Below, piece after piece: positions 1 through 64,000 of a stretch of 64,000 nucleotides of DNA; positions within the stretch are counted from its first letter, which is position 1, and every line of letters starts with the position of its first letter. Source of the stretch: Staphylococcus phage SAC. Under the pieces are notes generated by a model. The model did not search any database. It was not told the origin of the DNA and worked only from the letters and a program-made list of their open reading frames with translations. The stretch lies in the sequence record OR234014.1, one strand, 5' to 3'. The translations under genes were made by a program, and so were the position numbers.

Positions 1-135
1 GTTTTTCAGGTTCTATAGGTTTTTCAGGTTCTATAGGTTTTTCAGGTTCTATAGGTTTTTCAGGTTCTATAGGTTTTTCAGGTTCTATAGGTTTTTCAGG
101 TTCTATAGGTTTTTCAGGTTCTATAGGGGGTAGTG
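1..135. repeat. Tandem 18-bp repeat (ggttctataggtttttca) x ~7.5, extending off the window start; it encodes (PIEPEK)n on the minus strand
   Basis: Perfect head-to-tail 18-bp units visible from position 1; the minus-strand translation gives EPEKPI hexapeptide repeats. Confidence 0.9.
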
Positions 136-700
136 GGTTAGGGGTAGGGATGTTAGGTTTAGGTAGAATAGGATTAGGGTTAATAGGATTAGGAATAATA
201 GGTTTAGGTATAGTAGGAGAAGATAAACTAGGTTCACTTGGTGGCTCAACAGGACTTACAACAGGAGGTACTACAACTGTACTGACACCATTATCTTCTA
301 TTATCTTAGGTCTAGTAACTTCATTACTTACAACAACCTTATTATTTACTAATACTAAATCTTTATCCTTATCATTACCATAAATACGTTCTCTTACACT
401 CTTATCCTCTTTATCTCTTTCTTTTTCTGTTTTATCATTATAACCTTTATAATTAGTTTCTTCTTTAACCTTTTTAAGTTCTTCCTCAGCCCTATTTAAC
501 TTCTCAACATACCTTTTTTTAGTTTTACCGTCATCATCATCTGCTTTTTGATAAATTTCTACTAGCTTTTGATATCTGTCCTTATCTTCTTTAGCAATTT
601 GGTACTTGTTAAATGCTACTGTAATTAATACTATAAATAGAGCAACTACAATAGTTATAAGTGTTATAGTAATCTCATTACTACTAAACTTACGTTTCAT
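1..700 (-). CDS. Membrane-anchored proline-rich protein with C-terminal PIEPEK tandem repeats (partial; C-terminus runs past window start)
   Basis: Hand translation from ATG at 700-698 (MKRKFSSNEITITLITIVVALFIVLITVAF...) is continuous to position 1: an N-terminal TM helix, a charged K/E/D-rich segment, then P-rich IPKPIIPNPINP and (PIEPEK)n. The ORF track missed it because it is edge-truncated. Confidence 0.7.
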   Translation of the reverse strand, partial: MKRKFSSNEITITLITIVVALFIVLITVAFNKYQIAKEDKDRYQKLVEIYQKADDDDGKTKKRYVEKLNRAEEELKKVKEETNYKGYNDKTEKERDKEDKSVRERIYGNDKDKDLVLVNNKVVVSNEVTRPKIIEDNGVSTVVVPPVVSPVEPPSEPSLSSPTIPKPIIPNPINPNPILPKPNIPTPNPLPPIEPEKPIEPEKPIEPEKPIEPEKPIEPEKPIEPEKPIEPEK

Positions 701-742
701 ATTATTTATTCCTACCTATCCATAAAGGTCTCATAATATCTA

Positions 743-1222
743 TTATAACTTATCTAGTTTTTCCTTTTCTTCTTCTTCAATACGTTTCTTTTCTTCATAG
801 TCTTTGCTTAACATAAATGTAATACTAACATTAAGCTCATTACTAGATAAAACATTACTTAAAGCTGTGTCGGTTACAACAACATCACCTAACTTAATAG
901 CTTCTCCATTTTGTACATCTTCTTTAAACTGCTTGTTAGCTTCAAAAATATCAATATTATAATCAAAAGCTAATTTAAAAAGTTTTTGGTGTTCTTCACC
1001 TGTTAATGTATCATCTAATCTACTTTGAAACACCATTAGAGAACCGTCTAATCTTTGTGTTTCATCAATAGGGTCTTGCCTTAATACATTGTAAGAACTA
1101 TATAGCTTATTAATCATCTCACATAATGTTTTACTAAATTCTTTAACTTTATTTTCTTTTTCTTCTGTAGAAATAGGTGTAATTAACTCTTCCAATGTTT
1201 TTGTATTATTATCTTTAATCAT
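743..1222 (-). CDS. Hypothetical protein (159 aa)
   Basis: Long ORF in the same orientation as its neighbours; start overlaps the upstream gene's stop. Confidence 0.6.
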   Translation of the reverse strand: MIKDNNTKTLEELITPISTEEKENKVKEFSKTLCEMINKLYSSYNVLRQDPIDETQRLDGSLMVFQSRLDDTLTGEEHQKLFKLAFDYNIDIFEANKQFKEDVQNGEAIKLGDVVVTDTALSNVLSSNELNVSITFMLSKDYEEKKRIEEEEKEKLDKL

Positions 1223-1397
1223 TCATATCTCCCTTTTTTAAGTTGTTTATAATATCCTTTTTTACTTGTATAAGCAACTTCCTAGTATTGTACATTCTTT
1301 TCTCTCTTATTACTACATTTACAACTACTAATATAATAATACTTATATATATAATTGTATAAATGAGTACAGTGCTAAATAAGCTCACTGTACTCAC
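1215..1397 (-). CDS. Small hydrophobic membrane protein (60 aa)
   Basis: Hydrophobic core IYTIIYISIIILVVVNVV; overlapping stop/start couplings with neighbours. Confidence 0.5.
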   Translation of the reverse strand: MSTVSLFSTVLIYTIIYISIIILVVVNVVIREKRMYNTRKLLIQVKKDIINNLKKGDMND

Positions 1398-2175
1398 CTA
1401 AAAATAACTTTATATCTTGTTTTTTTAATACATACTCATCTTTACATTTAATAAATCCTAAAGATTTTAAGAACTCTATGGCTTGAGGTAATTCTATATC
1501 ATAAACAACAGCGTTCTTGTTCTTCTTTATTGCTAAAGAAATTAACTCTAGAATAGACCTAGCACCTACTCCATTAGTTTCGAGGTCTGATACATACCCG
1601 TGTAATATAATGTCGGAATCTGTTTCTTTAAAAGAAGCTAACCCTATTGGGTTATTGTTATCGTCTACAAATTCTTTGTATACTGATGCGTTGCCATCTA
1701 TGTGGTCAGTGTTCACACCTTTATTCTTTAGTGTAGAAAGAGAACTGGCAATCTTTTTAGGATTAGGTTTTTCAGCATCACCATGAGTAAGAACCCTAGA
1801 ACCTTTAGCAGTTTTAGGTTCTTTTGATTCTTCACTATTATTCTCTTTAGGTTTATCATCATTTTTATTATCTTCATAGACTGTCATTTCAATTTCTTTC
1901 CCATTACGTACTACAGTTCTTTTTACTTTATTCAATGAGCCTATGTCTTTAGCTCCACCTTTGTATATACGTTCTGGTTCTCTTGCTATGTATAAATAAC
2001 AGTCCATGAAGTTATCAAAGCCTAGTGATTTATATATGTAATCATATTTATCATCTAAAAAGTCACTATGTTTAGAAACATAGGATAAAGTTAAAGGTTC
2101 TTCAATTAGTAAATTAAATGTCTCTTTACTTATATCATCTTCTTGTATTGTATCATAATTTAATATACTTGTCAA
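1375..2175 (-). CDS. Hypothetical protein (266 aa); C-terminal third weakly GNAT-acetyltransferase-like
   Basis: Long ORF immediately downstream of the terminase 3' exon; motif ...ETNGVGARSILELISLA... resembles the GNAT acetyl-CoA loop (weak). Confidence 0.55.
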   Translation of the reverse strand: MTSILNYDTIQEDDISKETFNLLIEEPLTLSYVSKHSDFLDDKYDYIYKSLGFDNFMDCYLYIAREPERIYKGGAKDIGSLNKVKRTVVRNGKEIEMTVYEDNKNDDKPKENNSEESKEPKTAKGSRVLTHGDAEKPNPKKIASSLSTLKNKGVNTDHIDGNASVYKEFVDDNNNPIGLASFKETDSDIILHGYVSDLETNGVGARSILELISLAIKKNKNAVVYDIELPQAIEFLKSLGFIKCKDEYVLKKQDIKLFLGEYSELI

Positions 2176-2190
2176 GTCGTCAGTCCTTTC

Positions 2191-2973
2191 TTAGTCATCA
2201 AAATAGAACTCATTAGACGAGTTGTTTTGTGTACTATTATAATCCGTTGGTATAAAAGTAGATGTGAAAGCTGTACCGTTGCCTTTGTCATATAATTCTT
2301 TTAGACGAGTAAGACCGATGTAACCAATACAGGCAGACTGAGAATAATGGTCGTCGCCTTTACGTTTAATAACTTGATAAAGTTCTCCTGTTTTTTCATC
2401 TTCTTCGTCCATGATTAGGACATTTTGCCAGTGCTTAAGATAAGTTTTTAATTCATCATCTACCTGTTGGTACATTCTTATACGTTTAGCTTTTAAATCT
2501 TGTATATATCGTTTATTATGCATTAATTTATCTACAGTTACTGTATTACTGTTTTCATTAAATTGTGCATATAATTGACCTGATGAACGTGGGCTAGACT
2601 TATAAGTACAACCAAATACTTTATCCTTACCAAAGAAATTAATTAATTTAAGTACGTTGTTACCCGAATCACCATTATCTGCAACAATAATATCAGGGTC
2701 ATATTTAGATATCTCTAATATTATAGCTTCTAAATCTGCTTCTACCATATCTGGTCTACTGTTTTTCTTAATAGAGAATAAACGTATTAAATCTACTTTA
2801 CCCTCCTCAGTCATACCATGTACAGTTACCCAGTGGAAGTTACCCCAGTCTATACCTACTGAAATAAATTTGTATTTATCTCTATTAAATAACTGTGTTT
2901 TTGCAATTTCTGACTTATTGTCAAAGATGTCTTCTGGTAAAACACGCATTTTAACATCTTCATAGGGCATCAA
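2191..2973 (-). CDS. terL: Terminase large subunit, exon 4 (C-terminal RNase-H-fold nuclease domain)
   Basis: ISVGIDWG...DIIVADNGDSG...motif pattern typical of the TerL nuclease domain; preceded by group I intron A. 5' boundary approximate (ATG at 2970 if the intron ends at the G of TTG). Confidence 0.7.
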   Translation of the reverse strand: MMPYEDVKMRVLPEDIFDNKSEIAKTQLFNRDKYKFISVGIDWGNFHWVTVHGMTEEGKVDLIRLFSIKKNSRPDMVEADLEAIILEISKYDPDIIVADNGDSGNNVLKLINFFGKDKVFGCTYKSSPRSSGQLYAQFNENSNTVTVDKLMHNKRYIQDLKAKRIRMYQQVDDELKTYLKHWQNVLIMDEEDEKTGELYQVIKRKGDDHYSQSACIGYIGLTRLKELYDKGNGTAFTSTFIPTDYNSTQNNSSNEFYFDD

Positions 2974-4272
2974 TTACTACCGTTACTTTCGTAATACTTT
3001 AACATTCATTTAAGAATCGGTTTAGACTATATCATAACCCTTATTTTTGGTTAAGGGCTCCTTGCTTTACACTAATAACTTTTTATTTAAATAATTTTCA
3101 ATGTCTTTATATTTTCTTTTACCATAATCTACTTCAAGAAGTAAATAACCGTTATCTTCTGCATAACTTCTCTTTAACTCATCTCTTAATTTTTGTTTTT
3201 TAAATGCCATCTCTCCACCAAAAGATTTTACTGGTTGATAATGTTGTATTCCTTGATACTCTATTAATGTATCATACTCAGGTAAATAAAAGTCATAAGA
3301 AAGTGACTTATTGTAAATTAAATCATCAAACTTTTTCTGTATTTCATATTTAATATTATTATTAATCAAATATTCTTCTACAATCTTTTCTCCAATAGAC
3401 ATTTTACATTTAGGACACATGTCTCTCTCCATAAGATGAGAAGCTCTTATTTCCCATGTTAAACCACATTTATGTCTAACTAAAACTTTAGATTTAGAAT
3501 TAATATACTCTGATAGAACTTCATAATCATTACCGTATTTTTTCTTAACTTCATCTAAAAATTGTTGATGGGTTCTTCTTTGTTTTAAATTATGTTCTTT
3601 CATTCTACAATGAAAACATCTGCTTTTCCTTGATATAAAATCATTAGGTTTGACTTCCCATTCTTTTCCACATACATTATGAATTAACTTTACTTTATTA
3701 GTGACTCCTGTATACTCACCAATTAAAGAATACTCATCACCGACTAAATCATGAAGTTCTTTTTTAAATTGCTTTGTAGTTTTAGATTTCCTACCTTTTC
3801 TTTTATTATTACAGGCAGGACATCTGTTACCATCTAAAAAAGATTTAGGCTTTACTAAGTATTCATTATTCCCACAAGTCTCAGAATTATGCCTCATAAG
3901 TATTTTTGTTTTATTATTTACATATTCTCCTAAAACTTCATATTCATTCGATACTCTATCGTATACTTTTTTCTTAAATTCTTCTGTAGTTATTTTAATT
4001 GCCATTTTAACACCCCCCCTTTCTTTATACATTTTTTTTATTAAAAGTTATTAGTTTTTATCTAGTTCTCACTATATCCATTTATATAGTTACCTAGGAA
4101 TTTAGTCGTTCGGCATTTACTATAATTTAATTATACCATATAATGTTATCTTGTAAATAATTAAATTATAGATTTAGCACAGGATTGCTTTATGCTTTTT
4201 ATAGCACTTAAGGTTTCCCTGTTTAACAAGGTTATTCGATATATATTACTATATAAAGGGGCTATACCATTA
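2974..4272 (-). mobile_element. Group I intron A (~1.3 kb) in terL with an intact homing-endonuclease ORF in a peripheral loop
   Basis: RC contains IA-type R element AACGACUAAAUU (about 4085-4100) and S element AUAUAGUCUAAAC (about 3020-3035). 3' region is homologous to introns B and C. Begins with in-frame UAA right after exon 3. Boundaries +/-10 nt. Confidence 0.7.
3067..4032 (-). CDS. Intron-encoded homing endonuclease: three ~50-aa zinc-ribbon (CxxC) repeats plus a C-terminal Vsr/DUF559-like PD-(D/E)xK nuclease domain
   Basis: Repeats KVYDRVSNEYEVLGEYVNNKTKILMRH / LHDLVGDEYSLIGEYTGVTNKVKLIHN / VKKKYGNDYEVLSEYINSKSKVLVRHK; C-terminus ...YDFYLPEYDTLIEYQGIQHY matches the DUF559 'DF..P....IE.DG.QH' signature. 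Confidence 0.65.
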   Translation of the reverse strand: MYKERGGVKMAIKITTEEFKKKVYDRVSNEYEVLGEYVNNKTKILMRHNSETCGNNEYLVKPKSFLDGNRCPACNNKRKGRKSKTTKQFKKELHDLVGDEYSLIGEYTGVTNKVKLIHNVCGKEWEVKPNDFISRKSRCFHCRMKEHNLKQRRTHQQFLDEVKKKYGNDYEVLSEYINSKSKVLVRHKCGLTWEIRASHLMERDMCPKCKMSIGEKIVEEYLINNNIKYEIQKKFDDLIYNKSLSYDFYLPEYDTLIEYQGIQHYQPVKSFGGEMAFKKQKLRDELKRSYAEDNGYLLLEVDYGKRKYKDIENYLNKKLLV

Positions 4273-4977
4273 ACCCAAAGAATAGTTATAAAATGCTTGC
4301 TTAGAATCTGTATTCATTTCTTTCTCTACTAATTGGCTTGCACTTATCCATACAGCATTCATCTGTGAAATGTAGTAACCCCTAATACCTGAATTATTTT
4401 TTGTTCTTTCTGGATACCTTACTTTCCAAATGCCATTATACCAACGGTCTAGGGGTTTTCCACATTTCTGACAAACGTATTGATATGTACCTTCTTGTAC
4501 TGTTTTAGCTTGTTCATCAATACCATCTGGGTTTAAAAGTAAAAGATTACCACTCTTATTTAAGTCATTAGGGTCATAATCAGCATATTTCATTTCGTTT
4601 TCATATTGACAATGTTGACACACATGAGCATAGTACCATTGGTCAGATTGTTGATATAATTTGTGTATACCTACCCCAGGTGCTGACGGAGTTGAGAATC
4701 TTCTTACTACTTTAAAAGGTGAACTTGACATAGACTCTAAAGCCGAACTTTCGGCTAGTGAGTTCACCCTCTCAAATTCGTCCATTGCGAGGAAGTCTAT
4801 GTCAACACCCTCAACTGAACCTGGTTTACTACTAGTTCTAAAAAACAAACTTGAGTTTCTAATTTGTTTATAGCCTAAGGAGTCTTTATCCCAATTCACA
4901 ATATCTCTAAAATAAGTTTTATCTAATACAGGATTAAGACGTGACTGTACAAATTTCTTTAACTGCTCTTGTGTCAT
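4270..4977 (-). CDS. terL: Terminase large subunit, exon 3 (Walker B / ATPase C-terminal part)
   Basis: VDIDFLAMDEFERV Walker-B-like motif; ends ...YSLG then an in-frame TAA that is the first triplet of intron A. An in-frame TAA sits 2 codons upstream of the ATG, so the true exon start is at or after 4977 (best model: 4974, intron ending at the G of ATG). Confidence 0.65.
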   Translation of the reverse strand: MTQEQLKKFVQSRLNPVLDKTYFRDIVNWDKDSLGYKQIRNSSLFFRTSSKPGSVEGVDIDFLAMDEFERVNSLAESSALESMSSSPFKVVRRFSTPSAPGVGIHKLYQQSDQWYYAHVCQHCQYENEMKYADYDPNDLNKSGNLLLLNPDGIDEQAKTVQEGTYQYVCQKCGKPLDRWYNGIWKVRYPERTKNNSGIRGYYISQMNAVWISASQLVEKEMNTDSKQAFYNYSLG

Positions 4978-5480
4978 TTTTTACCCTTGGTTTCCCGATA
5001 TTTATTAGGGGATTAGACTATATCATAGCTACTAATTTTGGTTAGTAGCTCCTTGCTTTACTTTTTTAACTAAATACGAAAGTATATTGTCTATTTCATC
5101 CATGTTATAATAGTAAGGTATTCGTATCAATGATATGTTGTTATCTTTGGCATATATAACAGTATACTCGTCACCTACTAGATTATACACATCTTGAACA
5201 AACTCTTTATGTGTTTTCTTTTTAGTCATTACAATATACCTTTTCTTTCTTACATGTTTAGTTAAAATTTTCTTATACTATTTTCACTATATCCGTTTAT
5301 ATAGTTATTAGTAAGTTTAGTCGTTAGGCTTTTAGCTAACTTTATAAATACAGTATAACATACACTACATATAAAGTCAACAGTTAGCACGGTTGGTTCC
5401 CACTGTCTGTGTATAGTCAGATTTAGGGTTTCTTACCAGTATATTGTTTTTTCTATACATTATTTTACTATGCCCGTTTA
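4978..5480 (-). mobile_element. Group I intron B (~500 nt) in terL carrying a degenerate homing-endonuclease remnant
   Basis: R element (RC of about 5300-5320 gcctAACGACUAAAcu) and S element (RC of about 5015-5030). 3' end ...aaauaucgggaaaccaaggg is homologous to intron C; starts UAAACGGGCAUAG like intron C's 5' end. Confidence 0.6.
5032..5229 (-). pseudogene. Homing-endonuclease remnant (65 aa) inside intron B
   Basis: THKEFVQDVYNLVGDEYTVIYAKDNN aligns to one zinc-ribbon module of the intron A endonuclease, but the nuclease domain is absent. Confidence 0.5.
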
Positions 5481-5672
5481 ACAAGGTTTTAATTCCCCCA
5501 CACTGTTTAATCGAGGGAACGTATAGAGGCACTTTACATTTCTGTAACTATACATGTCAGCAAAGTGTACCATTTCCATTACTGACATCTCACTGAGTCC
5601 TAATTGTCTACTCTTAATTACCGCTTTATTAGGGTGACTATCGTTGACAATCTTAACTTGCCCACTACTACC
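5481..5672 (-). CDS. terL: Terminase large subunit, exon 2 (deviant Walker A KSRQLGLS)
   Basis: Stop-free frame GSSGQVKIVNDSHPNKAVIKSRQLGLSEMSVMEMVHFADMYSYRNVKCLYTFPRLNSVGELKPC. KSxxxGxS is a lambda gpA-type deviant P-loop. Flanked by introns C and B; ends TGT then in-frame TAA. Confidence 0.55.
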
Positions 5673-5957
5673 CTCGGTTTCCCGATATTTATTAAGGGTT
5701 TAGACTATATTATAGCCCTTAGTTTTGGTTAAGGGTTCTCTGCTTTACTTCTCTATAAAGAGTTTTCTTATCTAGTTCTCACTATCTCCATTTAGATAAC
5801 TACCTAGAAATTTAGTCGTTAGAGTTTTTCCTCTACATGTTGTAGATTCTTTACTACGGTATCAGCTCTATCCATTAGGACTTAGCTTTTCTTACCAGGA
5901 TATTCTTTATTTTCCTATGACCGTTTAACAGAGTTTAAAGACCACAGCACTAGTTTA
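5673..5957 (-). mobile_element. Group I intron C (~285 nt, ORF-less) in terL
   Basis: RC has ctctAACGACUAAAUUUcuagg (R element, about 5800-5822) and AAUAUAGUCUAAAC (S element, about 5700-5715). Begins UAAACUAGUG directly after the exon 1 codon CCA. Confidence 0.6.
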
Positions 5958-6152
5958 TGGTCTATGAGCTTGTGCTTTACTTCTGTCCCTGTTTGGAATA
6001 CTAAAAGTTATCGGGTGACCTCGTAACGTATGATATTTTAGCATATAAGTACTAGGGTTTAACATGTTGATAATATGGTCAACTTGTTCTTGCGTAACAT
6101 TTTGTGTACCGAATGTTTCTTGTGTTATTTTTAATAATTCTTTACCATCCAT
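5958..6152 (-). CDS. terL: Terminase large subunit, exon 1 (N-terminus)
   Basis: MDGKELLKITQETFG...NRDRSKAQAHRP with SD AAGGTG 8 nt upstream; reading frame closed by the TAA that begins intron C. Confidence 0.55.
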
Positions 6153-6168
6153 TCATATACACCTTTCT

Positions 6169-6582
6169 TTAGAATGTATTTGAGTTCTCTTCGTTCATAA
6201 CCTTTTCTTTATCAATAATCATAGCAGTAATATCATCAGCAGATAGTTGAGATAACTTCTCTAAATCTACTTCTTTCTCACCTTTACTATTCTCATTTGT
6301 TATTTCATCAAAGAGCTCTTGTTGTGGTCTTGATAATTGCGGTATAGCACCGCCACCATCAGAACCATCTGTAATTAAGTTTTGCATTTGTTGGAAGATA
6401 ACAAACACTTTATACAAATCATTAGGGTCTTTTACTTCTATTTCCCCTCTGTCAATCTTTTTATTAAAGTCATACATAAGTTTAGTAATACCTGACATAA
6501 ATCCATCAGCTATATATTTACGTTTATCTTCGTCTTCAATTTTTTTCTTAGATAACATATCTCTTAAACTTTCAGCGCTCAC
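6169..6582 (-). CDS. Hypothetical acidic protein (137 aa) directly upstream of terL
   Basis: ORF in operon orientation; position would fit a small terminase subunit, but no motif support. Confidence 0.5.
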   Translation of the reverse strand: MSAESLRDMLSKKKIEDEDKRKYIADGFMSGITKLMYDFNKKIDRGEIEVKDPNDLYKVFVIFQQMQNLITDGSDGGGAIPQLSRPQQELFDEITNENSKGEKEVDLEKLSQLSADDITAMIIDKEKVMNEENSNTF

Positions 6583-6869
6583 TCTATCAATTCACCTACT
6601 TTCTTTAAATTCTTGTAACAGTTATTAATATCTGCGCACATGTCAAAATATAAGTACTTAGAGTACTGTAAATGAAAATGATTAACTTTAGCTATAGCTT
6701 TACCTTTAGTATAATTCATCCCTGAAAGAGATTGACCACATAAACAACACACTCTACTAGGACTTGCAATACGTTTATCTCCTTTTTTTGTTAAGGAAAC
6801 AGCAGTAGCATTATCTTTCAGCTCTTTACGTTGTTCTTTAATGTCCTTCTTCGTTTTCATTGACAGCAT
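6579..6869 (-). CDS. Hypothetical Cys-rich small protein (96 aa)
   Basis: CCLCGQ...C...C pattern; overlapping start/stop with neighbours. Confidence 0.45.
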   Translation of the reverse strand: MLSMKTKKDIKEQRKELKDNATAVSLTKKGDKRIASPSRVCCLCGQSLSGMNYTKGKAIAKVNHFHLQYSKYLYFDMCADINNCYKNLKKVGELIE

Positions 6870-7224
6870 CTCTCTTTTTATCTTTTAGTATTCGACGTTG
6901 TGCTTTTGCTCTTACTCTTACTTCCTCAGCAGAAACATTAGTTTGTGACTCTACAATTTTCTTTAGTACTTGTAATTCATTGTTATTTAGCTCTACTTCT
7001 TTTAGAATATAATCAGGTAAGGGGTCTTCTTTGTGTAATAATAATTTATCAGTTATTGTTAATGCCACATTAGAAACTATCCCACCGAATATAAAGTAAG
7101 TCATAACTGTACTAGGTCGAATAGAGTATATTAATGACAGTGAGTTAATAATAGACAAAATAAACAAAATAAAAATAATAATTATTAGAGTTTTAAATAT
7201 AAATACAGCTATGTTATTATTCAC
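6838..7224 (-). CDS. Membrane protein with N-terminal TM helix (128 aa)
   Basis: IFKTLIIIIFILFILSIINSL hydrophobic stretch; first gene of the leftward operon after the divergent promoter region 7225-7367. Confidence 0.5.
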   Translation of the reverse strand: MNNNIAVFIFKTLIIIIFILFILSIINSLSLIYSIRPSTVMTYFIFGGIVSNVALTITDKLLLHKEDPLPDYILKEVELNNNELQVLKKIVESQTNVSAEEVRVRAKAQRRILKDKKRDAVNENEEGH

Positions 7225-7367
7225 CCTATTAGTTCAGTCCTCCTAATTTAAAATATACCGTACACTATTAATGTAACATTGTTGATTTATAAACAGGTTT
7301 CAATGTTATATTAAAGTTGTATTATATAAGATTTTATTATCTAGCTAAAAGAAATTAGGTGTAATTA

Positions 7368-7631
7368 GTGGTTATACTAGCAGGCATTATAGCTATACCT
7401 CTTTTTATTTTTTATTTTTATTTTCTGTTTAGCTTATCTAAATCACTAGCATACGTAGTAGTATTAAAAGAGTGTAAAAACATTATGAAATATATAGGCT
7501 ACTTGGTGGTTGTTTATATACTATCTTGTTTTTCATTATGGTTAATAAGTACAGGTGGTTGGTGGTTGCTAATTTTATTAAACATAATACTTATATCTGC
7601 TACTGCAATAACTATTATAACACAAAACTAG
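7368..7631 (+). CDS. Small polytopic membrane protein (87 aa; the GTG start may really be the ATG at 7485)
   Basis: Three hydrophobic segments; first ORF of the rightward block. Confidence 0.4.
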   Translation: MVILAGIIAIPLFIFYFYFLFSLSKSLAYVVVLKECKNIMKYIGYLVVVYILSCFSLWLISTGGWWLLILLNIILISATAITIITQN

Positions 7632-7667
7632 TGTAGCTCAAAATTAATTATAAGGGGGTAAGTTGAT

Positions 7668-8000
7668 TTGACTAAGTATAAAGATATATTAAAATTAGAG
7701 TTTAAAGATGCCTTAGCTCACTTTAGACGAGATAGAAAATTCTTCCACGTCTATAGGATTGATAGGTTGCTTATCAACGGCTCTATTATATATTTTGATT
7801 ATTATTACATACCATCTGATAATCCTAATACCGTTATTAAAGAAATAGACCTCCATGAGTTTGGTAAGCTTAGGTTTGAAATAAATACTAAAACGTCATA
7901 CGGTGAGATAGTTACTGAGGATTATATGCAAATTATTAATAACTTTTTCGAAAACTATGACGTCCATTCAGAATCTGAAAAGTTAGACATTAAGAGGTGA
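7668..8000 (+). CDS. Hypothetical protein (110 aa, TTG start)
   Basis: SD AAGGGGG 9 nt upstream of TTG. Confidence 0.5.
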   Translation: MTKYKDILKLEFKDALAHFRRDRKFFHVYRIDRLLINGSIIYFDYYYIPSDNPNTVIKEIDLHEFGKLRFEINTKTSYGEIVTEDYMQIINNFFENYDVHSESEKLDIKR

Positions 8001-8006
8001 CTTTAG

Positions 8007-8339
8007 TTGAATGAAGAACTAAAAAACCTTGTAGGACAAGTAGATAAGATAAAAGATAAAATACAAGATGGTAGCTATATTGATAAAAATACGTATAAGG
8101 AATTAGAAAATGAAGTTGATGAACTAAGAAAAATGGTAGTTAGTTTAGACAAAGAAGTAGCTGTTAATAGTGAGAAACAATCGTCTATCTACATACAGCT
8201 AGATAGATTAGACGAAAAGATAAAAGAACTCACTAACAATACAGTTGTTAAGGACACAAGAAAGAAGGATACTACCGAGAAAGTACTATTACTAGTGTTA
8301 GGTTCTATTATAACTTTCATTTTCAATAAATTTAGTTAG
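8007..8339 (+). CDS. Coiled-coil protein with C-terminal TM anchor (110 aa, TTG start)
   Basis: SD AGGTGA; heptad-rich KELENEVDELRKMV; C-terminus VLLLVLGSIITFIF. Confidence 0.5.
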   Translation: MNEELKNLVGQVDKIKDKIQDGSYIDKNTYKELENEVDELRKMVVSLDKEVAVNSEKQSSIYIQLDRLDEKIKELTNNTVVKDTRKKDTTEKVLLLVLGSIITFIFNKFS

Positions 8340-8349
8340 GAGTTTTGAT

Positions 8350-8565
8350 ATGGTAAAACATGCTGAGGTAACAATGATTAGTGGAAAAAAATATTATTTA
8401 ATCTCTGACGATAGTATTGAGTATACACAAAGAGAGATAAATGGAACAATTAGAGGACATGGACAAGCATCAGTTAGAGTTAGAGTCTCTGAGGATATTA
8501 ATTCTGATACAGTATTCATTAACCCTTTATTCATAGAATCATTTAAGTTAGTATTTGAAAATTAG
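8350..8565 (+). CDS. Hypothetical protein (71 aa)
   Basis: SD TAGGAG; followed by terminator. Confidence 0.5.
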   Translation: MVKHAEVTMISGKKYYLISDDSIEYTQREINGTIRGHGQASVRVRVSEDINSDTVFINPLFIESFKLVFEN

Positions 8566-8593
8566 TGACTTTTAAGTAAGTCACTTTTTTTAT
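8564..8593 (+). terminator. Rho-independent terminator
   Basis: agtgactt-ttaagta-agtcact hairpin plus TTTTTTT. Confidence 0.65.
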
Positions 8594-8779
8594 TACTCTT
8601 TGTTGACTTTCCTATATATATTATTAATTATTATAACTAGTATTATTATTTTAGTATTTATAATTATTTATTATATATATAAGGAATCCTCCTTATTTTC
8701 CAAATAGGTAAAAAAATCTTTAAAACCCTTGATATAAAAGGATTTCTCAAAATAATTACATAAAATTTAACAAAAAGCA

Positions 8780-8808
8780 TTGACATTTATTAAGTCTTAC
8801 GTTAGAAT
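8780..8808 (+). promoter_or_regulatory. Sigma-A-type promoter, TTGACA-17-TAGAAT
   Basis: Exact -35 hexamer, 17-nt spacer, A/T-rich upstream; drives the BRO-N gene. Confidence 0.6.
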
Positions 8809-8843
8809 AAGAGTATCAATTAAAAGAAAAGGACTGATGTAAC

Positions 8844-9707
8844 ATGGAAAACCAATTAATGTTTAATTTTGAAGGAGAATCAGTAAGAACAGTAGTTAAA
8901 GACAATCAAACTTACTTTGTAGGTAACGAAGTAGCTAAGATATTAGGATATTCAAATTATCGAAACGCTATAAATAACCATGCAGAGGATGAAGATAAGC
9001 TACGTACCCAAATTAGGTACGCAGGTCAATTAAGGACTGTGACATTAATCAACGAATCAGGTTTATACAGTTTAATCTTTTCATCAAAACTAGAATCAGC
9101 TAAACGATTCAAGCGTTGGGTAACTTCAGAAGTTCTACCTGATATTAGAAAGTATGGAATGTACATGAATGATGATTTTGCTAAAGCTATTATAGATAAT
9201 CCTCAAGAAGCTAAAAAAGAAATGCTTAAGTACTTTGAGGAGTCAGAAAGATTAAATAAATTGGTGACTGATTTACAAAAAGAAAATGATAGGTTATCTT
9301 CAGTAGAGAACGAAGTTATGGAATTAGAAAATAAACTAGAGTTTTTACAAAAAAGACCTGAAAATAATGATTGGAAACAAGAAGCAAATAAAAGGGTTAG
9401 AAAATTAACACCTAAAATTAGTAGTATTATCAACCCCAACTTTGGTAAAACATGGAATGAGGTTTATAAAGAAATGCTATATTCTCAAAATCTCAATATT
9501 AAATCAAAACATACTCGAAGATTAAAGAAAATGAAAAGTAATAACGTTCCTCAAAGTACAATAGATAATACAAAAATTATTGACACTATAGGAACTGATA
9601 TTGAGTACGTTGATAAATTATTCAAAGCCCTAGATAACTTAGAAGATAAATATACTACTCCAGTATCAGAAGAATACCCATCTTGTTTCTTAAAGCTTGA
9701 GTATTAA
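8844..9707 (+). CDS. BRO-N domain protein (antirepressor-like), 287 aa
   Basis: N-terminus MENQLMFNFEGESVRTVVKDNQTYFVGNEVAKILGYSNYRNAINNH matches the Bro-N consensus (F.F....VR.V..D....F...DVA..LGY). Confidence 0.7.
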   Translation: MENQLMFNFEGESVRTVVKDNQTYFVGNEVAKILGYSNYRNAINNHAEDEDKLRTQIRYAGQLRTVTLINESGLYSLIFSSKLESAKRFKRWVTSEVLPDIRKYGMYMNDDFAKAIIDNPQEAKKEMLKYFEESERLNKLVTDLQKENDRLSSVENEVMELENKLEFLQKRPENNDWKQEANKRVRKLTPKISSIINPNFGKTWNEVYKEMLYSQNLNIKSKHTRRLKKMKSNNVPQSTIDNTKIIDTIGTDIEYVDKLFKALDNLEDKYTTPVSEEYPSCFLKLEY

Positions 9708-9804
9708 AAATTAACTAGAAACATTAAATAAAGGTGTTTACCTAATACTCAACACCTGATATAATATAAATATAAAACAAATTAAAAGAAAAGGATTGAT
9801 AATC

Positions 9805-10020
9805 ATGAAAAAAAGACAGAAAATGTTCCACAGTAATTTAGTTTGTTCAAAATGTGGTAATACTTTTACAGTACCAAGAAAAAGAGCTCAGAAAAGAGAA
9901 GAGGGACATATAAAGCATTTATACTGTATCAAATGTAAATGTACTACTGCTCACATTGAGGATAATAGAACAGAATCAGAAAAATATTGGGATAGAGTAC
10001 AAGAAGAATTATCAAGATAA
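9805..10020 (+). CDS. Zinc-ribbon small protein (71 aa)
   Basis: CSKCGNTF...CIKCKC pairs; SD AAGGA 8 nt upstream of ATG 9805 (the track start 9796 is a TTG). Confidence 0.55.
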   Translation: MKKRQKMFHSNLVCSKCGNTFTVPRKRAQKREEGHIKHLYCIKCKCTTAHIEDNRTESEKYWDRVQEELSR

Positions 10021-10036
10021 AAAAGTAAAAAATAAC

Positions 10037-10065
10037 TTGACAAACTCAAAATAGTATGTTATATT
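10037..10065 (+). promoter_or_regulatory. Promoter TTGACA-17-TATATT (no downstream ORF before the next promoter)
   Basis: Consensus hexamers; followed by a 170-nt noncoding stretch with hairpin agctcataaagagct. Confidence 0.5.
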
Positions 10066-10204
10066 ATATATAAGCTCATAAAGAGCTATAATTTCATTTT
10101 GCATAATAAACATTCTTCTCCTTATTTTTATTTGTCGAAACTAGGTCTTTTATTACGTTTTTACCCTAGTATAAAAAAACTATAAAACGTAACACATTTT
10201 TTAA

Positions 10205-10233
10205 TTGACAAATGAATGATAATATGTTATACT
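10205..10233 (+). promoter_or_regulatory. Promoter TTGACA-17-TATACT, start site about 10241
   Basis: Consensus hexamers; the transcript would begin at the left arm of the 27-bp inverted repeat. Confidence 0.55.
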
Positions 10234-10240
10234 TTAAATG

Positions 10241-10806
10241 TAGTATAATTAAACATACATACATAATGGCTGATTTAAACAGGGTGGTACCTGTAAGGCG
10301 TAAGATTGTCGAACGAATTAAAACTTATCGGTATACGTCGGTAAGGTAATTCGTCAATAGTAATGTTTATTACAATCGGAATGCTTAGCAGTAATGTATT
10401 AGGTTTATAAAGTATAGTATCCGATGGGCTTAATTTTTGTAGGGGGTTTTGGTGGTATCCTTTACAAATACACCTTAACAAGTACATGCAGTTGGAGCAT
10501 TGAAAAATGTTTGATAACATACGATACTAGTACGAGTAGCATAAACCTGCAAAATAATAATTGGTAAAAATATAAAGATGCCGTTAAAATTCTTCATACC
10601 ATGTGAAAGTTACTAATTAATATGTTAGTATCACATTACACTATTAAACGGACTCAACCCTATGGTTGTACTGCTTTAGTAGGTTACGTGAGATGGACTT
10701 AGGTTAGCTACCTAATAGAGTCAAGCGTAGTGATTAACTTAACAATAGGTCTAGTATGTTACTTACCAGTGAGACGGTTTATGTATGTATGTTTAATTAT
10801 ACTATA
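10241..10806 (+). ncRNA. Candidate large structured noncoding RNA / inverted-repeat-bounded element (~565 nt) immediately upstream of the lysis cassette
   Basis: No credible ORF; G+C visibly higher than flanks; 10241-10266 (tagtataattaaacatacatacataa) is the exact reverse complement of 10780-10806; own promoter; abuts the RBS of the first lysis-cassette ORF. Confidence 0.45.
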
Positions 10807-10823
10807 GAAGGGTAGATACTAAT

Positions 10824-11012
10824 ATGGCATCTGCAAAACAAATTTATTATACTGAAAGTTTAATCGGTAGAGCAATTATTAATGAAAAATTCACAACTAA
10901 AAAAGATATTTGGGATAAATTAGATTTACTTCCACACACTAAGTTAGAAGACTTAGATAATAAACAAATGTCAGAAGTAATCAAAACACTTTCTCAAATT
11001 AACGAACAATAA
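10824..11012 (+). CDS. Small protein (62 aa), first ORF of the lysis cassette
   Basis: SD GAAGGGTAG; ORF directly after the structured element. Confidence 0.5.
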   Translation: MASAKQIYYTESLIGRAIINEKFTTKKDIWDKLDLLPHTKLEDLDNKQMSEVIKTLSQINEQ

Positions 11013-11092
11013 CTTAAAATTTAATAACTAAAACCATTCTTTTTGTTATATTATTATTAGCTTTACAATAACAGAAAGGATGGTATTTTTTT

Positions 11093-11593
11093 ATGTCAAA
11101 AAAAGATAAAAAACCATTATTAATAGCAGGTAACAATATTACTGCAAAAGCAAAAAGTGCTACATTTTGGACAGGTTTTGTACCTGTTTTAGCTACGTTT
11201 ATTGTTAGTGTATGTAGTTTACTAGGAATCAAAGGTGCAGAAGATATTGTAAACCAAGGCACTGCAATTGCAGGTGTAGTTATTAGTTTCTTGACTGGTT
11301 TAGGTGTTCTTGTAAGTCATGACACTAAAGGTATAGCGGATAGCCCTATTGTACAGGACTTTAACAAACCTAGAGATTATAATGACCCAGATAAAGCTTT
11401 AACATACAAGAGTGAAGCAATGAATAGTACCTCAGAGTTACCTCCTACAAAGATGCCGATGGCTCCTGAAGGAGTTAATAATGAAGACATAGATACAAGT
11501 CATGCAGAACCATTAGAACATGGTAAAGTAGAAAAAGACTTAGTGTCTGAATTAGATAAAGAAGATAACCCAAAAGAAGTAGGTGAACAGTAA
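11093..11593 (+). CDS. Holin (166 aa)
   Basis: Two TM helices (FWTGFVPVLATFIVSVCSLLGI; AIAGVVISFLTGLGVLV) plus a long acidic C-terminal tail; directly upstream of two lysins; TAATG stop-start overlap with the amidase gene. Confidence 0.7.
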   Translation: MSKKDKKPLLIAGNNITAKAKSATFWTGFVPVLATFIVSVCSLLGIKGAEDIVNQGTAIAGVVISFLTGLGVLVSHDTKGIADSPIVQDFNKPRDYNDPDKALTYKSEAMNSTSELPPTKMPMAPEGVNNEDIDTSHAEPLEHGKVEKDLVSELDKEDNPKEVGEQ

Positions 11594-12510
11594 TGATAGA
11601 AATTTGGAAAGGTGTAAGTGTTAGATATGATTTACTACCTATTGGAACAAGACGCACAGGTCAAGCTATGGCGGTTAAAAAACCCGTTTTTATTGTAGCT
11701 CATGATACAGGGAATATTAATACTACAGCTCAAAATAATGTAGACTATTACAAAAATACATATAACATTGATTGGGCTTCCACTGCATCCGCACATATCT
11801 TTGTAGATGATAAAGAAGCTATTATATGTGTTCCTACTACAGAAAAAGCTTGGCATGTGTTGTATAACACTCCTATGGATGACCTATGGTACGGAATTAA
11901 CGCTAATGATGGTGCTATTGGTGTAGAAATTTGTTACTTTAGTGATAAAGAACGTTCTAAAAAATCATTAGACAATGGAGCTCGTGTCTTAGCTTATTTA
12001 GCTGAATACTGGGGTGTTGATTACAAAACAAATATGCCAGGTCACCAAGACATCCAAAACGACAAACAAGACCCAGGTAACTTATTAGAAGCATGTGGAT
12101 TAGGTAGAAACACTAGTAACTTAGATAAGGAAGTAGCTAAGTATTACAAGAAAGTTATTAAGTCAGTAGATGTAAAGAAATCAGGTAATGCTGAGCCTAG
12201 AGTAAAAACACAATCTACTAAAACTATGTGGAGCTGGAAAGGTACTTTTTATCCAGATAGAGCTATTAAAGTTAGAAAATCTCCAGGACTTAAAGGCACT
12301 ATAGTAAATAGAGATTCATGGCTATACGATAAGGATGATTGGGTTGAATTTGACCAAGTTATTAAAGTAGACGGCTATTGGTGGATTCGATTTAAATATC
12401 CAAAACCAGGCTCTAGTAAAAATTATTTCTATTGTGCTGTATGTGAGATAACAGATAAACAAGAGCGTATTAAGAAAGAAAAATATTTTGGAAAAATAGA
12501 TTGGAAATAA
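11593..12510 (+). CDS. Endolysin 1: N-acetylmuramoyl-L-alanine amidase (Amidase_2/PGRP-type) plus SH3b_5 cell-wall-binding domain, 305 aa
   Basis: AHDTGN...H...C amidase core; C-terminus ...FDQVIKVDGYWWIRFKYP is an SH3b domain almost identical to that of the next gene. Confidence 0.75.
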   Translation: MIEIWKGVSVRYDLLPIGTRRTGQAMAVKKPVFIVAHDTGNINTTAQNNVDYYKNTYNIDWASTASAHIFVDDKEAIICVPTTEKAWHVLYNTPMDDLWYGINANDGAIGVEICYFSDKERSKKSLDNGARVLAYLAEYWGVDYKTNMPGHQDIQNDKQDPGNLLEACGLGRNTSNLDKEVAKYYKKVIKSVDVKKSGNAEPRVKTQSTKTMWSWKGTFYPDRAIKVRKSPGLKGTIVNRDSWLYDKDDWVEFDQVIKVDGYWWIRFKYPKPGSSKNYFYCAVCEITDKQERIKKEKYFGKIDWK

Positions 12511-12523
12511 GGAGTGAAAACTT

Positions 12524-13282
12524 TTGAAAGCATCGATGACTAGAAGTGAATTTGTTCGATTTTTAAAAAGTCTAGAAGGCAAAGCAATAGACTTTGATGG
12601 TTGGTATGGTCAGCAATGTTACGACTTAGCTAACTATGGATTTAACAAGCTCTTCCCAGGTTATTCTTTAGGTGGAGCAAGTGCATGTAACATTCCATGG
12701 GATAATAAAGCTATGTTAAAAGATAAAGCTAGAGTAGTAGAAAATACACTATCCTACATTCCTAAACCAGGCACTATGGTTATCTTTAATAATTCATACG
12801 GGGGCGGTCATGGTCATGTCGCATGGGTACTAAGTGCAAACCAAAACCAAATTATAGTAATTGAAAATAATTGGTTAGGTGGAGGTTGGACTTGGGGAGA
12901 TGCTCAAGGAGGCGGTGGCTGGGAGAAAGCTACCGTTAGAGCCCATGGTTACGACTTTCCTATGTGGTTTATAGAACCTAATTTCAAAGACGAGGTACAA
13001 ACAACTTGGAATTGGGGAGGTAAATTTACTGCTGATAGAACGATTAAGGTAAGACGCACACCAGGTTTAAGGGGTTCAATAGTAGGTGCTGAATCATTTA
13101 TTTATAGTGGTCAATATGTAAACTTTGACCAAGTTATTAAAGTAGACGGCTATTGGTGGATTAGATTTAAATATCCTACAAACCCGTCAGCTGGGAACTT
13201 CTATATGGCAGTATGTAAAATCACTGACAAGTGGGAACGTATGCTAAAAGAGAAGTATTGGGGTCGTATTAACTGGAAATAA
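12524..13282 (+). CDS. Endolysin 2: CHAP-domain peptidase plus SH3b_5 domain, 252 aa
   Basis: DGWYGQQCYDLANY (catalytic Cys) ... GGHGHVAWV (His) is a CHAP signature; duplicated SH3b C-terminus; TTG start with SD GGAG (alternative ATG at 12536). Confidence 0.75.
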   Translation: MKASMTRSEFVRFLKSLEGKAIDFDGWYGQQCYDLANYGFNKLFPGYSLGGASACNIPWDNKAMLKDKARVVENTLSYIPKPGTMVIFNNSYGGGHGHVAWVLSANQNQIIVIENNWLGGGWTWGDAQGGGGWEKATVRAHGYDFPMWFIEPNFKDEVQTTWNWGGKFTADRTIKVRRTPGLRGSIVGAESFIYSGQYVNFDQVIKVDGYWWIRFKYPTNPSAGNFYMAVCKITDKWERMLKEKYWGRINWK

Positions 13283-13285
13283 TGT

Positions 13286-13315
13286 ACTAGGGAATTTTCC
13301 CTAGTATTTTTTTAT
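13286..13315 (+). terminator. Rho-independent terminator after the lysis cassette
   Basis: actaggga-att-ttccctagt plus T7. Confidence 0.7.
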
Positions 13316-13322
13316 TTTTAAG

Positions 13323-13352
13323 TTGACAATGTATTTATCATTATGCTACAAT
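13323..13352 (+). promoter_or_regulatory. Promoter TTGACA-18-TACAAT
   Basis: Consensus hexamers. Confidence 0.55.
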
Positions 13353-13384
13353 ACATATATAAGTTTTAAAGGTGGTTATAATAA

Positions 13385-13606
13385 ATGGAAAAATTAAAGA
13401 AATGGTTTAAACGTAATGTATTAAAAAGTGAGATTACGCAGTACAAAGTATATATTAAGCATACACGTTCAAATAAAAGTAATGTTTTCTATGTTAATAT
13501 GAAAGCTAAAGGTAAAGTAGAGGCTAAAGAAAAAACGCTTGACGTTTTAAATAAGTATGCTTATAATAAAAATAACTATAGTATTTTAAAAATTGAAGAA
13601 AGATAG
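13385..13606 (+). CDS. Basic small protein (73 aa)
   Basis: SD AAAGGTGG; K-rich. Confidence 0.5.
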   Translation: MEKLKKWFKRNVLKSEITQYKVYIKHTRSNKSNVFYVNMKAKGKVEAKEKTLDVLNKYAYNKNNYSILKIEER

Positions 13607-13619
13607 GTAGTGGTTTATT

Positions 13620-13835
13620 ATGGAAGAGACTAAAGTATTAAATTTAAAAAAAGTAAGAGAAGAAAAAGGTCATACAGTTAGAAGTTTAGCACAAGAGATT
13701 GGAGTTCACTACTCACTTATTTCTTATTGGGAGAGTGGTAAAAGAAAACCTAAGAGTGCTAATCTTATGAAATTAGAAAAAGCTTTAAATACTAATAGTG
13801 TAGAATTATTTAAAGAGGTTGATGTTGATGAATAA
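13620..13835 (+). CDS. XRE-family helix-turn-helix transcriptional regulator (71 aa)
   Basis: TVRSLAQEIGVHYSLISYWESGKRKP is a canonical HTH_XRE. Confidence 0.7.
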   Translation: MEETKVLNLKKVREEKGHTVRSLAQEIGVHYSLISYWESGKRKPKSANLMKLEKALNTNSVELFKEVDVDE

Positions 13836-14466
13836 ATTTACAAAATCTATTATTAACTTTGTTGAGCGTCATGAGATTGAGGATATGATTAATATTTTTG
13901 AACTTCAAGATGTTAATAAAGCAATAGGAGACAAAGCATTTTATACTATTATAGATAATATCTTAACCTTAGATAATATAGAAGATAGAGCTATTATTTT
14001 AACTTCTTTAGATAAGTTATTAAACACTAATAGGAGTTCTTTAGTTGATTATGATTCTAAAAACCCTAATATTAGAATTTCATATAGTACTGAAGAAAAA
14101 GGTAATACAATGCAAAAAGTAGTAGAGCATTTAAGTAATAAATTAGATAATTGTTTATATCAATCTTACCCTAATATATCTAAATATAGTATTATTAGAA
14201 GTACGGCTGAGTTATTAGGAGACCTATCGTATATCGAGGATTATTATACTGGTGATGACTTAACAAACATTATTAAAGACACACATCTAGAATATATACA
14301 CAACATCATTAATAGTAGTGAATTTGATAGTATCACATTATTAGAGCAGTTTGAACTTTTAGAAGAGTCATACAGACTTGAAGAAGTAAAAGAAAAATTA
14401 GAAGAGCTAGAACACTCAGAAAAGTACACTGAAATTGATTTAATTAAGTACCTTATTAAATTATAA
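13822..14466 (+). CDS. Hypothetical protein (~214 aa)
   Basis: SD GAGG 7 nt upstream of ATG 13822; overlaps the end of the HTH gene. Confidence 0.55.
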   Translation: MLMNKFTKSIINFVERHEIEDMINIFELQDVNKAIGDKAFYTIIDNILTLDNIEDRAIILTSLDKLLNTNRSSLVDYDSKNPNIRISYSTEEKGNTMQKVVEHLSNKLDNCLYQSYPNISKYSIIRSTAELLGDLSYIEDYYTGDDLTNIIKDTHLEYIHNIINSSEFDSITLLEQFELLEESYRLEEVKEKLEELEHSEKYTEIDLIKYLIKL

Positions 14467-14479
14467 AGGGGTTTTTTAA

Positions 14480-14668
14480 ATGTTTAAGAAATTGTTCGTT
14501 ATTTTAGTTGATGGTTTTGAAGTTAATGTTATTGCAGATGACTATATCGAAGCAGAAGAACATTGTTATAAGTTTTTTGATTTCTCTACTATAAAATTAC
14601 AAGACTACAAAGAGATTTATACAAGTGAGATGTTCCCTTGCTTTGTAGAAGGGCATAAATATGCATAA
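14480..14668 (+). CDS. Hypothetical protein (62 aa)
   Basis: SD AAAGGGG; overlaps the rnh start. Confidence 0.5.
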   Translation: MFKKLFVILVDGFEVNVIADDYIEAEEHCYKFFDFSTIKLQDYKEIYTSEMFPCFVEGHKYA

Positions 14669-15086
14669 GACTGCATTAATATATACAGATGGTAGCTCAT
14701 CTTATAATAAAGGTCTTGTTGGAGCAGGGGCTATTATTTTAGATAAAAATGAGAACATTGTAAAAGAAATCAGTAAACCTATTGAAAATAGTAGTTTAAT
14801 TAAGTATAATAATGTTGCAGGTGAAATACTAGCTTGTTGTTATGGTATTGAAGAGTCTATAAAACTAGGTTATAAGCAGGCTATTATTCATGTAGATTAT
14901 ATAGGACTTATTCAATGGTATGAAGGTTCGTAGAAAACTAAAAACAATTTAAGTAAAACATATATTAATATGCTAAGGGAATACTCAAAGTTTATAGATA
15001 TAAATTTTATAAAAGTAAAGGCTCATGATAATAACAAATGGAATGAATATGTAGATGCATTAGCAAAAAAAGCAATTGGAATATAA
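14661..15086 (+). pseudogene. rnh: Ribonuclease H (RNase HI family) interrupted by an in-frame TAG at 14931-14933; the uninterrupted length would be 141 aa
   Basis: IYTDGSS, GAGAIIL, GEILA, HVDY upstream of the stop; KVKAHDNNKWNEYVDALAKKA (the RNase H C-terminal helix with the last catalytic Asp) in the same frame downstream. Confidence 0.65.
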
Positions 15087-15097
15087 GGAGAAATATT

Positions 15098-15361
15098 ATG
15101 ATGAAAAAATTATCAAAGAAGTTTCAAAAAGGTGGATTTTGGGAAAAGTTGTTTTTATTTACAGTAACAACATTACTTGTAGTGGCTACATGGTTTTTAG
15201 TAGATAGTGTGATGTTTTTCTTGCAAACAGTGCTAACATTCTGGGGATTAGTATTATTAGCACCTATTGTAGCTCTAGGTATTATTGCTTTTAGTATTTT
15301 AAAGTACCCAAGAGTAAAGGATATTAATGATTACTCGGAACCAGTTAGAAAGTACTTATAA
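15098..15361 (+). CDS. Membrane protein, 2 TM (87 aa)
   Basis: SD AAGGAG; hydrophobic helices. Confidence 0.55.
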   Translation: MMKKLSKKFQKGGFWEKLFLFTVTTLLVVATWFLVDSVMFFLQTVLTFWGLVLLAPIVALGIIAFSILKYPRVKDINDYSEPVRKYL

Positions 15362-15374
15362 GGAGACTAAAATA

Positions 15375-15977
15375 ATGACAGAATTAAAAGTTAAGGTAGG
15401 AACAAATAAAGTTAAAACAAAAGATGTTAATAAAATTAGTGAGTACTTAAAGGATACCTACGAAAAACTAGATATGGAACAATCTATAGATTTTCAAAAT
15501 AGAACACCGTATTTAATTAGTGATGACGGTACTTTTATTGCACAGTATTTAGAAAAAGCAAATGCTGTAGGTTTTTATAAGGAGTCTATTATACAAGGAA
15601 AAGTTAAACAACTTGTTCATGTAACACCTGCAGATATAGAACATACAACTTGGACTATTGAAGAAGATGATATCGTAGATGTGTATAATGATGAACTACC
15701 TGTTGGAGACATTATCATTTATTTTAGTAGAAGTATCAGTAGTGAATTGAGTGCTTATTTATTACCTCATGTATCTTTTAGAGAATATATAGATGGTTTA
15801 GGATTACAGACCCTTAGTTGTATACCTAAAATAGTTTACACAGGTATTTCAAAAGGTAGAAGAGAAAATATTAGTTTTGATGTCTTATGTACTGTGACAG
15901 GTGATTTAGAGTTTATTAATCGTGATGGTGGTTGGAATAATGACACCTTTACTACAGCGGAGAGAAAACTACAATAA
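15375..15977 (+). CDS. Hypothetical protein (~200 aa)
   Basis: SD AGGAG 9 nt upstream of ATG 15375 (the track start 15327 is less likely). Confidence 0.55.
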   Translation: MTELKVKVGTNKVKTKDVNKISEYLKDTYEKLDMEQSIDFQNRTPYLISDDGTFIAQYLEKANAVGFYKESIIQGKVKQLVHVTPADIEHTTWTIEEDDIVDVYNDELPVGDIIIYFSRSISSELSAYLLPHVSFREYIDGLGLQTLSCIPKIVYTGISKGRRENISFDVLCTVTGDLEFINRDGGWNNDTFTTAERKLQ

Positions 15978-16016
15978 AATACTATAAATTTGGGTTAACG
16001 CAAAGGAGGGCTAATT

Positions 16017-16415
16017 TTGAACAATTACTTATTTAAAGACTATAACCATTTGTTAGATAATACAAGATTTAAAATAAAAGTAAAAGGAAAAACATATCAT
16101 GTTTATATTGCTACTTCCAATAAGTCAATAGGTGTACTAACAAGACGTAAAAGTTTTTGTGCTACGTACTTTGAGGATAAAGATTATTTTAGTAGATATA
16201 CAATTAAGGAATTTATTGATTTTATTAAAACACTTATTATTGAAGAGATGTCTTTTGATATTGAAAACACTATGACAAATAAAAAAACAGAAAAACAAAT
16301 TAAAAAAGAAATCATGAAAGATAATAAGTTAAAAGATGGAAATCTAGATGGTATAAACAGACATACCTCTAGCATGGATGTTCTTAAAAGTGACTTAAGA
16401 GTACTTGATAATTAA
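16017..16415 (+). CDS. Hypothetical basic protein (132 aa, TTG start)
   Basis: SD AGGAGGG. Confidence 0.5.
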   Translation: MNNYLFKDYNHLLDNTRFKIKVKGKTYHVYIATSNKSIGVLTRRKSFCATYFEDKDYFSRYTIKEFIDFIKTLIIEEMSFDIENTMTNKKTEKQIKKEIMKDNKLKDGNLDGINRHTSSMDVLKSDLRVLDN

Positions 16416-16555
16416 AATAAAGGAAAGGAATATTAAGAAGGAGACTTTTTATATAGTATAGGAGAGTATTTGTTTTGTCCTGCTATAGTATATAAAAGAA
16501 AAGGAAAAATGATGTATAAGCAATAACATATAAAATCACTCAAGGAGAATGAAAT

Positions 16556-18856
16556 ATGAGACAACTAATACTAATGAGAGGTGCTCCAGGCTCAGGTAAA
16601 ACAACGTATATAAAAGAAAATGGATTAGAGGGATATTCTCTTAGCCCTGATGTCCTTAGAATACAATACAGCTCACCTGTATATGATATAGAAGGAAACC
16701 TTAGAATATCACAAGAAGAAGACAACAAGGTATGGGATTTATTATTTAGCATATTAGAAAAGCGTATGGAAAATGGAGAATTTACTGTAATAGATGCTAC
16801 ACATTCTACGGCTAAACTAATTAAAAAATATGAGAAGTTATCAAAAAAATACGGATATAGAGTATATGTGGTTAACATAGAAGCAGAGCTAGACACTCTT
16901 TTTGAACGTAATAATAATAGACAAGAACTAAAGAAAGTTCCTGTGGATGTTATTGAAAATATCTATGAGCGTTTAAAACATGAGAATATCCCAAGTTTTG
17001 CAAAAGAAGTAGATAAAAATGATTTGTTAAATACTATTAAGTGGGACAAAAATCTCATGAATACTGATTCATATGAGAAAATTCATGTAATTGGAGATGT
17101 CCATTCTTGTTTTACAGCCCTTCATTCTCTTTTCCCTACTGATTACATTATAGATAATCAAAATGAACTCTTCATATTTGTCGGAGATTATTTTGATAGA
17201 GGATTAGAATCGAAGCAAATGTTTGAGTATCTTGAGATTATTTATAAATTAAAAAACGTCATTCTATTAGAAGGAAATCATGAAAGACACCTTCGCAGAT
17301 ATACTCAGTTAGAAAAAGAAGACTATGATAATATTTGTTTAGCCTATAGTTGGGTAGATATTAGTGAAAAAGATTTTTATAAACAAGCTTTAAAAATATT
17401 TCATGCAAGAGGATTTATACCTACCTTGAAATCCTTCATAGAGAACGGAATAACTCAAAATAGAGTAAAGTCTATTCTTAGAAAGTTACAGCAGGTGGCT
17501 TACTTTAGTTTTAAAGGTCAAGACTACATTGTTAGTCATGGCGGAGTCCTTCCTGAAGTTCTTGATAATTTAAATAAGATTTCAACAAGTCAGCTTATTA
17601 ATGGAATCGGGGGATATGATTTTAATGTTGATGACCAATGGGAACATTCTAATACAATACAAATACATGGACATAGGAATTTATATAGAGAGCCTTTAGA
17701 TACTACTAAAAATTCAGTTAATTTAGAAGGTCGTGTAGAAAAAGGTGGTTGCTTAAGAGCTATAACGATAAATAAAAACAACAGTATTGAGAAGAATGAA
17801 GTAAAAAACACTATTTACGACCCTAAATTCCTTTTATCAAACAGACGGAACGATAGTATTGACAAAGACCTCACTCCTAATCAATACCTAGATATAGCCA
17901 GAAAAGAAAATAAAACCATCAAAACCAATCAACAATATAGAGATGTGTTCTCAGTTAACTTTACAAAAAGAGCTTTTTCTAAAAAGAAATGGAACCAATT
18001 AACAGTGAGTTCTAGAGGTCTTTATATTGATGAAGATAGAAACACAGTACTAGGAAGAGGATATAATAAGTTCTTTAATATCAATGAAGTAGAAGAAACC
18101 AAATTAGAGAATATGCCAGACACTATCCAATTCCCTTTAACTGGATATAAGAAAGAAAATGGATTTTTAGGACTAATGTTCTATGACCCGTTAGAAGGAA
18201 TTATATATGCAAGTAAATCTAAAACCCATTTAAGTGGACATGGAAATAAATATGCACTACTATTTAAAGAGTTAGTAGAAAAAACTTTAACCAAAAGACA
18301 AATACAAATACTAGCAACATTCCTTGAAAACCATTATATTGCTGACGATAGTTTTACCCTAGTGTTCGAGGTAGTTGATATCGAAGAAGACCCTCATATC
18401 ATAAAATATCGAAAAAGCGATATCTTCTTACTTGATATTATTTCAAATACGTTAAATATGAAAAAGAAAGATTATGATTATTTGAAATATGTTGCTGATG
18501 AAGTAGGATTACAACTAAAAGAAAAAGAGTTGGAGTTTGCTAGCTGGGAAGAATTTTATAAATGGTATAAGGATAATAATGGCTCTTATAATATATTGCA
18601 TGAAGGGTATGTATTTGAAGATTTGAAAGGATTTATGTTTAAATATAAGTCTGACTATTACAAAGACTGGAAATATATGAGAGATATAGCTTACTCCTTA
18701 TCACAAAGAAGAGATGTAAGACCTAAGCAATATATTTTAACAAGAAACCCTGAACTTAGAGATTTTTATTATTGGGCTAAAATGAAAGACTCAGAAGAAC
18801 TGAATAAAGATATCATCACACTAAAAGATGAGTTTGAAAAAGAAAAGGAGAAGTAG
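16556..18856 (+). CDS. Trifunctional polynucleotide kinase / calcineurin-like phosphatase / RNA ligase (Pnkp-like RNA repair enzyme), 766 aa
   Basis: N-terminus GAPGSGKT P-loop with the T4-Pnk-like layout (TVIDATH...GYRVYVV). Middle domain has metallophosphatase motifs GDVHS, GDYFDRG, GNHE and GH.H. C-terminal domain has nucleotidyltransferase motif I YKKENGF (K-x-N-G). Confidence 0.65.
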   Translation: MRQLILMRGAPGSGKTTYIKENGLEGYSLSPDVLRIQYSSPVYDIEGNLRISQEEDNKVWDLLFSILEKRMENGEFTVIDATHSTAKLIKKYEKLSKKYGYRVYVVNIEAELDTLFERNNNRQELKKVPVDVIENIYERLKHENIPSFAKEVDKNDLLNTIKWDKNLMNTDSYEKIHVIGDVHSCFTALHSLFPTDYIIDNQNELFIFVGDYFDRGLESKQMFEYLEIIYKLKNVILLEGNHERHLRRYTQLEKEDYDNICLAYSWVDISEKDFYKQALKIFHARGFIPTLKSFIENGITQNRVKSILRKLQQVAYFSFKGQDYIVSHGGVLPEVLDNLNKISTSQLINGIGGYDFNVDDQWEHSNTIQIHGHRNLYREPLDTTKNSVNLEGRVEKGGCLRAITINKNNSIEKNEVKNTIYDPKFLLSNRRNDSIDKDLTPNQYLDIARKENKTIKTNQQYRDVFSVNFTKRAFSKKKWNQLTVSSRGLYIDEDRNTVLGRGYNKFFNINEVEETKLENMPDTIQFPLTGYKKENGFLGLMFYDPLEGIIYASKSKTHLSGHGNKYALLFKELVEKTLTKRQIQILATFLENHYIADDSFTLVFEVVDIEEDPHIIKYRKSDIFLLDIISNTLNMKKKDYDYLKYVADEVGLQLKEKELEFASWEEFYKWYKDNNGSYNILHEGYVFEDLKGFMFKYKSDYYKDWKYMRDIAYSLSQRRDVRPKQYILTRNPELRDFYYWAKMKDSEELNKDIITLKDEFEKEKEK

Positions 18857-18857
18857 A

Positions 18858-19487
18858 ATGACAAATTTAATGAAAGAACTTCAGGTGTATCATGCATCGG
18901 ATATGTTGATGCAAGGGTTAAAAGAATATAGAATCAAACAAAAAGAAGAGATGGAAAGTATTGTTGGTATTAAAGTTTTTGACCCTAGCTCACAATCATT
19001 TAACGATAAAAAGAATACAGACTCACATAAGTTGGCAGAACGAATTGTAGAAAACGACACGTGTGCTATTGAGGAATCTGATATTTATGTTATTGATTTG
19101 CCTATTAGCGGTAATGGAGGTTTAGGAACCATCACCGAGTTAGGTCAAATTTTTCAAATGAAAAGACAAGCACAAATTACTATTGACAGGCTAAACGACT
19201 TATATGATATTTATTACCTTGATGTAAATGGTGAATTAACAGATGTAGCAACAGTTTTAGATAAAGAGCTTGAAATTAACGAGAAAATACTAAATAAACC
19301 TGTTTTAATTTACTCTAGTGACATCAGATGGAACACAACAGATATGCATGATGATATGGATAGAGTTCCATATTCCTTTAACGCTTACGTATACGGAGTA
19401 GCTTTATCTTTAACAGACGGTAAAGGTGTTATTTCATGGGAAGAAGTTTTAGGGGAATTAGAAAAGTTAGGTGCATCTAATGTCTAA
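18858..19487 (+). CDS. Nucleoside 2-deoxyribosyltransferase-like protein (~209 aa)
   Basis: GTITELGQI resembles the NDT catalytic Glu motif (MELGYA); SD AAAAGGAGAAG upstream of ATG 18858. Confidence 0.4.
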   Translation: MTNLMKELQVYHASDMLMQGLKEYRIKQKEEMESIVGIKVFDPSSQSFNDKKNTDSHKLAERIVENDTCAIEESDIYVIDLPISGNGGLGTITELGQIFQMKRQAQITIDRLNDLYDIYYLDVNGELTDVATVLDKELEINEKILNKPVLIYSSDIRWNTTDMHDDMDRVPYSFNAYVYGVALSLTDGKGVISWEEVLGELEKLGASNV

Positions 19488-20103
19488 TTTATCTCATATA
19501 TTAAGCATCCTATATGCTATATTAGTTACTGTAGGATATATACCTGCTTTAGTAGGTTTGATAAAAGATAAGAATGTTAAAGGTGTAGATAGCTATTTTT
19601 GGTTTTATATTGTTGTTACAGTAAGTATTAGCTTAACAAGCTTATTTGTAACACATGCACCCCTATTTCAAATTATATCAGTAAGTATTAATTTATTACT
19701 AGGTATTATTTGTTTTATTATATACTTATTTAGAACAACAGAAGTTAGTCTTTTAGAAATGGTTATGTTTATAATTGTTATTTATATTGGCTATTCAGTA
19801 GCTAACTATAGTGTTGAATACGGACAAATAATGGCTACTATTAGTATTATCGTAGCTTATTTATCCCAAATAAATAAATTTTATAAAACTAAAAGTACAA
19901 ATGGAACTAGCAAATATTTATTTCTTATTATAGGTATTGCATTAGCTTGTTTAATTATTAGTATGTTAATAACAAATACGACACCACATGTAATATATAC
20001 AGAAGTAGCTAACTTTATTCTTATTATGATATGTTACCTACAGGCATCTTATTATGAATATAAAGGCGTAGATAACAATGAAAGACTTAATACAAAAAGG
20101 TAA
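19480..20103 (+). CDS. Polytopic membrane protein (6-7 TM), possible PnuC-like nucleoside / nicotinamide-riboside transporter
   Basis: Seven hydrophobic segments; genomic pairing with the NDT-like gene; SD AGGTG upstream of ATG 19480. Confidence 0.35.
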   Translation: MSNLSHILSILYAILVTVGYIPALVGLIKDKNVKGVDSYFWFYIVVTVSISLTSLFVTHAPLFQIISVSINLLLGIICFIIYLFRTTEVSLLEMVMFIIVIYIGYSVANYSVEYGQIMATISIIVAYLSQINKFYKTKSTNGTSKYLFLIIGIALACLIISMLITNTTPHVIYTEVANFILIMICYLQASYYEYKGVDNNERLNTKR

Positions 20104-20251
20104 TAAATTTTATTATAAGGTTAGAAATGGTGATACCTTATGGACTATAAGTAAGAAATATGATGTGTCTATTAAACAACTACAAGAACTTAATGATATG
20201 ACCTCGGTGTCTTTATCAGACAAAGATTGTATACTTGTTTATGTAGACTAG
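20078..20251 (+). CDS. LysM-domain mini-protein (57 aa), overlapping the 3' end of the transporter gene
   Basis: Hand translation MKDLIQKGNKFYYKVRNGDTLWTISKKYDVSIKQLQELNDMTSVSLSDKDCILVYVD; the GDTLW.IS.KY.VS...L...N motif is a LysM signature; below the 60-aa track cutoff. Confidence 0.5.
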   Translation: MKDLIQKGNKFYYKVRNGDTLWTISKKYDVSIKQLQELNDMTSVSLSDKDCILVYVD

Positions 20252-20264
20252 AAAGGACTTCTAT

Positions 20265-20528
20265 ATGGATTTAATAGATAATAAAGAAGTAACTAGTACC
20301 GATGAGATTATTTTTAAAAGTAAATCTAAAAATTTATATATTAGTGACATAGATATAATATCTAAAGTTACTATGTACACAGATGAGTTAGAGGAAGTTT
20401 TAGCAATGCCTAATACTATTAACTTTAAAAATTCTAAGAAGTACAAAGACTTAATGAGTAATCCCGATATTGTACCCGTAAGAAGAACTAAAAAAATTAA
20501 ATATGAAATTTATCTAGAAGAACTGTAA
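20265..20528 (+). CDS. Hypothetical protein (87 aa)
   Basis: ORF followed by a terminator. Confidence 0.5.
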   Translation: MDLIDNKEVTSTDEIIFKSKSKNLYISDIDIISKVTMYTDELEEVLAMPNTINFKNSKKYKDLMSNPDIVPVRRTKKIKYEIYLEEL

Positions 20529-20545
20529 AAAAGTTCTTCTTTTTT
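20513..20545 (+). terminator. Rho-independent terminator
   Basis: gaagaac-tgtaaaaaa-gttcttc plus TTTTTT. Confidence 0.65.
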
Positions 20546-20606
20546 GTTGACTATTAAATTTAACTATGTTATCATACTTATATAATAATAAATGAGGTGA
20601 TGACAC

Positions 20607-22646
20607 ATGTCAGTAGAATATAAAGAAACAGGATTAACGGAAGAAGAAATTCTTAAATTGTCTAAAGTAAATAGAAATAGTATATTTATAGGTGAAGAAA
20701 GAGTATATTTAAAAATAAATAATAAAAATATTGTAGATATTGGCTCTAAAGAATTATTAAGAGATATTAATAATACCTTTTGTTATTCTAGCGCTTTAAA
20801 TTTACTTTTATTTATAGCATTATGTGGAAATAAAAAACTTACTACGTTTAAGGGAGACCCATATAAAAAAGTACAAGAGTTAAGTAAAACAGTTACAGAT
20901 GTAAATACTGTATATAGTGAGTATATAGAAAGTGACGATAGGTCTGAATTTCCTTTATATAACAAAAGACACTATCGTAATAATATATACTGCCGTGCAA
21001 ACTATGAAAATGAACTAAAACAGTTTGACAATACGCAAAATAAGAATAGTAATAATTACCTTACAAAAAAAATAAGAGACTTAAAAAGACAAATAAATAC
21101 TACAACTAATGATATACTTGATGTATTATTAATGGGTGACTATAGTATATTTGGTATTAATATTGACCCTTATGCATTTGGTAAATCTTATGATAATAAC
21201 TACGAATACTACAATGAAGTTTTAAAAAATATAAAAATAGGGCTTAACAAATTAACACCTATAAAAGATAATAATACTCCGTTTTTAATTAAGACTTGTT
21301 ATTTAAAAGACATAAGTATAGTAACAACAGATTGGAGTATAGTAAACGGTGACTTTAATAATAAAAATGGAAATGTATACCTACACCTATCAAATACACT
21401 ACAACATAAAGAATTTAAATTTAATATGTATGAAGATGATTTTAATAAGGATAAACTAAAAAATAACATTACTTTACCTGTCCTTTTAAATATTATTTTA
21501 AGTAAATATGGAAAGGAAAATTTAGCTTTTAACATAATAATCCAAACACTAAAGAATAATGATTATTACTTAAATCTAAGTAGACTTAATGTAAAAAACT
21601 TTGATGTATACTCTATGATAGATAGACCTGATGGTTATCGCACAGTTAGTAAAGGTGAAAATGCTACTGATAATTTAAACAATCTGTTAAAATTAGTTGT
21701 GTCTAATATTGATAAAGTTTATAACAACGAAGATTGTGATATATTTAAAGAACACAAAGAGTTTCTAGTAATACCAAACAAAAATAAATGGAAATTACAT
21801 GAAGCTTTAAATTTAAGTAAACAAACATATAATAAGTTTATTACTCTTAGTAAAGAAGAGCAAGAAAATTACCTTAATATACTTCGAGTTATCATAAATA
21901 AATTTCCTAGTTTATATAATGAGTCTAACTTACACAAACTATTCGATGACGACTTTATAATGGTGACTAATTCATATTCAATAGGAAATGCTTTATCTTT
22001 TAAAGGTACTACGAAAGAAGTTCTTAACTTTTCATTTTCTGACTTTAGAAAAATGGTGAATTATATAAACTATGATGTCAGAAACAGACAACGTATACAT
22101 TCATACGCTGTTAATAATTTATATAGAGATTATATAGACTTTGCTTCAGACCTAGTACTTCTTGGATATAGAACTAAAGAAAGTATTAACTTAACACCAT
22201 ATTCTTTAAAACTAGAGCATGATATTGTTACTGATGAGTATTTAACAGTTAAAGATGAAGTCGATGACTTAAAGTTACAACAAAAATATGATAATAAATT
22301 AAATAATATCACAAATAAAGAATATAAGTTAAATGATGGCTCTAAAGTTAAATTTTTACCTGCGGATACTACTGAAAAATTAAAAAGAGAAGGTGAACAG
22401 CTATCTCATTGTGTCGGCAGTTATGCTTCGAATATTATAAATGACAGATGTTTAATATTACTAGCTAGAAAAGTTGACGATTTAGAAAAATCATGGTATA
22501 CTGTAGAAGTAAGGATAACAAAATATGGATATACGTTAGGTCAACAACAATCTTTAAAAAGTCATGAGTTACCTAAAGAATTAAAAGACGAATTAATAAA
22601 AGATATTAAAAATATAAATAAACAATTTAGTGAGGATGTTGCGTAA
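20607..22646 (+). CDS. Large protein (679 aa) with a PcfJ-like C-terminal domain
   Basis: C-terminus ...KLKREGEQLSHCVGSYASNIINDRCLILLAR... resembles the PcfJ-like (E..L.HCV..Y) signature; N-terminal 500 aa low-complexity N/K/Y-rich. Confidence 0.45.
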   Translation: MSVEYKETGLTEEEILKLSKVNRNSIFIGEERVYLKINNKNIVDIGSKELLRDINNTFCYSSALNLLLFIALCGNKKLTTFKGDPYKKVQELSKTVTDVNTVYSEYIESDDRSEFPLYNKRHYRNNIYCRANYENELKQFDNTQNKNSNNYLTKKIRDLKRQINTTTNDILDVLLMGDYSIFGINIDPYAFGKSYDNNYEYYNEVLKNIKIGLNKLTPIKDNNTPFLIKTCYLKDISIVTTDWSIVNGDFNNKNGNVYLHLSNTLQHKEFKFNMYEDDFNKDKLKNNITLPVLLNIILSKYGKENLAFNIIIQTLKNNDYYLNLSRLNVKNFDVYSMIDRPDGYRTVSKGENATDNLNNLLKLVVSNIDKVYNNEDCDIFKEHKEFLVIPNKNKWKLHEALNLSKQTYNKFITLSKEEQENYLNILRVIINKFPSLYNESNLHKLFDDDFIMVTNSYSIGNALSFKGTTKEVLNFSFSDFRKMVNYINYDVRNRQRIHSYAVNNLYRDYIDFASDLVLLGYRTKESINLTPYSLKLEHDIVTDEYLTVKDEVDDLKLQQKYDNKLNNITNKEYKLNDGSKVKFLPADTTEKLKREGEQLSHCVGSYASNIINDRCLILLARKVDDLEKSWYTVEVRITKYGYTLGQQQSLKSHELPKELKDELIKDIKNINKQFSEDVA

Positions 22647-22807
22647 TGGTAAAACCAGTTATAACTTTAGAACCTAAAGAAGTTAAGACATTAATAGAGT
22701 ATTTAAGTCATTTTGAAGAAGATGTACGAAAATATAAAGATATGGAGAAATTATATGAAGAATTACACAAAAAGTATCAGCTTGCTAAAGGAAACTACGT
22801 TGAGTAA
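22646..22807 (+). CDS. Small protein (53 aa), translationally coupled on both sides (TAATG)
   Basis: Hand translation MVKPVITLEPKEVKTLIEYLSHFEEDVRKYKDMEKLYEELHKKYQLAKGNYVE; missed by the track (<60 aa). Confidence 0.45.
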   Translation: MVKPVITLEPKEVKTLIEYLSHFEEDVRKYKDMEKLYEELHKKYQLAKGNYVE

Positions 22808-22992
22808 TGGAAAGGTATAGTAAAGAATATGTAGATATAGACATTACAGTTAGAGCATTAGTACAAACACCTTATAGAGACTCATATGATGTTACAAATA
22901 ATAGAAACGAATTAGTAGAAGATAATATCGTCGTTAATAGTTTATCAGATTATGTTAAAGTACAAGAAGTTAAAATAAATGATATAGATTAA
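22807..22992 (+). CDS. Hypothetical protein (61 aa)
   Basis: TAATG coupling with the upstream ORF. Confidence 0.45.
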   Translation: MERYSKEYVDIDITVRALVQTPYRDSYDVTNNRNELVEDNIVVNSLSDYVKVQEVKINDID

Positions 22993-23110
22993 AAGGCAAA
23001 GGAACTGTTATATTATATGTGTACTTTATAGTACACTTCCATAATATCTTTCCTTTTCCCTATCTATATTCTAGATAGGGTTTTTATTTTAGATACGAAA
23101 GGACACCAAT

Positions 23111-23527
23111 ATGGATACTAGAGAATTTATTGATTCACAAATTGGAAGTAACAAAGAGGCAACAGAATTAAAAGAATTAAAGATAAACATTGTTGAAGCA
23201 TCTTTAGATGTGACACATTCTTTAGATGACACATTATATTATGCTAAAAAGCTTATGAAAAATGTAGAACAACTGGAGTTATACTATAATGTCAACTCTA
23301 CCACTAATACACCGAACCATTATAAAGGTAAAAAAGATGTTATATCATTTTTAGAAGAATATTTCTACATTATTGGCTTTATAGACTGCATGCTATTTAA
23401 TATTGTTAAATATACAACAAGATTAGGAAGAAAAGACGATGAAAGAAAAGAAGTAGAGAAAATTAAAACCTATACCGAAAGGTTGTTAAACTTCATAGAA
23501 TATGGTAATAGTAATGGAAGAGGATAA
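23111..23527 (+). CDS. Hypothetical protein (138 aa)
   Basis: SD AAAGGACACC. Confidence 0.5.
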   Translation: MDTREFIDSQIGSNKEATELKELKINIVEASLDVTHSLDDTLYYAKKLMKNVEQLELYYNVNSTTNTPNHYKGKKDVISFLEEYFYIIGFIDCMLFNIVKYTTRLGRKDDERKEVEKIKTYTERLLNFIEYGNSNGRG

Positions 23528-23837
23528 AAAAAAGATACATAAATACTTTTGTTACCTATACTTTTCAGATTACTTACCATCAAAAGGTATAGTTGTTTTA
23601 AATCATAATGTTACCTCTCATGCTACGGAGAACGGAGTTAAAAATTATTACATAGGTAATATTCTAATAGATAACGCAGAAATAACAGTTGTTATAGACT
23701 TAACGGATTTACAAAAAGCAAGTAGTATGCAAAATATGTTAGAAATATTGAATAAAAATACAGAATCTTGTATCTTTAAAAGCAAAGAATTAACTACTGA
23801 GACGGTAAATACCTTCTTTAAAGGAGAAATTTTATGA
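23514..23837 (+). CDS. Hypothetical protein (~107 aa)
   Basis: ATG 23514 (MEEDKKK) preferred over the upstream ATG. Confidence 0.5.
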   Translation: MEEDKKKIHKYFCYLYFSDYLPSKGIVVLNHNVTSHATENGVKNYYIGNILIDNAEITVVIDLTDLQKASSMQNMLEILNKNTESCIFKSKELTTETVNTFFKGEIL

Positions 23838-23974
23838 AAAAATTAAATATATGTTTAACTATTATATCATTCTTTATCACATATAAAGTGTTAACAAAAA
23901 AGAAAAAGCATACACATGTCATTGTAGACTATTCAGTACAAGACCATATTCATCTAAATGATATCTGTAACTAA
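23834..23974 (+). CDS. Small membrane peptide (46 aa)
   Basis: MKKLNICLTIISFFITYKVLTKKKK...; SD AAGGAG; followed immediately by a terminator. Confidence 0.4.
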   Translation: MKKLNICLTIISFFITYKVLTKKKKHTHVIVDYSVQDHIHLNDICN

Positions 23975-23998
23975 AGGGCAATTTGCCCTTTTTTGTGT
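23975..23998 (+). terminator. Rho-independent terminator
   Basis: aagggcaa-tttgccctt plus TTTTTT. Confidence 0.7.
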
Positions 23999-24041
23999 TT
24001 TATGATATATTAACATTGACTAATAGTAAAGGAGATTTTCA

Positions 24042-27000
24042 ATGCCTCATTTAAAAGCATATGATAAATACGGTAATATATTGGCAATAGGTTACAATGT
24101 AGAGTTACATGAAGAAGTAGGGTCTGTAATCATACCTAACTTAGCTCCTCATACCCATTACCCTCAAGGTGAGTTCTATGTATCATGGGAAGCTGAAAAA
24201 TATGAAACCGATAAAGTAGTAGTTCCTGGTTTTACAACCCTAGAATCATCATTCAAAGAAATAACATTATATTTTAAAGACCATATACTTGTAAATGCTA
24301 AATCTGCTTATGATGTAGCAGTAGATAATGGTTTTGTCGGTTCTGAAGAAGAATGGGTTAAGTCTATTAAAGGAGAAAAAGGGGAGGAAGGGGAACAAGG
24401 TAAGCAAGGTTTAAGTGCTTATGAAGTAGCTGTAAATAACGGTTTTACAGGTTCAGCTACAGATTGGCTTAAAACAGGTAAAAGTCCTTATGTATACTCT
24501 AACGAGTATATAAAGCAAAAAGATGATACTTCGGATGTTCAAAGGTTAAGACGTGCTATTAAAGATACAAGTGAAGGTAATACCCTACACATTCCTTCTA
24601 GTGAATCACCTATTAAAATAGATGATACTTTGATAATAGATAAGAATATTAATATTGTATCTGATGCTAAGATTGTTTATAATGGTAGTAAGGATAAACC
24701 AGCTATTAAACTAGATAGTTTATCATATTCTAATGTTACAATTAAAGGTATTTATGATGATAGTTCTTATCCAACTTATGGTGGAGGCTATCATGGTTTT
24801 AAGAGTCAAAACTATATAGGACTAGAATTAGTTAACTGTAGAAATGTTAATACTAATATTAATGAAATTATTGGTTTTACAGTCGGTAATAAACATAAAG
24901 CTACTGGTGGTAAAGGTCATTGGTTTAATAATACTATTATTAATTTCTTTATTAATAATGAAACACATATAGAATTAAATACAGATGGTATAGGTTCTAA
25001 TGGTGAGCAATCTTGGATGAATAGTAATTACTTCTATAAATCAGCTTTTTCATATAGTGGCACTGAGTTTAATAAACACCCTAACACATACTATAACATC
25101 AAACAAACTCTAACAAATGCTAATACCTATGGAGGAAATAGCAATGTATTCGATTCACTTAAATTTGAAACTGCTTCCCCAACATCTGAAAATTATGTTA
25201 TGGTGTATCTTAAAAAAGCAGTAGGATTTATATTTAAGAATTACAGATTTGAATTTAATAACAAAGCTACCTTTGCTATTATAGATTTAGAAACACAAGA
25301 CATGACAAAATCTTATGTAACACATAGTAAAGATATTAAGTTTATTCCTGAATTTGTTTTAGGTAATGGACATAAACTAACGTTTACAAATATTAATACT
25401 GCTAAAATACCTAGAAGTAGTATTGCTAAAATAGTAGACGAATACAAAACAACATTATTGTATAAAAATAATGATTTTAGCAAAGACTATAGAAGATTAG
25501 GGGGTAACTATCACACAGTCAAAAATGTATTTAGAAAACCATTACAGTCAACTTCTCTGACAGATAAAGTATCTTATGACTATAGTACTACACCTAGTTT
25601 AGTAGATGATAAAGGACTACTTACCTTTACAGGCTCGTACCCTATGGCTTTATATGTTAATAATGTTAGTGTTGGTGACGAGCTAATTATTAACAAGTTA
25701 TCATTTATAGGTAATTCTAGTGGTATATTTATTAAATGTTTTGATAAAGACGGTAATATATTAGACAAAGTATCTAATAATTATGATACAATATTACTAG
25801 ATGGTTATTATAATGATAAATATAAAGCGTTCACTTTCAATAACGCCCAAAAAGATACTTTTACTGTTAATAGTGAAGATGTTAAGTCTATCGTTATTTT
25901 AATATCTGGAACTATGCAAGGTTTACTTGTAGGTTCAACTAATCCATCCAATATTATTAAGTCTTCAAACGATAGTAGCAAGAATAAAACTGATGTTTTT
26001 TATTCTCATGTTAAACCTTCTAGTGTTGAAGATTTTAAATATGATGAAAAAGTATACAACAATGGTACAACACAAGTATATGGTTGGGTACTAAAAGGTA
26101 ATGATTGGAAAGAACTAGGTAAAGACACTAATTCTAAGAGTAAAGTAATAGTTAATATAGAAGATTACCCAAGAATTAATGATGAAGATAATGACTATCC
26201 TAGATTCCAAAGAGCTTTAGATTATTTAACAAGTACTAAAGGTGGTACTCTTATAGTACCTAAAGGAGCAGAGGACTATTTATTCAAAACTAAGACACCT
26301 ACTGTACAAAACCCATCACGTGTAAAAGTAACAGGAAGTAATATACACATTAAAGGTGAAGGTAATCCTACATTTATTATGTCAGGAATCACTAAAAACT
26401 ATTTAGACTCTATAGATGATATTTCTTCTAGTGGTAGAGATATGTTTACAGGATTCTCATTTATCAACTGTGATAACATTCTTGTAGAAGGATTAACATT
26501 TAAAGGGGAATGGGATAGTAAAGGTGAATTTAGATATGCGTCACCTCGTTCTATTGGAGTAGCGTTTAAAGGAAGTAGAAACTGTAAAGCATATAATGTA
26601 CATGGCTATAATATCATGGGTAATGTTGTAAATGCAGTAAACACTATGCAAGCAGTAGATGGTGTTTATGGTTACTCAGACAACATTACTATAGATAGTT
26701 GCTCAGCTACACAATGTTTAGAGAATGGTTTTAACTTTATGGGTGGTACTAAAAATGGATATTATGTTAATAATATATCTACAGGAAATGGTTCAAGTGG
26801 ATTTGAATCAGGAACAGAAAATGTTATTATAAGTAATAATATACACACAAATAATAAGTACTCAGGTTTAAGTATATCTGGCACTAATTACACAATTACT
26901 AATAACGTAATTTATGGTAATAGTAATAAAGGAGAGTTAAGTAATAAACCATCTAATGGTATTGCTATTACAGGAGGTAGTAAAGGAATTATTAGTAACA

Positions 27001-27848
27001 ATAATGTATCAGGTAATGAGGGTTACGAGTTGTACCTTTATCCAGGAGTTAATAACATAGATATACAAAATAATGTATTAAAACAAGATACAACAAGTTT
27101 AAAAACAAGTATTATTTATGCCTCAGGAACAACTAGTAAACCTGTGTCAGAAATTAACTTTAAAAATAATACATTAAGAAGTACAAATACTGCTTTGGAT
27201 AAAGCTATGTTCTTAAATTTTGTTATGGATAGTACAATTACTAATAATGATATAAAAACAGATAAAGGTAATGATTCATTAAGTGTTCAAGGTTCTTGTA
27301 GTAATCTATTCGTATTAAATAACAATATGAATAAAAACTTAAGTATTTCTAGTAATGCATTTAATGTTATAAGTAAGGATAACATAGCTTATAATTTACC
27401 TAAAGTACTGAACGGTACTGCAATACCAACTACAGGGAGTTGGAGATTGGGAGATATTGTTGTTAATACTAGTAGAACCCTAACATCAGGTAGTCCTGAG
27501 AAATGGAGATGTACTAGCGATGGAGTTGCTACTAATATGAAGTGGACATCTAATACGGATTATACACAAGGTCAAATTGTTTATAATGGGAATTATGTAT
27601 ATAAAGCAGTAGCTTCAGGTACAAGTGGTGGAACACAACCTACTCATAATAACGGTGTTATATCAGATGGCTCTATACTGTGGGAATTTATATCCACAAA
27701 AGCTAATTTTGAAGTCATAAGCCAAATAGGTGTAACTGAAAGCATTAGTAATATACCTTTATACAAAGGTCAAATTGCTATAATAGGTTCATCTGTATAT
27801 GTAGCTAAAGGTACATCAAGCAATACTGATTGGATAATTTTAAATTAG
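24042..27848 (+). CDS. Giant fibre / receptor-binding-like protein (1268 aa): N-terminal FN3-like module, collagen-like Gly-X-Y run, right-handed parallel beta-helix (pectate-lyase-like) core, C-terminal beta-rich domain
   Basis: KGEKGEEGEQGKQG collagen triplets flanked by the fibre-repeat motif SAYDVAVDNGFVGSEEEWVKS / SAYEVAVNNGFTGSATDWLKT. Periodic N-x-ITNN, ISNN and GNSN beta-helix rungs (res 830-1020); strong SD AAAGGAGA. Confidence 0.6.
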   Translation: MPHLKAYDKYGNILAIGYNVELHEEVGSVIIPNLAPHTHYPQGEFYVSWEAEKYETDKVVVPGFTTLESSFKEITLYFKDHILVNAKSAYDVAVDNGFVGSEEEWVKSIKGEKGEEGEQGKQGLSAYEVAVNNGFTGSATDWLKTGKSPYVYSNEYIKQKDDTSDVQRLRRAIKDTSEGNTLHIPSSESPIKIDDTLIIDKNINIVSDAKIVYNGSKDKPAIKLDSLSYSNVTIKGIYDDSSYPTYGGGYHGFKSQNYIGLELVNCRNVNTNINEIIGFTVGNKHKATGGKGHWFNNTIINFFINNETHIELNTDGIGSNGEQSWMNSNYFYKSAFSYSGTEFNKHPNTYYNIKQTLTNANTYGGNSNVFDSLKFETASPTSENYVMVYLKKAVGFIFKNYRFEFNNKATFAIIDLETQDMTKSYVTHSKDIKFIPEFVLGNGHKLTFTNINTAKIPRSSIAKIVDEYKTTLLYKNNDFSKDYRRLGGNYHTVKNVFRKPLQSTSLTDKVSYDYSTTPSLVDDKGLLTFTGSYPMALYVNNVSVGDELIINKLSFIGNSSGIFIKCFDKDGNILDKVSNNYDTILLDGYYNDKYKAFTFNNAQKDTFTVNSEDVKSIVILISGTMQGLLVGSTNPSNIIKSSNDSSKNKTDVFYSHVKPSSVEDFKYDEKVYNNGTTQVYGWVLKGNDWKELGKDTNSKSKVIVNIEDYPRINDEDNDYPRFQRALDYLTSTKGGTLIVPKGAEDYLFKTKTPTVQNPSRVKVTGSNIHIKGEGNPTFIMSGITKNYLDSIDDISSSGRDMFTGFSFINCDNILVEGLTFKGEWDSKGEFRYASPRSIGVAFKGSRNCKAYNVHGYNIMGNVVNAVNTMQAVDGVYGYSDNITIDSCSATQCLENGFNFMGGTKNGYYVNNISTGNGSSGFESGTENVIISNNIHTNNKYSGLSISGTNYTITNNVIYGNSNKGELSNKPSNGIAITGGSKGIISNNNVSGNEGYELYLYPGVNNIDIQNNVLKQDTTSLKTSIIYASGTTSKPVSEINFKNNTLRSTNTALDKAMFLNFVMDSTITNNDIKTDKGNDSLSVQGSCSNLFVLNNNMNKNLSISSNAFNVISKDNIAYNLPKVLNGTAIPTTGSWRLGDIVVNTSRTLTSGSPEKWRCTSDGVATNMKWTSNTDYTQGQIVYNGNYVYKAVASGTSGGTQPTHNNGVISDGSILWEFISTKANFEVISQIGVTESISNIPLYKGQIAIIGSSVYVAKGTSSNTDWIILN

Positions 27849-27863
27849 TAAAAAGGGGATTTA

Positions 27864-28229
27864 ATGATGACAGAAGACAATTTATATTTATTTAAAGCAC
27901 ACGTGGACAAAGTAGTGGATGGGGATACTATACATGTAACTATTGACCACGGAATGAGAACATACTCTGAGCAAAGAATAAGATTACTAGGTGTCGACAC
28001 ACCAGAAAAGAAACAAAATAATTACCAAGAAGCTAAGGAATTTACAACAACTATGTTAGAAGGAAAAGATGTTTTAATTCAAACATACAAAGATGATTCT
28101 TTTGGTAGATATTTAGCTAAAGTGTTCTACAAAGAAAATAAAGAGTATAAAAATATTAGTGAAGAATTAATTAAAAAAGGATTACTAAAAGAAAAAAGTA
28201 AATGGAATAAAGAACTTGACAAACAATAA
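27864..28229 (+). CDS. Staphylococcal (micrococcal) nuclease family thermonuclease homologue (121 aa)
   Basis: VVDGDTIHVT...RIRLLGVDTPEK matches the SNase catalytic motifs (DGDT ... R.IG.DAPE). Confidence 0.75.
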   Translation: MMTEDNLYLFKAHVDKVVDGDTIHVTIDHGMRTYSEQRIRLLGVDTPEKKQNNYQEAKEFTTTMLEGKDVLIQTYKDDSFGRYLAKVFYKENKEYKNISEELIKKGLLKEKSKWNKELDKQ

Positions 28230-28243
28230 AATATATGCTATAT
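28215..28243 (+). promoter_or_regulatory. Promoter TTGACA-17-TATATT embedded in the 3' end of the nuclease gene
   Basis: Consensus hexamers; would start a transcript at about 28250. Confidence 0.5.
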
Positions 28244-28249
28244 TATTAT

Positions 28250-28510
28250 AGTAGTAGTTAACTAACGCCTCTTAACAATGCGAAACACAGTTAGCATTTT
28301 TTAACTTTATAATGAGAGTAACAGCCTAACTATATGGGTACTGTAAAATCATTATATTCTACCTATCTACCAAGCGTAGAAAAGGTCTACGGTAACGTTA
28401 TGACTCTATTTAGCGTTACTAGCAATCCTGAGTAATGGTATTGGCTAGTTGTAGCTACCTAGTCAAGGGGTTCGAGTCCCCTCTCAGGATTTTTTCCACA
28501 AGATACCTAC
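28250..28510 (+). ncRNA. Candidate ~260-nt ncRNA ending in a tRNA-like acceptor/T-arm minihelix
   Basis: Promoter-to-terminator unit with no ORF; relatively GC-rich; 3' part tcctgag...aggggTTCGAGTcccct-ctcagga-t has a perfect T-arm (GGTTCGAGTCC) and a 7-bp acceptor-like helix, but too few nucleotides for D and anticodon arms. Confidence 0.4.
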
Positions 28511-28511
28511 T

Positions 28512-28548
28512 AAAATATCTTACACCTACTTATTTTTAAAGTAGGTGT
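28512..28548 (+). terminator. Rho-independent terminator
   Basis: cacctactt-attttta-aagtaggtg plus TTTTTTT. Confidence 0.75.
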
Positions 28549-28555
28549 TTTTTTA

Positions 28556-28584
28556 TTGACTTCTATTTACTTATGTGTTATATT
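28556..28584 (+). promoter_or_regulatory. Promoter TTGACT-17-TATATT
   Basis: Consensus hexamers upstream of the MazG-like gene. Confidence 0.55.
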
Positions 28585-28617
28585 TACTATATACTAAAAA
28601 AAAAGGAATGATTATTA

Positions 28618-29403
28618 ATGACTAAAAAAATTAAAAATATTGAAATTGTTTTTGAAAACTTAGATAGTGCGGTATTAGAACCAGAAAATGTAGAGTTGAT
28701 ACTAGAAGGTATTAGTGAAGAAAAAACTATGATATATGGAAATAGTGAAGTAGATACAAGTAAATCAGCAAAAAAAGTTTCTATTGAGGTAAGTGGTATG
28801 AAGGATGAATACTTTGAAGAGTTTCATGGTTTCTTAGATGAGCCCTACAACATGACATTATATGATAGATTAAGTGGCAAAGATATTGTTTGTGTTTGTT
28901 TGAATTATGAGGATGGTACAGACGATACTGTATATGTACCTTATCCTGAGTATGGGCAGTATAATTATATGCAGAGAAATAAGTACGAAAAAGAAATAGA
29001 CACTTTATTTATTACAATAGAGGATAGAGAACAAGAAGAACATGTACCAAATGATGAAAAACCTAACTTTAATGAAGGTGAAACAGAAGACCGCACGCTA
29101 GATGGTTTAGTTAGTCAAGTAGAGGAATGGAGTAAAGATAAAGGATTGGACAATAACAATCCTGATAGACAAGCCCTTAAATTCTACGAAGAAGCAGGTG
29201 AAGTAGCATCGGCATTATCACGTGGTAACCTAGAAGCTCTTAAAGATGGTATTGGGGACACTGTAGTTACTTTAATTATTTTAGCTCAGCAACACGACAT
29301 GTCATTACAAGAGTGTTTAGAGTTTGCTTACGATGAAATTAAAGGTCGTAAAGGAAAAACAGTTAATGGTACCTTTATTAAAGAGGAAGATTTAAATGAG
29401 TGA
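28618..29403 (+). CDS. Protein with a C-terminal MazG-like nucleoside-triphosphate pyrophosphohydrolase domain (261 aa)
   Basis: ALKFYEEAGEVASA...DGIGDTVVTLIILA is the EE..E/D metal-binding helix pair of MazG/HisE-like NTP-PPases. Confidence 0.5.
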   Translation: MTKKIKNIEIVFENLDSAVLEPENVELILEGISEEKTMIYGNSEVDTSKSAKKVSIEVSGMKDEYFEEFHGFLDEPYNMTLYDRLSGKDIVCVCLNYEDGTDDTVYVPYPEYGQYNYMQRNKYEKEIDTLFITIEDREQEEHVPNDEKPNFNEGETEDRTLDGLVSQVEEWSKDKGLDNNNPDRQALKFYEEAGEVASALSRGNLEALKDGIGDTVVTLIILAQQHDMSLQECLEFAYDEIKGRKGKTVNGTFIKEEDLNE

Positions 29404-29620
29404 TAACTTTAGTCAATTTATAAGTAAAAAAAGCAATGAATTAAACAAAGCTACAGAAAAACAAAAAGATTTTATCTATAATCATATAGATTGTTTATAT
29501 GATGAGTCAACTTTTGATATAGAGTCATTAAGTAAAGATGAAGCTACTGAACTTATAAATGATATAACTATAGAGTTAAGCTGTTCAGATGATTTTCTTG
29601 ATTGGTATGATTATCAGTAA
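29396..29620 (+). CDS. Acidic small protein (74 aa)
   Basis: Overlapping start; followed by a terminator. Confidence 0.5.
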   Translation: MSDNFSQFISKKSNELNKATEKQKDFIYNHIDCLYDESTFDIESLSKDEATELINDITIELSCSDDFLDWYDYQ

Positions 29621-29628
29621 AGAATAAG

Positions 29629-29665
29629 CAGGTAAAGGCTTTCAAAACCTTTACCTGTTTTTTAT
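29629..29665 (+). terminator. Rho-independent terminator
   Basis: caggtaaagg-ctttcaaaa-cctttacctg plus TTTTTT. Confidence 0.75.
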
Positions 29666-29709
29666 ATGCTATATTATTAATGTATCATACAACAGAAAGG
29701 GATAACATT

Positions 29710-30033
29710 ATGTCTAAAAAATTAAAGGTCTACAACAAAGATGAACAGCTAATTTTAACTTCTGATGAAGTTACAGGTAGTTCTGTAAAAGTAACATTAA
29801 CAGATTTAAAACCTAATACTACTTATAATAAAGGTGATTTTAAAGTATCTTGGTTAGTAGATGGACAAGAATCTAATAAAACAGACGTGCCTAGTTTCAA
29901 AACATTAGAGAGTGAAAAAGAAGCTGTAGCTCAGCCTGTCATTGTAAACACACTAGATATGGGTACTGATGGATACACAATAAGTAATGAACCGCCTAAA
30001 AATACTAATAAGATATGGCTTAAATCAGAATAA
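29710..30033 (+). CDS. Small FN3/Ig-like domain protein (~107 aa), paralogous to the N-terminal module of the 1268-aa fibre-like protein
   Basis: VTLTDLKPNTTYNKGDFKVSWLVDGQESNKTDVPSFKTLES aligns with VIIPNLAPHTHYPQGEFYVSWEAEKYETDKVVVPGFTTLES of the 24042 ORF; SD AAGGGA. Confidence 0.55.
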   Translation: MSKKLKVYNKDEQLILTSDEVTGSSVKVTLTDLKPNTTYNKGDFKVSWLVDGQESNKTDVPSFKTLESEKEAVAQPVIVNTLDMGTDGYTISNEPPKNTNKIWLKSE

Positions 30034-30049
30034 GAAAGGATAACTCAGA

Positions 30050-30610
30050 ATGGCAAACTTATTACCACATTTTTACAACACAGAAACAAATAAATGGGAA
30101 GAACTATATACAAAACCTATTGCTAGAGAAGTATTTAATATCATGAAAGAAGATTATTTAGCTCACAAAGGTGAAATAGGCTATTACATTGCTAAGTACA
30201 AAGATGGAGACACAAGTATTGAGCAACCTAATGTTGTTGTTTTTTATGATGTTAACGATTATGAAACAATGACTTTAAATAAAGAGGAAATGACAAGACT
30301 ATTAAATGATTATATAGATAATAATTTACAAGGAAAGTTTAAACCCTTTTCTCTTACTAAATTCTTACAAAATTTAGAAGACCTTAATTACGCTTTACCA
30401 AAACAAGAAAAATTTCATGTAGATACAATCCAGTCGGATAAAAGAAAATTTTCATTTCCTGATACAAATGCAATTAACACAAACCCTGATATCTTAGATG
30501 CCCTTACGGCTACAGATAATCATGTATATATGGAAGTAAAATATTTATATAATGGTCATCCTATTGATGATAAAAAATTAATAAAAGGAAACCAAGATTT
30601 AAAAAATTAA
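30050..30610 (+). CDS. Hypothetical protein (186 aa)
   Basis: SD AAAGGATAAC; terminator downstream. Confidence 0.55.
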   Translation: MANLLPHFYNTETNKWEELYTKPIAREVFNIMKEDYLAHKGEIGYYIAKYKDGDTSIEQPNVVVFYDVNDYETMTLNKEEMTRLLNDYIDNNLQGKFKPFSLTKFLQNLEDLNYALPKQEKFHVDTIQSDKRKFSFPDTNAINTNPDILDALTATDNHVYMEVKYLYNGHPIDDKKLIKGNQDLKN

Positions 30611-30617
30611 TAACCCA

Positions 30618-30652
30618 GTAAAGAACCTGTAAAAAGGTTCTTTTTTTTTTGC
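30618..30652 (+). terminator. Rho-independent terminator
   Basis: aaagaacc-tgtaaaa-ggttcttt plus T9. Confidence 0.75.
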
Positions 30653-30678
30653 TTACTGAAAAAAGTGTATAGTATTAG

Positions 30679-30707
30679 TTGACACTATATTGATTATATG
30701 TTATAGT
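30679..30707 (+). promoter_or_regulatory. Promoter TTGACA-17-TATAGT
   Basis: Consensus hexamers. Confidence 0.55.
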
Positions 30708-30737
30708 TAACTTAACTTAAAGAAAGGTTTGATAGAT

Positions 30738-31277
30738 ATGAATAAGATATATGTTATATATGCAGAAGAAGATTCCTATTATGTTGAAGAACCTACCTTA
30801 GAAGTAATAGGGTACACTACTAATATAGAAGAAGCTAAGTATATTAAAAATAATTACGATGCATGGTGTCGTATTATAAGAGTATGGGAAGTTGAAAGAC
30901 TTACAAAAGAAATACTTGATAAAGAACAGAAACTATATAAACTAATGTCAACGGCAGTGATACAAAGAGAGCAACATTATTTTAAACCCATACAAGAGTT
31001 CAATACAATTGTAGATGAGGTGTTTAGTTTAAGTAAACCAGATATTGACTTTAATGAGAAATGTGAAATTAGCGTTTATTCATTAAATAAAAATCAAATT
31101 CAGGTAGATATAGGTTTACTTTTCCCTACTGAACCAACAGAAAAAGAAGTAAATAGTATTGTTAATGATGCTAAAAACAAAATTAACTTTATATTAAAGA
31201 ACTGTGAAAAAGCCGACATTAGAGGGACAGAAAAGATTGTAAAAATGATAAGAAAATTAAATAACAAGGAGACATAA
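30738..31277 (+). CDS. Hypothetical protein (~179 aa)
   Basis: ATG 30738 (MNKIYVIYAEED) with SD AAAGAAAGG. Confidence 0.5.
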   Translation: MNKIYVIYAEEDSYYVEEPTLEVIGYTTNIEEAKYIKNNYDAWCRIIRVWEVERLTKEILDKEQKLYKLMSTAVIQREQHYFKPIQEFNTIVDEVFSLSKPDIDFNEKCEISVYSLNKNQIQVDIGLLFPTEPTEKEVNSIVNDAKNKINFILKNCEKADIRGTEKIVKMIRKLNNKET

Positions 31278-31279
31278 AA

Positions 31280-31687
31280 ATGAAAATTAAAGTAAAAAAA
31301 GAAATGACGTTAGCCGAACTTATGGAATGGGCTTGGGAATATCCTGATTTAACAAAAGGAAAGAGATTTTACACAGAAAATCAAGATAATGAGAACTTTG
31401 TTTATTTTTCTTCGGAAGACGGAAGAAAATGTCTTGTTAGTGAATTTATATCAGCTGACGACACTTTTGAAGTCAAAGTTGAAGAGGAAATCACAGAAGA
31501 TACTAAGTTTGATAGGTTGTTTAAAGTATATGAGTTTCGAGAAAGAGCCTATATGTCAGCGATGCACACAAATACCAGTATCAAAGAACGTTTAGAGAAC
31601 GCGTCTTTCCCTACCAAAGCATTCTATATCTTAAACGATGACATGACGATGACATTGATTTGGAAAGATGGGGAGTTGGTAGAATGA
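31280..31687 (+). CDS. 'IWKDG'-family protein (135 aa), paralogue of 44686-45087 and 48320-48712
   Basis: Shared MKIK..E.T..EL N-terminus, EEEITEDTKF core and C-terminal TLIWKDGELV with the two minus-strand paralogues. Confidence 0.55.
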   Translation: MKIKVKKEMTLAELMEWAWEYPDLTKGKRFYTENQDNENFVYFSSEDGRKCLVSEFISADDTFEVKVEEEITEDTKFDRLFKVYEFRERAYMSAMHTNTSIKERLENASFPTKAFYILNDDMTMTLIWKDGELVE

Positions 31688-31878
31688 TGCAAACCTATAA
31701 AGTAAGTCTTTGTATCAAGTTCTTAGCATCTAAATGTGATTACAAAATAAAAAAGCATTATTTTGTGCAAAGTATAAATGAGGAAGAAGCTAAGAATATG
31801 GCATTAAAACTGACTCGTAAAAAGCTCTCATTCAAAACTGCAAGTATAAGGGTCGAAAAAGTGGAGGCAGTAGAATAA
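31684..31878 (+). CDS. Small basic protein (~64 aa)
   Basis: ATG 31684 with SD GGGGAG. Confidence 0.45.
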   Translation: MMQTYKVSLCIKFLASKCDYKIKKHYFVQSINEEEAKNMALKLTRKKLSFKTASIRVEKVEAVE

Positions 31879-32264
31879 TGTCTAAATTTAAAGCATGGAA
31901 AAAAGATGAGGAAATAATGTTATGAGATGGTAATTTTATTTTTTCTAAGGATATAAAGTTACTACAATACACAGGACTTAAAGACAAAAACGGTACTAAA
32001 ATATATGAGGGTGATATTATTGAGTTCGAAGATGAAGTGTTAGCAATACCAGGTGATTTTGAATCTGCAGTAGAAACAATTAACAGAGCAGTGATATCTA
32101 TTGATGTTGTAAGTGGCATTCACTTAAAAGACTTTATGTTTGAGAGCGCAATCTCTGAAAATGATTACTTTGAGTATACAGACAAAAAATCTTTCCTTAT
32201 GTACGACTGTGAGGTTAAAGGCAACGTATTTGAATCATCTCATTTATTGGAGGTAATAGAATGA
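31878..32264 (+). pseudogene. YopX-family protein interrupted by an in-frame TGA at 31923-31925
   Basis: MSKFKAWKKDEEIML*DGNFIFSKDIKLLQYTGLKDKNGTKIYEGDII... aligns over its whole length to the intact paralogue (MIPKFRAWDKESQRMFNIARF...QSTGLEDKNGTEIFEGDIL); TAATG coupling at the start. Confidence 0.55.
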
Positions 32265-32614
32265 TACCGAAATTTAGAGCATGGGATAAAGAATCACAAA
32301 GAATGTTTAATATTGCTAGATTTGACTTTGCAGACCATACAGTATATTCACACCTATTTGCTTGTGATGGTTACTTAGGAGAAAACCTTGTAATTATGCA
32401 ATCTACAGGACTTGAAGATAAGAATGGTACTGAAATATTTGAAGGTGATATACTTAGATATTGGGGGGATTGTAGACCTGTAATATTTAAAGAAGCTTCT
32501 TTTGGATGGGTTGAAGGGGGAGATTACATACCATTCTCTATGATGTGCATTTCAGAGATTGGTAATACTGAAGTTGTAGGAAATATCTATGAAAAAAGGA
32601 GTAAAAAAGAATGA
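32261..32614 (+). CDS. YopX-family protein (117 aa)
   Basis: KFRAW.K....M...TGL.DKNG..I.EGDI YopX signature. Confidence 0.6.
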   Translation: MIPKFRAWDKESQRMFNIARFDFADHTVYSHLFACDGYLGENLVIMQSTGLEDKNGTEIFEGDILRYWGDCRPVIFKEASFGWVEGGDYIPFSMMCISEIGNTEVVGNIYEKRSKKE

Positions 32615-32850
32615 AATATTACCAAGTAGAGCATGATAATTGTGAGCTATACGAAGACAGCTACTCTTATAGAGAAGATAAAATATATACTAGTAAAGAA
32701 CAGCTTGTTAAAGACATTAAATCTGAAGGATACAAAGAATTACAAGGCATGTCTAGAAATCATGATGGTATTGCTTACCTTAAACATATAGATGATTTTA
32801 GAGATGACATGATTACAATACATGAAATAGAAATCGTGGACAATAAATAA
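32611..32850 (+). CDS. Hypothetical protein (79 aa)
   Basis: Overlapping start codon ATGA. Confidence 0.5.
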   Translation: MKYYQVEHDNCELYEDSYSYREDKIYTSKEQLVKDIKSEGYKELQGMSRNHDGIAYLKHIDDFRDDMITIHEIEIVDNK

Positions 32851-32864
32851 GGAGGTATTAAAAA

Positions 32865-33431
32865 ATGTATACAAATGAATTTATTAAGAAGGTAAATAAT
32901 TTAGGATATGAAACCAGCCTCGCAAATAAAAATACTACCAAGAGAAAAGAAAAAATACTTATTAAAAAAGAAAACCAACAACCTATTGCTTGGGTATTTC
33001 TAAATGAACCATATTCTTTTCGAAGCTTAGGCACAGATAGTGAGTTATTTGATTTAATGGTAGAATATGCAAAAACACCTGTAAAAGAACGTAGTATAAG
33101 CAATATAGCAAAAGTAAAACCTTTAGACTTAGATACCCTTACAGATGACTATGCTAAAGTAAGAGAGTTTATGCTAAAAGTCTTAATAGACATGGAAGAC
33201 GTAGTAGAGTATATTCAGTACACAGGATATAATAAGAATATCATTAATCAATGGACAGATGGTCAGACATTTAGAGCGATAGACAAACAAGGATACAATA
33301 GCCTGTTTATTAATGCAACTTCAGGTATTGAAAAAGTTTTACATGGTAACTATATTATAAAAGATAAAAAGAAAGGTTTCGAACAAGTAGATAGAGAATT
33401 ATTTGAATATAGATATGATATGTCACATTAA
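32865..33431 (+). CDS. Hypothetical protein (188 aa), last gene of the plus-strand block
   Basis: SD AAGGAGG. Confidence 0.55.
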   Translation: MYTNEFIKKVNNLGYETSLANKNTTKRKEKILIKKENQQPIAWVFLNEPYSFRSLGTDSELFDLMVEYAKTPVKERSISNIAKVKPLDLDTLTDDYAKVREFMLKVLIDMEDVVEYIQYTGYNKNIINQWTDGQTFRAIDKQGYNSLFINATSGIEKVLHGNYIIKDKKKGFEQVDRELFEYRYDMSH

Positions 33432-33609
33432 ATACCTATTAATTTAGGTGTTTTTTATATTGTAAGAAATAGAGTAACACTACTACTATAATAGTAAAGG
33501 CAGTAGAGATAGACAGGACAATAATAACAGTAAAAGAAATCTTACCATGTTTACTTTAATAACAATAATAAAACTATGTTGACTTTTTATTATTATATAC
33601 TTTATAATG

Positions 33610-33638
33610 TTGACTTTTAATAATAAGTTATATAATAT
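33610..33638 (+). promoter_or_regulatory. Promoter TTGACT-17-TAATAT (copy 1 of a duplicated 45-bp promoter module)
   Basis: aatgttgacttttaataataagttatataatattactcact repeated at 33871-33915. Confidence 0.5.
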
Positions 33639-33874
33639 TACTCACTACTAATAGTACATAGTATAACTAGTTATTAAAATGGTATACTAAAGAATACCAT
33701 AGAAAACTATATATAAGGAAAGGCTCCTATATACTAAACTACTTATATGCTGTAATATACTAATACTCTAATTAAGTGTAAGGGAAGAGGGGGATATATT
33801 ACTAACTTTATTGTAAAATGAATACAATTAGTTATTAGTAATGTTGACATAGTTTAATAAAGTAATGGTTAATG

Positions 33875-33903
33875 TTGACTTTTAATAATAAGTTATATAA
33901 TAT
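33875..33903 (+). promoter_or_regulatory. Promoter TTGACT-17-TAATAT (copy 2)
   Basis: Identical 45-bp module; followed by a GC-rich 150-nt segment and a terminator. Confidence 0.5.
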
Positions 33904-33909
33904 TACTCA

Positions 33910-34062
33910 CTAATTAGGTTCCTTAGGTAGCCCCATAGCCCTGTCAGACCCACCCACTTTAGTGGCATTTTACCCCTGCCCCCGTATAATATATTTATAT
34001 TAACCTATTGTATACAATCCTAATAAATAATAAAAAAAAAGAAAGGGAGTTTATTCCCTTTC
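33910..34062 (+). ncRNA. Candidate ~150-nt small RNA (GC-rich) between promoter copy 2 and the convergent terminator
   Basis: ttccttaggtagccccatagccctgtcagacccacccactttagtggcattttacccctgccccc is far more GC-rich than its surroundings; no ORF; bounded by a promoter and a hairpin terminator. Confidence 0.35.
34028..34062. terminator. Bidirectional rho-independent terminator at the convergence of the plus and minus gene blocks
   Basis: A9-gaaaggga-gtttatt-ccctttc-aatttg hairpin with A-run 5' and a T-rich tract 3'. Confidence 0.65.
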
Positions 34063-34070
34063 AATTTGTT

Positions 34071-34415
34071 TTACATCATTTCTATAGCTTCTGATTTAAT
34101 TTGTTCATAGTCTTTAATGTGTTTATTAAACTCTTCAACACGCATATGTTCCAATATATAATCTGCTAACTCAAACACTTTATTATCAACTAGTCTTATT
34201 GTTGTATCGTCTGTAAAGTCTAGGTTAGACGGTATATATTCTAATGGTGTTATGTCTTTATTCTCTTTTAATTGGTTTACAATATGAATGTATTTGCATA
34301 GTAAATCGTGTTCAACAACATCTACCTCTATTGTTTCATAGATAGCTGTTAATAATAAGTCAAATTCAATTCCTTCAAGTTCTGCTGTTTGTTCCATTTG
34401 GTTAAGTAATTTCAT
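34071..34415 (-). CDS. Acidic early protein (114 aa), paralogue of 34758-35108
   Basis: Shared ...E..D.L.KY.H...QL....T..E..PSN.D... pattern with the 116-aa neighbour. Confidence 0.55.
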   Translation of the reverse strand: MKLLNQMEQTAELEGIEFDLLLTAIYETIEVDVVEHDLLCKYIHIVNQLKENKDITPLEYIPSNLDFTDDTTIRLVDNKVFELADYILEHMRVEEFNKHIKDYEQIKSEAIEMM

Positions 34416-34519
34416 AGTTTATCAATCCCTTTTCTTTTATTTGTATTTCCTTAATTACATTATATCAAATATACAGTTAATTGCAATAGTTTTAGTTAAT
34501 TATTTTGGGAAGTTTTACA

Positions 34520-34780
34520 CTAATGATTATTCAGTAATTCTTTTATTACGTCTGGTGCTAGTGTTGTTATGTCATAGTCTTGTCTTAACTCATCTAAACT
34601 ATTGTACTGTTTAATCGTTCCGCTGTCTTTGTCACTGCCTTTAATTGTTTGTTTGCTTACTGTTTCGTTAATAGCTTCATCAATATCAGTGAAGCTATTA
34701 ACGTTGTCCATTATATCTATAAGTTCTTTATCAGATAAGTTCATGTGTAATGTCTCCTTAGAATAGCATTTGTTCTGCAT
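34520..34780 (-). CDS. Hypothetical early protein (86 aa)
   Basis: ORF in operon orientation. Confidence 0.5.
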   Translation of the reverse strand: MQNKCYSKETLHMNLSDKELIDIMDNVNSFTDIDEAINETVSKQTIKGSDKDSGTIKQYNSLDELRQDYDITTLAPDVIKELLNNH

Positions 34781-35108
34781 TAAATTCTAGTGTTTCAATA
34801 TCCATAATCATTTGTTCAAATTGTTCTTTGTTCATGTGGTTTAAGATAACGTTAGTAAAGTGTTCTGCTTTGTCTTGTGCTAATATAGCTCCCTCGTAAG
34901 TGCTATAATCAATGTTAGATGGTTTACGTTCTGCTTGTGTTAATGCTTCCTTGTTTAATAACTGTTGTTCTAAGTGGTTGTATTTATCTAATGCATCATA
35001 TTCAACAAGCTCTGTCATAACCGCTTCCTCAATTGCTAAAACTAATAATCTTTCAAGTTTAGTGTTTCCGTTTGCCATTTCTTTTACTGTGTTTTTCATT
35101 ATAATCAA
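34758..35108 (-). CDS. Acidic early protein (116 aa), paralogue of 34071-34415
   Basis: See the paralogue; promoter about 45 nt upstream. Confidence 0.55.
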   Translation of the reverse strand: MIIMKNTVKEMANGNTKLERLLVLAIEEAVMTELVEYDALDKYNHLEQQLLNKEALTQAERKPSNIDYSTYEGAILAQDKAEHFTNVILNHMNKEQFEQMIMDIETLEFNAEQMLF

Positions 35109-35152
35109 TTCCTTTTCTGTTTGTTTTTTATTTGTTGTGTTCCTTACATCTA

Positions 35153-35215
35153 TTATATTACACTATCTTAGGTGTAGTGTCAACACTTTTTTAAAACTTT
35201 TTTAAGTTTTTTTTA
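35153..35215 (-). promoter_or_regulatory. Early promoter module (minus strand): A/T UP element, TTGACA, 17 nt, TAATAT. One of at least 6 near-identical copies (also about 35595-35675, 36030-36070, 36540-36580, 36990-37050, 37380-37430)
   Basis: RC reads aaaaaagtgTTGACActacacctaagatagtgTAATATAATagatgtaagg; a conserved ~70-bp block including the SD-proximal sequence. Confidence 0.6.
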
Positions 35216-35292
35216 GTGTTCTCTATAGTTACAATAGCATCCGTCTTTTGTGTTGAACGGTATTTCTTACCTTTGTATTTAAACTTAATCAT
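35191..35292 (-). CDS. Mini-ORF (33 aa) MIKFKYKGKKYRSTQKTDAIVTIENTKKNLKKF, paralogue of 36157-36303
   Basis: Hand translation; a near-identical DNA segment is duplicated 1 kb away. Confidence 0.4.
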   Translation of the reverse strand: MIKFKYKGKKYRSTQKTDAIVTIENTKKNLKKF

Positions 35293-35307
35293 GTTAATAA
35301 TCCCCTT

Positions 35308-35583
35308 TTATTTTGTTTGTACATTGCAATATAGTTTATATTCCAAGTAATCTTCTTTTTTGATGTATTCATTGAAATCCCCTATAACATTTGTTAGGTT
35401 TATCCATGAGTTTGTTGCCTTACTAAAACCTCTTAGTGTTATTAATCCAGTAGGCAATTTGAATTGTTCTCTTTTTAATCCTAATTCTTTTCCTATGCTG
35501 TCTTTGATGTATTTAACATCTTTTTTAATTTCTGTTATTGTTGTTTTTGGTTTAGTTTCTATTTTAATATTCATGTGTATCAA
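35308..35583 (-). CDS. Hypothetical early protein (91 aa)
   Basis: ORF plus promoter module upstream. Confidence 0.5.
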   Translation of the reverse strand: MIHMNIKIETKPKTTITEIKKDVKYIKDSIGKELGLKREQFKLPTGLITLRGFSKATNSWINLTNVIGDFNEYIKKEDYLEYKLYCNVQTK

Positions 35584-35700
35584 TCCTTTTCTGTTTGTTT
35601 ACTACATCTATTATATTACACTATCTTAATGATAGTGTCAACACTTTTTTAAAACTTTTTTAAGTTTTTTTATTTGTTTGCTGTTCTTTGTTGTGTTCCT

Positions 35701-35991
35701 TTATAGTCTTCCTGCATTAATAAATAACTCTAACTGTTTGTTTAACTCATCCATAATAAAGCTATCAAGTTCATGAGCAGTAATATTATATTTCTTGTTT
35801 CCTGATGTCATTGAAACTACATTGTACACGTTATCGAATTTGTTAAAGTAAATACCATATTGTAACAAACCCCAATCATTAACATAAATATCAGTAACAT
35901 CTAAGTTATTATGTTTGCTTGAAGCTTCGTTCTGTGTTCTAATAACTGTATAATCTTGGTTTAATTCTTCTAAAGTTTTATAGTTTTTCAT
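35701..35991 (-). CDS. Hypothetical early protein (96 aa)
   Basis: ORF in operon orientation. Confidence 0.5.
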   Translation of the reverse strand: MKNYKTLEELNQDYTVIRTQNEASSKHNNLDVTDIYVNDWGLLQYGIYFNKFDNVYNVVSMTSGNKKYNITAHELDSFIMDELNKQLELFINAGRL

Positions 35992-36156
35992 AAGTAATCA
36001 ATCCCTCTTCTTTTTTTGTTTGTTGTGTTCCTTACTACAATTAATATATTACAGTATAAGCTCGTATTTGTAAAGTATTATATCAAAGAAATAAGGGAAG
36101 TTTTACACTAATGTGAAGCGGTTATATAGGCATAAAAAAATAAGGGTGGTTAGCCC

Positions 36157-36303
36157 TTATCTAATAAATATATTAATATTCTCTTGTAATCTAATAAACC
36201 AGTCTATCAATGTGATTACTGCTGTACCACCTAGAATAGTTACAATAGCATCTGTATTTTGTGTTGAGCGGTATTTCTTGCCTTTATATTTAACTTTAAT
36301 CAT
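36157..36303 (-). CDS. Mini-ORF (48 aa) MIKVKYKGKKYRSTQNTDAIVTILGG... with C-terminal TM, paralogue of 35191-35292
   Basis: Hand translation; preferred over the antisense track ORF 36113-36334. Confidence 0.4.
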   Translation of the reverse strand: MIKVKYKGKKYRSTQNTDAIVTILGGTAVITLIDWFIRLQENINIFIR

Positions 36304-36355
36304 TGTGTATCAATCCCTTATTTTTATTTTTTAAGCCTATGTAATAGGCTTTTGG

Positions 36356-36502
36356 CTATGACCAATTTATATCTTGTCTTTCTTTCTCTAGTTTTACCAG
36401 TTGTCTACGTAAAAAACGTGCTAACTCTCTGCTATTCCTACCATATATTAAGGCTTGCTGTACCTCGTCAATTTCTCTTAAAACTATTCTTATATCTCTC
36501 AT
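36356..36502 (-). CDS. Mini-ORF (48 aa) MRDIRIVLREIDEVQQALIYGRNSRELARFLRRQLVKLEKERQDINWS
   Basis: Hand translation; SD AAGGCGGG. Confidence 0.4.
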   Translation of the reverse strand: MRDIRIVLREIDEVQQALIYGRNSRELARFLRRQLVKLEKERQDINWS

Positions 36503-36583
36503 TTTAATACCCGCCTTTTTTGATTTGTTTTTGTATTACATCTATTATATTACAGTATCTTAAATGTAATGTCAAACATTATT

Positions 36584-36817
36584 TTAACCTTTTTTAACAA
36601 GTTTTGTTTTTCCATTTTCAAGTGTTAGTTTCACGCATTTGTCTGTTGTTGTAATTTCTTTTACATTGCTATTGTAAAGAGCATGACAAGCTTTATTAAT
36701 ATGATAGTATAAATCATCACATTCTTCCATATCTGACCACAGTCTATAATCATTTGATATAGAACCTTGTGCTTTAATTCTGTTATAAGTTCCTTTAATG
36801 TAATATAAATATTTCAT
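36584..36817 (-). CDS. Hypothetical early protein (77 aa)
   Basis: ORF in operon orientation. Confidence 0.5.
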   Translation of the reverse strand: MKYLYYIKGTYNRIKAQGSISNDYRLWSDMEECDDLYYHINKACHALYNSNVKEITTTDKCVKLTLENGKTKLVKKG

Positions 36818-36819
36818 AT

Positions 36820-36975
36820 TATTTAACCTCCGTATAGTGTATTACAAGGCTATAACCTTGCTTTGTTGGTTCGTGGTATGCTCGTGTGATAATTACGTTG
36901 TTTTCTCTCTCGAATTGTTCCATTTCATAGCCGTAGTTCTTATATGGTTTACTGTTAGTAATTAGTGTTTTCATA
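36820..36975 (-). CDS. Mini-ORF (51 aa) MKTLITNSKPYKNYGYEMEQFERENNVIITRAYHEPTKQGYSLVIHYTEVK
   Basis: Hand translation; its stop is 2 nt before the next gene's ATG. Confidence 0.4.
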
Positions 36976-37046
36976 ATTAATCAATTCCTTTTCTGTTTGT
37001 TTACTACATCTATTATATTACACTATCTTAATGATAGTGTCAACTA

Positions 37047-37361
37047 TTATTTTAACTTTTTTTCTTTAATAATTTCTGCATTCTCATTCACTAGGTATAA
37101 CGTATTATCTAGCTCTATAAATAAGTGTTTGTTCACTACCTTAACATTAATGTTAATTGGTAATCTATTTGAATGTGATACGCTAAAGACTTTCGTTTCT
37201 TTAAATAGTTCTAATGTTTCATAACTACCATCAATGTAAGCTAAATATTTAACTTGATAATGTGTTGAGTATTTTAAGTCATTTCTATAGTAGTTATTGC
37301 TTTTGTAACCGTCCATGTCTAAAAGTTCTATTAGTATATCTCCAATTTGATTTACGTTCAT
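37047..37361 (-). CDS. Hypothetical early protein (104 aa)
   Basis: ORF plus promoter module upstream. Confidence 0.5.
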   Translation of the reverse strand: MNVNQIGDILIELLDMDGYKSNNYYRNDLKYSTHYQVKYLAYIDGSYETLELFKETKVFSVSHSNRLPININVKVVNKHLFIELDNTLYLVNENAEIIKEKKLK

Positions 37362-37914
37362 ATCTTATCAATTCCTTTCGGTTTGTTTACTACGCTTATT
37401 ATATTACAGTATCTTGTATTTAATGTCAATAGGTTATACGAAAGTTTTTCAAAAGAAATGATTTCTTACTATTATATAGAAGAAACTAGAAATTACAGCT
37501 TAAATTAATTATTATAATCAATCGATTTAATTGTATACAATGCAGTGTAAAAATAACCATTTAATTTGATTAAAGGTATTGCATTTATATGTCAGTCTAT
37601 TAAAAGAAATAATGATATAGAAACAATAAAAAAGTTAGAAAAAGAATTACAAGAATTATATAAAAGAATTATATAAAAGAGTTATAGATTAGGCTATTAA
37701 CCTAATCTTTTTTTATGTTGTTTGAAGCGGTTAATATAAAGGGAAAACAGCGCCTGCTACTTAGGAAAATCATAGATTTATACTTATGATGTTTATAACA
37801 GTAAGAGAGCATTAAGCTTATAGGTCTATATTCAACGGTAATACTTTTTAGGTAGTATTTATCCTATAATATTTACTTGCTTATATAAGGTAGTTAAATA
37901 GGCAATACAAGCAT

Positions 37915-37945
37915 ATGAAAAAGCTAGAGTAAAGCAACCCTAGCT
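37915..37945 (-). terminator. Rho-independent terminator (minus strand)
   Basis: RC agctagggttgctttactctagct followed by TTTTT. Confidence 0.5.
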
Positions 37946-38351
37946 ACTTAATTTGATTCAAAATATCCTTAACAGCTTCTAATGTTAAATCTGATAACTT
38001 AATATTCTTATCACTATTAGTATCAATAATTACAGTATAGTTATCTACATCATACTGTATAACTTTAAGTACTGAATAAGTAACTAACTCGTATTCTGTA
38101 TGTGTGTGATATTCTATCATTGCGTACCCTATACCTAATTCAGTTAAGATAGGTTCTAATGTTTTTCTTCTCTCCATAAAATCTTTAATAGTATATTGCA
38201 TACCGTCTTTACTTAAAAATGCAGGCTCGTCATTGTAAATATAAAATAAATTCTCAATAAGTTCTAGTAAATCTTCTTCTGTTCCCTCACAAAGACTTAC
38301 TGTATAAAGTAATTCATCGTATAATTTATCCTTTGCTTCTTGAATATTCAT
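37944..38351 (-). CDS. Hypothetical early protein (135 aa)
   Basis: ORF in operon orientation. Confidence 0.55.
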   Translation of the reverse strand: MNIQEAKDKLYDELLYTVSLCEGTEEDLLELIENLFYIYNDEPAFLSKDGMQYTIKDFMERRKTLEPILTELGIGYAMIEYHTHTEYELVTYSVLKVIQYDVDNYTVIIDTNSDKNIKLSDLTLEAVKDILNQIK

Positions 38352-38971
38352 TGATATTCCTCCTTTATCCTATCCTAAGTGTATCATAAGTTTTAGGTAA
38401 TGTAAAGTATTTTATTTTAACCAGTATCTAACTTATCCGCTTCATTAATCCAACCTTAATTTAATCCCTGATACTTATCTTTTATCATACATACCTGTAA
38501 TAATTACTTGTCTGCAGAAAAGGTCTAAAGCTTTCATATTCAATATATTGTAGTAACAAAACATACTTAGCAACTTGTAACATAACTGTAATATTATTAT
38601 AATGCTGTTGTAACTAAATTCTCATCTAATTCTCATAAACATATGTTATAATCTAAACAACAATTAATTAGTTGTTAGTATTTTAATACGAATAACTTAT
38701 TACAGGCGTTACCTTGTTGTAGCGTAGCGTAAAACAACAAGGTATACGCTGTTTTGTTCTTATCTTTTTAAAAAGATAAGTCGTACGGTTAGTACGAAAT
38801 ACAAATATATAAATAAGTAATAACAAATATTTATACATAACTAACAGATAAATATACAAATTATTAGATTAACTATGTTGAAACGGGCATACTATGCTCA
38901 AATTGATATACAATTATTAGCCAAGATTAAATACAACATAATTACTCAGAATATAAATATAATATAAAAAA

Positions 38972-39000
38972 GAAGCGGTTTAATACCGCTTCTACTTCTT
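38972..39000 (-). terminator. Rho-independent terminator (minus strand; bidirectional-capable)
   Basis: A6-gaagcgg-tttaata-ccgcttc; on the minus strand the hairpin is followed by TTTTTT. Confidence 0.65.
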
Positions 39001-39160
39001 CAATATGATATTATAAATACTGTTTATCTTCTTTAACTAACCTTAATAAAGCATACTCATTCTCAATGACACTATAACCCTATAAGATATCTTGTAATAT
39101 TAATCTAGTCCCTACAGGTGTTAGTGTACATACTGATGTTCATTAAAGTCAGCCTCTCTA

Positions 39161-39442
39161 TTATTTACCAAATCTTTCTTTAGCAATCTTTTTCATTTGC
39201 TCTTTGCGCTCATTACTTACCGGTTTTCTTAATGTAATTAAATCCTCATCTAATACAACTTTAACCAATACTGGTGTTTCATTTTCTAATTGTTCTAATA
39301 CTTCCACCTTATCAGGGTACTTTTTCATAATATCAGTAATATAAGGTTTTCTACTTGCATAAATAATCCATTGCCCTTGATTATAATTCATACTTACTTC
39401 TTGTTCTTCAAAACTATATCCTCTACTTACAACTTTAGTCAT
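39161..39442 (-). CDS. Hypothetical early protein (93 aa)
   Basis: ORF in operon orientation. Confidence 0.5.
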   Translation of the reverse strand: MTKVVSRGYSFEEQEVSMNYNQGQWIIYASRKPYITDIMKKYPDKVEVLEQLENETPVLVKVVLDEDLITLRKPVSNERKEQMKKIAKERFGK

Positions 39443-39568
39443 TCTAATACCCTCCTTTATATTTAAGACCCTTAAGCTAGGGACGTTATAGTTCTATATT
39501 AAACGATAATCATTTTCTAGTAGTATTTATCCTATAAAATAACTTAATCTTTAAGAGCCTAATAACCT

Positions 39569-39877
39569 TTATAATAAATTAGTGATTAACCTAACTGTTT
39601 CTAAGGTAATAGGGTTGCTTTTACTGTCTACATAAGACAGTTCACTATCGAAACCAGAACCACTTAAATAGATTTGATTACGTTCCACATTAAATACAAT
39701 TAATTTAGTAGGGTCTACTTTACTAAACACTACTACATATTCCTTGCCATTGGCTAAAGGAAGAATAGCTCCGCCTGTTATTTTTTGAATTTTTTTGATT
39801 ACAACAGAATCGTCTTCCATCATAGTTTCTTCTTTGTTCATACCTTCTTGTACTATTTTTCTTTTTATTGTTTTCAT
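39569..39877 (-). CDS. Hypothetical early protein (102 aa)
   Basis: ORF. Confidence 0.5.
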   Translation of the reverse strand: MKTIKRKIVQEGMNKEETMMEDDSVVIKKIQKITGGAILPLANGKEYVVVFSKVDPTKLIVFNVERNQIYLSGSGFDSELSYVDSKSNPITLETVRLITNLL

Positions 39878-39879
39878 TG

Positions 39880-40089
39880 TTATTTCCCCTTATCCATAAA
39901 TACAGTAACTATAATGTTTTGTAAACACTTAATAATCTTATCTCTTTGAGTGTCAGATACTTCATACAAGTCTTCTGTATTATCTAAGAAGCGGTTAAAT
40001 TCATCTTGATTAGTAAAATCTACACCTTTATTAGTCTCATCTAAAAATTTCTCAATAACTCTTTCTGCTATTTTTTTATTACTACTCAT
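39880..40089 (-). CDS. Hypothetical early protein (69 aa)
   Basis: ORF. Confidence 0.5.
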   Translation of the reverse strand: MSSNKKIAERVIEKFLDETNKGVDFTNQDEFNRFLDNTEDLYEVSDTQRDKIIKCLQNIIVTVFMDKGK

Positions 40090-40103
40090 TATCTATTCTC
40101 CTT

Positions 40104-40406
40104 TTATTTTTTAGTAACTGTATAATACTCGTCATTAGTAAGTTTACTAATATCTATATCTTCTTCAGAAAAATATAGATTTTTATCATCTTTACTTAAT
40201 TGTTTTAATACACTATCAATGTATATAGGTAATACCTTCCCATCATTAAAAACCACATCAATACTATCTTTTAAGTATATATGATTCTCATCTATGATTG
40301 TATAAATATTATAATCTTCTAATACCTTACTCCCAATTAACGCTACTTTTCCGTTACTCATATTAAGAACTCCTTTTATATAATATTTGAAGTGGTTATA
40401 CTTCAT
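40104..40406 (-). CDS. Hypothetical early protein (100 aa)
   Basis: ORF. Confidence 0.5.
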   Translation of the reverse strand: MKYNHFKYYIKGVLNMSNGKVALIGSKVLEDYNIYTIIDENHIYLKDSIDVVFNDGKVLPIYIDSVLKQLSKDDKNLYFSEEDIDISKLTNDEYYTVTKK

Positions 40407-41133
40407 TCATAGGATATTCCAGATAATACTTAATTGTTTGTAAAGGTTTATGTACATTAGTGCCATAACCATAGGAATAAATTCCATAAGTATCAGAGTA
40501 AAATTTCTTTATATCAATTAACTCAACTTCTCTATATACTACAACATTATATGGAGATACTACAAACTCATAATCTCCTCCCATAAAAGTATTATATAGT
40601 ACTTGTTTTAACTCAAGACCACTAGTGACTATATCCTTATAGAAGAAGTTGAGATAGTTATCTACTGTATTAAGAAAGTCTTTTACACCTGTATACTCTT
40701 TATAAATATTAATCCAACCTAATTCTAATTCATAATATAGGTTACCCTCTTCATCAAAACTTAGTTTAAGTTTAACCGTATCAATATCTTTACGATGTAT
40801 ATTAAAAGATTGCTCTAAGAAACCTACATCCCAAATATGCTTAACTCCATTAAAATTCTTTAAACCTTTGATACTTAACTGAGCAATAGCTTTGGACATT
40901 AACTTTTCTTCTTTGGTATTTAACTTATGTCTTGATAAGTATTCATAACCATTAAAGTCATATACATATTGGTTATCATCTTTACCTACGCTAATTGACT
41001 TTAAATATTTTTTATTAGTTTCTACATAGTATAAAACACCACCAAGACCAAATAATCCTAAAAAACCACCAATATAATCAACAGAGTAACCTTGTTTCTT
41101 ATACTCTTTAATTTCTTTTCTCTTACTAAACAC
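40396..41133 (-). CDS. Hypothetical protein with N-terminal TM segment (245 aa)
   Basis: GGFLGLFGLGGVLYY hydrophobic segment. Confidence 0.55.
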   Translation of the reverse strand: MFSKRKEIKEYKKQGYSVDYIGGFLGLFGLGGVLYYVETNKKYLKSISVGKDDNQYVYDFNGYEYLSRHKLNTKEEKLMSKAIAQLSIKGLKNFNGVKHIWDVGFLEQSFNIHRKDIDTVKLKLSFDEEGNLYYELELGWINIYKEYTGVKDFLNTVDNYLNFFYKDIVTSGLELKQVLYNTFMGGDYEFVVSPYNVVVYREVELIDIKKFYSDTYGIYSYGYGTNVHKPLQTIKYYLEYPMNEV

Positions 41134-41152
41134 TATAGCACTCCCTTATACA

Positions 41153-41512
41153 TTATTCTACTTGCTCTTCCATAGATTGAATTGTATGTAGTACCATAGT
41201 AGCTAAATCTCTAATTATCTCAAGTTCATCACTATCTTCATATACATTAGTTAAAGTATCACAGAAAGAGCATGAACCGTAAAAATCACTAACAGTGATA
41301 TCTGGAACACCCTCTACCTTTGATTTAAATTTAGATATAATAGTACCTGAGTAACCATCACCATCATTAATAACAATAGGGTTTGTGTCATGTGTATCTT
41401 TCAACACTAACTCCCCTGCTAACTTGTGTAAGTCTTCATAGAAATAATGCTCATGTTCATCAATAAATTCCATAATATAATCTGTAGTTATACCTTTAGC
41501 TTGTTCTAACAT
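41153..41512 (-). CDS. Hypothetical acidic protein (119 aa)
   Basis: ORF. Confidence 0.5.
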   Translation of the reverse strand: MLEQAKGITTDYIMEFIDEHEHYFYEDLHKLAGELVLKDTHDTNPIVINDGDGYSGTIISKFKSKVEGVPDITVSDFYGSCSFCDTLTNVYEDSDELEIIRDLATMVLHTIQSMEEQVE

Positions 41513-41537
41513 TATATTTTCCTCCTTATTTTTACAA

Positions 41538-41939
41538 TTATTTTAAATTATCTATCGTACTCTTAATCAAATATCCTTCTGGATTAAAAATCTCTTGAAT
41601 AGCAATAGGCAAGCCTATTAATAGCACTAAAAAAGAAATAATAGACAGAGTAACAGCAAATATAATTACTGTGCATCCTGCAGCAGAAAGCTCTTTTTCA
41701 TTCTTATAAACAAACTCAAATAATAGGGTACTATGACCTTCATTAGACTTTTTATCTGACTTATACAAAGCCACCCATAAGATAGCTGTTATAGATAATA
41801 ATATACTTATTGAACATAAATCTATAATACCTTGAGTAACTGTGTATTTAATTAAGGATTCATAACCATGTGTACCTGCTTGCTCTAACTTACCACCTAA
41901 ACTATCTAAACGTTCTAATACTTCTTTATTCATATCCAT
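41538..41939 (-). CDS. Membrane protein, 2 TM (133 aa)
   Basis: IDLCSISILLSITAILWVALY and CTVIIFAVTLSIISFLVLLIGLPIAI helices. Confidence 0.55.
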   Translation of the reverse strand: MDMNKEVLERLDSLGGKLEQAGTHGYESLIKYTVTQGIIDLCSISILLSITAILWVALYKSDKKSNEGHSTLLFEFVYKNEKELSAAGCTVIIFAVTLSIISFLVLLIGLPIAIQEIFNPEGYLIKSTIDNLK

Positions 41940-42089
41940 ATTATATTCACTCCTTTAATCTTTATATACTAAGTATAAACCTTAACACACATAAAATCAA
42001 CACATTTATGTAAGAGATATAAAAAAATACCTATAGTTATAATAGCTATAGGTATAAATTTTCATATAGAAGCGGTTATATATAATACT

Positions 42090-42398
42090 CTACTTACCTA
42101 GGAACGTACGAATTTCCTTTAGACGCTCTTTTTCTTTTCTGCACTTTTCATCTAAAGATTCCTCATAGTAATCAATAAGACTATAGATACTACTGAATCC
42201 TTTAGGTAGTAATGTGTCACTGTTAATAACCTCTTTTACTACTCTACCATTTTTGATAAACTTCATGTTATTATAATGTTTATCATCATTAACTTTAATA
42301 CAGTAACCTTCACCTAAGTCATAAGTATACCAATCCCCACTACCAAAGTTACAATGACCTAATATATACTCAAATAATTCACTTACCATAATATCCAT
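42090..42398 (-). CDS. Hypothetical early protein (102 aa)
   Basis: ORF. Confidence 0.5.
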   Translation of the reverse strand: MDIMVSELFEYILGHCNFGSGDWYTYDLGEGYCIKVNDDKHYNNMKFIKNGRVVKEVINSDTLLPKGFSSIYSLIDYYEESLDEKCRKEKERLKEIRTFLGK

Positions 42399-42745
42399 TA
42401 TTCTAACCTCCCATACTCATACATAACTTTATTTTCATATTCTGTATATAAATACCCTAGTAATATATAGATATTAGTATACAAACCTTCTAGCTCCTCT
42501 AAGTCTTTAATTGTTCCCACCTCAAGCGTATCACTCAAAGGAAATACTATATTATCCGCTTCCTCAAACCTAGCAATGATATGGTTGTCTTTATATACAA
42601 GAATATAAATAAGGCTATTACCTACTCTACACCTTACTTTATAACCCCTACCTAAGTACACCTCATAATCTGTAATATTCTCCATTATGCCAGTAACTTC
42701 TCCATACTTCCTACAAAACTTAGCTAATTTTGACATAGTAACCAA
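42398..42745 (-). CDS. Hypothetical early protein (115 aa)
   Basis: ORF; ATGA overlap with the downstream gene. Confidence 0.5.
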   Translation of the reverse strand: MVTMSKLAKFCRKYGEVTGIMENITDYEVYLGRGYKVRCRVGNSLIYILVYKDNHIIARFEEADNIVFPLSDTLEVGTIKDLEELEGLYTNIYILLGYLYTEYENKVMYEYGRLE

Positions 42746-42870
42746 CTCCTTTTTTACCTTTTAAACTTTTCTTCTAGGGAAAACCTATCTAATTTTACCT
42801 AAATGTCAACCATAGAATGCGGGTTCAAGCCCTATTTTTACCTTTGACTACTTTTTCCTAGAGAAAAACT

Positions 42871-43209
42871 TTAGTTATACTGTTCTACTTGTTCTCCAAA
42901 TATATTATACATATATTTTTGATAAGCACTATCTTTTAAATACTTATCATACTCATCTACTAGTATCTTATACATATTACTAACTACATCTTTCAATAAG
43001 GAAACATACACCTTACCTGTACCTTGTACTACTACTTCATACTCACTCATATCATCATATACCATAATAGCACAACCAAAATAAGTATCTTCCAGAAAGA
43101 ACCTATAAATATACTTATCATCACTTGTTCTTATACAATTTGTATACTTAAACTCACCTATACCTGATTTATTATGTAACACTCTATCTAGTATATCTAA
43201 TTCTTCCAT
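42871..43209 (-). CDS. Hypothetical early protein (112 aa)
   Basis: ORF. Confidence 0.5.
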   Translation of the reverse strand: MEELDILDRVLHNKSGIGEFKYTNCIRTSDDKYIYRFFLEDTYFGCAIMVYDDMSEYEVVVQGTGKVYVSLLKDVVSNMYKILVDEYDKYLKDSAYQKYMYNIFGEQVEQYN

Positions 43210-43222
43210 AATAAGCCCCTTT

Positions 43223-43366
43223 CTATTGTGTTAATAAAACACCTACTCCATATATAAACATAATCAATATAAGTATAGTTAAAAACACTGCTAACTTAAA
43301 TCTATTACTATTACCTTCTTTACTATATACTCTATAACATATATCTATATCTATAACTAAATACAT
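43223..43366 (-). CDS. Small membrane mini-ORF (~47 aa)
   Basis: Hand translation MYLVIDIDICYRVYSKEGNSNRFKLAVFLTILILIMFIYGVGVLLTQ; coordinates approximate. Confidence 0.3.
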   Translation of the reverse strand: MYLVIDIDICYRVYSKEGNSNRFKLAVFLTILILIMFIYGVGVLLTQ

Positions 43367-43414
43367 TAATGATAAACTTACTACAAAGTAACCTATACTA
43401 ATACCCTCTTTCTA

Positions 43415-43615
43415 TTACATACCTAACATATGTAGTATTATAGAAGCAAAAACTAAAACAGTTAAAACAAAAGAAACAATAAGATATATACTAAAAAACA
43501 CTTCTTTCTGCTTAATAGATTTAACTATATCAGTAATTAAAGCACTAAGCATACCAACTATAATACTAATACCTAAAATACTAACCGCAATATACATTAA
43601 AGTTGAACTTATCAT
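43415..43615 (-). CDS. Small membrane protein (66 aa)
   Basis: Two hydrophobic helices. Confidence 0.5.
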   Translation of the reverse strand: MISSTLMYIAVSILGISIIVGMLSALITDIVKSIKQKEVFFSIYLIVSFVLTVLVFASIILHMLGM

Positions 43616-43855
43616 CTACAACTCTCCTATATAATAAAGTACTCTACTTACTATGTAACCTAAACTCAAAACAATAGAAATAGTACCAATACAAATACTC
43701 ATAAATAATAAACCAAACACACAAGCTGATTCTAAATCACTAACACTATCATAATTATCAAGTACATGCTTATAATACTTCTTACCAAACCTTATACTTA
43801 GTACAATACCAATAGTAGCTAAAAATATAGCAACGATACTTATAAATATACTCAT
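43616..43855 (-). CDS. Small membrane protein (79 aa)
   Basis: Hydrophobic helices; adjacent to three other TM mini-proteins. Confidence 0.5.
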   Translation of the reverse strand: MSIFISIVAIFLATIGIVLSIRFGKKYYKHVLDNYDSVSDLESACVFGLLFMSICIGTISIVLSLGYIVSRVLYYIGEL

Positions 43856-43920
43856 AAACTAATCCCCCTTTTTATTGAAGCGGTTTTTATTTCCATTACT
43901 TACCTTACAAAAACCGCTTC

Positions 43921-44106
43921 CTAAATACCAAATAAAGCTAATATACTTGATACCAGTACAACCGTCATAACTGTAAATGATACGATATTAGTCCACTTAT
44001 CAAACCTATCATACTTAATTGACTGAACCATTTCTACTAGAATAAAGGTATACATAAACAAAACCATTACAGCTACTATTGTAAGTAACATTGTTAGTCC
44101 TATCAT
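43921..44106 (-). CDS. Small membrane protein (61 aa)
   Basis: Two TM helices. Confidence 0.5.
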   Translation of the reverse strand: MIGLTMLLTIVAVMVLFMYTFILVEMVQSIKYDRFDKWTNIVSFTVMTVVLVSSILALFGI

Positions 44107-44108
44107 AT

Positions 44109-44303
44109 CTATCTCTCCTTCCTATCAGACATATGATGTAATACAGAGAGTATAAAAGCAAGTACAAAAGCAAGTACAAAAGGAATTAAACATGTAATAG
44201 GAATTACCTCTTCCCCTATGATTAAATTCCCTACCCACATACCTAAAATTACTCCTGCTAAACAAAATATATAACGTAAAATAAACTCCAATGCTTTACT
44301 CAA
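44109..44303 (-). CDS. Small membrane protein (64 aa)
   Basis: Two TM helices. Confidence 0.5.
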   Translation of the reverse strand: MSKALEFILRYIFCLAGVILGMWVGNLIIGEEVIPITCLIPFVLAFVLAFILSVLHHMSDRKER

Positions 44304-44350
44304 CTTACTTCCTCCTTTATAATTATTCTCAAGTATAACTTAACAAAATA

Positions 44351-44560
44351 CTACTTTAATAACCTTTGTTTAAAGAATCTTACTACGTCTTCACCATAAC
44401 ATACAGATAAAAATACATTATCCCCTGTAACCCTAAAACCACTATCTATACATCTATTTTCGATGTAGTAGTCATTAACTTTTAATGTACTCATGTCCCC
44501 TAAAACTTCTATTTTATATCCTAACTGATTTAAATGTACATAAATATCTGATAAACTCAT
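44351..44560 (-). CDS. Hypothetical early protein (69 aa)
   Basis: SD GAGGAG. Confidence 0.5.
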   Translation of the reverse strand: MSLSDIYVHLNQLGYKIEVLGDMSTLKVNDYYIENRCIDSGFRVTGDNVFLSVCYGEDVVRFFKQRLLK

Positions 44561-44685
44561 AATACAACTCCTCGTTACTAAGTCTTTATTGAAGCGGTTA
44601 TTTAACCCCTCTATATACTAGTACTACACATAATAATACAAGTGCTGTACATATGTAAGTATACTGAATATTACTATATACCAAA

Positions 44686-45087
44686 TCACAATACGTTACC
44701 ATCTTTCCATATAGTAACTAACTCATTATCTACAACAGTACTAACAGACAATAACCATGTATTTTTACCTTCGACATAGTAGTCAATAACTTCATTAATA
44801 CTACTTCTATACCATACTGAGTTTAATACACTGTTACCTTGCTTATAAGTAACTACTATACTACTTAACTCAGTAGAAGCATCTATAACCGCTTCTACAA
44901 TAAACTTAGTGTCATTAGGTATAGTAATAGATTTATTAGGATACAATGCATTATAAAACGATATATCATCAACAGTTATAACAACAATAAACTGACTATC
45001 AGTAGAATAGTGTCGACCTTTTTTTATATCACCTTTATAATACATATACATTAATTCTATAAACGAAACTTCTCTTTTAATCTTCAT
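44686..45087 (-). CDS. 'IWKDG'-family protein (133 aa), paralogue of 31280-31687 and 48320-48712
   Basis: MKIKREVSFIELM...C-terminal LVTIWKDGNVL. Confidence 0.55.
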   Translation of the reverse strand: MKIKREVSFIELMYMYYKGDIKKGRHYSTDSQFIVVITVDDISFYNALYPNKSITIPNDTKFIVEAVIDASTELSSIVVTYKQGNSVLNSVWYRSSINEVIDYYVEGKNTWLLSVSTVVDNELVTIWKDGNVL

Positions 45088-46119
45088 AATAAATCATCTC
45101 CTTTAACTTTATATACTTAGTATAAACCATAAGTAATATACTGTCAACACATATGTGTAAAATAGTTAAAATTTCTTTATTGTTCGGAAATTACTAAATA
45201 TATTAAACTTTTACTCTAGGGAAAATTAAGTCAATACTACCACAGAAACAAACTATATATATATATTAAATAAGCAATGTTCAGAATTATAGTATACCAT
45301 ATACACAATATCTGATACTAAATATACCTTTATACACAGTAAATACTACTTCAGCTTAGTTTAACTACACATTAGAATAGTTTAGCATATAATCAGCATA
45401 GTTTAATACTACATAAGCATAGTTCACAGTAGTTAAAACTATATAAAAATAAATAGTTAGATGTCTAATAGTTAGATACCTAACTATTTATACACTATGA
45501 AGGTGGGAAGCAAAGAAATTCCTAGGTAACTGTTCTTACTTGCTACTTGCTACTTAGTATATAGGTATACCATGTACCTGTTTTCTTTTAATTACTTACT
45601 AGCTATTACTTAGTATCTACTTATTTATCTATCTAGAAGATGTAAAGAAATTACTAGGTAACTGTTCTTACCTAACCTAAGTGATAGTGGTAGCTACTTT
45701 CTTTTAGCTACTTTCTTTTAGTTACTTACCTATTACTTAATATCTATTACTTACTATTAGAATATTTATTAATACTTAAGTTACTTAATAATTCTTTCTT
45801 CTTATTATTCATATCTTCAAACTGTTATACAGTATTTATTTACTTATTTATTTACTTATCTATTTAGCTATTACTTATACACTACCTACTACCTACTGCT
45901 TATCTATGTGCTATCAATTATTGTTTTTTTATCTATTATTTATTTCCTTGATATATAGGTACTTATAATATCAGTTGTTTCTTTATGTGTTACTTATCTG
46001 ATTTCTTTATCTACTTATATATATTGCTTTCTTTTACCTATTACTTACTTATATAACTTCTACCTACATCAATCTCTATACCTATTTGTTTGTCTGTTTG
46101 GTTGTTTACTCTTCTACAC

Positions 46120-47154
46120 TTACCTATATACATGTCTATATCTTTTAATTACTTCTTTACTATCTATATTAGAGTATTTAAATGTTCTTTGTAGGTTACT
46201 TAATATATGTTTAAAGGTAGATTTTCTAGCATCAATCTCTATATATTGTATACTATTTTCTTTACAATATTCTCTCTTTTCTATGTCTGATAATTTTGTT
46301 TTCTGGTGGTTCATGTATCCACTGACTTCTTGGTAATGTTGAACACCGTGTACTTCTATAACGGTATTATACTTAGGTAAGAAAAAATCAAATCTTTTTT
46401 TACCTAATTCTTTAAATTTATATTCTCTAATATACTCTATGTTTGCAATATCTAAATAACTTTGTGTTAATCTTTCTCCGAAGCTAGAGTATTGTTTAGA
46501 GCATTGACAGCTATAGTTATCTTTAATTAAATCTGTAATTCTAATATCTTTTTTTCTTTTACAATTAGGACAAATCGTTTCTATCTTTTTCTTAGTTGTA
46601 TACTTATATTTAAATAAGTCTTTATATTTAACATACTTATGAATATGTTTCTTATGGTATAACATCTTAGATTGAGGAATAGTACCATATGGTATATAGT
46701 TATCAGTTTTATATTTTAGTAAATTTTGTTTACTTACTTTACCATAGACTTCTTCCTTTATGTTATATACATAAAGTTGTGTACCTAAATGAGTGTCTAC
46801 TACTTTTAGTACTTCGCAATTTTTAATAATATCTCCTTGTTTTATATTATGAACAGTATAAGACTTCTGACCTTGGGTAATAAAGTTGAATTTAACCTTA
46901 TAGACATTAGCTACTTGGGTAGCTTGGGTTTTATTGTTGTAAGTTATTTCTACTCTAGATTCTTTTTTAGTTGGTGTAAGGTATTTAATATAGAGCTTAC
47001 CTTTCGTGCTATGATACTCAAAGGGTATATAATGGTTTACATTTACCCAATCAATACGAGACTTCTTTTTAGGTAAGGAAGATAAGTCTATATAGCTTAT
47101 AACACCTTGTTTTGTTTTTGAATAATATATGTCTTGTTCTTTCCAGTACTCCAT
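46120..47154 (-). CDS. Free-standing homing-endonuclease-like protein (344 aa) with zinc-ribbon and a Vsr/DUF559-like nuclease domain; paralogue of the intron A endonuclease
   Basis: CPNCKRKKD...C.C zinc ribbon; C-terminus RFDFFLPKYNTVIEVHGVQHYQ aligns with YDFYLPEYDTLIEYQGIQHYQ of the 3067-4032 ORF. Confidence 0.6.
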   Translation of the reverse strand: MEYWKEQDIYYSKTKQGVISYIDLSSLPKKKSRIDWVNVNHYIPFEYHSTKGKLYIKYLTPTKKESRVEITYNNKTQATQVANVYKVKFNFITQGQKSYTVHNIKQGDIIKNCEVLKVVDTHLGTQLYVYNIKEEVYGKVSKQNLLKYKTDNYIPYGTIPQSKMLYHKKHIHKYVKYKDLFKYKYTTKKKIETICPNCKRKKDIRITDLIKDNYSCQCSKQYSSFGERLTQSYLDIANIEYIREYKFKELGKKRFDFFLPKYNTVIEVHGVQHYQEVSGYMNHQKTKLSDIEKREYCKENSIQYIEIDARKSTFKHILSNLQRTFKYSNIDSKEVIKRYRHVYR

Positions 47155-47175
47155 AATAAGTGCTCCTCTTACTCT

Positions 47176-47448
47176 TTATTGAACCTGTTCTCCTGTATCT
47201 TGATTAAACACTTTAGCATTTGGGTTATGTGTTTCACCTTCTTGATACTCTGTACCCCATAATCTTTTACGTTCTTCACTAACGTCTTTATGCTCTCCGT
47301 TATTCTCAGGTACGTATGAAGTATGGTCATCTGCATCATTATTTTGAGATTCTTGGTTACTTTGTTCTACTTGCTCTTGGTTTTTCAACACATTGATTAT
47401 TGTTAGTACAATTAATACGGATAAAACTAAACTTAATATTTTTTTCAT
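47176..47448 (-). CDS. Secreted small protein with signal peptide (90 aa)
   Basis: MKKILSLVLSVLIVLTIINVL signal-like N-terminus, then a polar Q/E/N-rich mature part. Confidence 0.55.
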   Translation of the reverse strand: MKKILSLVLSVLIVLTIINVLKNQEQVEQSNQESQNNDADDHTSYVPENNGEHKDVSEERKRLWGTEYQEGETHNPNAKVFNQDTGEQVQ

Positions 47449-47588
47449 GATTAATGTCTCCTCTATAATTATTTAACTTATATACTTATTATAAACCTTA
47501 CACTTATTCATGTCAACACTTATATATGAAAAAAGTAGGATATTTTATCCTACTTATTACTTACTAAGAAATACTCATACTTAAATTA

Positions 47589-48320
47589 TTATAGCTGGTT
47601 TTTAAAGAACTGATAAGCTAGTACAATGTTGGTACGCTCTTTATTATCTCCTTCATTCATTTCTAATCCTTTTTTTAGAAATTCTTCTAAATTTCCTTCC
47701 CAACATCCTACAAATACTTTATTATATTTAGGTAGGTACGTTACTTTATTTTTAAAACTACCAATATTATCTATAGAATACATTTCTAAACCTCTAATAC
47801 CTTGAGTACTTGCCCAAGACAGCTCAGCACCTGTTAAATCAACATAGCTTAAGTTAACATCTAATAAATTAGCAGACCTTAAATCAGCGTTTGTTAAATT
47901 AATACCTGATAAGAAGGCACGCTTTAAGTCAGCCTCTATTAAAGTAGCATTTGTTAAATCACTATCTAATAAATCAACACCTGTTAAGTTAGCTTCTTCT
48001 AAAGAAGCATATCTTAAGCTAGAACTTAATATATCAGCATAGTTTAAATCCGCATATGCTAAGATAGCTTCTGTTAAATTAACTTCTATTAGTTTAGCAC
48101 AACTTAAATCAGCATGCCTTAAATCTGCTCCTGTTAAATCTACATAACTTAAATCAGCACCTATTAAGGTAGCTTCTCTTAAATCAACATCCTTTAAATC
48201 TAGGTCACGTAAGTCTGTAAAACTTAAATCTGCTCTTTTACCTTCTTCCTCATTGCTTTCTATCCATAATTTATGTTCTTCTAGAGCTTTATTTAATTCT
48301 TCTTTTGTTATTGTTTTCAT
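47589..48320 (-). CDS. Pentapeptide-repeat protein, copy 1 (243 aa)
   Basis: More than 20 consecutive A(D/N)L.. pentapeptides (ADLSYVDLTGADLRHADLSCAKLIEVNLTEA...). Confidence 0.75.
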   Translation of the reverse strand: MKTITKEELNKALEEHKLWIESNEEEGKRADLSFTDLRDLDLKDVDLREATLIGADLSYVDLTGADLRHADLSCAKLIEVNLTEAILAYADLNYADILSSSLRYASLEEANLTGVDLLDSDLTNATLIEADLKRAFLSGINLTNADLRSANLLDVNLSYVDLTGAELSWASTQGIRGLEMYSIDNIGSFKNKVTYLPKYNKVFVGCWEGNLEEFLKKGLEMNEGDNKERTNIVLAYQFFKNQL

Positions 48321-48712
48321 TATTCTCCTCCTCTATTAAAATAATCATCATTTCTCCATACATTAATAAAGGTACCATCGATTAAGATACTGATAGTTAA
48401 TAATTCATCTCCGTATATTTCTATACAATCATTAATACTCACATTACCTGTGTTATCCATGAATAGTTCTTTTGCATGACTATTTAATAATACCCAGCAG
48501 TTTTCTAGTTTTGTGTCATTAGTAATTTCTTCTTCTACTATAAAACTAGCGTCCAAAGGTACTTGATATCCAATAGTCATACGGTTATTTTCTAACAGAA
48601 GGTAATAAGTATCTAAGCCATCGGATGTACCTGTGTAAGTACCTTCTTTTAAATAACCATTAAAGTATTTTTCTATTAATTCTTTACAAGTATATGTCTT
48701 TTGAATTATCAT
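48320..48712 (-). CDS. 'IWKDG'-family protein (130 aa)
   Basis: EEEITNDTKL core and C-terminal FINVWRNDDY variant; ATGA overlap with the upstream pentapeptide gene. Confidence 0.5.
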   Translation of the reverse strand: MIIQKTYTCKELIEKYFNGYLKEGTYTGTSDGLDTYYLLLENNRMTIGYQVPLDASFIVEEEITNDTKLENCWVLLNSHAKELFMDNTGNVSINDCIEIYGDELLTISILIDGTFINVWRNDDYFNRGGE

Positions 48713-48909
48713 TATTCTCCCACCTTATAAAATTTATTTAGAATAAGATACAACTCTTTTAATGTCTCTCTTTTCTCTTTGTTTTCGATAGGTAAATCTA
48801 AAAAGTCTTTAATCATTCTATGTGCATTTACATATGATACATCATCAATATCTTTATTCAACACCCTGTTTGCTTCATTATATAATTGTTCTAATTGTTT
48901 ATTATTCAT
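48712..48909 (-). CDS. Hypothetical small protein (65 aa)
   Basis: ORF; overlapping start. Confidence 0.45.
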   Translation of the reverse strand: MNNKQLEQLYNEANRVLNKDIDDVSYVNAHRMIKDFLDLPIENKEKRETLKELYLILNKFYKVGE

Positions 48910-49012
48910 TTTGTTTATCTCCTTTAACTTTGTATACTAAGTATAACCCACACTTATAACAATGTCAACACTTATTTATAAAAAAAGTAGGGAAATTCCC
49001 TACTTTCCACCT

Positions 49013-49537
49013 TTACTCAATAGTTCCAATACATACTTTTGATTCAGGTAATAAATCTTCTGGAATGTCTTCTACTAAAACTACATTACTTACAATATTA
49101 CCTACTTCACTTAAAGTAAAAACATCTGCCTCAACCAACCCATAAAAGTCTATAATATGTTGTTTATATTTATGATTACATACTACTAAAGGTACATTGT
49201 ACTCAAACGCTAAGAGTTTAACAGTAAATGAATTAATACTATTTTTATCAGTCCCTATTTGTAAAAGAGATTCATATGATTCTACCTCTAAATCATATGT
49301 GTCTACTTCTCGTGAACTTAACACTAAAGATTCTCTCTTTTTTAATGCCTCTAGAAAAGTGTCATAATAGTACTTTGATAACTCTTTATCTCTTTCTAGT
49401 ATACGTTTTAGCGTACTAATTGCTTTATTTCTACCTTGTTCAACTTCATTATAATAAATATCTGCCAAATATTCTCTATCTATGTTAATATCCCATTCTC
49501 TTTCAATAATATTTATAATTTTACCTAAATTTTTCAT
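49013..49537 (-). CDS. Hypothetical early protein (174 aa)
   Basis: ORF. Confidence 0.5.
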   Translation of the reverse strand: MKNLGKIINIIEREWDINIDREYLADIYYNEVEQGRNKAISTLKRILERDKELSKYYYDTFLEALKKRESLVLSSREVDTYDLEVESYESLLQIGTDKNSINSFTVKLLAFEYNVPLVVCNHKYKQHIIDFYGLVEADVFTLSEVGNIVSNVVLVEDIPEDLLPESKVCIGTIE

Positions 49538-49554
49538 TATTCATACCCCTTTTT

Positions 49555-50451
49555 TTAAAATACCACAGTATTATTATTCAATGTTTCCTCTACTATTTCC
49601 TGTATATCAATTGCTTTTTGCACATACCTGTTAGTTAGTAGTATACCATCTCTATATACCTTAACATTAGATACATCATTACTCACTACAAATTCGTATT
49701 TACTTGTTTTAGTAGCAGTAATTTTAAAATAAGGTTTAATATCTACCTTTAATTTATACCCATTAATAGTTCTTACTTCTTTTACCCAGTCGTATAAATC
49801 AATTCTAACAAATCTACAGTAAGCTTCATACTTATCACAAAAATCTTCTAGTGTACTAAAGTTTTGTACATAACCATTCTTTGTAATTTTAGCAGTTAAA
49901 TCACCATAAATATATATTGTAATATAACCTAACACATATTCATTCCTATGATTAAGCAATTCATTTTTAAATGTATGCTTAGCTGTGACAGGTACTTTAT
50001 TAAGTATATCTTTTAATTTATTTACTTCATCTTGTTTTAATAAGATACTCGACTCATATGTTACATTATTAATAATGTATTGGTATTTTGTATTAGAATC
50101 GTAGATGTATTCATACGTATCTTTATACACTACCTTTTTTAAGTACTTATCGTTAACATGTAAGATAATTTTGTCTTCATTACTAGAAGAGTCAATAGTT
50201 ACAGTAGAGACAGTATACTCTTTCTTTATGTTTTCAATTACCTCTTCTACTTTAGTTTGAATAATGTGTTCAGTAGGTGTTATATACTTTTCATAGTACT
50301 CAGAAGCCATGTCTTTAGTATATTGACTATAGTTAATATCTGCGTCTTCTTTACGTTTTTTTGCTTTGCTTAAATCTGGTATAACAATAATTAGTACACT
50401 TAGCAATATAATACCTAAAACAATTAAAAATGTAATCACCATACCTACCAT
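49555..50451 (-). CDS. Membrane-anchored protein (298 aa), N-terminal TM
   Basis: MVGMVITFLIVLGIILLSVLIIVIPDL TM. Confidence 0.55.
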   Translation of the reverse strand: MVGMVITFLIVLGIILLSVLIIVIPDLSKAKKRKEDADINYSQYTKDMASEYYEKYITPTEHIIQTKVEEVIENIKKEYTVSTVTIDSSSNEDKIILHVNDKYLKKVVYKDTYEYIYDSNTKYQYIINNVTYESSILLKQDEVNKLKDILNKVPVTAKHTFKNELLNHRNEYVLGYITIYIYGDLTAKITKNGYVQNFSTLEDFCDKYEAYCRFVRIDLYDWVKEVRTINGYKLKVDIKPYFKITATKTSKYEFVVSNDVSNVKVYRDGILLTNRYVQKAIDIQEIVEETLNNNTVVF

Positions 50452-50702
50452 TCCCCTTCCTCCTCTATATCTCTTTTTATTGCATATTCAATTAAATCTT
50501 CTTTGTCATATGGTATCATATACCAACTACCATAACTATAAATCATTATACCTAGTTCAGTAAGCTCATAATGTGTCCTATTTAATACGCATAAAAAGTC
50601 AGCACCTGACTCACCATCTACAGTATCTAACCAACAAATATATGGTAATCTATCCATAACATTAAGTATATGTTTATGTTCGTCTGAATTAAATTTTATC
50701 AA
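50445..50702 (-). CDS. Hypothetical early protein (85 aa)
   Basis: ORF overlapped by the pentapeptide copy-2 gene's end. Confidence 0.45.
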   Translation of the reverse strand: MIKFNSDEHKHILNVMDRLPYICWLDTVDGESGADFLCVLNRTHYELTELGIMIYSYGSWYMIPYDKEDLIEYAIKRDIEEEGEW

Positions 50703-51408
50703 TTTCTTTCACTCCTTTAAAGAAATCGTAAGCTAATTTAATTTTCTTTGAGACTTCTTTTATTCTATCTTCTTCGTACTCAAGTGTAGGTTCTAGTTTA
50801 CCAAACTCTTCAAGGGTATATTCATTATAATTACTAATAATTCTATCATAATCAGGTAAATAAGTTACATGCTCGTCAAAATCAAGTACATTACTTATAG
50901 TATATATACTTATTCCAAATACGTCAAGAGTATTAGCATAATATAATGTTGTATTAGTTAGGTTTGTACCACCGAAATCTGCACCTTTTAAATTAGCCTT
51001 ACTTAAGTTAGCATTTTTCATATTAGCCCACCTAGCGTCTGCTTCACTTACATTAGCTTCAGCTAAGCAGGCATTTTCTAAGTTTGCTTTTACTAAATTA
51101 GCCCCCTCTAAGTTAGTATGATACAACTCAATATCATTCATTCTAGCATGTGTAAATCTCGTAGATATACACTCATTGTAACTTAAATCAGAATAACTTA
51201 AATCACAATAACTTAGGTTAGCATCACTTAAACTAGACATTACAATAGTTGAATATTGAAGGTCAGCGGAATGAAAGTCAAGATTTCTTAAATCTACACA
51301 CTGTAAAAAAAGCTTTTCTCCTTCCTTTTCATTTGTAGCTAGCCATTGTTCATGCTTTTCTATCAATAAATCTAATTCAGGTTGTGTTATCCTTTTTAAG
51401 TCTTGCAT
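50689..51408 (-). CDS. Pentapeptide-repeat protein, copy 2 (239 aa)
   Basis: ANLSYCDLSYSDLSYNE...ANLVKANLENACLAEANVSEADARWANMKNANLSKANLKGADF repeats. Confidence 0.7.
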   Translation of the reverse strand: MQDLKRITQPELDLLIEKHEQWLATNEKEGEKLFLQCVDLRNLDFHSADLQYSTIVMSSLSDANLSYCDLSYSDLSYNECISTRFTHARMNDIELYHTNLEGANLVKANLENACLAEANVSEADARWANMKNANLSKANLKGADFGGTNLTNTTLYYANTLDVFGISIYTISNVLDFDEHVTYLPDYDRIISNYNEYTLEEFGKLEPTLEYEEDRIKEVSKKIKLAYDFFKGVKEIDKI

Positions 51409-51614
51409 TATTCCACGTCCTTTAATACAATTTGCTCTATATTAAATCTATTAAATCCATATACATAAGCTTTTAAATCGTCAATATCAATTTTACTTTT
51501 AGGTAAACAAATAACATCATAGTCTGCCTCAATAATTACTTTAGTACTTGTAACTGTTATAATTATTTCTTTATCTTGATTTATATAATCTTCAATTAAA
51601 TCTTTTAAACACAT
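51408..51614 (-). CDS. Hypothetical small protein (68 aa)
   Basis: ORF. Confidence 0.45.
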   Translation of the reverse strand: MCLKDLIEDYINQDKEIIITVTSTKVIIEADYDVICLPKSKIDIDDLKAYVYGFNRFNIEQIVLKDVE

Positions 51615-51619
51615 TATTA

Positions 51620-52171
51620 TCAGTCCTTTAATCTTTTATGAATGTCTTTTAATTCTACATAATACTTATGTGCTGTTTTCTTTACACCTTCTATACTATT
51701 TAATAGTAAAGATTTATTTCTTTCAAGTTCAACAATATTTTTGTTAATTATATCTTTTGTCTTAGGGTTTCTTGTTTTAATCATGCTGATATGTGCTTCA
51801 TGGATACTAATATCTATTCTATCTAATTTAGTAAATAGAGGTGTAACAGTTCTTTTTAGCTTACCTTTAATATACGTATCTATTTGTTCTCTTGCTTCTT
51901 TTATACCTTCCCAATTATCATCTTCAGTATCTATAACTGTAATAATAGTTAGATGCTTATCAATAACAATTCTATAATTTTTAAATACATATACTTCATT
52001 ACCGCCTTTTTGTGTATGTTCAAAAGTAGCTTGCATTAAAGCACTAGCAAACCACTGACAAGCACGTTCTTTACTATCGTTACTAACTCTTAAAGTATAA
52101 CGTTCATACGCATGTTTAGTTAGGTTAATATGCTTACTCTTTATGGGTTTTCGTTGTTCTACAATGTTCAT
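51620..52171 (-). CDS. Hypothetical early protein (183 aa)
   Basis: ORF. Confidence 0.5.
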   Translation of the reverse strand: MNIVEQRKPIKSKHINLTKHAYERYTLRVSNDSKERACQWFASALMQATFEHTQKGGNEVYVFKNYRIVIDKHLTIITVIDTEDDNWEGIKEAREQIDTYIKGKLKRTVTPLFTKLDRIDISIHEAHISMIKTRNPKTKDIINKNIVELERNKSLLLNSIEGVKKTAHKYYVELKDIHKRLKD

Positions 52172-52189
52172 AATTAATCATCCTTATAT

Positions 52190-52846
52190 CTATTTACGTT
52201 TACTAAAAAAGCAGTAAGCATCTCTTATTTCCTCAAGTTTACTATTATTTCCTTCATTCATCTCTAATCCCTTTTCTAAAAACGCTTCTAAACTACCTAT
52301 CCAACACCCTGCGTATACTCTATCTAAGCTAGGAATATAAGTCACTTTACCATTAAAAGTTCCAATATTATCTATAGAGTATACTTTTAGTCCTTTGATA
52401 TTTTGAGTACTTGCTTGGGATAATTTAGCATCTGTTAAATTGGTATTTGTTAAGTCTGCATATTCTAAATTAGCCTCATTTAATCTGGAATCTGTTAAAT
52501 TAGCTTTTCTTAAATCAGCATAATATAAATCAGTTCCATATAAAACAGAACCTTCTAAGTTAGCATCATCTAAATCAACACAGCTTAAGTTAGCACGTGT
52601 TAAGTTAGCTCTTGTTAAATCCGCACCTTTTAAGATAGCACCTCTTAAATTAGTATCCTCTAAATCAGCATACCTTAAGACAGCACCTCTTAAATTAGCA
52701 CTCCTTAAGTCAGCATCTACTAAATTAGCATTTCTTAAGATAGTATAACTTAAATCTGCTTTAGCTCCTTCTTCACTATTACTATCTAACCATAATTTAT
52801 GCTCTTCTAAAACTTTATGTAGTTCTTCTTTTGTTATTGTTTTCAT
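52190..52846 (-). CDS. Pentapeptide-repeat protein, copy 3 (~218 aa from ATG 52846)
   Basis: MKTITKEELHKVLEEHKLWLDSN... is nearly identical to the copy-1 N-terminus; SD AGGAG 7 nt upstream; the track start 52984 is a GTG in an upstream extension. Confidence 0.7.
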   Translation of the reverse strand: MKTITKEELHKVLEEHKLWLDSNSEEGAKADLSYTILRNANLVDADLRSANLRGAVLRYADLEDTNLRGAILKGADLTRANLTRANLSCVDLDDANLEGSVLYGTDLYYADLRKANLTDSRLNEANLEYADLTNTNLTDAKLSQASTQNIKGLKVYSIDNIGTFNGKVTYIPSLDRVYAGCWIGSLEAFLEKGLEMNEGNNSKLEEIRDAYCFFSKRK

Positions 52847-52868
52847 TGTTATTCTCCTATACCCTTTA

Positions 52869-53384
52869 TTAATTTGCTTGTACTCCAGCCTCAGCCTTTT
52901 CTTGTTGCGAGCGTTGTAACCATTGCTCAAAGCTCTCATTAGCACCTGCATAATTCCATGAGGCTCCTCCGCCTCCACCGCCACTAGCTTTATCTACTTC
53001 AGTTCTGTTTTCTAATTCTGCTTGTGCTTGTTGAGCTTCTCTATACTGATTGTATTTGTCCGCATACTCAGCATTAGATAGTCCATTATGTTCACTTCTG
53101 CTTGCCTCTTGCATTTGTTCGTTCTGTTGTGCTTGGTTACCTTGTACTTGGTTATCTTGTTGGTTATTTTGAACAGTGTTGTCTTCTTGAATTTGTTTAT
53201 TTTCTTGTTCTTCTACTTTAGATGAACCATCTTTCTTATTTTCTTTCTTATTTTCTTTCTTATCTTCTTTATAATCATGTGTTGGTGTATCTTCTTGTGA
53301 GTAGTAAGCACAACCTCCTAATAATAGTGTAGTGCTAAAGAATACTCCTGTTAAAATTTTATATAAGTTTTTCATATTTATCAA
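52869..53384 (-). CDS. Lipoprotein with low-complexity Q/N-rich and Gly6 segments (171 aa)
   Basis: Signal peptide with lipobox LLLGGC; KKENKKENKK and NNQQDNQVQGNQAQQNEQ repeats; GGGGGG. Confidence 0.6.
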   Translation of the reverse strand: MINMKNLYKILTGVFFSTTLLLGGCAYYSQEDTPTHDYKEDKKENKKENKKDGSSKVEEQENKQIQEDNTVQNNQQDNQVQGNQAQQNEQMQEASRSEHNGLSNAEYADKYNQYREAQQAQAELENRTEVDKASGGGGGGASWNYAGANESFEQWLQRSQQEKAEAGVQAN

Positions 53385-53509
53385 TCTCCTTTTTCTTTGT
53401 TAAGTTAATTATACAACTTGTTATTTAGTAAGTCAACATTTATTTTTTCTTTTTTGTCATTTTATTTTGATACTCTTTTAATTGTGTTCTTTGTTCTGGC
53501 GTTAGCATG

Positions 53510-53755
53510 TTATACATCTCCTTTTAAAATTAATTCTAAATACTTAAATAATAAATCTAATGACTCAGTACTTTTTAAACTTTTCATATTAGTAAGTTCT
53601 AAACCTTTTTTAGTTCTTATATACACTTTTCTATTTGTAAAGTCTTTTATACTATAATCTACAAGACTAACCGATGTATTTAAGTTATGTTGTGTATTTA
53701 GATTATCACTAATCAATTCCAACGTCAAGCGTTTTTGTTTATTTAAATTTTTCAT
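53510..53755 (-). CDS. Hypothetical early protein (81 aa)
   Basis: Preferred over the overlapping plus-strand ORF 53418-53657. Confidence 0.45.
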   Translation of the reverse strand: MKNLNKQKRLTLELISDNLNTQHNLNTSVSLVDYSIKDFTNRKVYIRTKKGLELTNMKSLKSTESLDLLFKYLELILKGDV

Positions 53756-53757
53756 TT

Positions 53758-54072
53758 TTACTGTCCTCTCTGTAATTTATAATACGTATACATATCTTTA
53801 CATACTAGTTTAGCAAAATAATTTATCATGTATTGTGCTGTCGTTTTTTTAATTCTATCATAATGAAAGTCAATAATAGGAGTTGCTACACTAAACCTAC
53901 CTATATAATTACCGTTATCTCTAACTTCAAATACTAATGTATCTTCTTTCCAGTTAATAATCTTAAATGTTTCTGTGGTACTTAATTCTTTTGGAAAAGA
54001 CCACCACTCTTTGTAAGTTGCTAATATTTCTATAGCATTAGATAGCTGTCTATGAACTTTTTCTTTACACAT
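53758..54072 (-). CDS. Hypothetical early protein (104 aa)
   Basis: ORF. Confidence 0.5.
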   Translation of the reverse strand: MCKEKVHRQLSNAIEILATYKEWWSFPKELSTTETFKIINWKEDTLVFEVRDNGNYIGRFSVATPIIDFHYDRIKKTTAQYMINYFAKLVCKDMYTYYKLQRGQ

Positions 54073-54135
54073 AAAAAATCACCTCTAACGTTTTGTTACT
54101 CTTAGTATAAAGCAACATGTTAAAGGTGTCAACAC

Positions 54136-54438
54136 TTATTTTTGATTTTCTAAATCTTTATTTGATTCTGATATTGTAAACTGTAAACTTTTTGCTAAAT
54201 GACCAAGTGCAATACGTTCAGGCACTTTTAAACCTACCTTATCAAAATAGGTGTATACTAATCCTCCCTCAACAATTAACATAATAATACCATCTACAAC
54301 ACATAAATACTTATTTTCTTTTGTAACTAGTTTTACTTCTTTATTTAATAAATTACTTGCTAATTCTTGAATACTAACCAAGATACTATGTGTAATATGG
54401 ATTAAATTTCTATATTTTTCTGTATACATACTAACCAC
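54136..54438 (-). CDS. Hypothetical early protein (100 aa)
   Basis: ORF. Confidence 0.5.
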   Translation of the reverse strand: MVSMYTEKYRNLIHITHSILVSIQELASNLLNKEVKLVTKENKYLCVVDGIIMLIVEGGLVYTYFDKVGLKVPERIALGHLAKSLQFTISESNKDLENQK

Positions 54439-54441
54439 CCT

Positions 54442-54726
54442 TTAGAATATAATATTTGTTATGCCTTTATTATATAAATCTTTAGTAAACTTGTCAAGCG
54501 CAATACGTGCTACTTTTAATTCTTGCATAAAACTTTCTACTTCACTAGCATTTACATATGTACATGGTATTTTTAATTCCAAGAGTAACTTTTCTGTAGT
54601 ATACCCTATAATTTCAGGGGTATATTTGTTTACTGATTTTTTAAAAGATGATACTTCATACTTACCTTCATTATCTATGACACAAATATAATATCCTCTA
54701 CATTCATTCTCATATACTACTTCCAT
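54442..54726 (-). CDS. Hypothetical early protein (94 aa)
   Basis: ORF. Confidence 0.5.
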   Translation of the reverse strand: MEVVYENECRGYYICVIDNEGKYEVSSFKKSVNKYTPEIIGYTTEKLLLELKIPCTYVNASEVESFMQELKVARIALDKFTKDLYNKGITNIIF

Positions 54727-54990
54727 TTAGTAACCTCCTATCAAATACTTTATCATTATATAACTAAGTATAAAAGGTACTAATACTAGAGTAGCCCAAA
54801 CTAACGTAATAATAACTTGATGAATCAAATAAGGTAATAAACCTTTAACCCATCCCTTACGAACATAATACTTAATAACTATATCAGATATTAAAGAAGT
54901 TAATTTCCAGACTTCCCATAAGTACCAAATAAATACACCTACATAAAACAATAAAATAAAACCTAACATGAGTTTATCTACTATATCCAT
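54727..54990 (-). CDS. Membrane protein, 2-3 TM (87 aa)
   Basis: LMLGFILLFYVGVFIWYLW and VIITLVWATLVLVPFILSYIMI helices. Confidence 0.55.
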   Translation of the reverse strand: MDIVDKLMLGFILLFYVGVFIWYLWEVWKLTSLISDIVIKYYVRKGWVKGLLPYLIHQVIITLVWATLVLVPFILSYIMIKYLIGGY

Positions 54991-54999
54991 TTATATCAC

Positions 55000-55251
55000 C
55001 TACCTATATCCTTTTGTAGCAAGGTCTACAATTTTATGTTGCAAGAACTTGTAATTATCTTTAAATATTTTTAATTCATCTTTACCAAATGTATGTTTAA
55101 TTTCTTTCTTAACTGTCCATGTAGTTTTACCTTCTAATACTTTACTTAGTACATCTAAACCAATTGGAATTATACGCTCATCAGGTAAAACACCGTTCTT
55201 AATACTTACGACCACAATATGCAAATTATCTAAATCACTTTTTTTCATCAT
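55000..55251 (-). CDS. Hypothetical early protein (83 aa)
   Basis: ORF. Confidence 0.5.
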   Translation of the reverse strand: MMKKSDLDNLHIVVVSIKNGVLPDERIIPIGLDVLSKVLEGKTTWTVKKEIKHTFGKDELKIFKDNYKFLQHKIVDLATKGYR

Positions 55252-55391
55252 TTATCATCTCCTTATATTTAAACTATAACACAGCATAAAAAAAGAGTCA
55301 AGCATAAACTTGACTCAATCCTTGTTAAATAAATAATATATAATAGCAAAACATACTAGTATAATTACTACTGTCATAGACTATCATACCT

Positions 55392-55790
55392 TTACTTTTT
55401 ATTTAGTACTGCTTCAAACCTATACTTATGTACTGGATTATTGTCATTATCCTCCGTATACACACGAATAAGTTTAAAGTTTACACCTTCTCTAAATTTA
55501 CTAGTCCTATAATATCTCATATCAATACTTTTATCACTTGTTCTTCCTGGTAAATAGGTAGGTAGTTTTTCCATAAAGTATGCTTTGTTGTCTACTACTT
55601 TCTTAAGCGTGTAATCTCCTACGTACTCTACATTCTTATCTTTTTTTAGTTTACCATGATGTGTTAATTGGTCTGTAACTTGTGATTTGGTTTTTTCATG
55701 ATATAAGTATGAGGACACGTAATAAGTAGATATAGATAAAGCTAACATAACTAAGATAATTACATAAGCAATTATTGCTTTTTTACTCAT
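55392..55790 (-). CDS. Signal-anchored / secreted protein (132 aa)
   Basis: MSKKAIIAYVIILVMLALSISTYYVSS N-terminal anchor. Confidence 0.55.
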   Translation of the reverse strand: MSKKAIIAYVIILVMLALSISTYYVSSYLYHEKTKSQVTDQLTHHGKLKKDKNVEYVGDYTLKKVVDNKAYFMEKLPTYLPGRTSDKSIDMRYYRTSKFREGVNFKLIRVYTEDNDNNPVHKYRFEAVLNKK

Positions 55791-55825
55791 AGCGCACCAT
55801 CCTTTACTACTTATAATATAATAAC

Positions 55826-56461
55826 TTAGTCTATAACTTTAATACATTTTAACAGTAAAGGACAATATATCATTCTATTGTCTCCGACAAGTTCTTTTAG
55901 TTTAAGAAAATGTTTTAAATAATAGTCAGGATTTTTTAACTCATAATACTTTAGTAGTGCTTCTTCCATACTACTATCAAAGTAGTGCTTATCAACAATT
56001 TCTAAATGTGTAATAAGATTATTTGACATTAAACTTAATTTATCTTTAATCTTTACATCACTAATACTTGTACCTACTTTAATGTCATTAATCATATCAG
56101 CCTGAGTATAATCTATATCAGTATTTTCTATCTTAATTAGTGGTTGCATAACATGCGCTTTCTCATACACACTCCTAGGAACTTGACCTATTAGATGGTC
56201 GAAAGCAGGGTCTTCAGATACATACCCTACATCTATACCTATATACTGACCACTTTCTATATGGTCGGAGTTATAATCTTCTGGTATTGTACATAGGTAT
56301 AAATTACTTTCATTAATCTCTTTACTAGAAGTATCAAAGTCAGGTACTAAGTCTTGTAAAGATTCTTTGTTAAATAAACTATTTTCTATTCCTTGTATAG
56401 TTAAATTATTATCAATGCTCTTTACATTATACAAGTAATCTACAATTCGTTCTTTGCGCAT
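55826..56461 (-). CDS. Hypothetical protein (211 aa)
   Basis: ORF. Confidence 0.55.
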   Translation of the reverse strand: MRKERIVDYLYNVKSIDNNLTIQGIENSLFNKESLQDLVPDFDTSSKEINESNLYLCTIPEDYNSDHIESGQYIGIDVGYVSEDPAFDHLIGQVPRSVYEKAHVMQPLIKIENTDIDYTQADMINDIKVGTSISDVKIKDKLSLMSNNLITHLEIVDKHYFDSSMEEALLKYYELKNPDYYLKHFLKLKELVGDNRMIYCPLLLKCIKVID

Positions 56462-56471
56462 ATGACACCTC

Positions 56472-56915
56472 TTATTCTACCTCGATAGTATCTTCTAAGG
56501 CTTTCTCTTTTAAATCTGATTTTCTTTCAATATTATACAAATCTAAAATATAATATAAACCATTCTTATGAATGTTATACTTTTTATAGATACTTTGTAA
56601 ATCCATATATTGATAATCTTTAATTAAGGCTTGTACTTTATTCTTATCATTAGTAATATGTTTTACACGTTTTGCTACTCTAGATTTCTTATGTTTCTTA
56701 GGTACTTTATAGAAGTTTAACACTGTATAAATCAAACCCATACTTACTTTAGCTTCCTTAGCAATATCAGTCACAGGTACACCTTTATTATAACTTGTAA
56801 CAATATATTCTTCTTTTGGTGTATTGAACTCTTTATTCTTACTTAATGGCGTATAGTTGCTTTTATTTTCTAATAATGCTTTCTCTTCTTCATTTAATGT
56901 AATAATCATAATCAA
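56472..56915 (-). CDS. HTH DNA-binding protein (147 aa)
   Basis: VTDIAKEAKVSMGLIYTVLNFYK helix-turn-helix, followed by a basic KKHKKSRVAKRVK tail. Confidence 0.5.
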   Translation of the reverse strand: MIMIITLNEEEKALLENKSNYTPLSKNKEFNTPKEEYIVTSYNKGVPVTDIAKEAKVSMGLIYTVLNFYKVPKKHKKSRVAKRVKHITNDKNKVQALIKDYQYMDLQSIYKKYNIHKNGLYYILDLYNIERKSDLKEKALEDTIEVE

Positions 56916-56973
56916 TTGCTCCTTTTATTGTTTGTAATAAAAGAATAACACACCCATATGAGTGTGTCAATCA

Positions 56974-57432
56974 TTAATTTTTAATTTTATTAAGTTTATC
57001 TTCATTATATAAAGATGTTTCTCCTGAAAGTGCATAGAAATAATTACCTTTACTATCTACTAAAATATCTTTAACCTTAGCTACATCTGATTCTTGATTA
57101 TCTCTTACATATTCTACAATTGTGTTCTTAGGGAACTTAACTTTTGTAGATTCTACATAATCGTCTTCTAAATAAACATCAAAAGTTAGTAAAGAATTAA
57201 TAGATACATTATACAGTACCCAATACCTTTTATAGAACATGGTTTCTTTATCTAAGTCTCTTGACACTTCAGTAAACTTATGTTTTCCAGTACTTAGTCT
57301 AAGTAATATATCTCCTTGGTTCTCTTGTTTAACTCTAAGTACATCACCTTTATGTAGGTGTGTTATAATATCTACTATATCTGTAAGTGGTTTAACATCT
57401 TTTATTGGAATTAAACTAATTTCTTCTGTCAT
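56974..57432 (-). CDS. Hypothetical protein (152 aa)
   Basis: ORF. Confidence 0.55.
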   Translation of the reverse strand: MTEEISLIPIKDVKPLTDIVDIITHLHKGDVLRVKQENQGDILLRLSTGKHKFTEVSRDLDKETMFYKRYWVLYNVSINSLLTFDVYLEDDYVESTKVKFPKNTIVEYVRDNQESDVAKVKDILVDSKGNYFYALSGETSLYNEDKLNKIKN

Positions 57433-57449
57433 ATGTATTACCTCATTAT

Positions 57450-58181
57450 CTATATTGTATAGCCTACTCTATCTAATGTATCTTTTAACTTTCTTCCTTC
57501 TTCATCTAAATCTAAGTTTTTATAGAACTCTTCTTGTAATTGCTCCATTCTTTGAAGAACTTCTTCATGTTTATCTTCAGGAATAAACTCAAGCATAACT
57601 TCTGTCATAGCAGTATCTTGTGCTTGTTGTTTAATCATTAGTTCTCTTAGTCCTATGAATGACATACCTTTTAGTTGGTTACCCGTAATTCTATCTTTTG
57701 TTTCCATAGCTTTAATCATTAAAGCAGGGTCTAATGTTTCTACAAAGTTTAAACCTTTAGCACCTTTTTGAATAATCATATCTAGTATTTGAATATCATC
57801 ATATATTGTTTGTACATTCTGTGTAGCCAGTTCAAAAGGTGTATAATTTTCACTATCTAATTCTTTCATAGGGTTTTCTTTTTTTTGTATCTGAGTAGCA
57901 CTAACTTTCTTTCTTTTATCAATAAGTTCACCTAAGTCCCATCCATTTTCAATAGCTTCTTTACGTTTACTCTTATATCTTGTAATAGCAGATTTGGATA
58001 ACTCTAAGTCATACTCTTTACATAGGTCTATAATATCATCATAGCTAACATCTTCATCTATAGCATTATCCACTTTAGACCTTAATAGTTTATTATTATA
58101 TAATTTAGATAGAATACTTTCCTTATCTGGAACTACCTTTATATCAGATTTTTTATTTCTTAAATTCTTTTTTCTAGCCAT
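57450..58181 (-). CDS. Hypothetical basic/acidic bipartite protein (243 aa)
   Basis: Long ORF after a 370-bp promoter region. Confidence 0.55.
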   Translation of the reverse strand: MARKKNLRNKKSDIKVVPDKESILSKLYNNKLLRSKVDNAIDEDVSYDDIIDLCKEYDLELSKSAITRYKSKRKEAIENGWDLGELIDKRKKVSATQIQKKENPMKELDSENYTPFELATQNVQTIYDDIQILDMIIQKGAKGLNFVETLDPALMIKAMETKDRITGNQLKGMSFIGLRELMIKQQAQDTAMTEVMLEFIPEDKHEEVLQRMEQLQEEFYKNLDLDEEGRKLKDTLDRVGYTI

Positions 58182-58553
58182 TATATGTTCCCTTCTTGTC
58201 TCAAGTGTCTTTACATATGTGTGAACTAAAATAAGGAGTATGTATATTTACATAACCTTATCAAATCAACTGTTTTATACTTTACACTATATAATATATC
58301 ACAATTTCTGCACCTATTTTATTTTCATAATAGATACTCTAATTTTTTACACTACATTGTAAATATTTTAAGCAATATAAATCTTTTTTCTAAAACCCTA
58401 TACCTAAAAGGTATTTTAATGTTTTATAAATATAATTTTAAAATAAGAATAATACCTTTTAAAAATTAACTAACTACTTGAAAAAATATGTATAAAAAAT
58501 CCCTTATATACGTATATTTATACCTTAGTATACATATTTAAGGGAGTATTATA

Positions 58554-59408
58554 CTATAAGAGAATTGTTAGCTCATCATTACTAACAAGATTAACAACCA
58601 TCTTATAGTTATTATCACTAACTTTCTCTACCTTACTACTAACAATATCTTTATATCTAACTTTTACATAGGATTGACCACAAGCAATAATTAAGTCTTT
58701 ATCATCATCTAAAAAGAAAATACCGGTCTCATATGTATTATATAAACTATAATGATATTTATTCGTATCTAACTTAACAGAAAACACACTTCTATTTATT
58801 AAATTATTACCCTTAAAGAATGTAAGAACTTTTATGGTATCTAACTTATTCAGTATACCCTGATTACACAATGTCCCTATAAAAGATTGACCATCATATT
58901 GCTTATCAGTTACTAGTAAGTATACAACATGTGTGTAATCATTTAAAGGAGATACATCTTCGATAGTGTATAATCTAAGTTTTAATTCTTTATTAATAGT
59001 AGTATCTTGGTACATAATAGTAGGTTCAATAAAAGTTGATACAATGTCTACTTTCTTTGTTGAAGTTAATTCTGTTCCTTTAGATAATAAATCTGTCATT
59101 AATCCAGTATTTTCTAATCTTTTATTTAACTGCTCTGTTTTAACATAACCTAGTCCTGAATCACTTATCATATTATTCATACCTACAATAGCAGGTTTTA
59201 AGTTCTCAGTAACTATTACTTTATTCGTAAATTCTATACCATCTTCTACTTGTGATATATCCTCTAAATAAGGTATTATTGTTACACCGCTAGGGAAATA
59301 ATCACTATCATAGGATACTCCTAACAGTGTAATATCTTTACTTTGTAGTTTCTTAAATAAAGTACTTACATTTGTTTTTTTAGCTTTTGTTCTTAAGTAT
59401 TTAACCAT
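58554..59408 (-). CDS. Hypothetical protein (284 aa)
   Basis: ORF. Confidence 0.55.
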   Translation of the reverse strand: MVKYLRTKAKKTNVSTLFKKLQSKDITLLGVSYDSDYFPSGVTIIPYLEDISQVEDGIEFTNKVIVTENLKPAIVGMNNMISDSGLGYVKTEQLNKRLENTGLMTDLLSKGTELTSTKKVDIVSTFIEPTIMYQDTTINKELKLRLYTIEDVSPLNDYTHVVYLLVTDKQYDGQSFIGTLCNQGILNKLDTIKVLTFFKGNNLINRSVFSVKLDTNKYHYSLYNTYETGIFFLDDDKDLIIACGQSYVKVRYKDIVSSKVEKVSDNNYKMVVNLVSNDELTILL

Positions 59409-59914
59409 TATTTACCACCTTTATATATCATTTTCTTTGGTGTTCTTTTCTTATCTAATCTACTATTTTTGCGTACAGATATTCTATGTCTAGTACTAAA
59501 AATGTAGATTAAATGTGTACCTCTAAATGTACGTTGTTCACGAATGCTACATTTACCTATTAATTTCTTACCTCTATAAACATAATAAACTCTATCCGTA
59601 TGTAGAATAGTTTGTGTTAATTTACCTTTTTGCTTCATTACAAGATATTTCTTCTTTATATTCACAGCTTCACTAATTAAGTCTAACGCATACTTCTTTT
59701 GTATTTTAATGTCTGTAGCAGTAACATTATCAAACCTTTTAACAAACAAAGGTTTGTATTTAACAACAATACTTTCATCTGGTATATCTTTTCTTTTTTT
59801 ATTAAAAAAAGAAGTACTTCTACCTGATAAGTTACCTGTAGGAGCAAAGTTAACAGGTTGATGTTTATATCCGTTAGATTTAGGTTTAAATGTATCAGGT
59901 TTCCTCTTTGCCAT
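59408..59914 (-). CDS. Highly basic protein (168 aa)
   Basis: K/R-rich throughout. Confidence 0.5.
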   Translation of the reverse strand: MAKRKPDTFKPKSNGYKHQPVNFAPTGNLSGRSTSFFNKKRKDIPDESIVVKYKPLFVKRFDNVTATDIKIQKKYALDLISEAVNIKKKYLVMKQKGKLTQTILHTDRVYYVYRGKKLIGKCSIREQRTFRGTHLIYIFSTRHRISVRKNSRLDKKRTPKKMIYKGGK

Positions 59915-60656
59915 ATAATACCCTCACTCCGTTCTGTATAACTTTAAAGAAATCATCTTCTAATATCTGCCATCTATTACTATAACCATAGATAACACCT
60001 CTAGTAAATATCTTATAAGAGTTCTCTACACCTAAATAATGAATAACTTGGTTAATAATAGCTGACTTTTTCATTCTCATACGTTGTGTTCCTTCTATAT
60101 AACTGCCTTCATTGTTAGTATTTTTACCGTGCTCCCTATAGTTATATCCAGTTAGGTATGTATTATAATCTCTTAACTGTTTAAGTATAGTCATTAAATG
60201 TTGCTTCCATAAAATATTTAATGTATGATAAGGACTTCTTAGTGGTGATGGTGTAGCTTCTTTATACTTACCTACTACAGGACTACCCTTGAAGTTAATA
60301 TAGCTCATAATACCTACATGATGGTGTTTATACCTTTTTAGTATTTGCTCTACTTTAGGTACATGCTTATCATGACACATCACATAAACATACTTACATA
60401 CTAGACTATAATAGTATAACTGTTTATTAAGTCTTTGTGTAGAGTCTCGTTCTGTTTTTATCTCTATACCCATAACAGTACCATTTCTATCAAGAATTAA
60501 ACAGTCAGTTCTACATTTACCTTGACAAATAGCTTTTTCATTAAATATTCTAATATCTTGTATATTACTTGTTATCTCATCATCTTTAAACATATGTCTC
60601 TTAGTTCTAATTAAATCTTTAATGTCCTGCTCATAGAATTTAGTTATCTCAGACAT
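59895..60656 (-). CDS. PD-(D/E)xK-fold nuclease-like protein (253 aa)
   Basis: CLILDRNGTVMGIEIKTE fits the D...(D/E).K restriction-endonuclease-fold motif. Confidence 0.4.
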   Translation of the reverse strand: MSEITKFYEQDIKDLIRTKRHMFKDDEITSNIQDIRIFNEKAICQGKCRTDCLILDRNGTVMGIEIKTERDSTQRLNKQLYYYSLVCKYVYVMCHDKHVPKVEQILKRYKHHHVGIMSYINFKGSPVVGKYKEATPSPLRSPYHTLNILWKQHLMTILKQLRDYNTYLTGYNYREHGKNTNNEGSYIEGTQRMRMKKSAIINQVIHYLGVENSYKIFTRGVIYGYSNRWQILEDDFFKVIQNGVRVLYGKEET

Positions 60657-61185
60657 TTATTCTATCCCCTTTAATACGTTGATAATATTGTAATATACTG
60701 TCTAAAGGAGTATAGGACTTAATCCATTTAATATTAGATAAACATATAAATACTCCTGTATATTCACCATGTATAACTTTAGTGCCTTCTTTTTGTGTAA
60801 TAGTTACTCTATCTTTTTCTCTTTCGAAAAACCCTTTACCTACAGCACCTGTAGTTGTATCTGTACCTAAAGGTATAATATTAGCTAAAAAGATAGGAGG
60901 TTCATATACCTTTTTATACTTCTTATTATTAGGTAGCATTGACTTAATTGTATTACTTAATATCGTACCACCTCTAATAGTTTTACTTACTGTTTCTATT
61001 TTATATTTCTTTTGTGGTACTTCATCATCAACACTATGTATGTTATATACTAATACATACTCAGAAGTTTCATCTTGGACATGTTCTATATAGTAATAAG
61101 GAACACCTCTAAAAGAGTAAACACCTTCACTTACTTTTGTCTTAATAATTTCATTATCAAATTTACCAAAATTTAATTGCAACAA
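60649..61185 (-). CDS. Hypothetical protein (178 aa)
   Basis: ORF. Confidence 0.5.
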   Translation of the reverse strand: MLQLNFGKFDNEIIKTKVSEGVYSFRGVPYYYIEHVQDETSEYVLVYNIHSVDDEVPQKKYKIETVSKTIRGGTILSNTIKSMLPNNKKYKKVYEPPIFLANIIPLGTDTTTGAVGKGFFEREKDRVTITQKEGTKVIHGEYTGVFICLSNIKWIKSYTPLDSILQYYQRIKGDRINV

Positions 61186-61254
61186 AAATCACCTCATATC
61201 TAATATACCACAAATAATAAAAGGAGTCAAGTATAAACTGGACTCCCTTCTTTA

Positions 61255-61584
61255 CTATTCTTTATTTTTTGTTACGAAACTCAATACTAATAATACTAAC
61301 GCTGTTAACAATACATCTATTACAATAAGCGCAATAATAGCAAAAAGAACTTCTATCCTTGTTGTAATTTTATAAATCGAATCCCCAAAATAAACAACAA
61401 TACCTAAGAGGATAATACCACATAAATTAGGTAATAGCACATTATAGTACTGCCAATTGGGTAGAGGGTTACCTCCTTTTTTTACTAAATCACGCTCACC
61501 ACGTAACATACCTACAAAGTTCATTGTGGTATTAACAATAATAATGATAAGCAATGTTAAAGCTATAATTGATAGAGTGTCCAT
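61255..61584 (-). CDS. Membrane protein, 3 TM (109 aa)
   Basis: Three hydrophobic helices. Confidence 0.55.
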   Translation of the reverse strand: MDTLSIIALTLLIIIIVNTTMNFVGMLRGERDLVKKGGNPLPNWQYYNVLLPNLCGIILLGIVVYFGDSIYKITTRIEVLFAIIALIVIDVLLTALVLLVLSFVTKNKE

Positions 61585-61595
61585 ATTATCTCTCC

Positions 61596-62849
61596 CTAAT
61601 CTAAGAATACAGTTTTAATGTCAATGTCTTTATTTTTTTTATTTAAAAATAGTAGTTGTTGTGATGGTTTTGTTCTAGATAAATGTAGTTCTTTAGCATA
61701 ATTATTATATCCCATAGGACTACTTGCTACAATATGCATTCTATTGTAATCTTCTTGTGTTACTGAGAAGTGGTGTACATGACCTGTAATTAACAAATCA
61801 ATGTGAGTGTTCTCAATAAATTTAGGAATATGCTTACCTTTACCTTTAAGTCCATCTCCATGGTTTATAATAATATTTAAGTTACATACTGTGTCTTTAA
61901 TAGTATATACATCTTTTCTATTGTCGATAATCTCAATACCTTCTAATACACCGTTTTCTTTTAACAGCAGTAAAGAATCCAATACAATATAAGCTACACT
62001 ATCATTGTATACTTTTTGGTTCTTATTACCCTGTACACGGTCGTGGTTACCTGCTATCATGCCGAAACGTAAATTACCCCATACATATGGAGATAATTCT
62101 GTTAAGAAGTCAATTAATAGTCTAGTTCCTTTTGCTACCTGCTCTGCCATAGTGAACTCAGTATCAAAAGCTTGGTTAACATCTCTCATATTAATATGCT
62201 CTATTAAATCACCTACAAAGTATACTGTAACATTACTAATACCACGTTTACTAATATCCTTAATAGTTTCCTGTAGTAGCTGATTTAATCTTCTTTTTAG
62301 TACCTCAAAGTTATACTCATTAGTTAAATCTTGAAAAGAACAACCTACATGGAAGTCCGACAGTAAGATAACCAGCTCTTCTTCTTCCTCAGTAGAAGCA
62401 TACTTACTTACTTTATGGTCTAGTAACTTATTCCCTTTGAGCTCATTAACCATAGTACGCTTTAATTCATCAAACAAAATAGTAGGGTATGCATTTTGTC
62501 TATTAATCTTTCGTAATTCCCTTAGTCTAGATAGTTCTTTTTCATGGGCTACTACATAAGATGATACTTCTTCATGATAATCATTACCCTCAAATACTTG
62601 TTTATCTTCTACATCTCTTAAGTCCTCTAATAACACTTCACCTTTAACTGCTTTATTTTTCAAGTCATTTAAGTATGTGTCTTTCCTAATATTATCTACA
62701 ATATCTTTTAATTCATTGCGATTTACTCTATCAATACCAAAACTTGCTAATACTTTATTAAATTTAGAGGTAACTACTTTACCTTCATCTTTAAGAAACA
62801 CACCTACAATAACTGCTTGTAACTCTTCTACTGTTTTATAATTACTCAT
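61596..62849 (-). CDS. Calcineurin-like metallophosphoesterase (Mre11/SbcD-like or protein-phosphatase-like), 417 aa
   Basis: Motifs SDFHVG, VGDLIEH, GNHD, NHGDG, GHVHH in canonical order in the C-terminal 270 aa; 150-aa N-terminal extension. Confidence 0.6.
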   Translation of the reverse strand: MSNYKTVEELQAVIVGVFLKDEGKVVTSKFNKVLASFGIDRVNRNELKDIVDNIRKDTYLNDLKNKAVKGEVLLEDLRDVEDKQVFEGNDYHEEVSSYVVAHEKELSRLRELRKINRQNAYPTILFDELKRTMVNELKGNKLLDHKVSKYASTEEEEELVILLSDFHVGCSFQDLTNEYNFEVLKRRLNQLLQETIKDISKRGISNVTVYFVGDLIEHINMRDVNQAFDTEFTMAEQVAKGTRLLIDFLTELSPYVWGNLRFGMIAGNHDRVQGNKNQKVYNDSVAYIVLDSLLLLKENGVLEGIEIIDNRKDVYTIKDTVCNLNIIINHGDGLKGKGKHIPKFIENTHIDLLITGHVHHFSVTQEDYNRMHIVASSPMGYNNYAKELHLSRTKPSQQLLFLNKKNKDIDIKTVFLD

Positions 62850-63615
62850 AAATACTTCCTTCCGTTATTAAATACTTATTCATATTCTCACCTAACACAT
62901 GAATATGGCTATCAATAAATATACTAAATATGTTAGAATTTTCATTATAAGATGCTCCGAATGTTTTAGCAACACTATTAACATCATAACCTTTTACATA
63001 GAAAGTAAGGATATCACTAGTACCTCTTGTTTGTGAACCTATAACAACAATACCTTTTTCTTTATCCTTAAGACATTCATATGCTAAAGGTAATTTATAC
63101 TCAGGTGCTACTTCATATAGTACATACAAATCATTTACGTTGTAAAACTTGTCAACCATAATAGGTAATACTATATCTGCAGGGTAACCTACTAGACCCC
63201 TTTCTTTTGCTTCCTCATAAGTAGATTTAAAGCTAAACAACTCAGTATACTTATGAGCAATGTCTTTTGGATAACTACTGAAATTAATATTTAAACCTCT
63301 ATCATCTAGAACCACAAGTTGCTCTAATAAGGACAGGTACTTTAAATCATCACCTACTGTAATAAAATCTTTGTTATCAGGTAAGTTTATATTAGAAACA
63401 AAGTATAATTTTGTACCTTTTAATAATTCTTTATATTTTAAGTAATCCTCATTATTGTATATAAAACCTAAAAAAATAACAGAATCATACGTATTATCAC
63501 TAGCTAAATGTAATGCCGAGTCAAAAGATATCACACTTTCAACGTCGAACATATCTATACCTTCGGATAAATGTTCTGTATGTGAAGCTACTTCATTTAA
63601 AATAAATAACATCAA
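62842..63615 (-). CDS. Hypothetical protein (257 aa)
   Basis: ORF. Confidence 0.55.
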   Translation of the reverse strand: MMLFILNEVASHTEHLSEGIDMFDVESVISFDSALHLASDNTYDSVIFLGFIYNNEDYLKYKELLKGTKLYFVSNINLPDNKDFITVGDDLKYLSLLEQLVVLDDRGLNINFSSYPKDIAHKYTELFSFKSTYEEAKERGLVGYPADIVLPIMVDKFYNVNDLYVLYEVAPEYKLPLAYECLKDKEKGIVVIGSQTRGTSDILTFYVKGYDVNSVAKTFGASYNENSNIFSIFIDSHIHVLGENMNKYLITEGSIYE

Positions 63616-63866
63616 TCCTCAATCCTTTCTATTAAATACCCTACCTTTTCATTTTCCTTATCATTATTAGATAATCCATACTCAACAATTTTATACCTAT
63701 ACATATGCACTAGGTCTTTAATAACATTAATAACCATAATGATATTGACCTTACTTACTGATTTATTATCATACGCAACTGCAATATACTTTTCCTTATT
63801 TTCCATTAATTTTTTAACTTTCAAATGGTCGTTATCTGAAGTTAAGTGTACTGTTTTAATATCCAT
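63612..63866 (-). CDS. Hypothetical protein (84 aa), first gene of the leftward early operon in this window
   Basis: SD AAAGGAGG; upstream terminator from a gene beyond the window. Confidence 0.5.
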   Translation of the reverse strand: MDIKTVHLTSDNDHLKVKKLMENKEKYIAVAYDNKSVSKVNIIMVINVIKDLVHMYRYKIVEYGLSNNDKENEKVGYLIERIED

Positions 63867-63934
63867 ATAGTACCTCCTTTATTAATTCTTGTTTAACTAT
63901 AGCATATAAATAAATATAAGTCAATAAAAAAAAG

Positions 63935-63962
63935 CCCAACAATTAAGTTGGACTTTAATTTA
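63935..63962 (-). terminator. Rho-independent terminator (minus strand) for a gene to the right of the window
   Basis: RC gtccaac-ttaatt-gttgggc followed by T8. Confidence 0.55.
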
Positions 63963-64000
63963 TTATAGCTCACTATGTGGTGCTGTCTTAAATTCAGGTA

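What the first reader, a model, noticed from the sequence alone, without database searches (positions are those of the whole stretch)
28215..28548. Promoter-to-terminator noncoding unit ending in a tRNA-like acceptor/T-arm minihelix that is not a canonical tRNA
Between the nuclease and MazG-like genes lies a ~300-nt ORF-less, comparatively GC-rich segment. It is framed by a consensus promoter (28215-28243) and a strong terminator (28512-28548). Its 3' part (28427-28492) has a perfect TpsiC arm (aggggTTCGAGTcccct) stacked on a 7-9-bp acceptor-like helix (aatcctgag/ctcaggatt) with a T-run after it. Only ~31 nt lie between the acceptor 5' strand and the T-arm, too few for both a D-arm and an anticodon arm. 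Twort-like phages normally carry a few tRNAs in their early/middle region, so this may be a decayed tRNA. It could also be a tRNA-like processing or stability element (an RNase P / CCA-enzyme substrate), or a decoy for tRNA-targeting host defences
Basis: seen in the sequence. Interest (0 to 1): 0.55.

Follow-up and report, generated by a model that had tools for sequence, protein, structure and literature searches.

The report
Conserved phage RNA with tRNA-like end
This is a real, undescribed non-coding RNA gene of Twort-like Staphylococcus phages: a string of conserved hairpins ending in a tRNA look-alike that is not a tRNA, and it is kept even in phages that have lost all their true tRNA genes.

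Summary
The window is Staphylococcus phage StAP1 (Silviavirus). Positions 28216-28555 form a promoter-to-terminator unit with no conserved ORF.

The RNA folds into four hairpins (P1-P4) plus a 68-nt tRNA-like element (TLE, 28424-28491). The TLE has a 7-9-bp acceptor helix stacked on a T-arm with a canonical UUCGAGU loop. A long bulged arm capped by a GNNG tetraloop replaces the D and anticodon arms. Standard ARAGORN and the Rfam tRNA and tmRNA models reject it.

The unit is the best-conserved stretch of at least 100 nt between StAP1 and the first 50 kb of phage K: 88.7% against 66-78% elsewhere. In Twort only P2 and the TLE survive, at about 90%, above the adjacent true tRNA-Met at 85%.

In Kayvirus and Twort it lies between an RNA-seq-listed promoter and tRNA-Met plus the abundant "lncRNA1". 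Silviaviruses lost those but kept this unit.

P2 is a structural homologue of the staphylococcal sRNA TEG147. P1 recurs in other elements.

Best reading (about 0.45): a trans-acting modular ncRNA whose TLE is a handle for tRNA-processing enzymes. A decoy role is not excluded. A decayed tRNA is unlikely. No published description was found.

The parts
28216..28244 (+). Sigma-70-type promoter (TTGACA, 17-nt spacer, TG-n-TATATT). The predicted transcription start is about 28250-28252.
   Evidence: 11 of 12 matches plus TG. The orthologous promoter is listed from RNA-seq in two Kayvirus studies: p33 at 14691(-) in vB_SauM-515A1 (PMC7698491 Table S2) and promoter 16 at 14555(-), assigned to gt001, in phage K (PMC9241854 Table S2A).
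28257..28295 (+). P1 hairpin: a 7-bp outer stem, a 3-bp inner stem, a conserved 12-nt loop (CCUCUUAACAAU) and a conserved 3' internal loop (AAACAC).
   Evidence: RNAalifold. On alignment A6 it is 100% paired, 3 of 10 pairs carry double changes and 0 of 500 shuffles reach the score. It also occurs at the 5' end of a different ncRNA in Alsa_4 and L019, and alone after a tmRNA gene in L018. The weak Rfam abiF hit (18.5 bits, E=1.5) was not reproduced.
28308..28356 (+). P2 hairpin, TEG147-like: an 8-bp basal stem, a GAGUA/AAAA internal loop of the sarcin-ricin/loop-E type, and a 7-bp upper stem with a conserved apical loop.
   Evidence: Rfam TEG147 scores 36.1 bits here, and 41.0, 44.5 and 33.8 bits in K, Golestan and Twort, against a gathering score of 56.1. 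Aligned with chromosomal TEG147 of S. schweitzeri and S. kloosii (A5) it is 100% paired, 7 of 15 pairs carry double changes and 0 of 500 shuffles reach the score. JAR3D assigns a sarcin-ricin motif to TEG147 (PMC13085918).
28361..28386 (+). P3 hairpin (4 + 5 bp, loop CAAGC).
   Evidence: RNAalifold. A P3-like segment is conserved at 82-85% in the Alsa_4 ncRNA. It is absent from Twort.
28391..28420 (+). P4 hairpin (10-bp stem, 10-nt loop).
   Evidence: RNAalifold, with pairs kept in all 7 sequences. It is absent from Twort.
28424..28492 (+). tRNA-like element (TLE). Acceptor helix 28424-28432 / 28483-28491, with a 7-bp GC-rich core UCCUGAG/CUCAGGA plus 1-2 weak A-U pairs. 'UA' follows at the position of tRNA nucleotides 8-9. 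A long bulged arm runs about 28435-28465, with inner stem UGGCUA/UAGCUA and a GUUG tetraloop. The T-arm is 28466-28482 (loop UUCGAGU). U28492 sits in the discriminator position.
   Evidence: Covariation is seen in the acceptor (G-C/A-U and A-U/U-A) and in the T-stem (G-C/G-U/A-U). Standard ARAGORN is negative. The metazoan-mitochondrial mode calls a 'D-loop mtRNA' with an aberrant anticodon loop. A covariance model of the TLE finds one copy per genome and does not hit the tRNA-Met gene that follows the TLE in K and Twort, the three other phage K tRNA genes, or tRNA-Thr in Golestan, at E<=10.
28493..28521 (+). U-rich tail and a small hairpin: a remnant of Kayvirus lncRNA1.
   Evidence: Window 28491-28521 is 90% identical to lncRNA1 nt 434-464 of phage K.
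28522..28555 (+). Intrinsic terminator (10-bp stem, 7-nt loop, U7).
   Evidence: By my own reading it resembles terminator t33 of Kayvirus lncRNA1 (ACACCTA...TAGGTGTTTTTTT; PMC7698491 Table S3).

Best explanation
Window 28216-28555 is an independent gene for a structured non-coding RNA of about 300 nt. The RNA is shared by Staphylococcus Twortvirinae (Silviavirus, Kayvirus, Twortvirus and unclassified relatives).

It is built from separable hairpin modules: P1; P2, which resembles TEG147 and has a loop-E/sarcin-ricin-type internal loop; P3; and P4. It ends in a D-arm-less, anticodon-less tRNA mimic, the TLE.

Shown:
- the anatomy;
- pairing kept through compensatory changes;
- exceptional conservation between genera;
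- the promoter;
- absence of coding potential;
- the position at the head of the tRNA-Met/lncRNA1 transcription unit in Kayvirus and Twort;
- persistence in the tRNA-less Silviavirus lineage.

Inferred: the TLE arose from a tRNA gene that stood in tandem with tRNA-Met and was later put to a new use. It keeps what RNase P, RNase Z and the CCA-adding enzyme recognise. These features are a coaxial acceptor/T helix of about 12 layers, a canonical T-loop, no encoded CCA, and a U- or A-rich trailer. It has lost what the ribosome and the aminoacyl-tRNA synthetases need.

The host tRNA-processing enzymes would therefore cut the primary transcript at the TLE. This 'tRNA punctuation' would separate the 5' hairpin array from whatever lies downstream: tRNA-Met in K, lncRNA1 directly in S25-4 and Golestan, or a short tail in StAP1. 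It would leave a compact, exonuclease-resistant 3' end, or release a tRNA-sized RNA of about 68 nt.

The hairpin array and the invariant TLE arm then act in trans, most likely as binding sites for a host or phage protein.
For: Identity and distribution:
- 248 phage records match, all Staphylococcus Twortvirinae.
- There are no matches in plasmids and no TLE-pattern matches in metagenomes. IMG/VR holds only Kayvirus- or Twort-like genomes.

Conservation:
- StAP1 against the first 50 kb of phage K gives 88.7% over 284 nt. Every other aligned piece of at least 100 nt gives 66-78%, with a mean of 71.8%.
- K against Twort gives TLE 91%, P2 90%, tRNA-Met 85% and the downstream RNA 56%. The flanking nuclease gene is 69% between StAP1 and Twort.
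- In Twort only P2 and the TLE survive. That mosaic pattern argues for selection rather than block transfer.

Structure:
- RNAalifold gives 65 pairs in five domains.
- Covariation counts support the TLE, P2 and P1.

Transcription:
- The orthologous promoter is listed from RNA-seq in two studies.

Slot and punctuation:
- The spacer between the TLE and tRNA-Met is 6-7 nt, like the 6-nt spacers in the phage K tRNA-Trp/Phe/Asp cluster.
- In S25-4 and Golestan tRNA-Met is precisely absent, so the TLE abuts lncRNA1.

Independence from translation and from downstream genes:
- Silviavirus loci have no tRNA (PMC11035597), yet they keep the unit with its own terminator.

From established knowledge:
- Acceptor/T-arm minihelices are sufficient substrates for RNase P and the CCA-adding enzyme.
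- Bacillus-type RNase Z processes CCA-less precursors.
Against: - No RNA ends have been mapped at 28424 or 28492.
- Three phage K/515A1 RNA-seq studies highlight lncRNA1 downstream of tRNA-Met as hyper-abundant. None names the 250-nt upstream region, so the 5' array may be less stable than proposed.
- The acceptor helix can extend to 8-9 bp, and the fifth T-stem pair is unpaired in 8 of 11 sequences. Cleavage geometry is therefore uncertain.
- There is no D-loop partner for the T-loop.
- A pure processing role does not explain why the inner arm and junctions are nearly invariant in sequence.
- Within Silviavirus the unit evolves slightly faster than the flanking genes: 94.3% against 97.5-97.8% for StAP1 against Romulus. 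This is compatible with some relaxation after the downstream RNAs were lost.
- Alsa_4-type phages join P1 and P3 to lncRNA1-like modules without any TLE.
Confidence: 0.45

Rival explanations
1. The RNA is a trans-acting tRNA mimic or decoy. The TLE, and possibly P1 and P2, would bind and sequester or redirect a tRNA-binding or sRNA-binding protein of the host. Candidates are a tRNA-targeting defence nuclease, a modification enzyme, or an RNA chaperone or RNase. Alternatively it serves as cofactor of a phage protein. Processing by RNase P or Z would then be incidental.
For: - The TLE arm and junctions are conserved at sequence level beyond what base pairing needs: 53 invariant columns of 73.
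- P2 is a structural homologue of a chromosomal, genomic-island-borne staphylococcal sRNA, TEG147 (PMC3053349).
- P1 exists as a stand-alone small-RNA cassette on another element.
- The unit is retained without any downstream RNA in Silviavirus.
- The 3' domain of Kayvirus lncRNA1 scores just below threshold on DUF3800-I, a motif tied to a protein family (PMC5737381).
Against: - There is no anticodon loop, so it cannot mimic the usual target of anticodon nucleases.
- No conserved protein gene lies next to TEG147 in the two genomes examined.
- The abiF resemblance of P1 is weak and was not reproduced.
- No partner protein has been identified.
- No abundance data exist for this RNA.
Confidence: 0.25
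2. It is a cis-acting leader that controls transcription, processing or stability of the downstream tRNA-Met and lncRNA1, acting as an attenuator, a riboswitch-like element or a folding chaperone.
For: - In Kayvirus and Twort it lies between the promoter and tRNA-Met/lncRNA1, one of the most abundant phage transcripts.
- In StAP1 the TLE is followed by a T-run.
Against: - Silviaviruses have lost tRNA-Met and nearly all of lncRNA1 but keep the unit with its own terminator.
- The T-run after the TLE is not conserved: K has AUUUCU and Twort has ACUGUU.
- No riboswitch or T-box hit appears at E<=10.
Confidence: 0.08
3. It is a neutral relic: a decayed tRNA gene and intergenic spacer without function.
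For: - It occupies a tRNA slot next to tRNA-Met.
- Silviavirus has lost its tRNAs.
- Within Silviavirus it is slightly less conserved than the flanking genes.
Against: - It is the most conserved segment of at least 100 nt between the genera compared.
- It is more conserved than the true tRNA next to it.
- Compensatory changes keep the helices.
- An active promoter drives it.
Confidence: 0.07
4. It encodes one or two small proteins (ORFs 28334-28435 and 28435-28539, 33-34 aa), as several GenBank records annotate.
For: - ORFs exist.
- 'Hypothetical protein' features overlap the region in many records.
Against: - The start codon is lost in S25-4 and YCP, where ATG is ATA.
- A frameshifting indel separates StAP1 from K.
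- In K the second frame reads through tRNA-Met.
- I saw no Shine-Dalgarno-like sequence upstream of either ATG.
- Substitutions follow RNA pairing rather than codon positions.
Confidence: 0.02

Closest known systems
Kayvirus p33/gt001 transcription unit (promoter, tRNA-Met, 'lncRNA1'; Kornienko 2020, Finstrlova 2022, PMC11598898)
   Same: It is orthologous. The promoter, P1-P4 and the TLE are 88.7% identical, and the neighbourhood is syntenic (K gp031 matches window 30050-30381). The StAP1 tail keeps a 31-nt lncRNA1 remnant, and its terminator resembles t33 by my reading.
   Different: The published work describes only tRNA-Met and the RNA downstream of it. I found no name or analysis of the 250-nt region upstream of tRNA-Met. 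StAP1 lacks tRNA-Met and about 500 nt of lncRNA1.
Canonical tRNA (Rfam RF00005)
   Same: It shares an acceptor helix stacked directly on a T-arm, a UUCGAGU T-loop, UA at positions 8-9, no encoded CCA, and a tandem slot next to a true tRNA.
   Different: It has no D-arm and no 7-nt anticodon loop. ARAGORN and the Rfam tRNA model reject it. A published tRNAscan-SE run on the Silviavirus VL10 reports no tRNA, though I did not confirm that VL10 carries the element. The acceptor can extend to 8-9 bp.
tRNA-like 3'-end modules cut by RNase P/Z from long abundant ncRNAs (MALAT1/mascRNA, MEN-beta; Arabidopsis GUT15)
   Same: In the proposed logic a tRNA mimic embedded in a non-coding transcript recruits tRNA-processing enzymes to define RNA ends.
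   Different: Those are eukaryotic and unrelated in sequence. The Rfam mascRNA hit is only the T-arm (13.6 bits). Cleavage here is untested.
Stable RNAs co-transcribed with phage tRNAs and RNase P-matured phage RNAs (T4 species 1 and 2 RNAs; P1/P7 C4 RNA; phi80 M3 RNA), recalled from my own knowledge and not tested here
   Same: They are phage non-coding RNAs of unknown or regulatory function that sit in or beside tRNA clusters and rely on tRNA-like ends for maturation.
   Different: There is no sequence relationship, the hosts differ, and those RNAs are not in Rfam. The hairpin modules P1-P4 have no counterpart there.
TEG147 (Rfam RF03535), a 60-nt Staphylococcus sRNA on a genomic island
   Same: P2 has the same length and the same helices, with 7 covarying pairs. 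The AUGAGAGUA...GAAAUCAU internal loop and the apical-loop residues are conserved.
   Different: It scores below the gathering threshold (34-44 bits against 56.1). TEG147 is a stand-alone promoter-hairpin-U-tail gene, whereas P2 is embedded in a longer RNA. The function of TEG147 is unknown.
tmRNA tRNA-like domain
   Same: It has an acceptor and T-arm without an anticodon arm.
   Different: In tmRNA the domain is formed by the distant 5' and 3' ends and comes with a tag ORF and pseudoknots. ARAGORN and Rfam find no tmRNA here.

Membership tests
tRNA (RF00005) | Cloverleaf with a D-arm | tested here: not met
   No helix in the D-arm position is supported (model B). In model C only 1 nt separates the acceptor from the long arm. 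ARAGORN in bacterial mode finds 0 genes, even with -ps. Only the metazoan-mitochondrial mode reports a 'D-loop' (D-arm-less) fold.
tRNA (RF00005) | A 5-bp anticodon stem with a 7-nt loop (U33, purine 37) | tested here: not met
   The preferred folds cap the arm with a GNNG tetraloop, and the alternative gives a 10-nt loop.
tRNA (RF00005) | T-arm with the T-loop consensus, contiguous with a 7-bp acceptor stem | tested here: met
   GGTTCGAGTCC lies at 28469-28479. The acceptor arms are 100% complementary. Covariation is seen.
tRNA (RF00005) | Covariance-model score at or above the gathering score (29 bits) | tested here: not met
   There is no tRNA hit at E<=10 in 28100-28700, whereas true phage tRNAs score 46-72 bits.
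tmRNA | tRNA-like domain closed by the 5' and 3' ends, with a tag reading frame and pseudoknots | tested here: not met
   ARAGORN finds no tmRNA and Rfam gives no hit. The acceptor strands are only 50 nt apart.
TEG147 (RF03535), for module P2 | Covariance-model score at or above the gathering score (56.1 bits) | tested here: not met
   Scores are 36.1 (StAP1), 41.0 (K), 44.5 (Golestan) and 33.8 (Twort) bits, with E-values from 1e-3 to 2e-6.
TEG147 (RF03535), for module P2 | Same helices and the same conserved internal and apical loop residues | tested here: met
   On A5 all cells are paired, 7 of 15 pairs carry changes on both sides and 0 of 500 shuffles reach the score. The slid controls pair in 30-45% of cells.
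TEG147 (RF03535), for module P2 | Stand-alone sRNA gene (own promoter, hairpin, U-tail) | tested here: not met
   In phages P2 is internal to a longer RNA. In S. schweitzeri and S. kloosii it stands alone.
abiF RNA (RF03085), for module P1 | Covariance-model score at or above the gathering score (37 bits), and adjacency to an abiF gene | tested here: not met
   The score is 18.5 bits with E=1.5 in StAP1 only. There is no hit in K, Twort, Golestan or L018 at E<=10. No Abi_2/AbiF domain was found in the neighbouring ORFs scanned: the two ORFs flanking the unit and three further downstream ORFs in StAP1, and six ORFs of the phage K locus.
Orthologue of the Kayvirus tRNA-Met/lncRNA1 leader | Sequence identity, shared promoter and synteny | tested here: met
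   Identity is 88.7% over 284 nt, flanked by K gp031 synteny. The promoter matches p33 and promoter 16.
RNase P/RNase Z-processed tRNA-like module | Endonucleolytic cleavage at the 5' and 3' borders of the tRNA-like fold | not testable with these tools
   This needs RNA end mapping or in-vitro cleavage. Only the substrate-like geometry could be checked.
Intrinsic-terminator-bounded sRNA gene | Promoter and rho-independent terminator on the same strand with no conserved ORF between them | tested here: met

The most novel reading that the evidence does not exclude
The unit is a composite RNA decoy. The phage would string together copies of small host or mobile-element RNAs: the TEG147-like hairpin, the P1 cassette also found next to a tmRNA gene, and a tRNA mimic. 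In Kayvirus a DUF3800-I-like domain is added. The composite RNA would titrate or disarm the proteins those RNAs normally serve, for example RNA-controlled toxins or tRNA-sensing or tRNA-cleaving defences. This would be analogous to phage pseudo-antitoxin RNAs, but multivalent and tRNA-capped.
Probability: 0.12. Interest if true: 0.85.

Novelty: new variant of a known kind. Interest (0 to 1): 0.55.

Why it matters
Kayviruses and Silviaviruses are leading therapeutic phages against S. aureus. Their most heavily transcribed loci are non-coding RNAs of unknown function.

This unit is the best-conserved nucleotide stretch of at least 100 nt between the two genera in the regions compared. It is driven by a promoter listed from RNA-seq in two Kayvirus studies. 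It is often mis-annotated as 'hypothetical protein', it matches no Rfam family at threshold, and I found no description of it in the literature searched.

It gives a compact, testable case of a tRNA gene put to a new use as an RNA-processing or binding module. It also links a phage RNA to an orphan staphylococcal sRNA, TEG147. Either result, punctuation handle or decoy, would clarify how these phages organise their abundant ncRNAs.

Tried and rejected
- Canonical or relaxed tRNA and tmRNA detection. ARAGORN in default mode, with -ps and in tmRNA mode is negative. At ps70 and in mitochondrial mode it gives only forced, aberrant folds.
- Rfam. There are no gathering-score hits in 64 kb. The YrlA, mascRNA and abiF hits are negligible or were not reproduced.
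- Wider distribution:
  - The IMG/VR pattern scans returned only Kayvirus- or Twort-like genomes plus two chance matches inside a coding region.
  - The metagenome scan with the TLE core found nothing.
  - The scan for the syntenic protein in IMG/VR found nothing.
  - The plasmid collection gave no match.
  - The genome scan with a P2/TEG147 pattern found only S. schweitzeri and S. kloosii.
- A conserved protein partner next to TEG147. None is shared between the two genomes, and the 220-aa neighbour has no significant Pfam domain.
- Pfam scans of neighbouring phage proteins for a CCA-adding or RNA-repair link. They returned only SNase, MazG-like and metallophosphatase domains. The S25-4 ORF annotated 'nucleotidyltransferase', whose position matches K gp036, gave no Pfam hit in K.
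- Extra copies of the modules in StAP1 or phage K. The covariance models R1-R3 find a single copy of each.
- Pairing of the 5' end with the 3' tail, as in the StAP1 minimum-free-energy fold. By my reading of the alignment it is not conserved in Romulus or K.
- Three alternative folds of the inner TLE arm. The inner 6-bp stem with its tetraloop is common to the two better models, and the base of the arm cannot be resolved because it hardly varies.
Full report
**What the window is.** The 361 bases around the finding are 100% identical to Staphylococcus phage StAP1, a Silviavirus of the Twortvirinae. Related sequence occurs in 248 phage records, all from Staphylococcus Twort-like phages.

**Checking the observation.**
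- The promoter is TTGACA-17-TATATT with an upstream TG, at 28216-28244. It is the best sigma-70-type match in a 2-kb scan.
- A 10-bp terminator with a U-run lies at 28522-28548.
- The acceptor arms AATCCTGAG (28424-28432) and CTCAGGATT (28483-28491) are perfectly complementary.
- The T-arm AGGGG-TTCGAGT-CCCCT (28466-28482) abuts the 3' acceptor strand directly.
- The T-loop consensus occurs once in 64 kb, against 0.05 expected.
- GC content peaks at 0.385 against 0.22-0.30 in the flanks.
- ARAGORN finds no tRNA or tmRNA in the window. Rfam gives no gathering-score hit. The tRNA model gives nothing even at E<=10 on 600 nt.
- Only forced modes of ARAGORN return a fold, and it is aberrant. The metazoan-mitochondrial mode calls a 'D-loop mtRNA', and relaxed scoring yields a 4-nt anticodon.

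Two small corrections apply. First, 33 nt rather than 31 lie between the acceptor strand and the T-arm. Second, two ORFs of 33-34 aa exist, but they are not conserved: the start codon is lost in S25-4 and YCP, and a frameshifting indel separates StAP1 from K.

**Anatomy.** A seven-phage alignment folds into five domains with 65 pairs:
- P1: 28257-28295
- P2: 28308-28356
- P3: 28361-28386
- P4: 28391-28420
- tRNA-like element (TLE): 28424-28492

The whole RNA folds with z = -3.6 and the TLE alone with z about -3.2 in three phages.

*The TLE in eleven distinct sequences:*
- The acceptor helix has two pairs with changes on both sides. G-C becomes A-U in Twort, and the outermost A-U becomes U-A.
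- One T-stem pair runs through G-C, G-U and A-U.
- The arm between them hardly varies. Two folds that share an inner UGGCUA/UAGCUA stem capped by a GNNG tetraloop keep 95-97% of cells paired, and in the first of them every variable column of the arm is either unpaired or a wobble change.
- The 6-bp/10-nt-loop alternative is broken in one phage.

The TLE is therefore an acceptor/T-arm minihelix of about 12 stacked layers with a canonical T-loop, joined to a long tetraloop-capped arm. It has no D-arm and nothing to decode. A covariance model of it finds exactly one copy per genome. At E<=10 it does not hit the tRNA-Met gene that follows the TLE in K and Twort, the three other phage K tRNA genes, or tRNA-Thr in Golestan.

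**Conservation.**
- Between StAP1 and the first 50 kb of phage K the unit is 88.7% identical over 284 nt. Every other aligned piece of at least 100 nt is 66-78% identical, with a mean of 71.8%.
- Between K and Twort the TLE is 91% and P2 90% identical. The adjacent true tRNA-Met is 85%, the RNA downstream 56%, and the flanking nuclease gene 69% between StAP1 and Twort.
- Twort lacks P1, P3 and P4 and keeps only P2, a short linker and the TLE. This mosaic pattern argues for selection on those two modules rather than recent transfer of a block.
- A caveat: within Silviavirus the unit is slightly less conserved than the flanking genes, at 94.3% against 97.5-97.8%.

**Genomic context in relatives.**
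- In phage K the unit lies between gp033 and tRNA-Met, 6-7 nt upstream of the tRNA. That is the spacing seen between tandem tRNAs in the phage K Trp/Phe/Asp cluster.
- After tRNA-Met comes the 530-630-nt 'lncRNA1', one of the two most abundant phage transcripts in three RNA-seq studies.
- Twort has the same order.
- In S25-4 and Golestan-105-M, tRNA-Met is precisely missing and the TLE abuts lncRNA1.
- In Silviavirus (StAP1, Romulus, Stau2, and by sequence EW20, EW41 and MRSA32) tRNA-Met and about 500 nt of lncRNA1 are gone. What remains is a 31-nt remnant (28491-28521, 90% identical to lncRNA1 nt 434-464) and a terminator that by my reading resembles lncRNA1 terminator t33.
- The three Silviavirus loci scanned carry no tRNA. 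A published Silviavirus genome is reported tRNA-free by tRNAscan-SE (PMC11035597).

**Transcription.** Both Kayvirus transcriptome papers list the orthologous promoter. It is p33 at 14691(-) in 515A1 and promoter 16 at 14555(-), assigned to gt001, in phage K. [quoted passage not shown] None of them names or analyses the 250-nt region between that promoter and tRNA-Met.

**The upstream modules.**

*P2 and TEG147:*
- P2 matches Rfam TEG147, a 60-nt Staphylococcus sRNA from a genomic island, at 34-44 bits in four phages. This is below the gathering score of 56.1.
- A genome-collection scan recovered chromosomal TEG147 in S. schweitzeri and S. kloosii. In both it is a stand-alone cassette of promoter, hairpin and U-tail.
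- Aligned with the phage P2 sequences, every cell pairs. Seven of 15 pairs change on both sides, and the AUGAGAGUA...GAAAUCAU internal loop is conserved. JAR3D classes that loop as sarcin-ricin-like.
- P2 is thus a structural homologue of TEG147, whose function is unknown. No conserved neighbouring protein was found.

*P1:*
- It is 100% paired, with 3 of 10 pairs covarying.
- It recurs at the 5' end of a different ncRNA of about 460 nt in Alsa_4-type phages. There it is joined to lncRNA1-like repeats and a P3-like hairpin, with no P2 or TLE.
- It also occurs as a stand-alone promoter-hairpin-U-run cassette 65 nt after a tmRNA gene on an unclassified 98-kb metagenomic contig.
- A weak abiF-RNA resemblance (18.5 bits, E=1.5) was not reproduced and is rejected.

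The locus therefore behaves as a shuffled set of RNA modules.

**Interpretation.** The identity is well supported: a real, transcribed, selected, non-coding RNA gene with a tRNA-derived but non-decoding 3' domain.

For mechanism, the best-supported reading has confidence of about 0.45. In it the TLE is a tRNA gene put to a new use. It keeps what RNase P, RNase Z and the CCA-adding enzyme recognise, and so punctuates the transcript and caps the hairpin array. The supporting points are:
- its tRNA-slot position;
- the lack of an encoded CCA;
- the U/A-rich trailer;
- the fact that it alone separates the array from lncRNA1 in S25-4 and Golestan.

Because Silviaviruses keep the unit with nothing downstream, the RNA must act in trans. 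The near-invariant arm and the P2 loop suggest specific protein binding.

The rival readings are:
- A decoy or sponge role (0.25). It fits the sequence-level constraint and the resemblance of the modules to host sRNAs, but it lacks any identified target, and there is no anticodon loop to mimic.
- A cis-acting leader (0.08), contradicted by Silviavirus.
- A neutral relic (0.07), contradicted by conservation and covariation.
- Small proteins (0.02), contradicted by the loss of the frames.

The main weaknesses are that no RNA ends have been mapped here and that the published RNA-seq studies did not flag this region as abundant.

**Comparison with known systems.**
- It is not a member of the tRNA, tmRNA, YrlA, mascRNA or abiF families. 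Their defining features were tested and not met.
- It is the orthologue of the unnamed leader of the Kayvirus tRNA-Met/lncRNA1 unit.
- One of its modules is a sub-threshold relative of TEG147.
- In its proposed working it resembles tRNA-like processing modules such as MALAT1/mascRNA. From my own knowledge, untested here, it also resembles the stable RNAs embedded in phage tRNA clusters (T4 species 1 and 2) and RNase P-matured phage RNAs (P1/P7 C4).

**Verdict.** I rate it a new variant of a known kind, with interest 0.55. It is a solid, undescribed, strongly conserved RNA in therapeutically important phages, and its biochemistry is readily testable. Its function remains inferred.

Noticed in passing
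window 10196-10806 (+): This is the orthologue of Kayvirus 'lncRNA2', the most abundant phage K transcript. It is 66-70% identical to K, has its own TTGACA promoter, and carries a long terminal helix of about 25 bp (10241-10267 pairing with 10779-10806). No Rfam family matches. The three tRNAs that lie next to it in K are absent here.
   Followed up: partly
L001:3319-3455 (phage K) and L010:2220-2334 (Golestan-105-M): The 3' domain of Kayvirus lncRNA1, including its terminator, scores 43.4 and 41.1 bits on Rfam DUF3800-I, whose gathering score is 44.2. That motif is normally tied to DUF3800 protein genes. StAP1 has lost this domain.
   Followed up: no
L009:1501-1600 (S25-4) and L010:1501-1600 (Golestan-105-M): tRNA-Met is cleanly missing, so the tRNA-like element is followed after 6-8 nt by the start of lncRNA1. 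Golestan has a tRNA-Thr about 390 nt further downstream.
   Followed up: partly
L017:1226-1690 (Alsa_4) and L019:12974-13430 (IMG/VR contig): This is a different ncRNA of about 460 nt. It is built from P1, two copies of a 'GUUGCCUG...GGCUUUGUA' motif shared with lncRNA1 of K and Twort, a P3-like hairpin and a terminator. It has no P2 or tRNA-like element, which is evidence that these RNA modules are shuffled between phage lineages.
   Followed up: partly
L018:6166-6640 (metagenome contig ERZ1030373 NODE-9, 97.9 kb): A tmRNA gene (tag DRNQELAVA) is followed 65 nt later by a stand-alone promoter plus P1 hairpin plus U-run. The contig encodes an FtsK/SpoIIIE-like protein, and outside P1 this 1.2-kb stretch matches no known phage.
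   Followed up: partly
L014:1230-1330 (S. schweitzeri) and L013:1721-1830 (S. kloosii): Chromosomal TEG147 has a conserved TTGAAA-type promoter in both species but no shared neighbouring gene. In S. schweitzeri it lies upstream of ssl-like genes and next to an uncharacterised 220-aa protein.
   Followed up: partly
window 28250-28492 compared with L012 (Romulus): Within Silviavirus the RNA unit is 94.3% identical while the flanking nuclease and MazG-like genes are 97.5-97.8%. This is the reverse of the between-genus pattern, and may reflect relaxed constraint after the downstream RNAs were lost.
   Followed up: no
window 1-64000: There are no tRNA genes in the whole 64-kb window, although Kayvirus relatives carry four. 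Several GenBank records annotate 'hypothetical protein' CDSs across the non-coding unit.
   Followed up: yes

Follow-up and report, generated by a model that had tools for sequence, protein, structure and literature searches.

The closest described counterparts of the locus presented here are the long-terminal-repeat (LTR) borders in Kayvirus and Twort (JX080300.2, NC_005880.2, MT151386.1). In Kayvirus the hallmark of these borders is a set of 12-bp inverted repeats, TAAGTACCTGGG and CCCAGGTACTTA, at the two ends of the LTR (Lobocka et al. 2012 as cited in PMC7596081). For phased repeats, a second copy of the boundary box or a heptamer array, no description was found in the accessible literature on LTR borders. 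The "dead zone" with (TAGGA)n of Listeria phage CKA15 was considered as a further LTR-border analogue and rejected; the last gene of A511 lies just 60 bp from the R-LTR, with no visible resemblance.

Packaging sites of more distant phages share elements of layout with these borders. The cleavage site of lambda cos (cosQ-cosN-cosB) and of SPP1 pac (pacL-pacC-pacR) is flanked within about 150 bp by phased protein-binding repeats, which SPP1 has to the left as well as to the right of the cut. Packaging of T7 reportedly needs sequences on both sides of its terminal repeat, and a hairpin close to this repeat has been proposed as an intermediate of processing. Directly outside the 160-bp terminal repeat of T7, at positions 175-340, we found by direct inspection of the T7 sequence at least 10 copies of the heptamer CCTAAAG at 12-13-bp spacing. 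The injection stop signal of T5 is located in a large untranslated region rich in palindromes and in direct and inverted repeats, a region tied to the inner part of a ~10-kb terminal repeat encoding pre-early host-takeover genes (bioRxiv 10.1101/866236).

The DNA analysed here, hereafter the window, is a stretch of 64,000 nucleotides from Staphylococcus phage SAC (OR234014.1), a Silviavirus, i.e., a Romulus/Remus-like Staphylococcus myovirus. As placed by homology, the LTR probably meets unique DNA in a ~1-kb gene-free stretch of this window, and one end of the packaged chromosome would be cut there. This type of junction is already known as the LTR border of Twortvirinae, to which the tract adds another instance. 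An earlier reading of the letters, made without database searches (the sequence-only reading), had reported no ORF above 40 codons in the tract, and indeed none of at least 30 aa occurs at 45088-46040 on either strand. Rfam gave no match in the tract, neither at gathering thresholds over the whole window nor at E <=1 over 45000-46300, where no intron-like signal was seen in the tract, and the tRNA/tmRNA search found none. The features of the locus are the following (a slash within a sequence marks the boundary or cut):

33905 to 33940, plus strand: outer LTR boundary, ...AATTAGGTTCCTT/AGGTAGCCCC, start of the LSA2308 duplication
33925 to 45522, no strand assigned: LTR, one collapsed copy of 11,598 bp, from the LSA2308 duplication mapped onto the window
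44686 to 45087, minus strand: LTR gene nearest the terminus, 133 aa, "intron-encoded nuclease" in the annotation of relatives
45119 to 45147, minus strand: sigma-70-type promoter, TTGACA-17-TATACT, 11/12 in a consensus scan
45353 to 45424, plus strand: four GCATAGTT(T)A-like units, one every 21 bp (two helical turns), at 99-169 bp from the terminus on its LTR side
45449 to 45491, minus strand: palindrome of AATAGTTAG units, candidate intrinsic terminator, 31-73 bp inside the LTR
45512 to 45539, plus strand: boundary box 1, AAAGAAATTCC/TAGGTAACTGTTCTTAC, cut placed by homology between 45522 and 45523
45540 to 45553, plus strand: heptamer array (TTGCTAC)2, copy number variable among relatives
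45644 to 45671, plus strand: boundary box 2, identical to box 1 at 27 of 28 bases
45672 to 46119, plus strand: noncoding tract with which the unique region ends, pyrimidine-rich (T 49%, G 8.5%) and dense in TACTTA
46120 to 47154, minus strand: HNH/homing-endonuclease-like ORF, 344 aa, with PHROG matches

The junction was placed with the help of LSA2308, in whose record each end consists of one copy of an exact 10,492-bp duplication; its first base corresponds to window position 33925 and its last to 45522, and it terminates in ...GAAATTCC, followed by TAGGTAACTG. The switch from redundant to unique DNA, its position transferred by homology, falls between 45522 and 45523 within the conserved box AAAGAAATTCC/TAGGTAAC, so that a virion end is expected there. 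By the usual convention this putative junction is position 1, or the left physical end, of the genome, and the window reads like a concatemer junction. Five further deposited genomes, including MR003, VL10, qdsa001 and DELF3, begin or finish within 1 nt of the same point, and the termini of VL10 were derived from PhageTerm read-start analysis (PMC11035597). The boundaries annotated in Kayvirus and Twort are homologous to the junction of the window: the R-LTR of Staph1N (a record of the Lobocka lab) is annotated at GAATTCC/CAGGTAC, the record of Maine (PhageTerm) ends in ...TTTTCC, and the annotated L- and R-LTR of Twort end in ...AAAAAGTTCT/. Two deposits, both assembled from a Nanopore rapid-kit library (PMC8065394), conflict with this placement. 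The LTR of Romulus MW546077 ends 57 nt earlier, inside the palindrome (~window 45465), whereas that of Remus MW546076 disagrees with MW546077 and ends in coding DNA. The Romulus terminus was rejected as the boundary in view of the Remus end from the same study, the type of library and six other records favouring 45522.

The outer border of the LTR shares the motif TTCCT(T)AGGTA with the inner border in direct orientation, which distinguishes the window from Kayvirus with its inverted 12-mers. A Kayvirus-style inverted 12-mer was sought at this other border and not found; the border reads GGTTCCTT/AGGTAGCC, a direct resemblance. Just inside the outer boundary lies a G+C-rich element conserved with phage K. 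Between 34 and 45 kb every ORF lies on the minus strand and runs leftward, away from the inner LTR end, and the LTR genes are of the tre type in relatives (TreN and TreB annotated).

The position at a terminus also brings to mind a function in DNA entry, in which the repeats and the palindrome would bind a host or virion protein and protect the incoming end or, as in T5, pause injection after the LTR. The repeats lie at most 170 bp from the physical end, and the LTR of relatives encodes the earliest-expressed host-takeover genes, phage K being the only case shown (PMC11598898; PMC9241854); the T5 signal, too, has a repeat-rich, untranslated setting. However, the T5 hallmark of eight ordered DnaA boxes is missing from the window, which has one box with one mismatch, and the bulk of the tract, 45523-46119, is not part of the LTR. 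In the Twort-like group, two-step injection is not known, the literature searched having yielded no report of it. We consider an entry function distinctly unlikely.

The box that contains the presumed cut is duplicated. An aaagaaatt-type element had been reported twice from the letters, and this was borne out: the 28-mer AAAGAAATTMCTAGGTAACTGTTCTTAC occurs in the window only at 45512-45539 and 45644-45671, with one mismatch and a chance expectation of 0. The sole change in box 2, TTCC to TTAC, affects position -2 from the cut and is the same in every relative inspected. The Kayvirus counterpart of box 1 is AAAAGAATTCC/CAGGTACTTAG, the homologous junctions reading AAAAGAATTCC/CAGGTAC in Kayvirus versus AAAGAAATTCC/TAGGTAAC in the window, and the Twort counterpart is AAAAAGTTCT/GGGGTT. 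Upstream of the cut, the window has AAAGAA(A)TTCC in common with phage K, Staph1N and Maine, and CCTAGGTAACTG matches the Kayvirus box CCCAGGTACTTA at 8/12 positions. DELF3, HM01 and SAP_01 carry CCCAGGTAACTG at the border motif, and the box of Stau2 is CCCATGTACC, not CCTAGGTAAC. Each of the three genera (that of the window, Kayvirus and that of Twort) has a further copy of the box or half-box on the unique side. Twort has an exact second copy of the 16-mer box 336 bp outward, and phage K has the unique-side half-box three times at 35-bp spacing, in an array of 3 x 35 bp that differs from the window in being purine-rich on the corresponding strand. The only inverted copy of the box in the window is a 16-mer at 4088-4103, inside a group I intron of terL; it was looked for in the related intron of Quidividi and is absent there.

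Inside the LTR, the iteron-like repeats of the sequence-only reading are real, but they comprise four units with 13-bp spacers instead of at least five copies 11-16 bp apart. The GCATAGTT-like units start at 45354, 45375, 45396 and 45417, exactly 21 bp from each other. The octamer is not enriched window-wide (56 matches versus 65 expected); the local cluster of ATAGTT, with seven copies in 150 bp, is the densest of the window, where the mean is ~0.25. All four phased units are near-invariant across 10 relatives. Homologous CATAGATTAA units at 21-bp spacing are found in phage K/Staph1N and in Twort, and Quidividi has one GCATAGTTTAA. These CATAGWTTAA units lie ~100-150 bp inside the end in Kayvirus and Twort as well: unit starts at -147, -126 and -105 from the cut are identical in phage K and the window, and the two units of Twort, at -153 and -132, are 21 bp from each other. 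The motif keeps its 21-bp phasing in genera with flanks that can no longer be aligned.

The layout around the cut likewise recurs in Kayvirus and Twortvirus. Shared on the LTR side are the CATAGWTTAA repeats with their phasing, a hairpin followed by a U-run, and the boundary box, and on the unique side a variable heptamer array, the second box copy and the pyrimidine-rich TACTTA tract, although Kayvirus differs in having merely 100-200 bp from the border to the next gene. The LTR-side module is 91-99% identical across 10 Silviavirus relatives and can be aligned with Kayvirus, where the conserved blocks are the repeat units and the AATTCC box. A 30-nt profile pointed to stronger conservation of the tract than of its neighbours; this was rejected, as the per-relative table gave about equal values. 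Within the genus, conservation of the tract is no higher than that of the flanking genes, so the argument for constraint on the 450-bp pyrimidine-rich part comes solely from the parallel in Twort.

The tract had been proposed as a candidate replication origin, in which the phased repeats would represent initiator iterons, the A+T-rich segment 45088-45352 the unwinding element and the strand bias a replication switch. Four direct repeats in 21-bp phase, an adjoining segment (45088-45352) of 22.6% GC, a palindrome and a single DnaA-like box, TTATACACA at 45330, are what such a reading can draw on. It is not supported by the cumulative GC skew, which has its extremes at ~7 kb and ~34 kb, where the direction of transcription flips, and shows no inflection at 45-46 kb; the skew is negative across 38-64 kb. 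Furthermore, the tract is not the GC minimum (in eight other windows of 450 nt the GC content is as low or lower), there is no DnaA-box array (apart from the box at 45330, with one mismatch, all have two), and no initiator adjoins, the neighbours being the HNH/homing-endonuclease-like ORF and small unknown ORFs, including the PHROG-467 member. The proposed origin of phage K, at a long distance from the LTR junction, is an untranscribed 450-bp gap of lowest GC that separates gp190 from gp191 (PMC9241854); by position it corresponds to ~7.2-8.8 kb of the window, and the repeats follow the terminus across genera. The sequence-only reading had tied its proposal to skew extremes at the tract and to a position conserved among relatives: the extremes lie elsewhere, and the position is conserved. 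An origin at this locus appears very unlikely to us, and the tract is dropped as an origin candidate.

The 11-bp inverted repeat claimed at 45455-45500 exists as a palindrome, but this is longer, and the right arm had been quoted off by one base. Its arms of 20 nt (45449-45468 and 45472-45491) are 90% complementary and enclose a 3-nt loop, with AAATAGTTAG and CTAACTATTT as the exact core. As minus-strand RNA it has a folding energy of -20 kcal/mol (z -3.9) and continues into the U-run AUUUAUUUUUAU, so that an intrinsic terminator is likely; JX846613 has a terminator annotated at the palindrome. A simple terminator scan omitted it, the stem having fewer than three G-C pairs. The outer 10-bp stem is invariant, whereas the inner 15-bp unit is variable, or absent in Stau2 and MR003, in which the spacing between repeats and cut varies with the loss of these 15 bp. 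At the position that matches 45119..45147, JX846613 likewise has a promoter annotated. This segment is 98-100% conserved in 10 relatives and would drive the 133-aa LTR gene in the direction away from the terminus. The hairpin and U-run would stop leftward read-through of the last unique-region operon into the LTR, and TTGACA-17-TATACT would start the LTR gene nearest the terminus.

It is conceivable that transcription punctuation is all that the locus provides, i.e., a terminator of the upstream operon, a promoter for the LTR gene and a long noncoding RNA or 3' untranslated region, with the repeats as neutral slippage products at the LTR border. A strong promoter and a hairpin with U-run are present, the purine-rich minus strand is the transcribed strand of the neighbours, heptamer copies drift freely between 2 and 25, identity within the genus does not exceed that of the flanking genes, and phage K transcribes every locus except its proposed origin (PMC9241854). 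Such an explanation nevertheless fails to account for a cut inside a box conserved over three genera, for the duplication of the box on the unique side in each genus and for a 21-bp phasing that persists where the flanks no longer align; the lack of an Rfam match and the strand composition speak against a structured RNA. We regard punctuation as the only function as unlikely.

On the unique side, a ~600-bp degenerate heptamer array had been described, which applies in part: exact heptamers are confined in our analysis to 45540-45553 and 45881-45897, and over the tract a lag of 4 (z 6.7) beats the lag of 7 (z 2.9). The number of heptamers is two in the window and DELF3, five in HM01, SAP_01 and KSAP7, seven in Stau2, ten in EW15 and 25 in both Romulus and Remus; PM93, bred in the laboratory from Romulus/Remus, has 24 versus 25 in its parents. 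The array would act as a slippage-prone spacer the length of which is not critical. Such a hypervariable locus can mislead assembly programs, and strains could be told apart by it.

The TTACTTA-type units beyond the array are genuine, with TACTTA occurring 17 times in 591 nt, i.e., 28.8/kb versus 1.2/kb elsewhere. To call the tract almost devoid of G was an overstatement: its G content is 8.1% versus 13.5% window-wide, coding DNA at 42.9-43.6 kb has 4-6%, and with negative GC skew throughout 38-64 kb G-depletion is ordinary for the plus strand there. The asymmetry of purines and pyrimidines is real, the plus-strand purine fraction of 0.31-0.35 being among the lowest of the window, but it is equalled near 300, 35,400 and 53,000. 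Segment 45672..46119 is 85-97% identical in 10 relatives, also in those without the neighbouring endonuclease gene. Twort has a T-rich noncoding tract of 519 bp in the same position, and its strand bias agrees (T 55%, G 7.7%).

Pfam searches on four flanking ORFs gave nothing informative. The 133-aa ORF at 44686..45087 had a match in PHROG 467, a family of unknown function, and none in Pfam. The homing-endonuclease-like gene adjoining the tract was recognised correctly from the letters, as PHROG matches to a homing endonuclease (3.5e-86) and an HNH endonuclease (2.3e-24) show, again with no Pfam match. This ORF (46120..47154) is split in Romulus and missing from the corresponding position in HM01, SAP_01 and DELF3, and is a mobile passenger outside the junction module. 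The tract itself might be suspected to be debris or a landing pad of mobile endonucleases, such as a decayed intron or a homing-endonuclease flank with no function of its own. Endonuclease-like ORFs occur on both flanks, KSAP7 and the CIFT phages have an extra one inserted at ~45170-45290, and a 16-mer of box 1 recurs inverted in a group I intron of the terminase gene. Against this, the tract is kept in phages that have no neighbouring endonuclease gene, Twort has the same architecture, and no intron-like Rfam signal lies within the tract; an origin as debris is extremely improbable.

We interpret the tract as conserved and probably related to packaging. Its best reading is a pac/cos-like, terminus-generating region that also carries transcription punctuation, for which we infer binding of the terminase. 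Packaging had been named as an alternative from the letters, and the location argues for it: redundant and unique DNA meet here in what would be the virion end, and the flanking repeats are conserved across Twortvirinae genera. On either side of the cut, the terminase or an accessory DNA-binding protein would recognise the phased repeats and the boxes. The replicative concatemer would be cleaved at box 1 to yield the virion end, in a manner similar to cosB/cosN in lambda or pacL-pacC-pacR in SPP1, with box 2 as an accessory site that is not cleaved. We hold this reading as a whole, in which the phased repeats and duplicated boxes at the putative virion-end site would serve terminase recognition, to be moderately likely. 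The likeness to lambda and SPP1 is one of layout, and those phages differ in having cohesive ends or headful packaging instead of long direct terminal repeats. T7 differs in the length of its repeat (160 bp versus 11.6 kb), is unrelated in motif, phage family and host, and has spaced heptamers, whereas those of the window are arranged head-to-tail.

A wider proposal, which we put forward tentatively and with considerable doubt, is that the 21-bp repeats, the cleaved box, the non-cleaved box and the TACTTA tract constitute the packaging signal of Herelleviridae with long terminal repeats, and that the heptamer array is the footprint of the repeat-duplicating reaction at concatemer junctions, left by slippage or template switching in repair synthesis. 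If this is true, that reaction would be naturally reflected in the heptamer copy number (2-25, and 25 to 24 in laboratory breeding).

Staphylococcal myoviruses of this kind are among the foremost agents in phage therapy, and the ends given in their genome records are often arbitrary or wrong; the rule ...AAAGAAATTCC/YAGGTA... places position 1 in Silviavirus genomes. The compact and conserved candidate cis-elements around the cut are targets for terminase-binding and mutagenesis work, and bear on how phages with multi-kilobase repeats (SPO1-, K- and T5-like) may recognise the two borders and restore the repeat in the course of packaging.

The segment 44600-47300 shares 94-98% identity with 47 Silviavirus Staphylococcus myoviruses (Romulus, Remus, Stau2, StAP1 and others), and judged by sequence the window phage is a member of the genus Silviavirus (Herelleviridae, Twortvirinae). 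In the relative LSA2308, both record ends carry the same 10,492 bp, an exact duplication. The repeat starts with AGGTAGCCCC (window 33925; the internal copy is preceded by ...GGTTCCTT) and ends with ...GAGAAATTCC (window 45522; the internal copy then continues with TAGGTAACTG). By this mapping the window holds a single collapsed long terminal repeat (LTR) copy of 11,598 bp, with its inner border in a 28-bp box at 45512-45539 (box 1, cut at 45522|45523). The starts of the MR003 and VL10 records and the ends of the qdsa001 and DELF3 records agree with this cut to within 1 nt, and the VL10 termini were determined by PhageTerm (PMC11035597). Box 1 is thus very probably the LTR/unique border in the window. 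The border is genome position 1 in the orientation of phage K, Staph1N, Twort, MR003 and VL10, and transcription of the LTR genes leads away from this point.

The Romulus and Remus re-deposits (MW546077, MW546076) place their LTR ends elsewhere, inside a palindrome and inside coding sequence, respectively. We judged these ends too imprecise to define the border because they disagree with each other and with the other records, and come from assemblies of Nanopore rapid-kit data (PMC8065394); they probably need correction. Across the genus the LTR is 11.6 kb at its longest and ~5.3 kb (as deposited) at its shortest, and a 4.85-kb block of LTR genes (39465-44311) is missing in Romulus. Near the outer LTR border, four promoter-like TTGAC(T/A) sites lie within 350 bp (33579-33915, plus strand), including a 39-bp exact duplication (33609, 33874) that carries TTGACT-17-TATAAT. 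The four sites face the LTR interior, in antisense to the genes there, and the equivalent border of phage K has a similar TTGACT-site cluster. The LTR start itself (33925-33995) is a G+C-rich element (…GACCCACCC…AGTGGCATTTTACCCCTGCCCCCGTATAATAT) matching phage K nearly base for base, in DNA that is otherwise 28% GC.

The inner border lies in a noncoding tract of about 1 kb (~45100-46120). As the sequence-only reading had stated, long ORFs are lacking (none of at least 30 aa across 45088-46040). Rfam and ARAGORN gave no relevant match. The tract contains the following features.

Features of the noncoding tract
45147-45119, minus strand: promoter TTGACA-17-TATACT, the region's best match, annotated in JX846613
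45354, 45375, 45396, 45417: four GCATAGTT-like units, spaced exactly 21 bp
45449-45468 and 45472-45491: palindrome arms of 20 nt each, 90% complementary
45512 and 45644: two occurrences of the 28-mer AAAGAAATTMCTAGGTAACTGTTCTTAC (0 expected by chance), box 1 and its near-copy box 2 (45644-45671)

The iteron-like repeats, described earlier as at least five copies at 11-16 bp spacing, are in fact the four units 21 bp apart (Tandem Repeats Finder: period 21, 3.4 copies). Octamer enrichment was not found across the whole window, and ATAGTT forms its densest cluster at the tract (7 copies per 150 bp). The inverted repeat is present with longer arms than the 11 bp first reported, and the repeated aaagaaatt element corresponds to the 28-mer. 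In all relatives inspected, the sole difference between box 2 and box 1 is TTAC for TTCC, at position -2 relative to the cut. On the minus strand, the palindrome RNA has a predicted fold of -20 kcal/mol (z -3.9) with a U-run behind it; it is the annotated terminator in JX846613, and the promoter lies upstream of a 133-aa LTR gene. Through hairpin and promoter, the same DNA may additionally insulate the LTR from the last operon of the unique region. That the tract serves transcription punctuation alone, its repeats being neutral, is improbable, as this leaves the cross-genus box and its duplication unexplained.

Within Silviavirus, the LTR-side segment up to the cut (45320-45522) is present in all 10 relatives compared, with 91-99% identity. 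The most variable segment among these relatives lies directly outside the cut and holds a head-to-tail heptamer array (TTACTAC/TTGCTAC/TTGATAC).

Number of heptamer units in the array
window, DELF3: 2
HM01, SAP_01, KSAP7: 5
Stau2: 7
EW15: 10
PM93 (laboratory-bred from Romulus/Remus, PMC8065394): 24
Romulus, Remus: 25

In StAP1 and LSA2308 the place of the array is taken by (TTTTACC)n together with ~450 bp of different DNA and additional AAAGAAATTCC boxes. Farther out, 45620-46119 shows 85-97% identity among relatives, about equal to the neighbouring genes. The adjoining 344-aa ORF, noticed earlier as homing-endonuclease-like, has PHROG matches to families with the names homing endonuclease and HNH endonuclease, and no Pfam match. 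The tract keeps its place, and 45620-46119 is retained, in phages without this gene; this conservation, and that in Twort, makes an origin of the tract as mobile-element debris extremely unlikely. In KSAP7 and the CIFT phages an additional homing-endonuclease gene is inserted at the equivalent of ~45170-45290 (624 nt, 467-1090 in the loci of CIFT_MFB_MRSA28 and KSAP7). It separates the LTR promoter from the 21-bp repeats, which indicates that the A+T-rich spacer tolerates insertions.

The large-terminase gene is interrupted: the gap at 4033-4269 matches the group I intron RF00028 (30 bits, E 7e-6, below gathering), and a 321-aa ORF downstream (3067-4032, minus strand) can be aligned to the VSR homing endonuclease from the terL intron of Quidividi. 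The 2-kb terL stretch is 100% identical to SSP49 and ~90% to S. epidermidis Sepunaviruses, and Stau2 covers just 38% of it, a pattern that suggests intron/exon mosaicism. An exact inverted 16-nt copy of box 1 (AAATTCCTAGGTAACT) lies within the intron (4088-4103, minus strand; BLAST E 5e-4 within the window), 53 nt upstream of the endonuclease ORF; the Quidividi intron lacks it.

The genomes of Kayvirus are reportedly flanked by 12-bp inverted repeats TAAGTACCTGGG / CCCAGGTACTTA (PMC7596081, citing Lobocka 2012). Phage K (NC_005880.2) and Staph1N (JX080300.2, with an R-LTR annotation from the Lobocka laboratory) read GGTAAAAGAATTCC|CAGGTACTTAG at the equivalent border, and Maine, with PhageTerm termini, ends ...AAAAGTTTTCC. 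The last ~200 bp of the LTR can be aligned between Kayvirus and Silviavirus, the best-kept blocks being the AATTCC box and the CATAG(A/T)TTAA units. Unit starts at -147, -126 and -105 relative to the cut are common to phage K and the window; this spacing is not fixed, since the palindrome is 15 bp shorter in Stau2 and MR003. On its unique side, phage K has three half-boxes at 35-bp spacing. Twort (MT151386, annotated LTRs) ends ...GTCGAAAAAGTTCT|, with two TAGATWA units 21 bp apart (-153, -132). The noncoding tract on its unique side spans 519 bp, is T-rich and G-poor on the same strand as the tract studied here (T 55%, G 7.7% in Twort) and contains TTACCTA/TTACTTA motifs as well as a second, exact copy of the 16-mer box, 336 bp outward. 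Quidividi (Sepunavirus) starts with TAGGACTTTTTTG and has one GCATAGTTTAA unit ~190 nt in. No comparable border tract was seen in Listeria phage A511. The border position, the conserved box and phased repeats on the packaged side recur in three genera, as do a duplicated box and repeat arrays beyond the cut.

The G-poverty noted for 45550-46120 is real (8.1% G) and ordinary within this leftward-transcribed region, coding DNA at 43 kb having 4-6%; the pyrimidine excess is among the window's strongest, though not unique. The supposed heptamer array stands only in part: TACTTA is 23-fold enriched, on a single strand, but exact heptamers are few and period 4 (z 6.7) exceeds period 7 (z 2.9). At the window's start, an 18-bp perfect tandem repeat (1-127, 7.1 copies) and a 15-bp repeat (145-218) read, in an open minus-strand frame, as (PIEPEK)7 plus a proline-rich part, probably the repeat linker of a protein running off the window edge. 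The 15- and 30-nt periodic repeats at 48103-48200, 51179-51215 and 52508-52755 lie in ORFs annotated in relatives as pentapeptide-repeat proteins.

The proposal of a replication origin at the tract fared poorly. GC skew is positive at 7-34 kb and negative on both flanks, tracking gene orientation, and the skew check, run over the window, revealed no inflection in the interval 45-46 kb. Nor is the tract the GC minimum, and it has neither a DnaA-box array nor an initiator gene. For phage K, an untranscribed stretch, the gp190/gp191 gap, has been proposed as origin (PMC9241854); its positional counterpart lies at ~7.2-8.8 kb of the window, beside the terminase gene: a divergent-transcription switch (7225-7367) and an A+T-rich intergenic gap of 278 bp that contains TA-rich repeats (8566-8843; GC 22% at 8526-8975). 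An origin at the tract is therefore very unlikely. A T5-like entry/stop function is scarcely more probable, T5's DnaA-box hallmark being missing here.

The suggested packaging region, by contrast, coincides with the LTR border inside box 1. This kind of border is already known, as Twort-like LTR borders have been described and several Silviavirus records start at the site; for the phased repeats, second box, heptamer array and the tract shared by Twort and Silviavirus, we found no description in the accessible literature. T7 offers a structural parallel to the heptamer array, with CCTAAAG heptamers directly outside its 160-bp terminal repeat (checked in sequence). On balance we favour the combined reading of border and packaging signal, the packaging role of the border elements taken by itself being slightly less secure and only marginally favoured. 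The border elements would let the terminase, alone or together with an accessory protein, recognise and cut the concatemer in a cos/pac-site-like mode, with box 2 as a putative non-cleaved accessory site and the heptamer array as a slippage-prone spacer, and so may generate the genome end.
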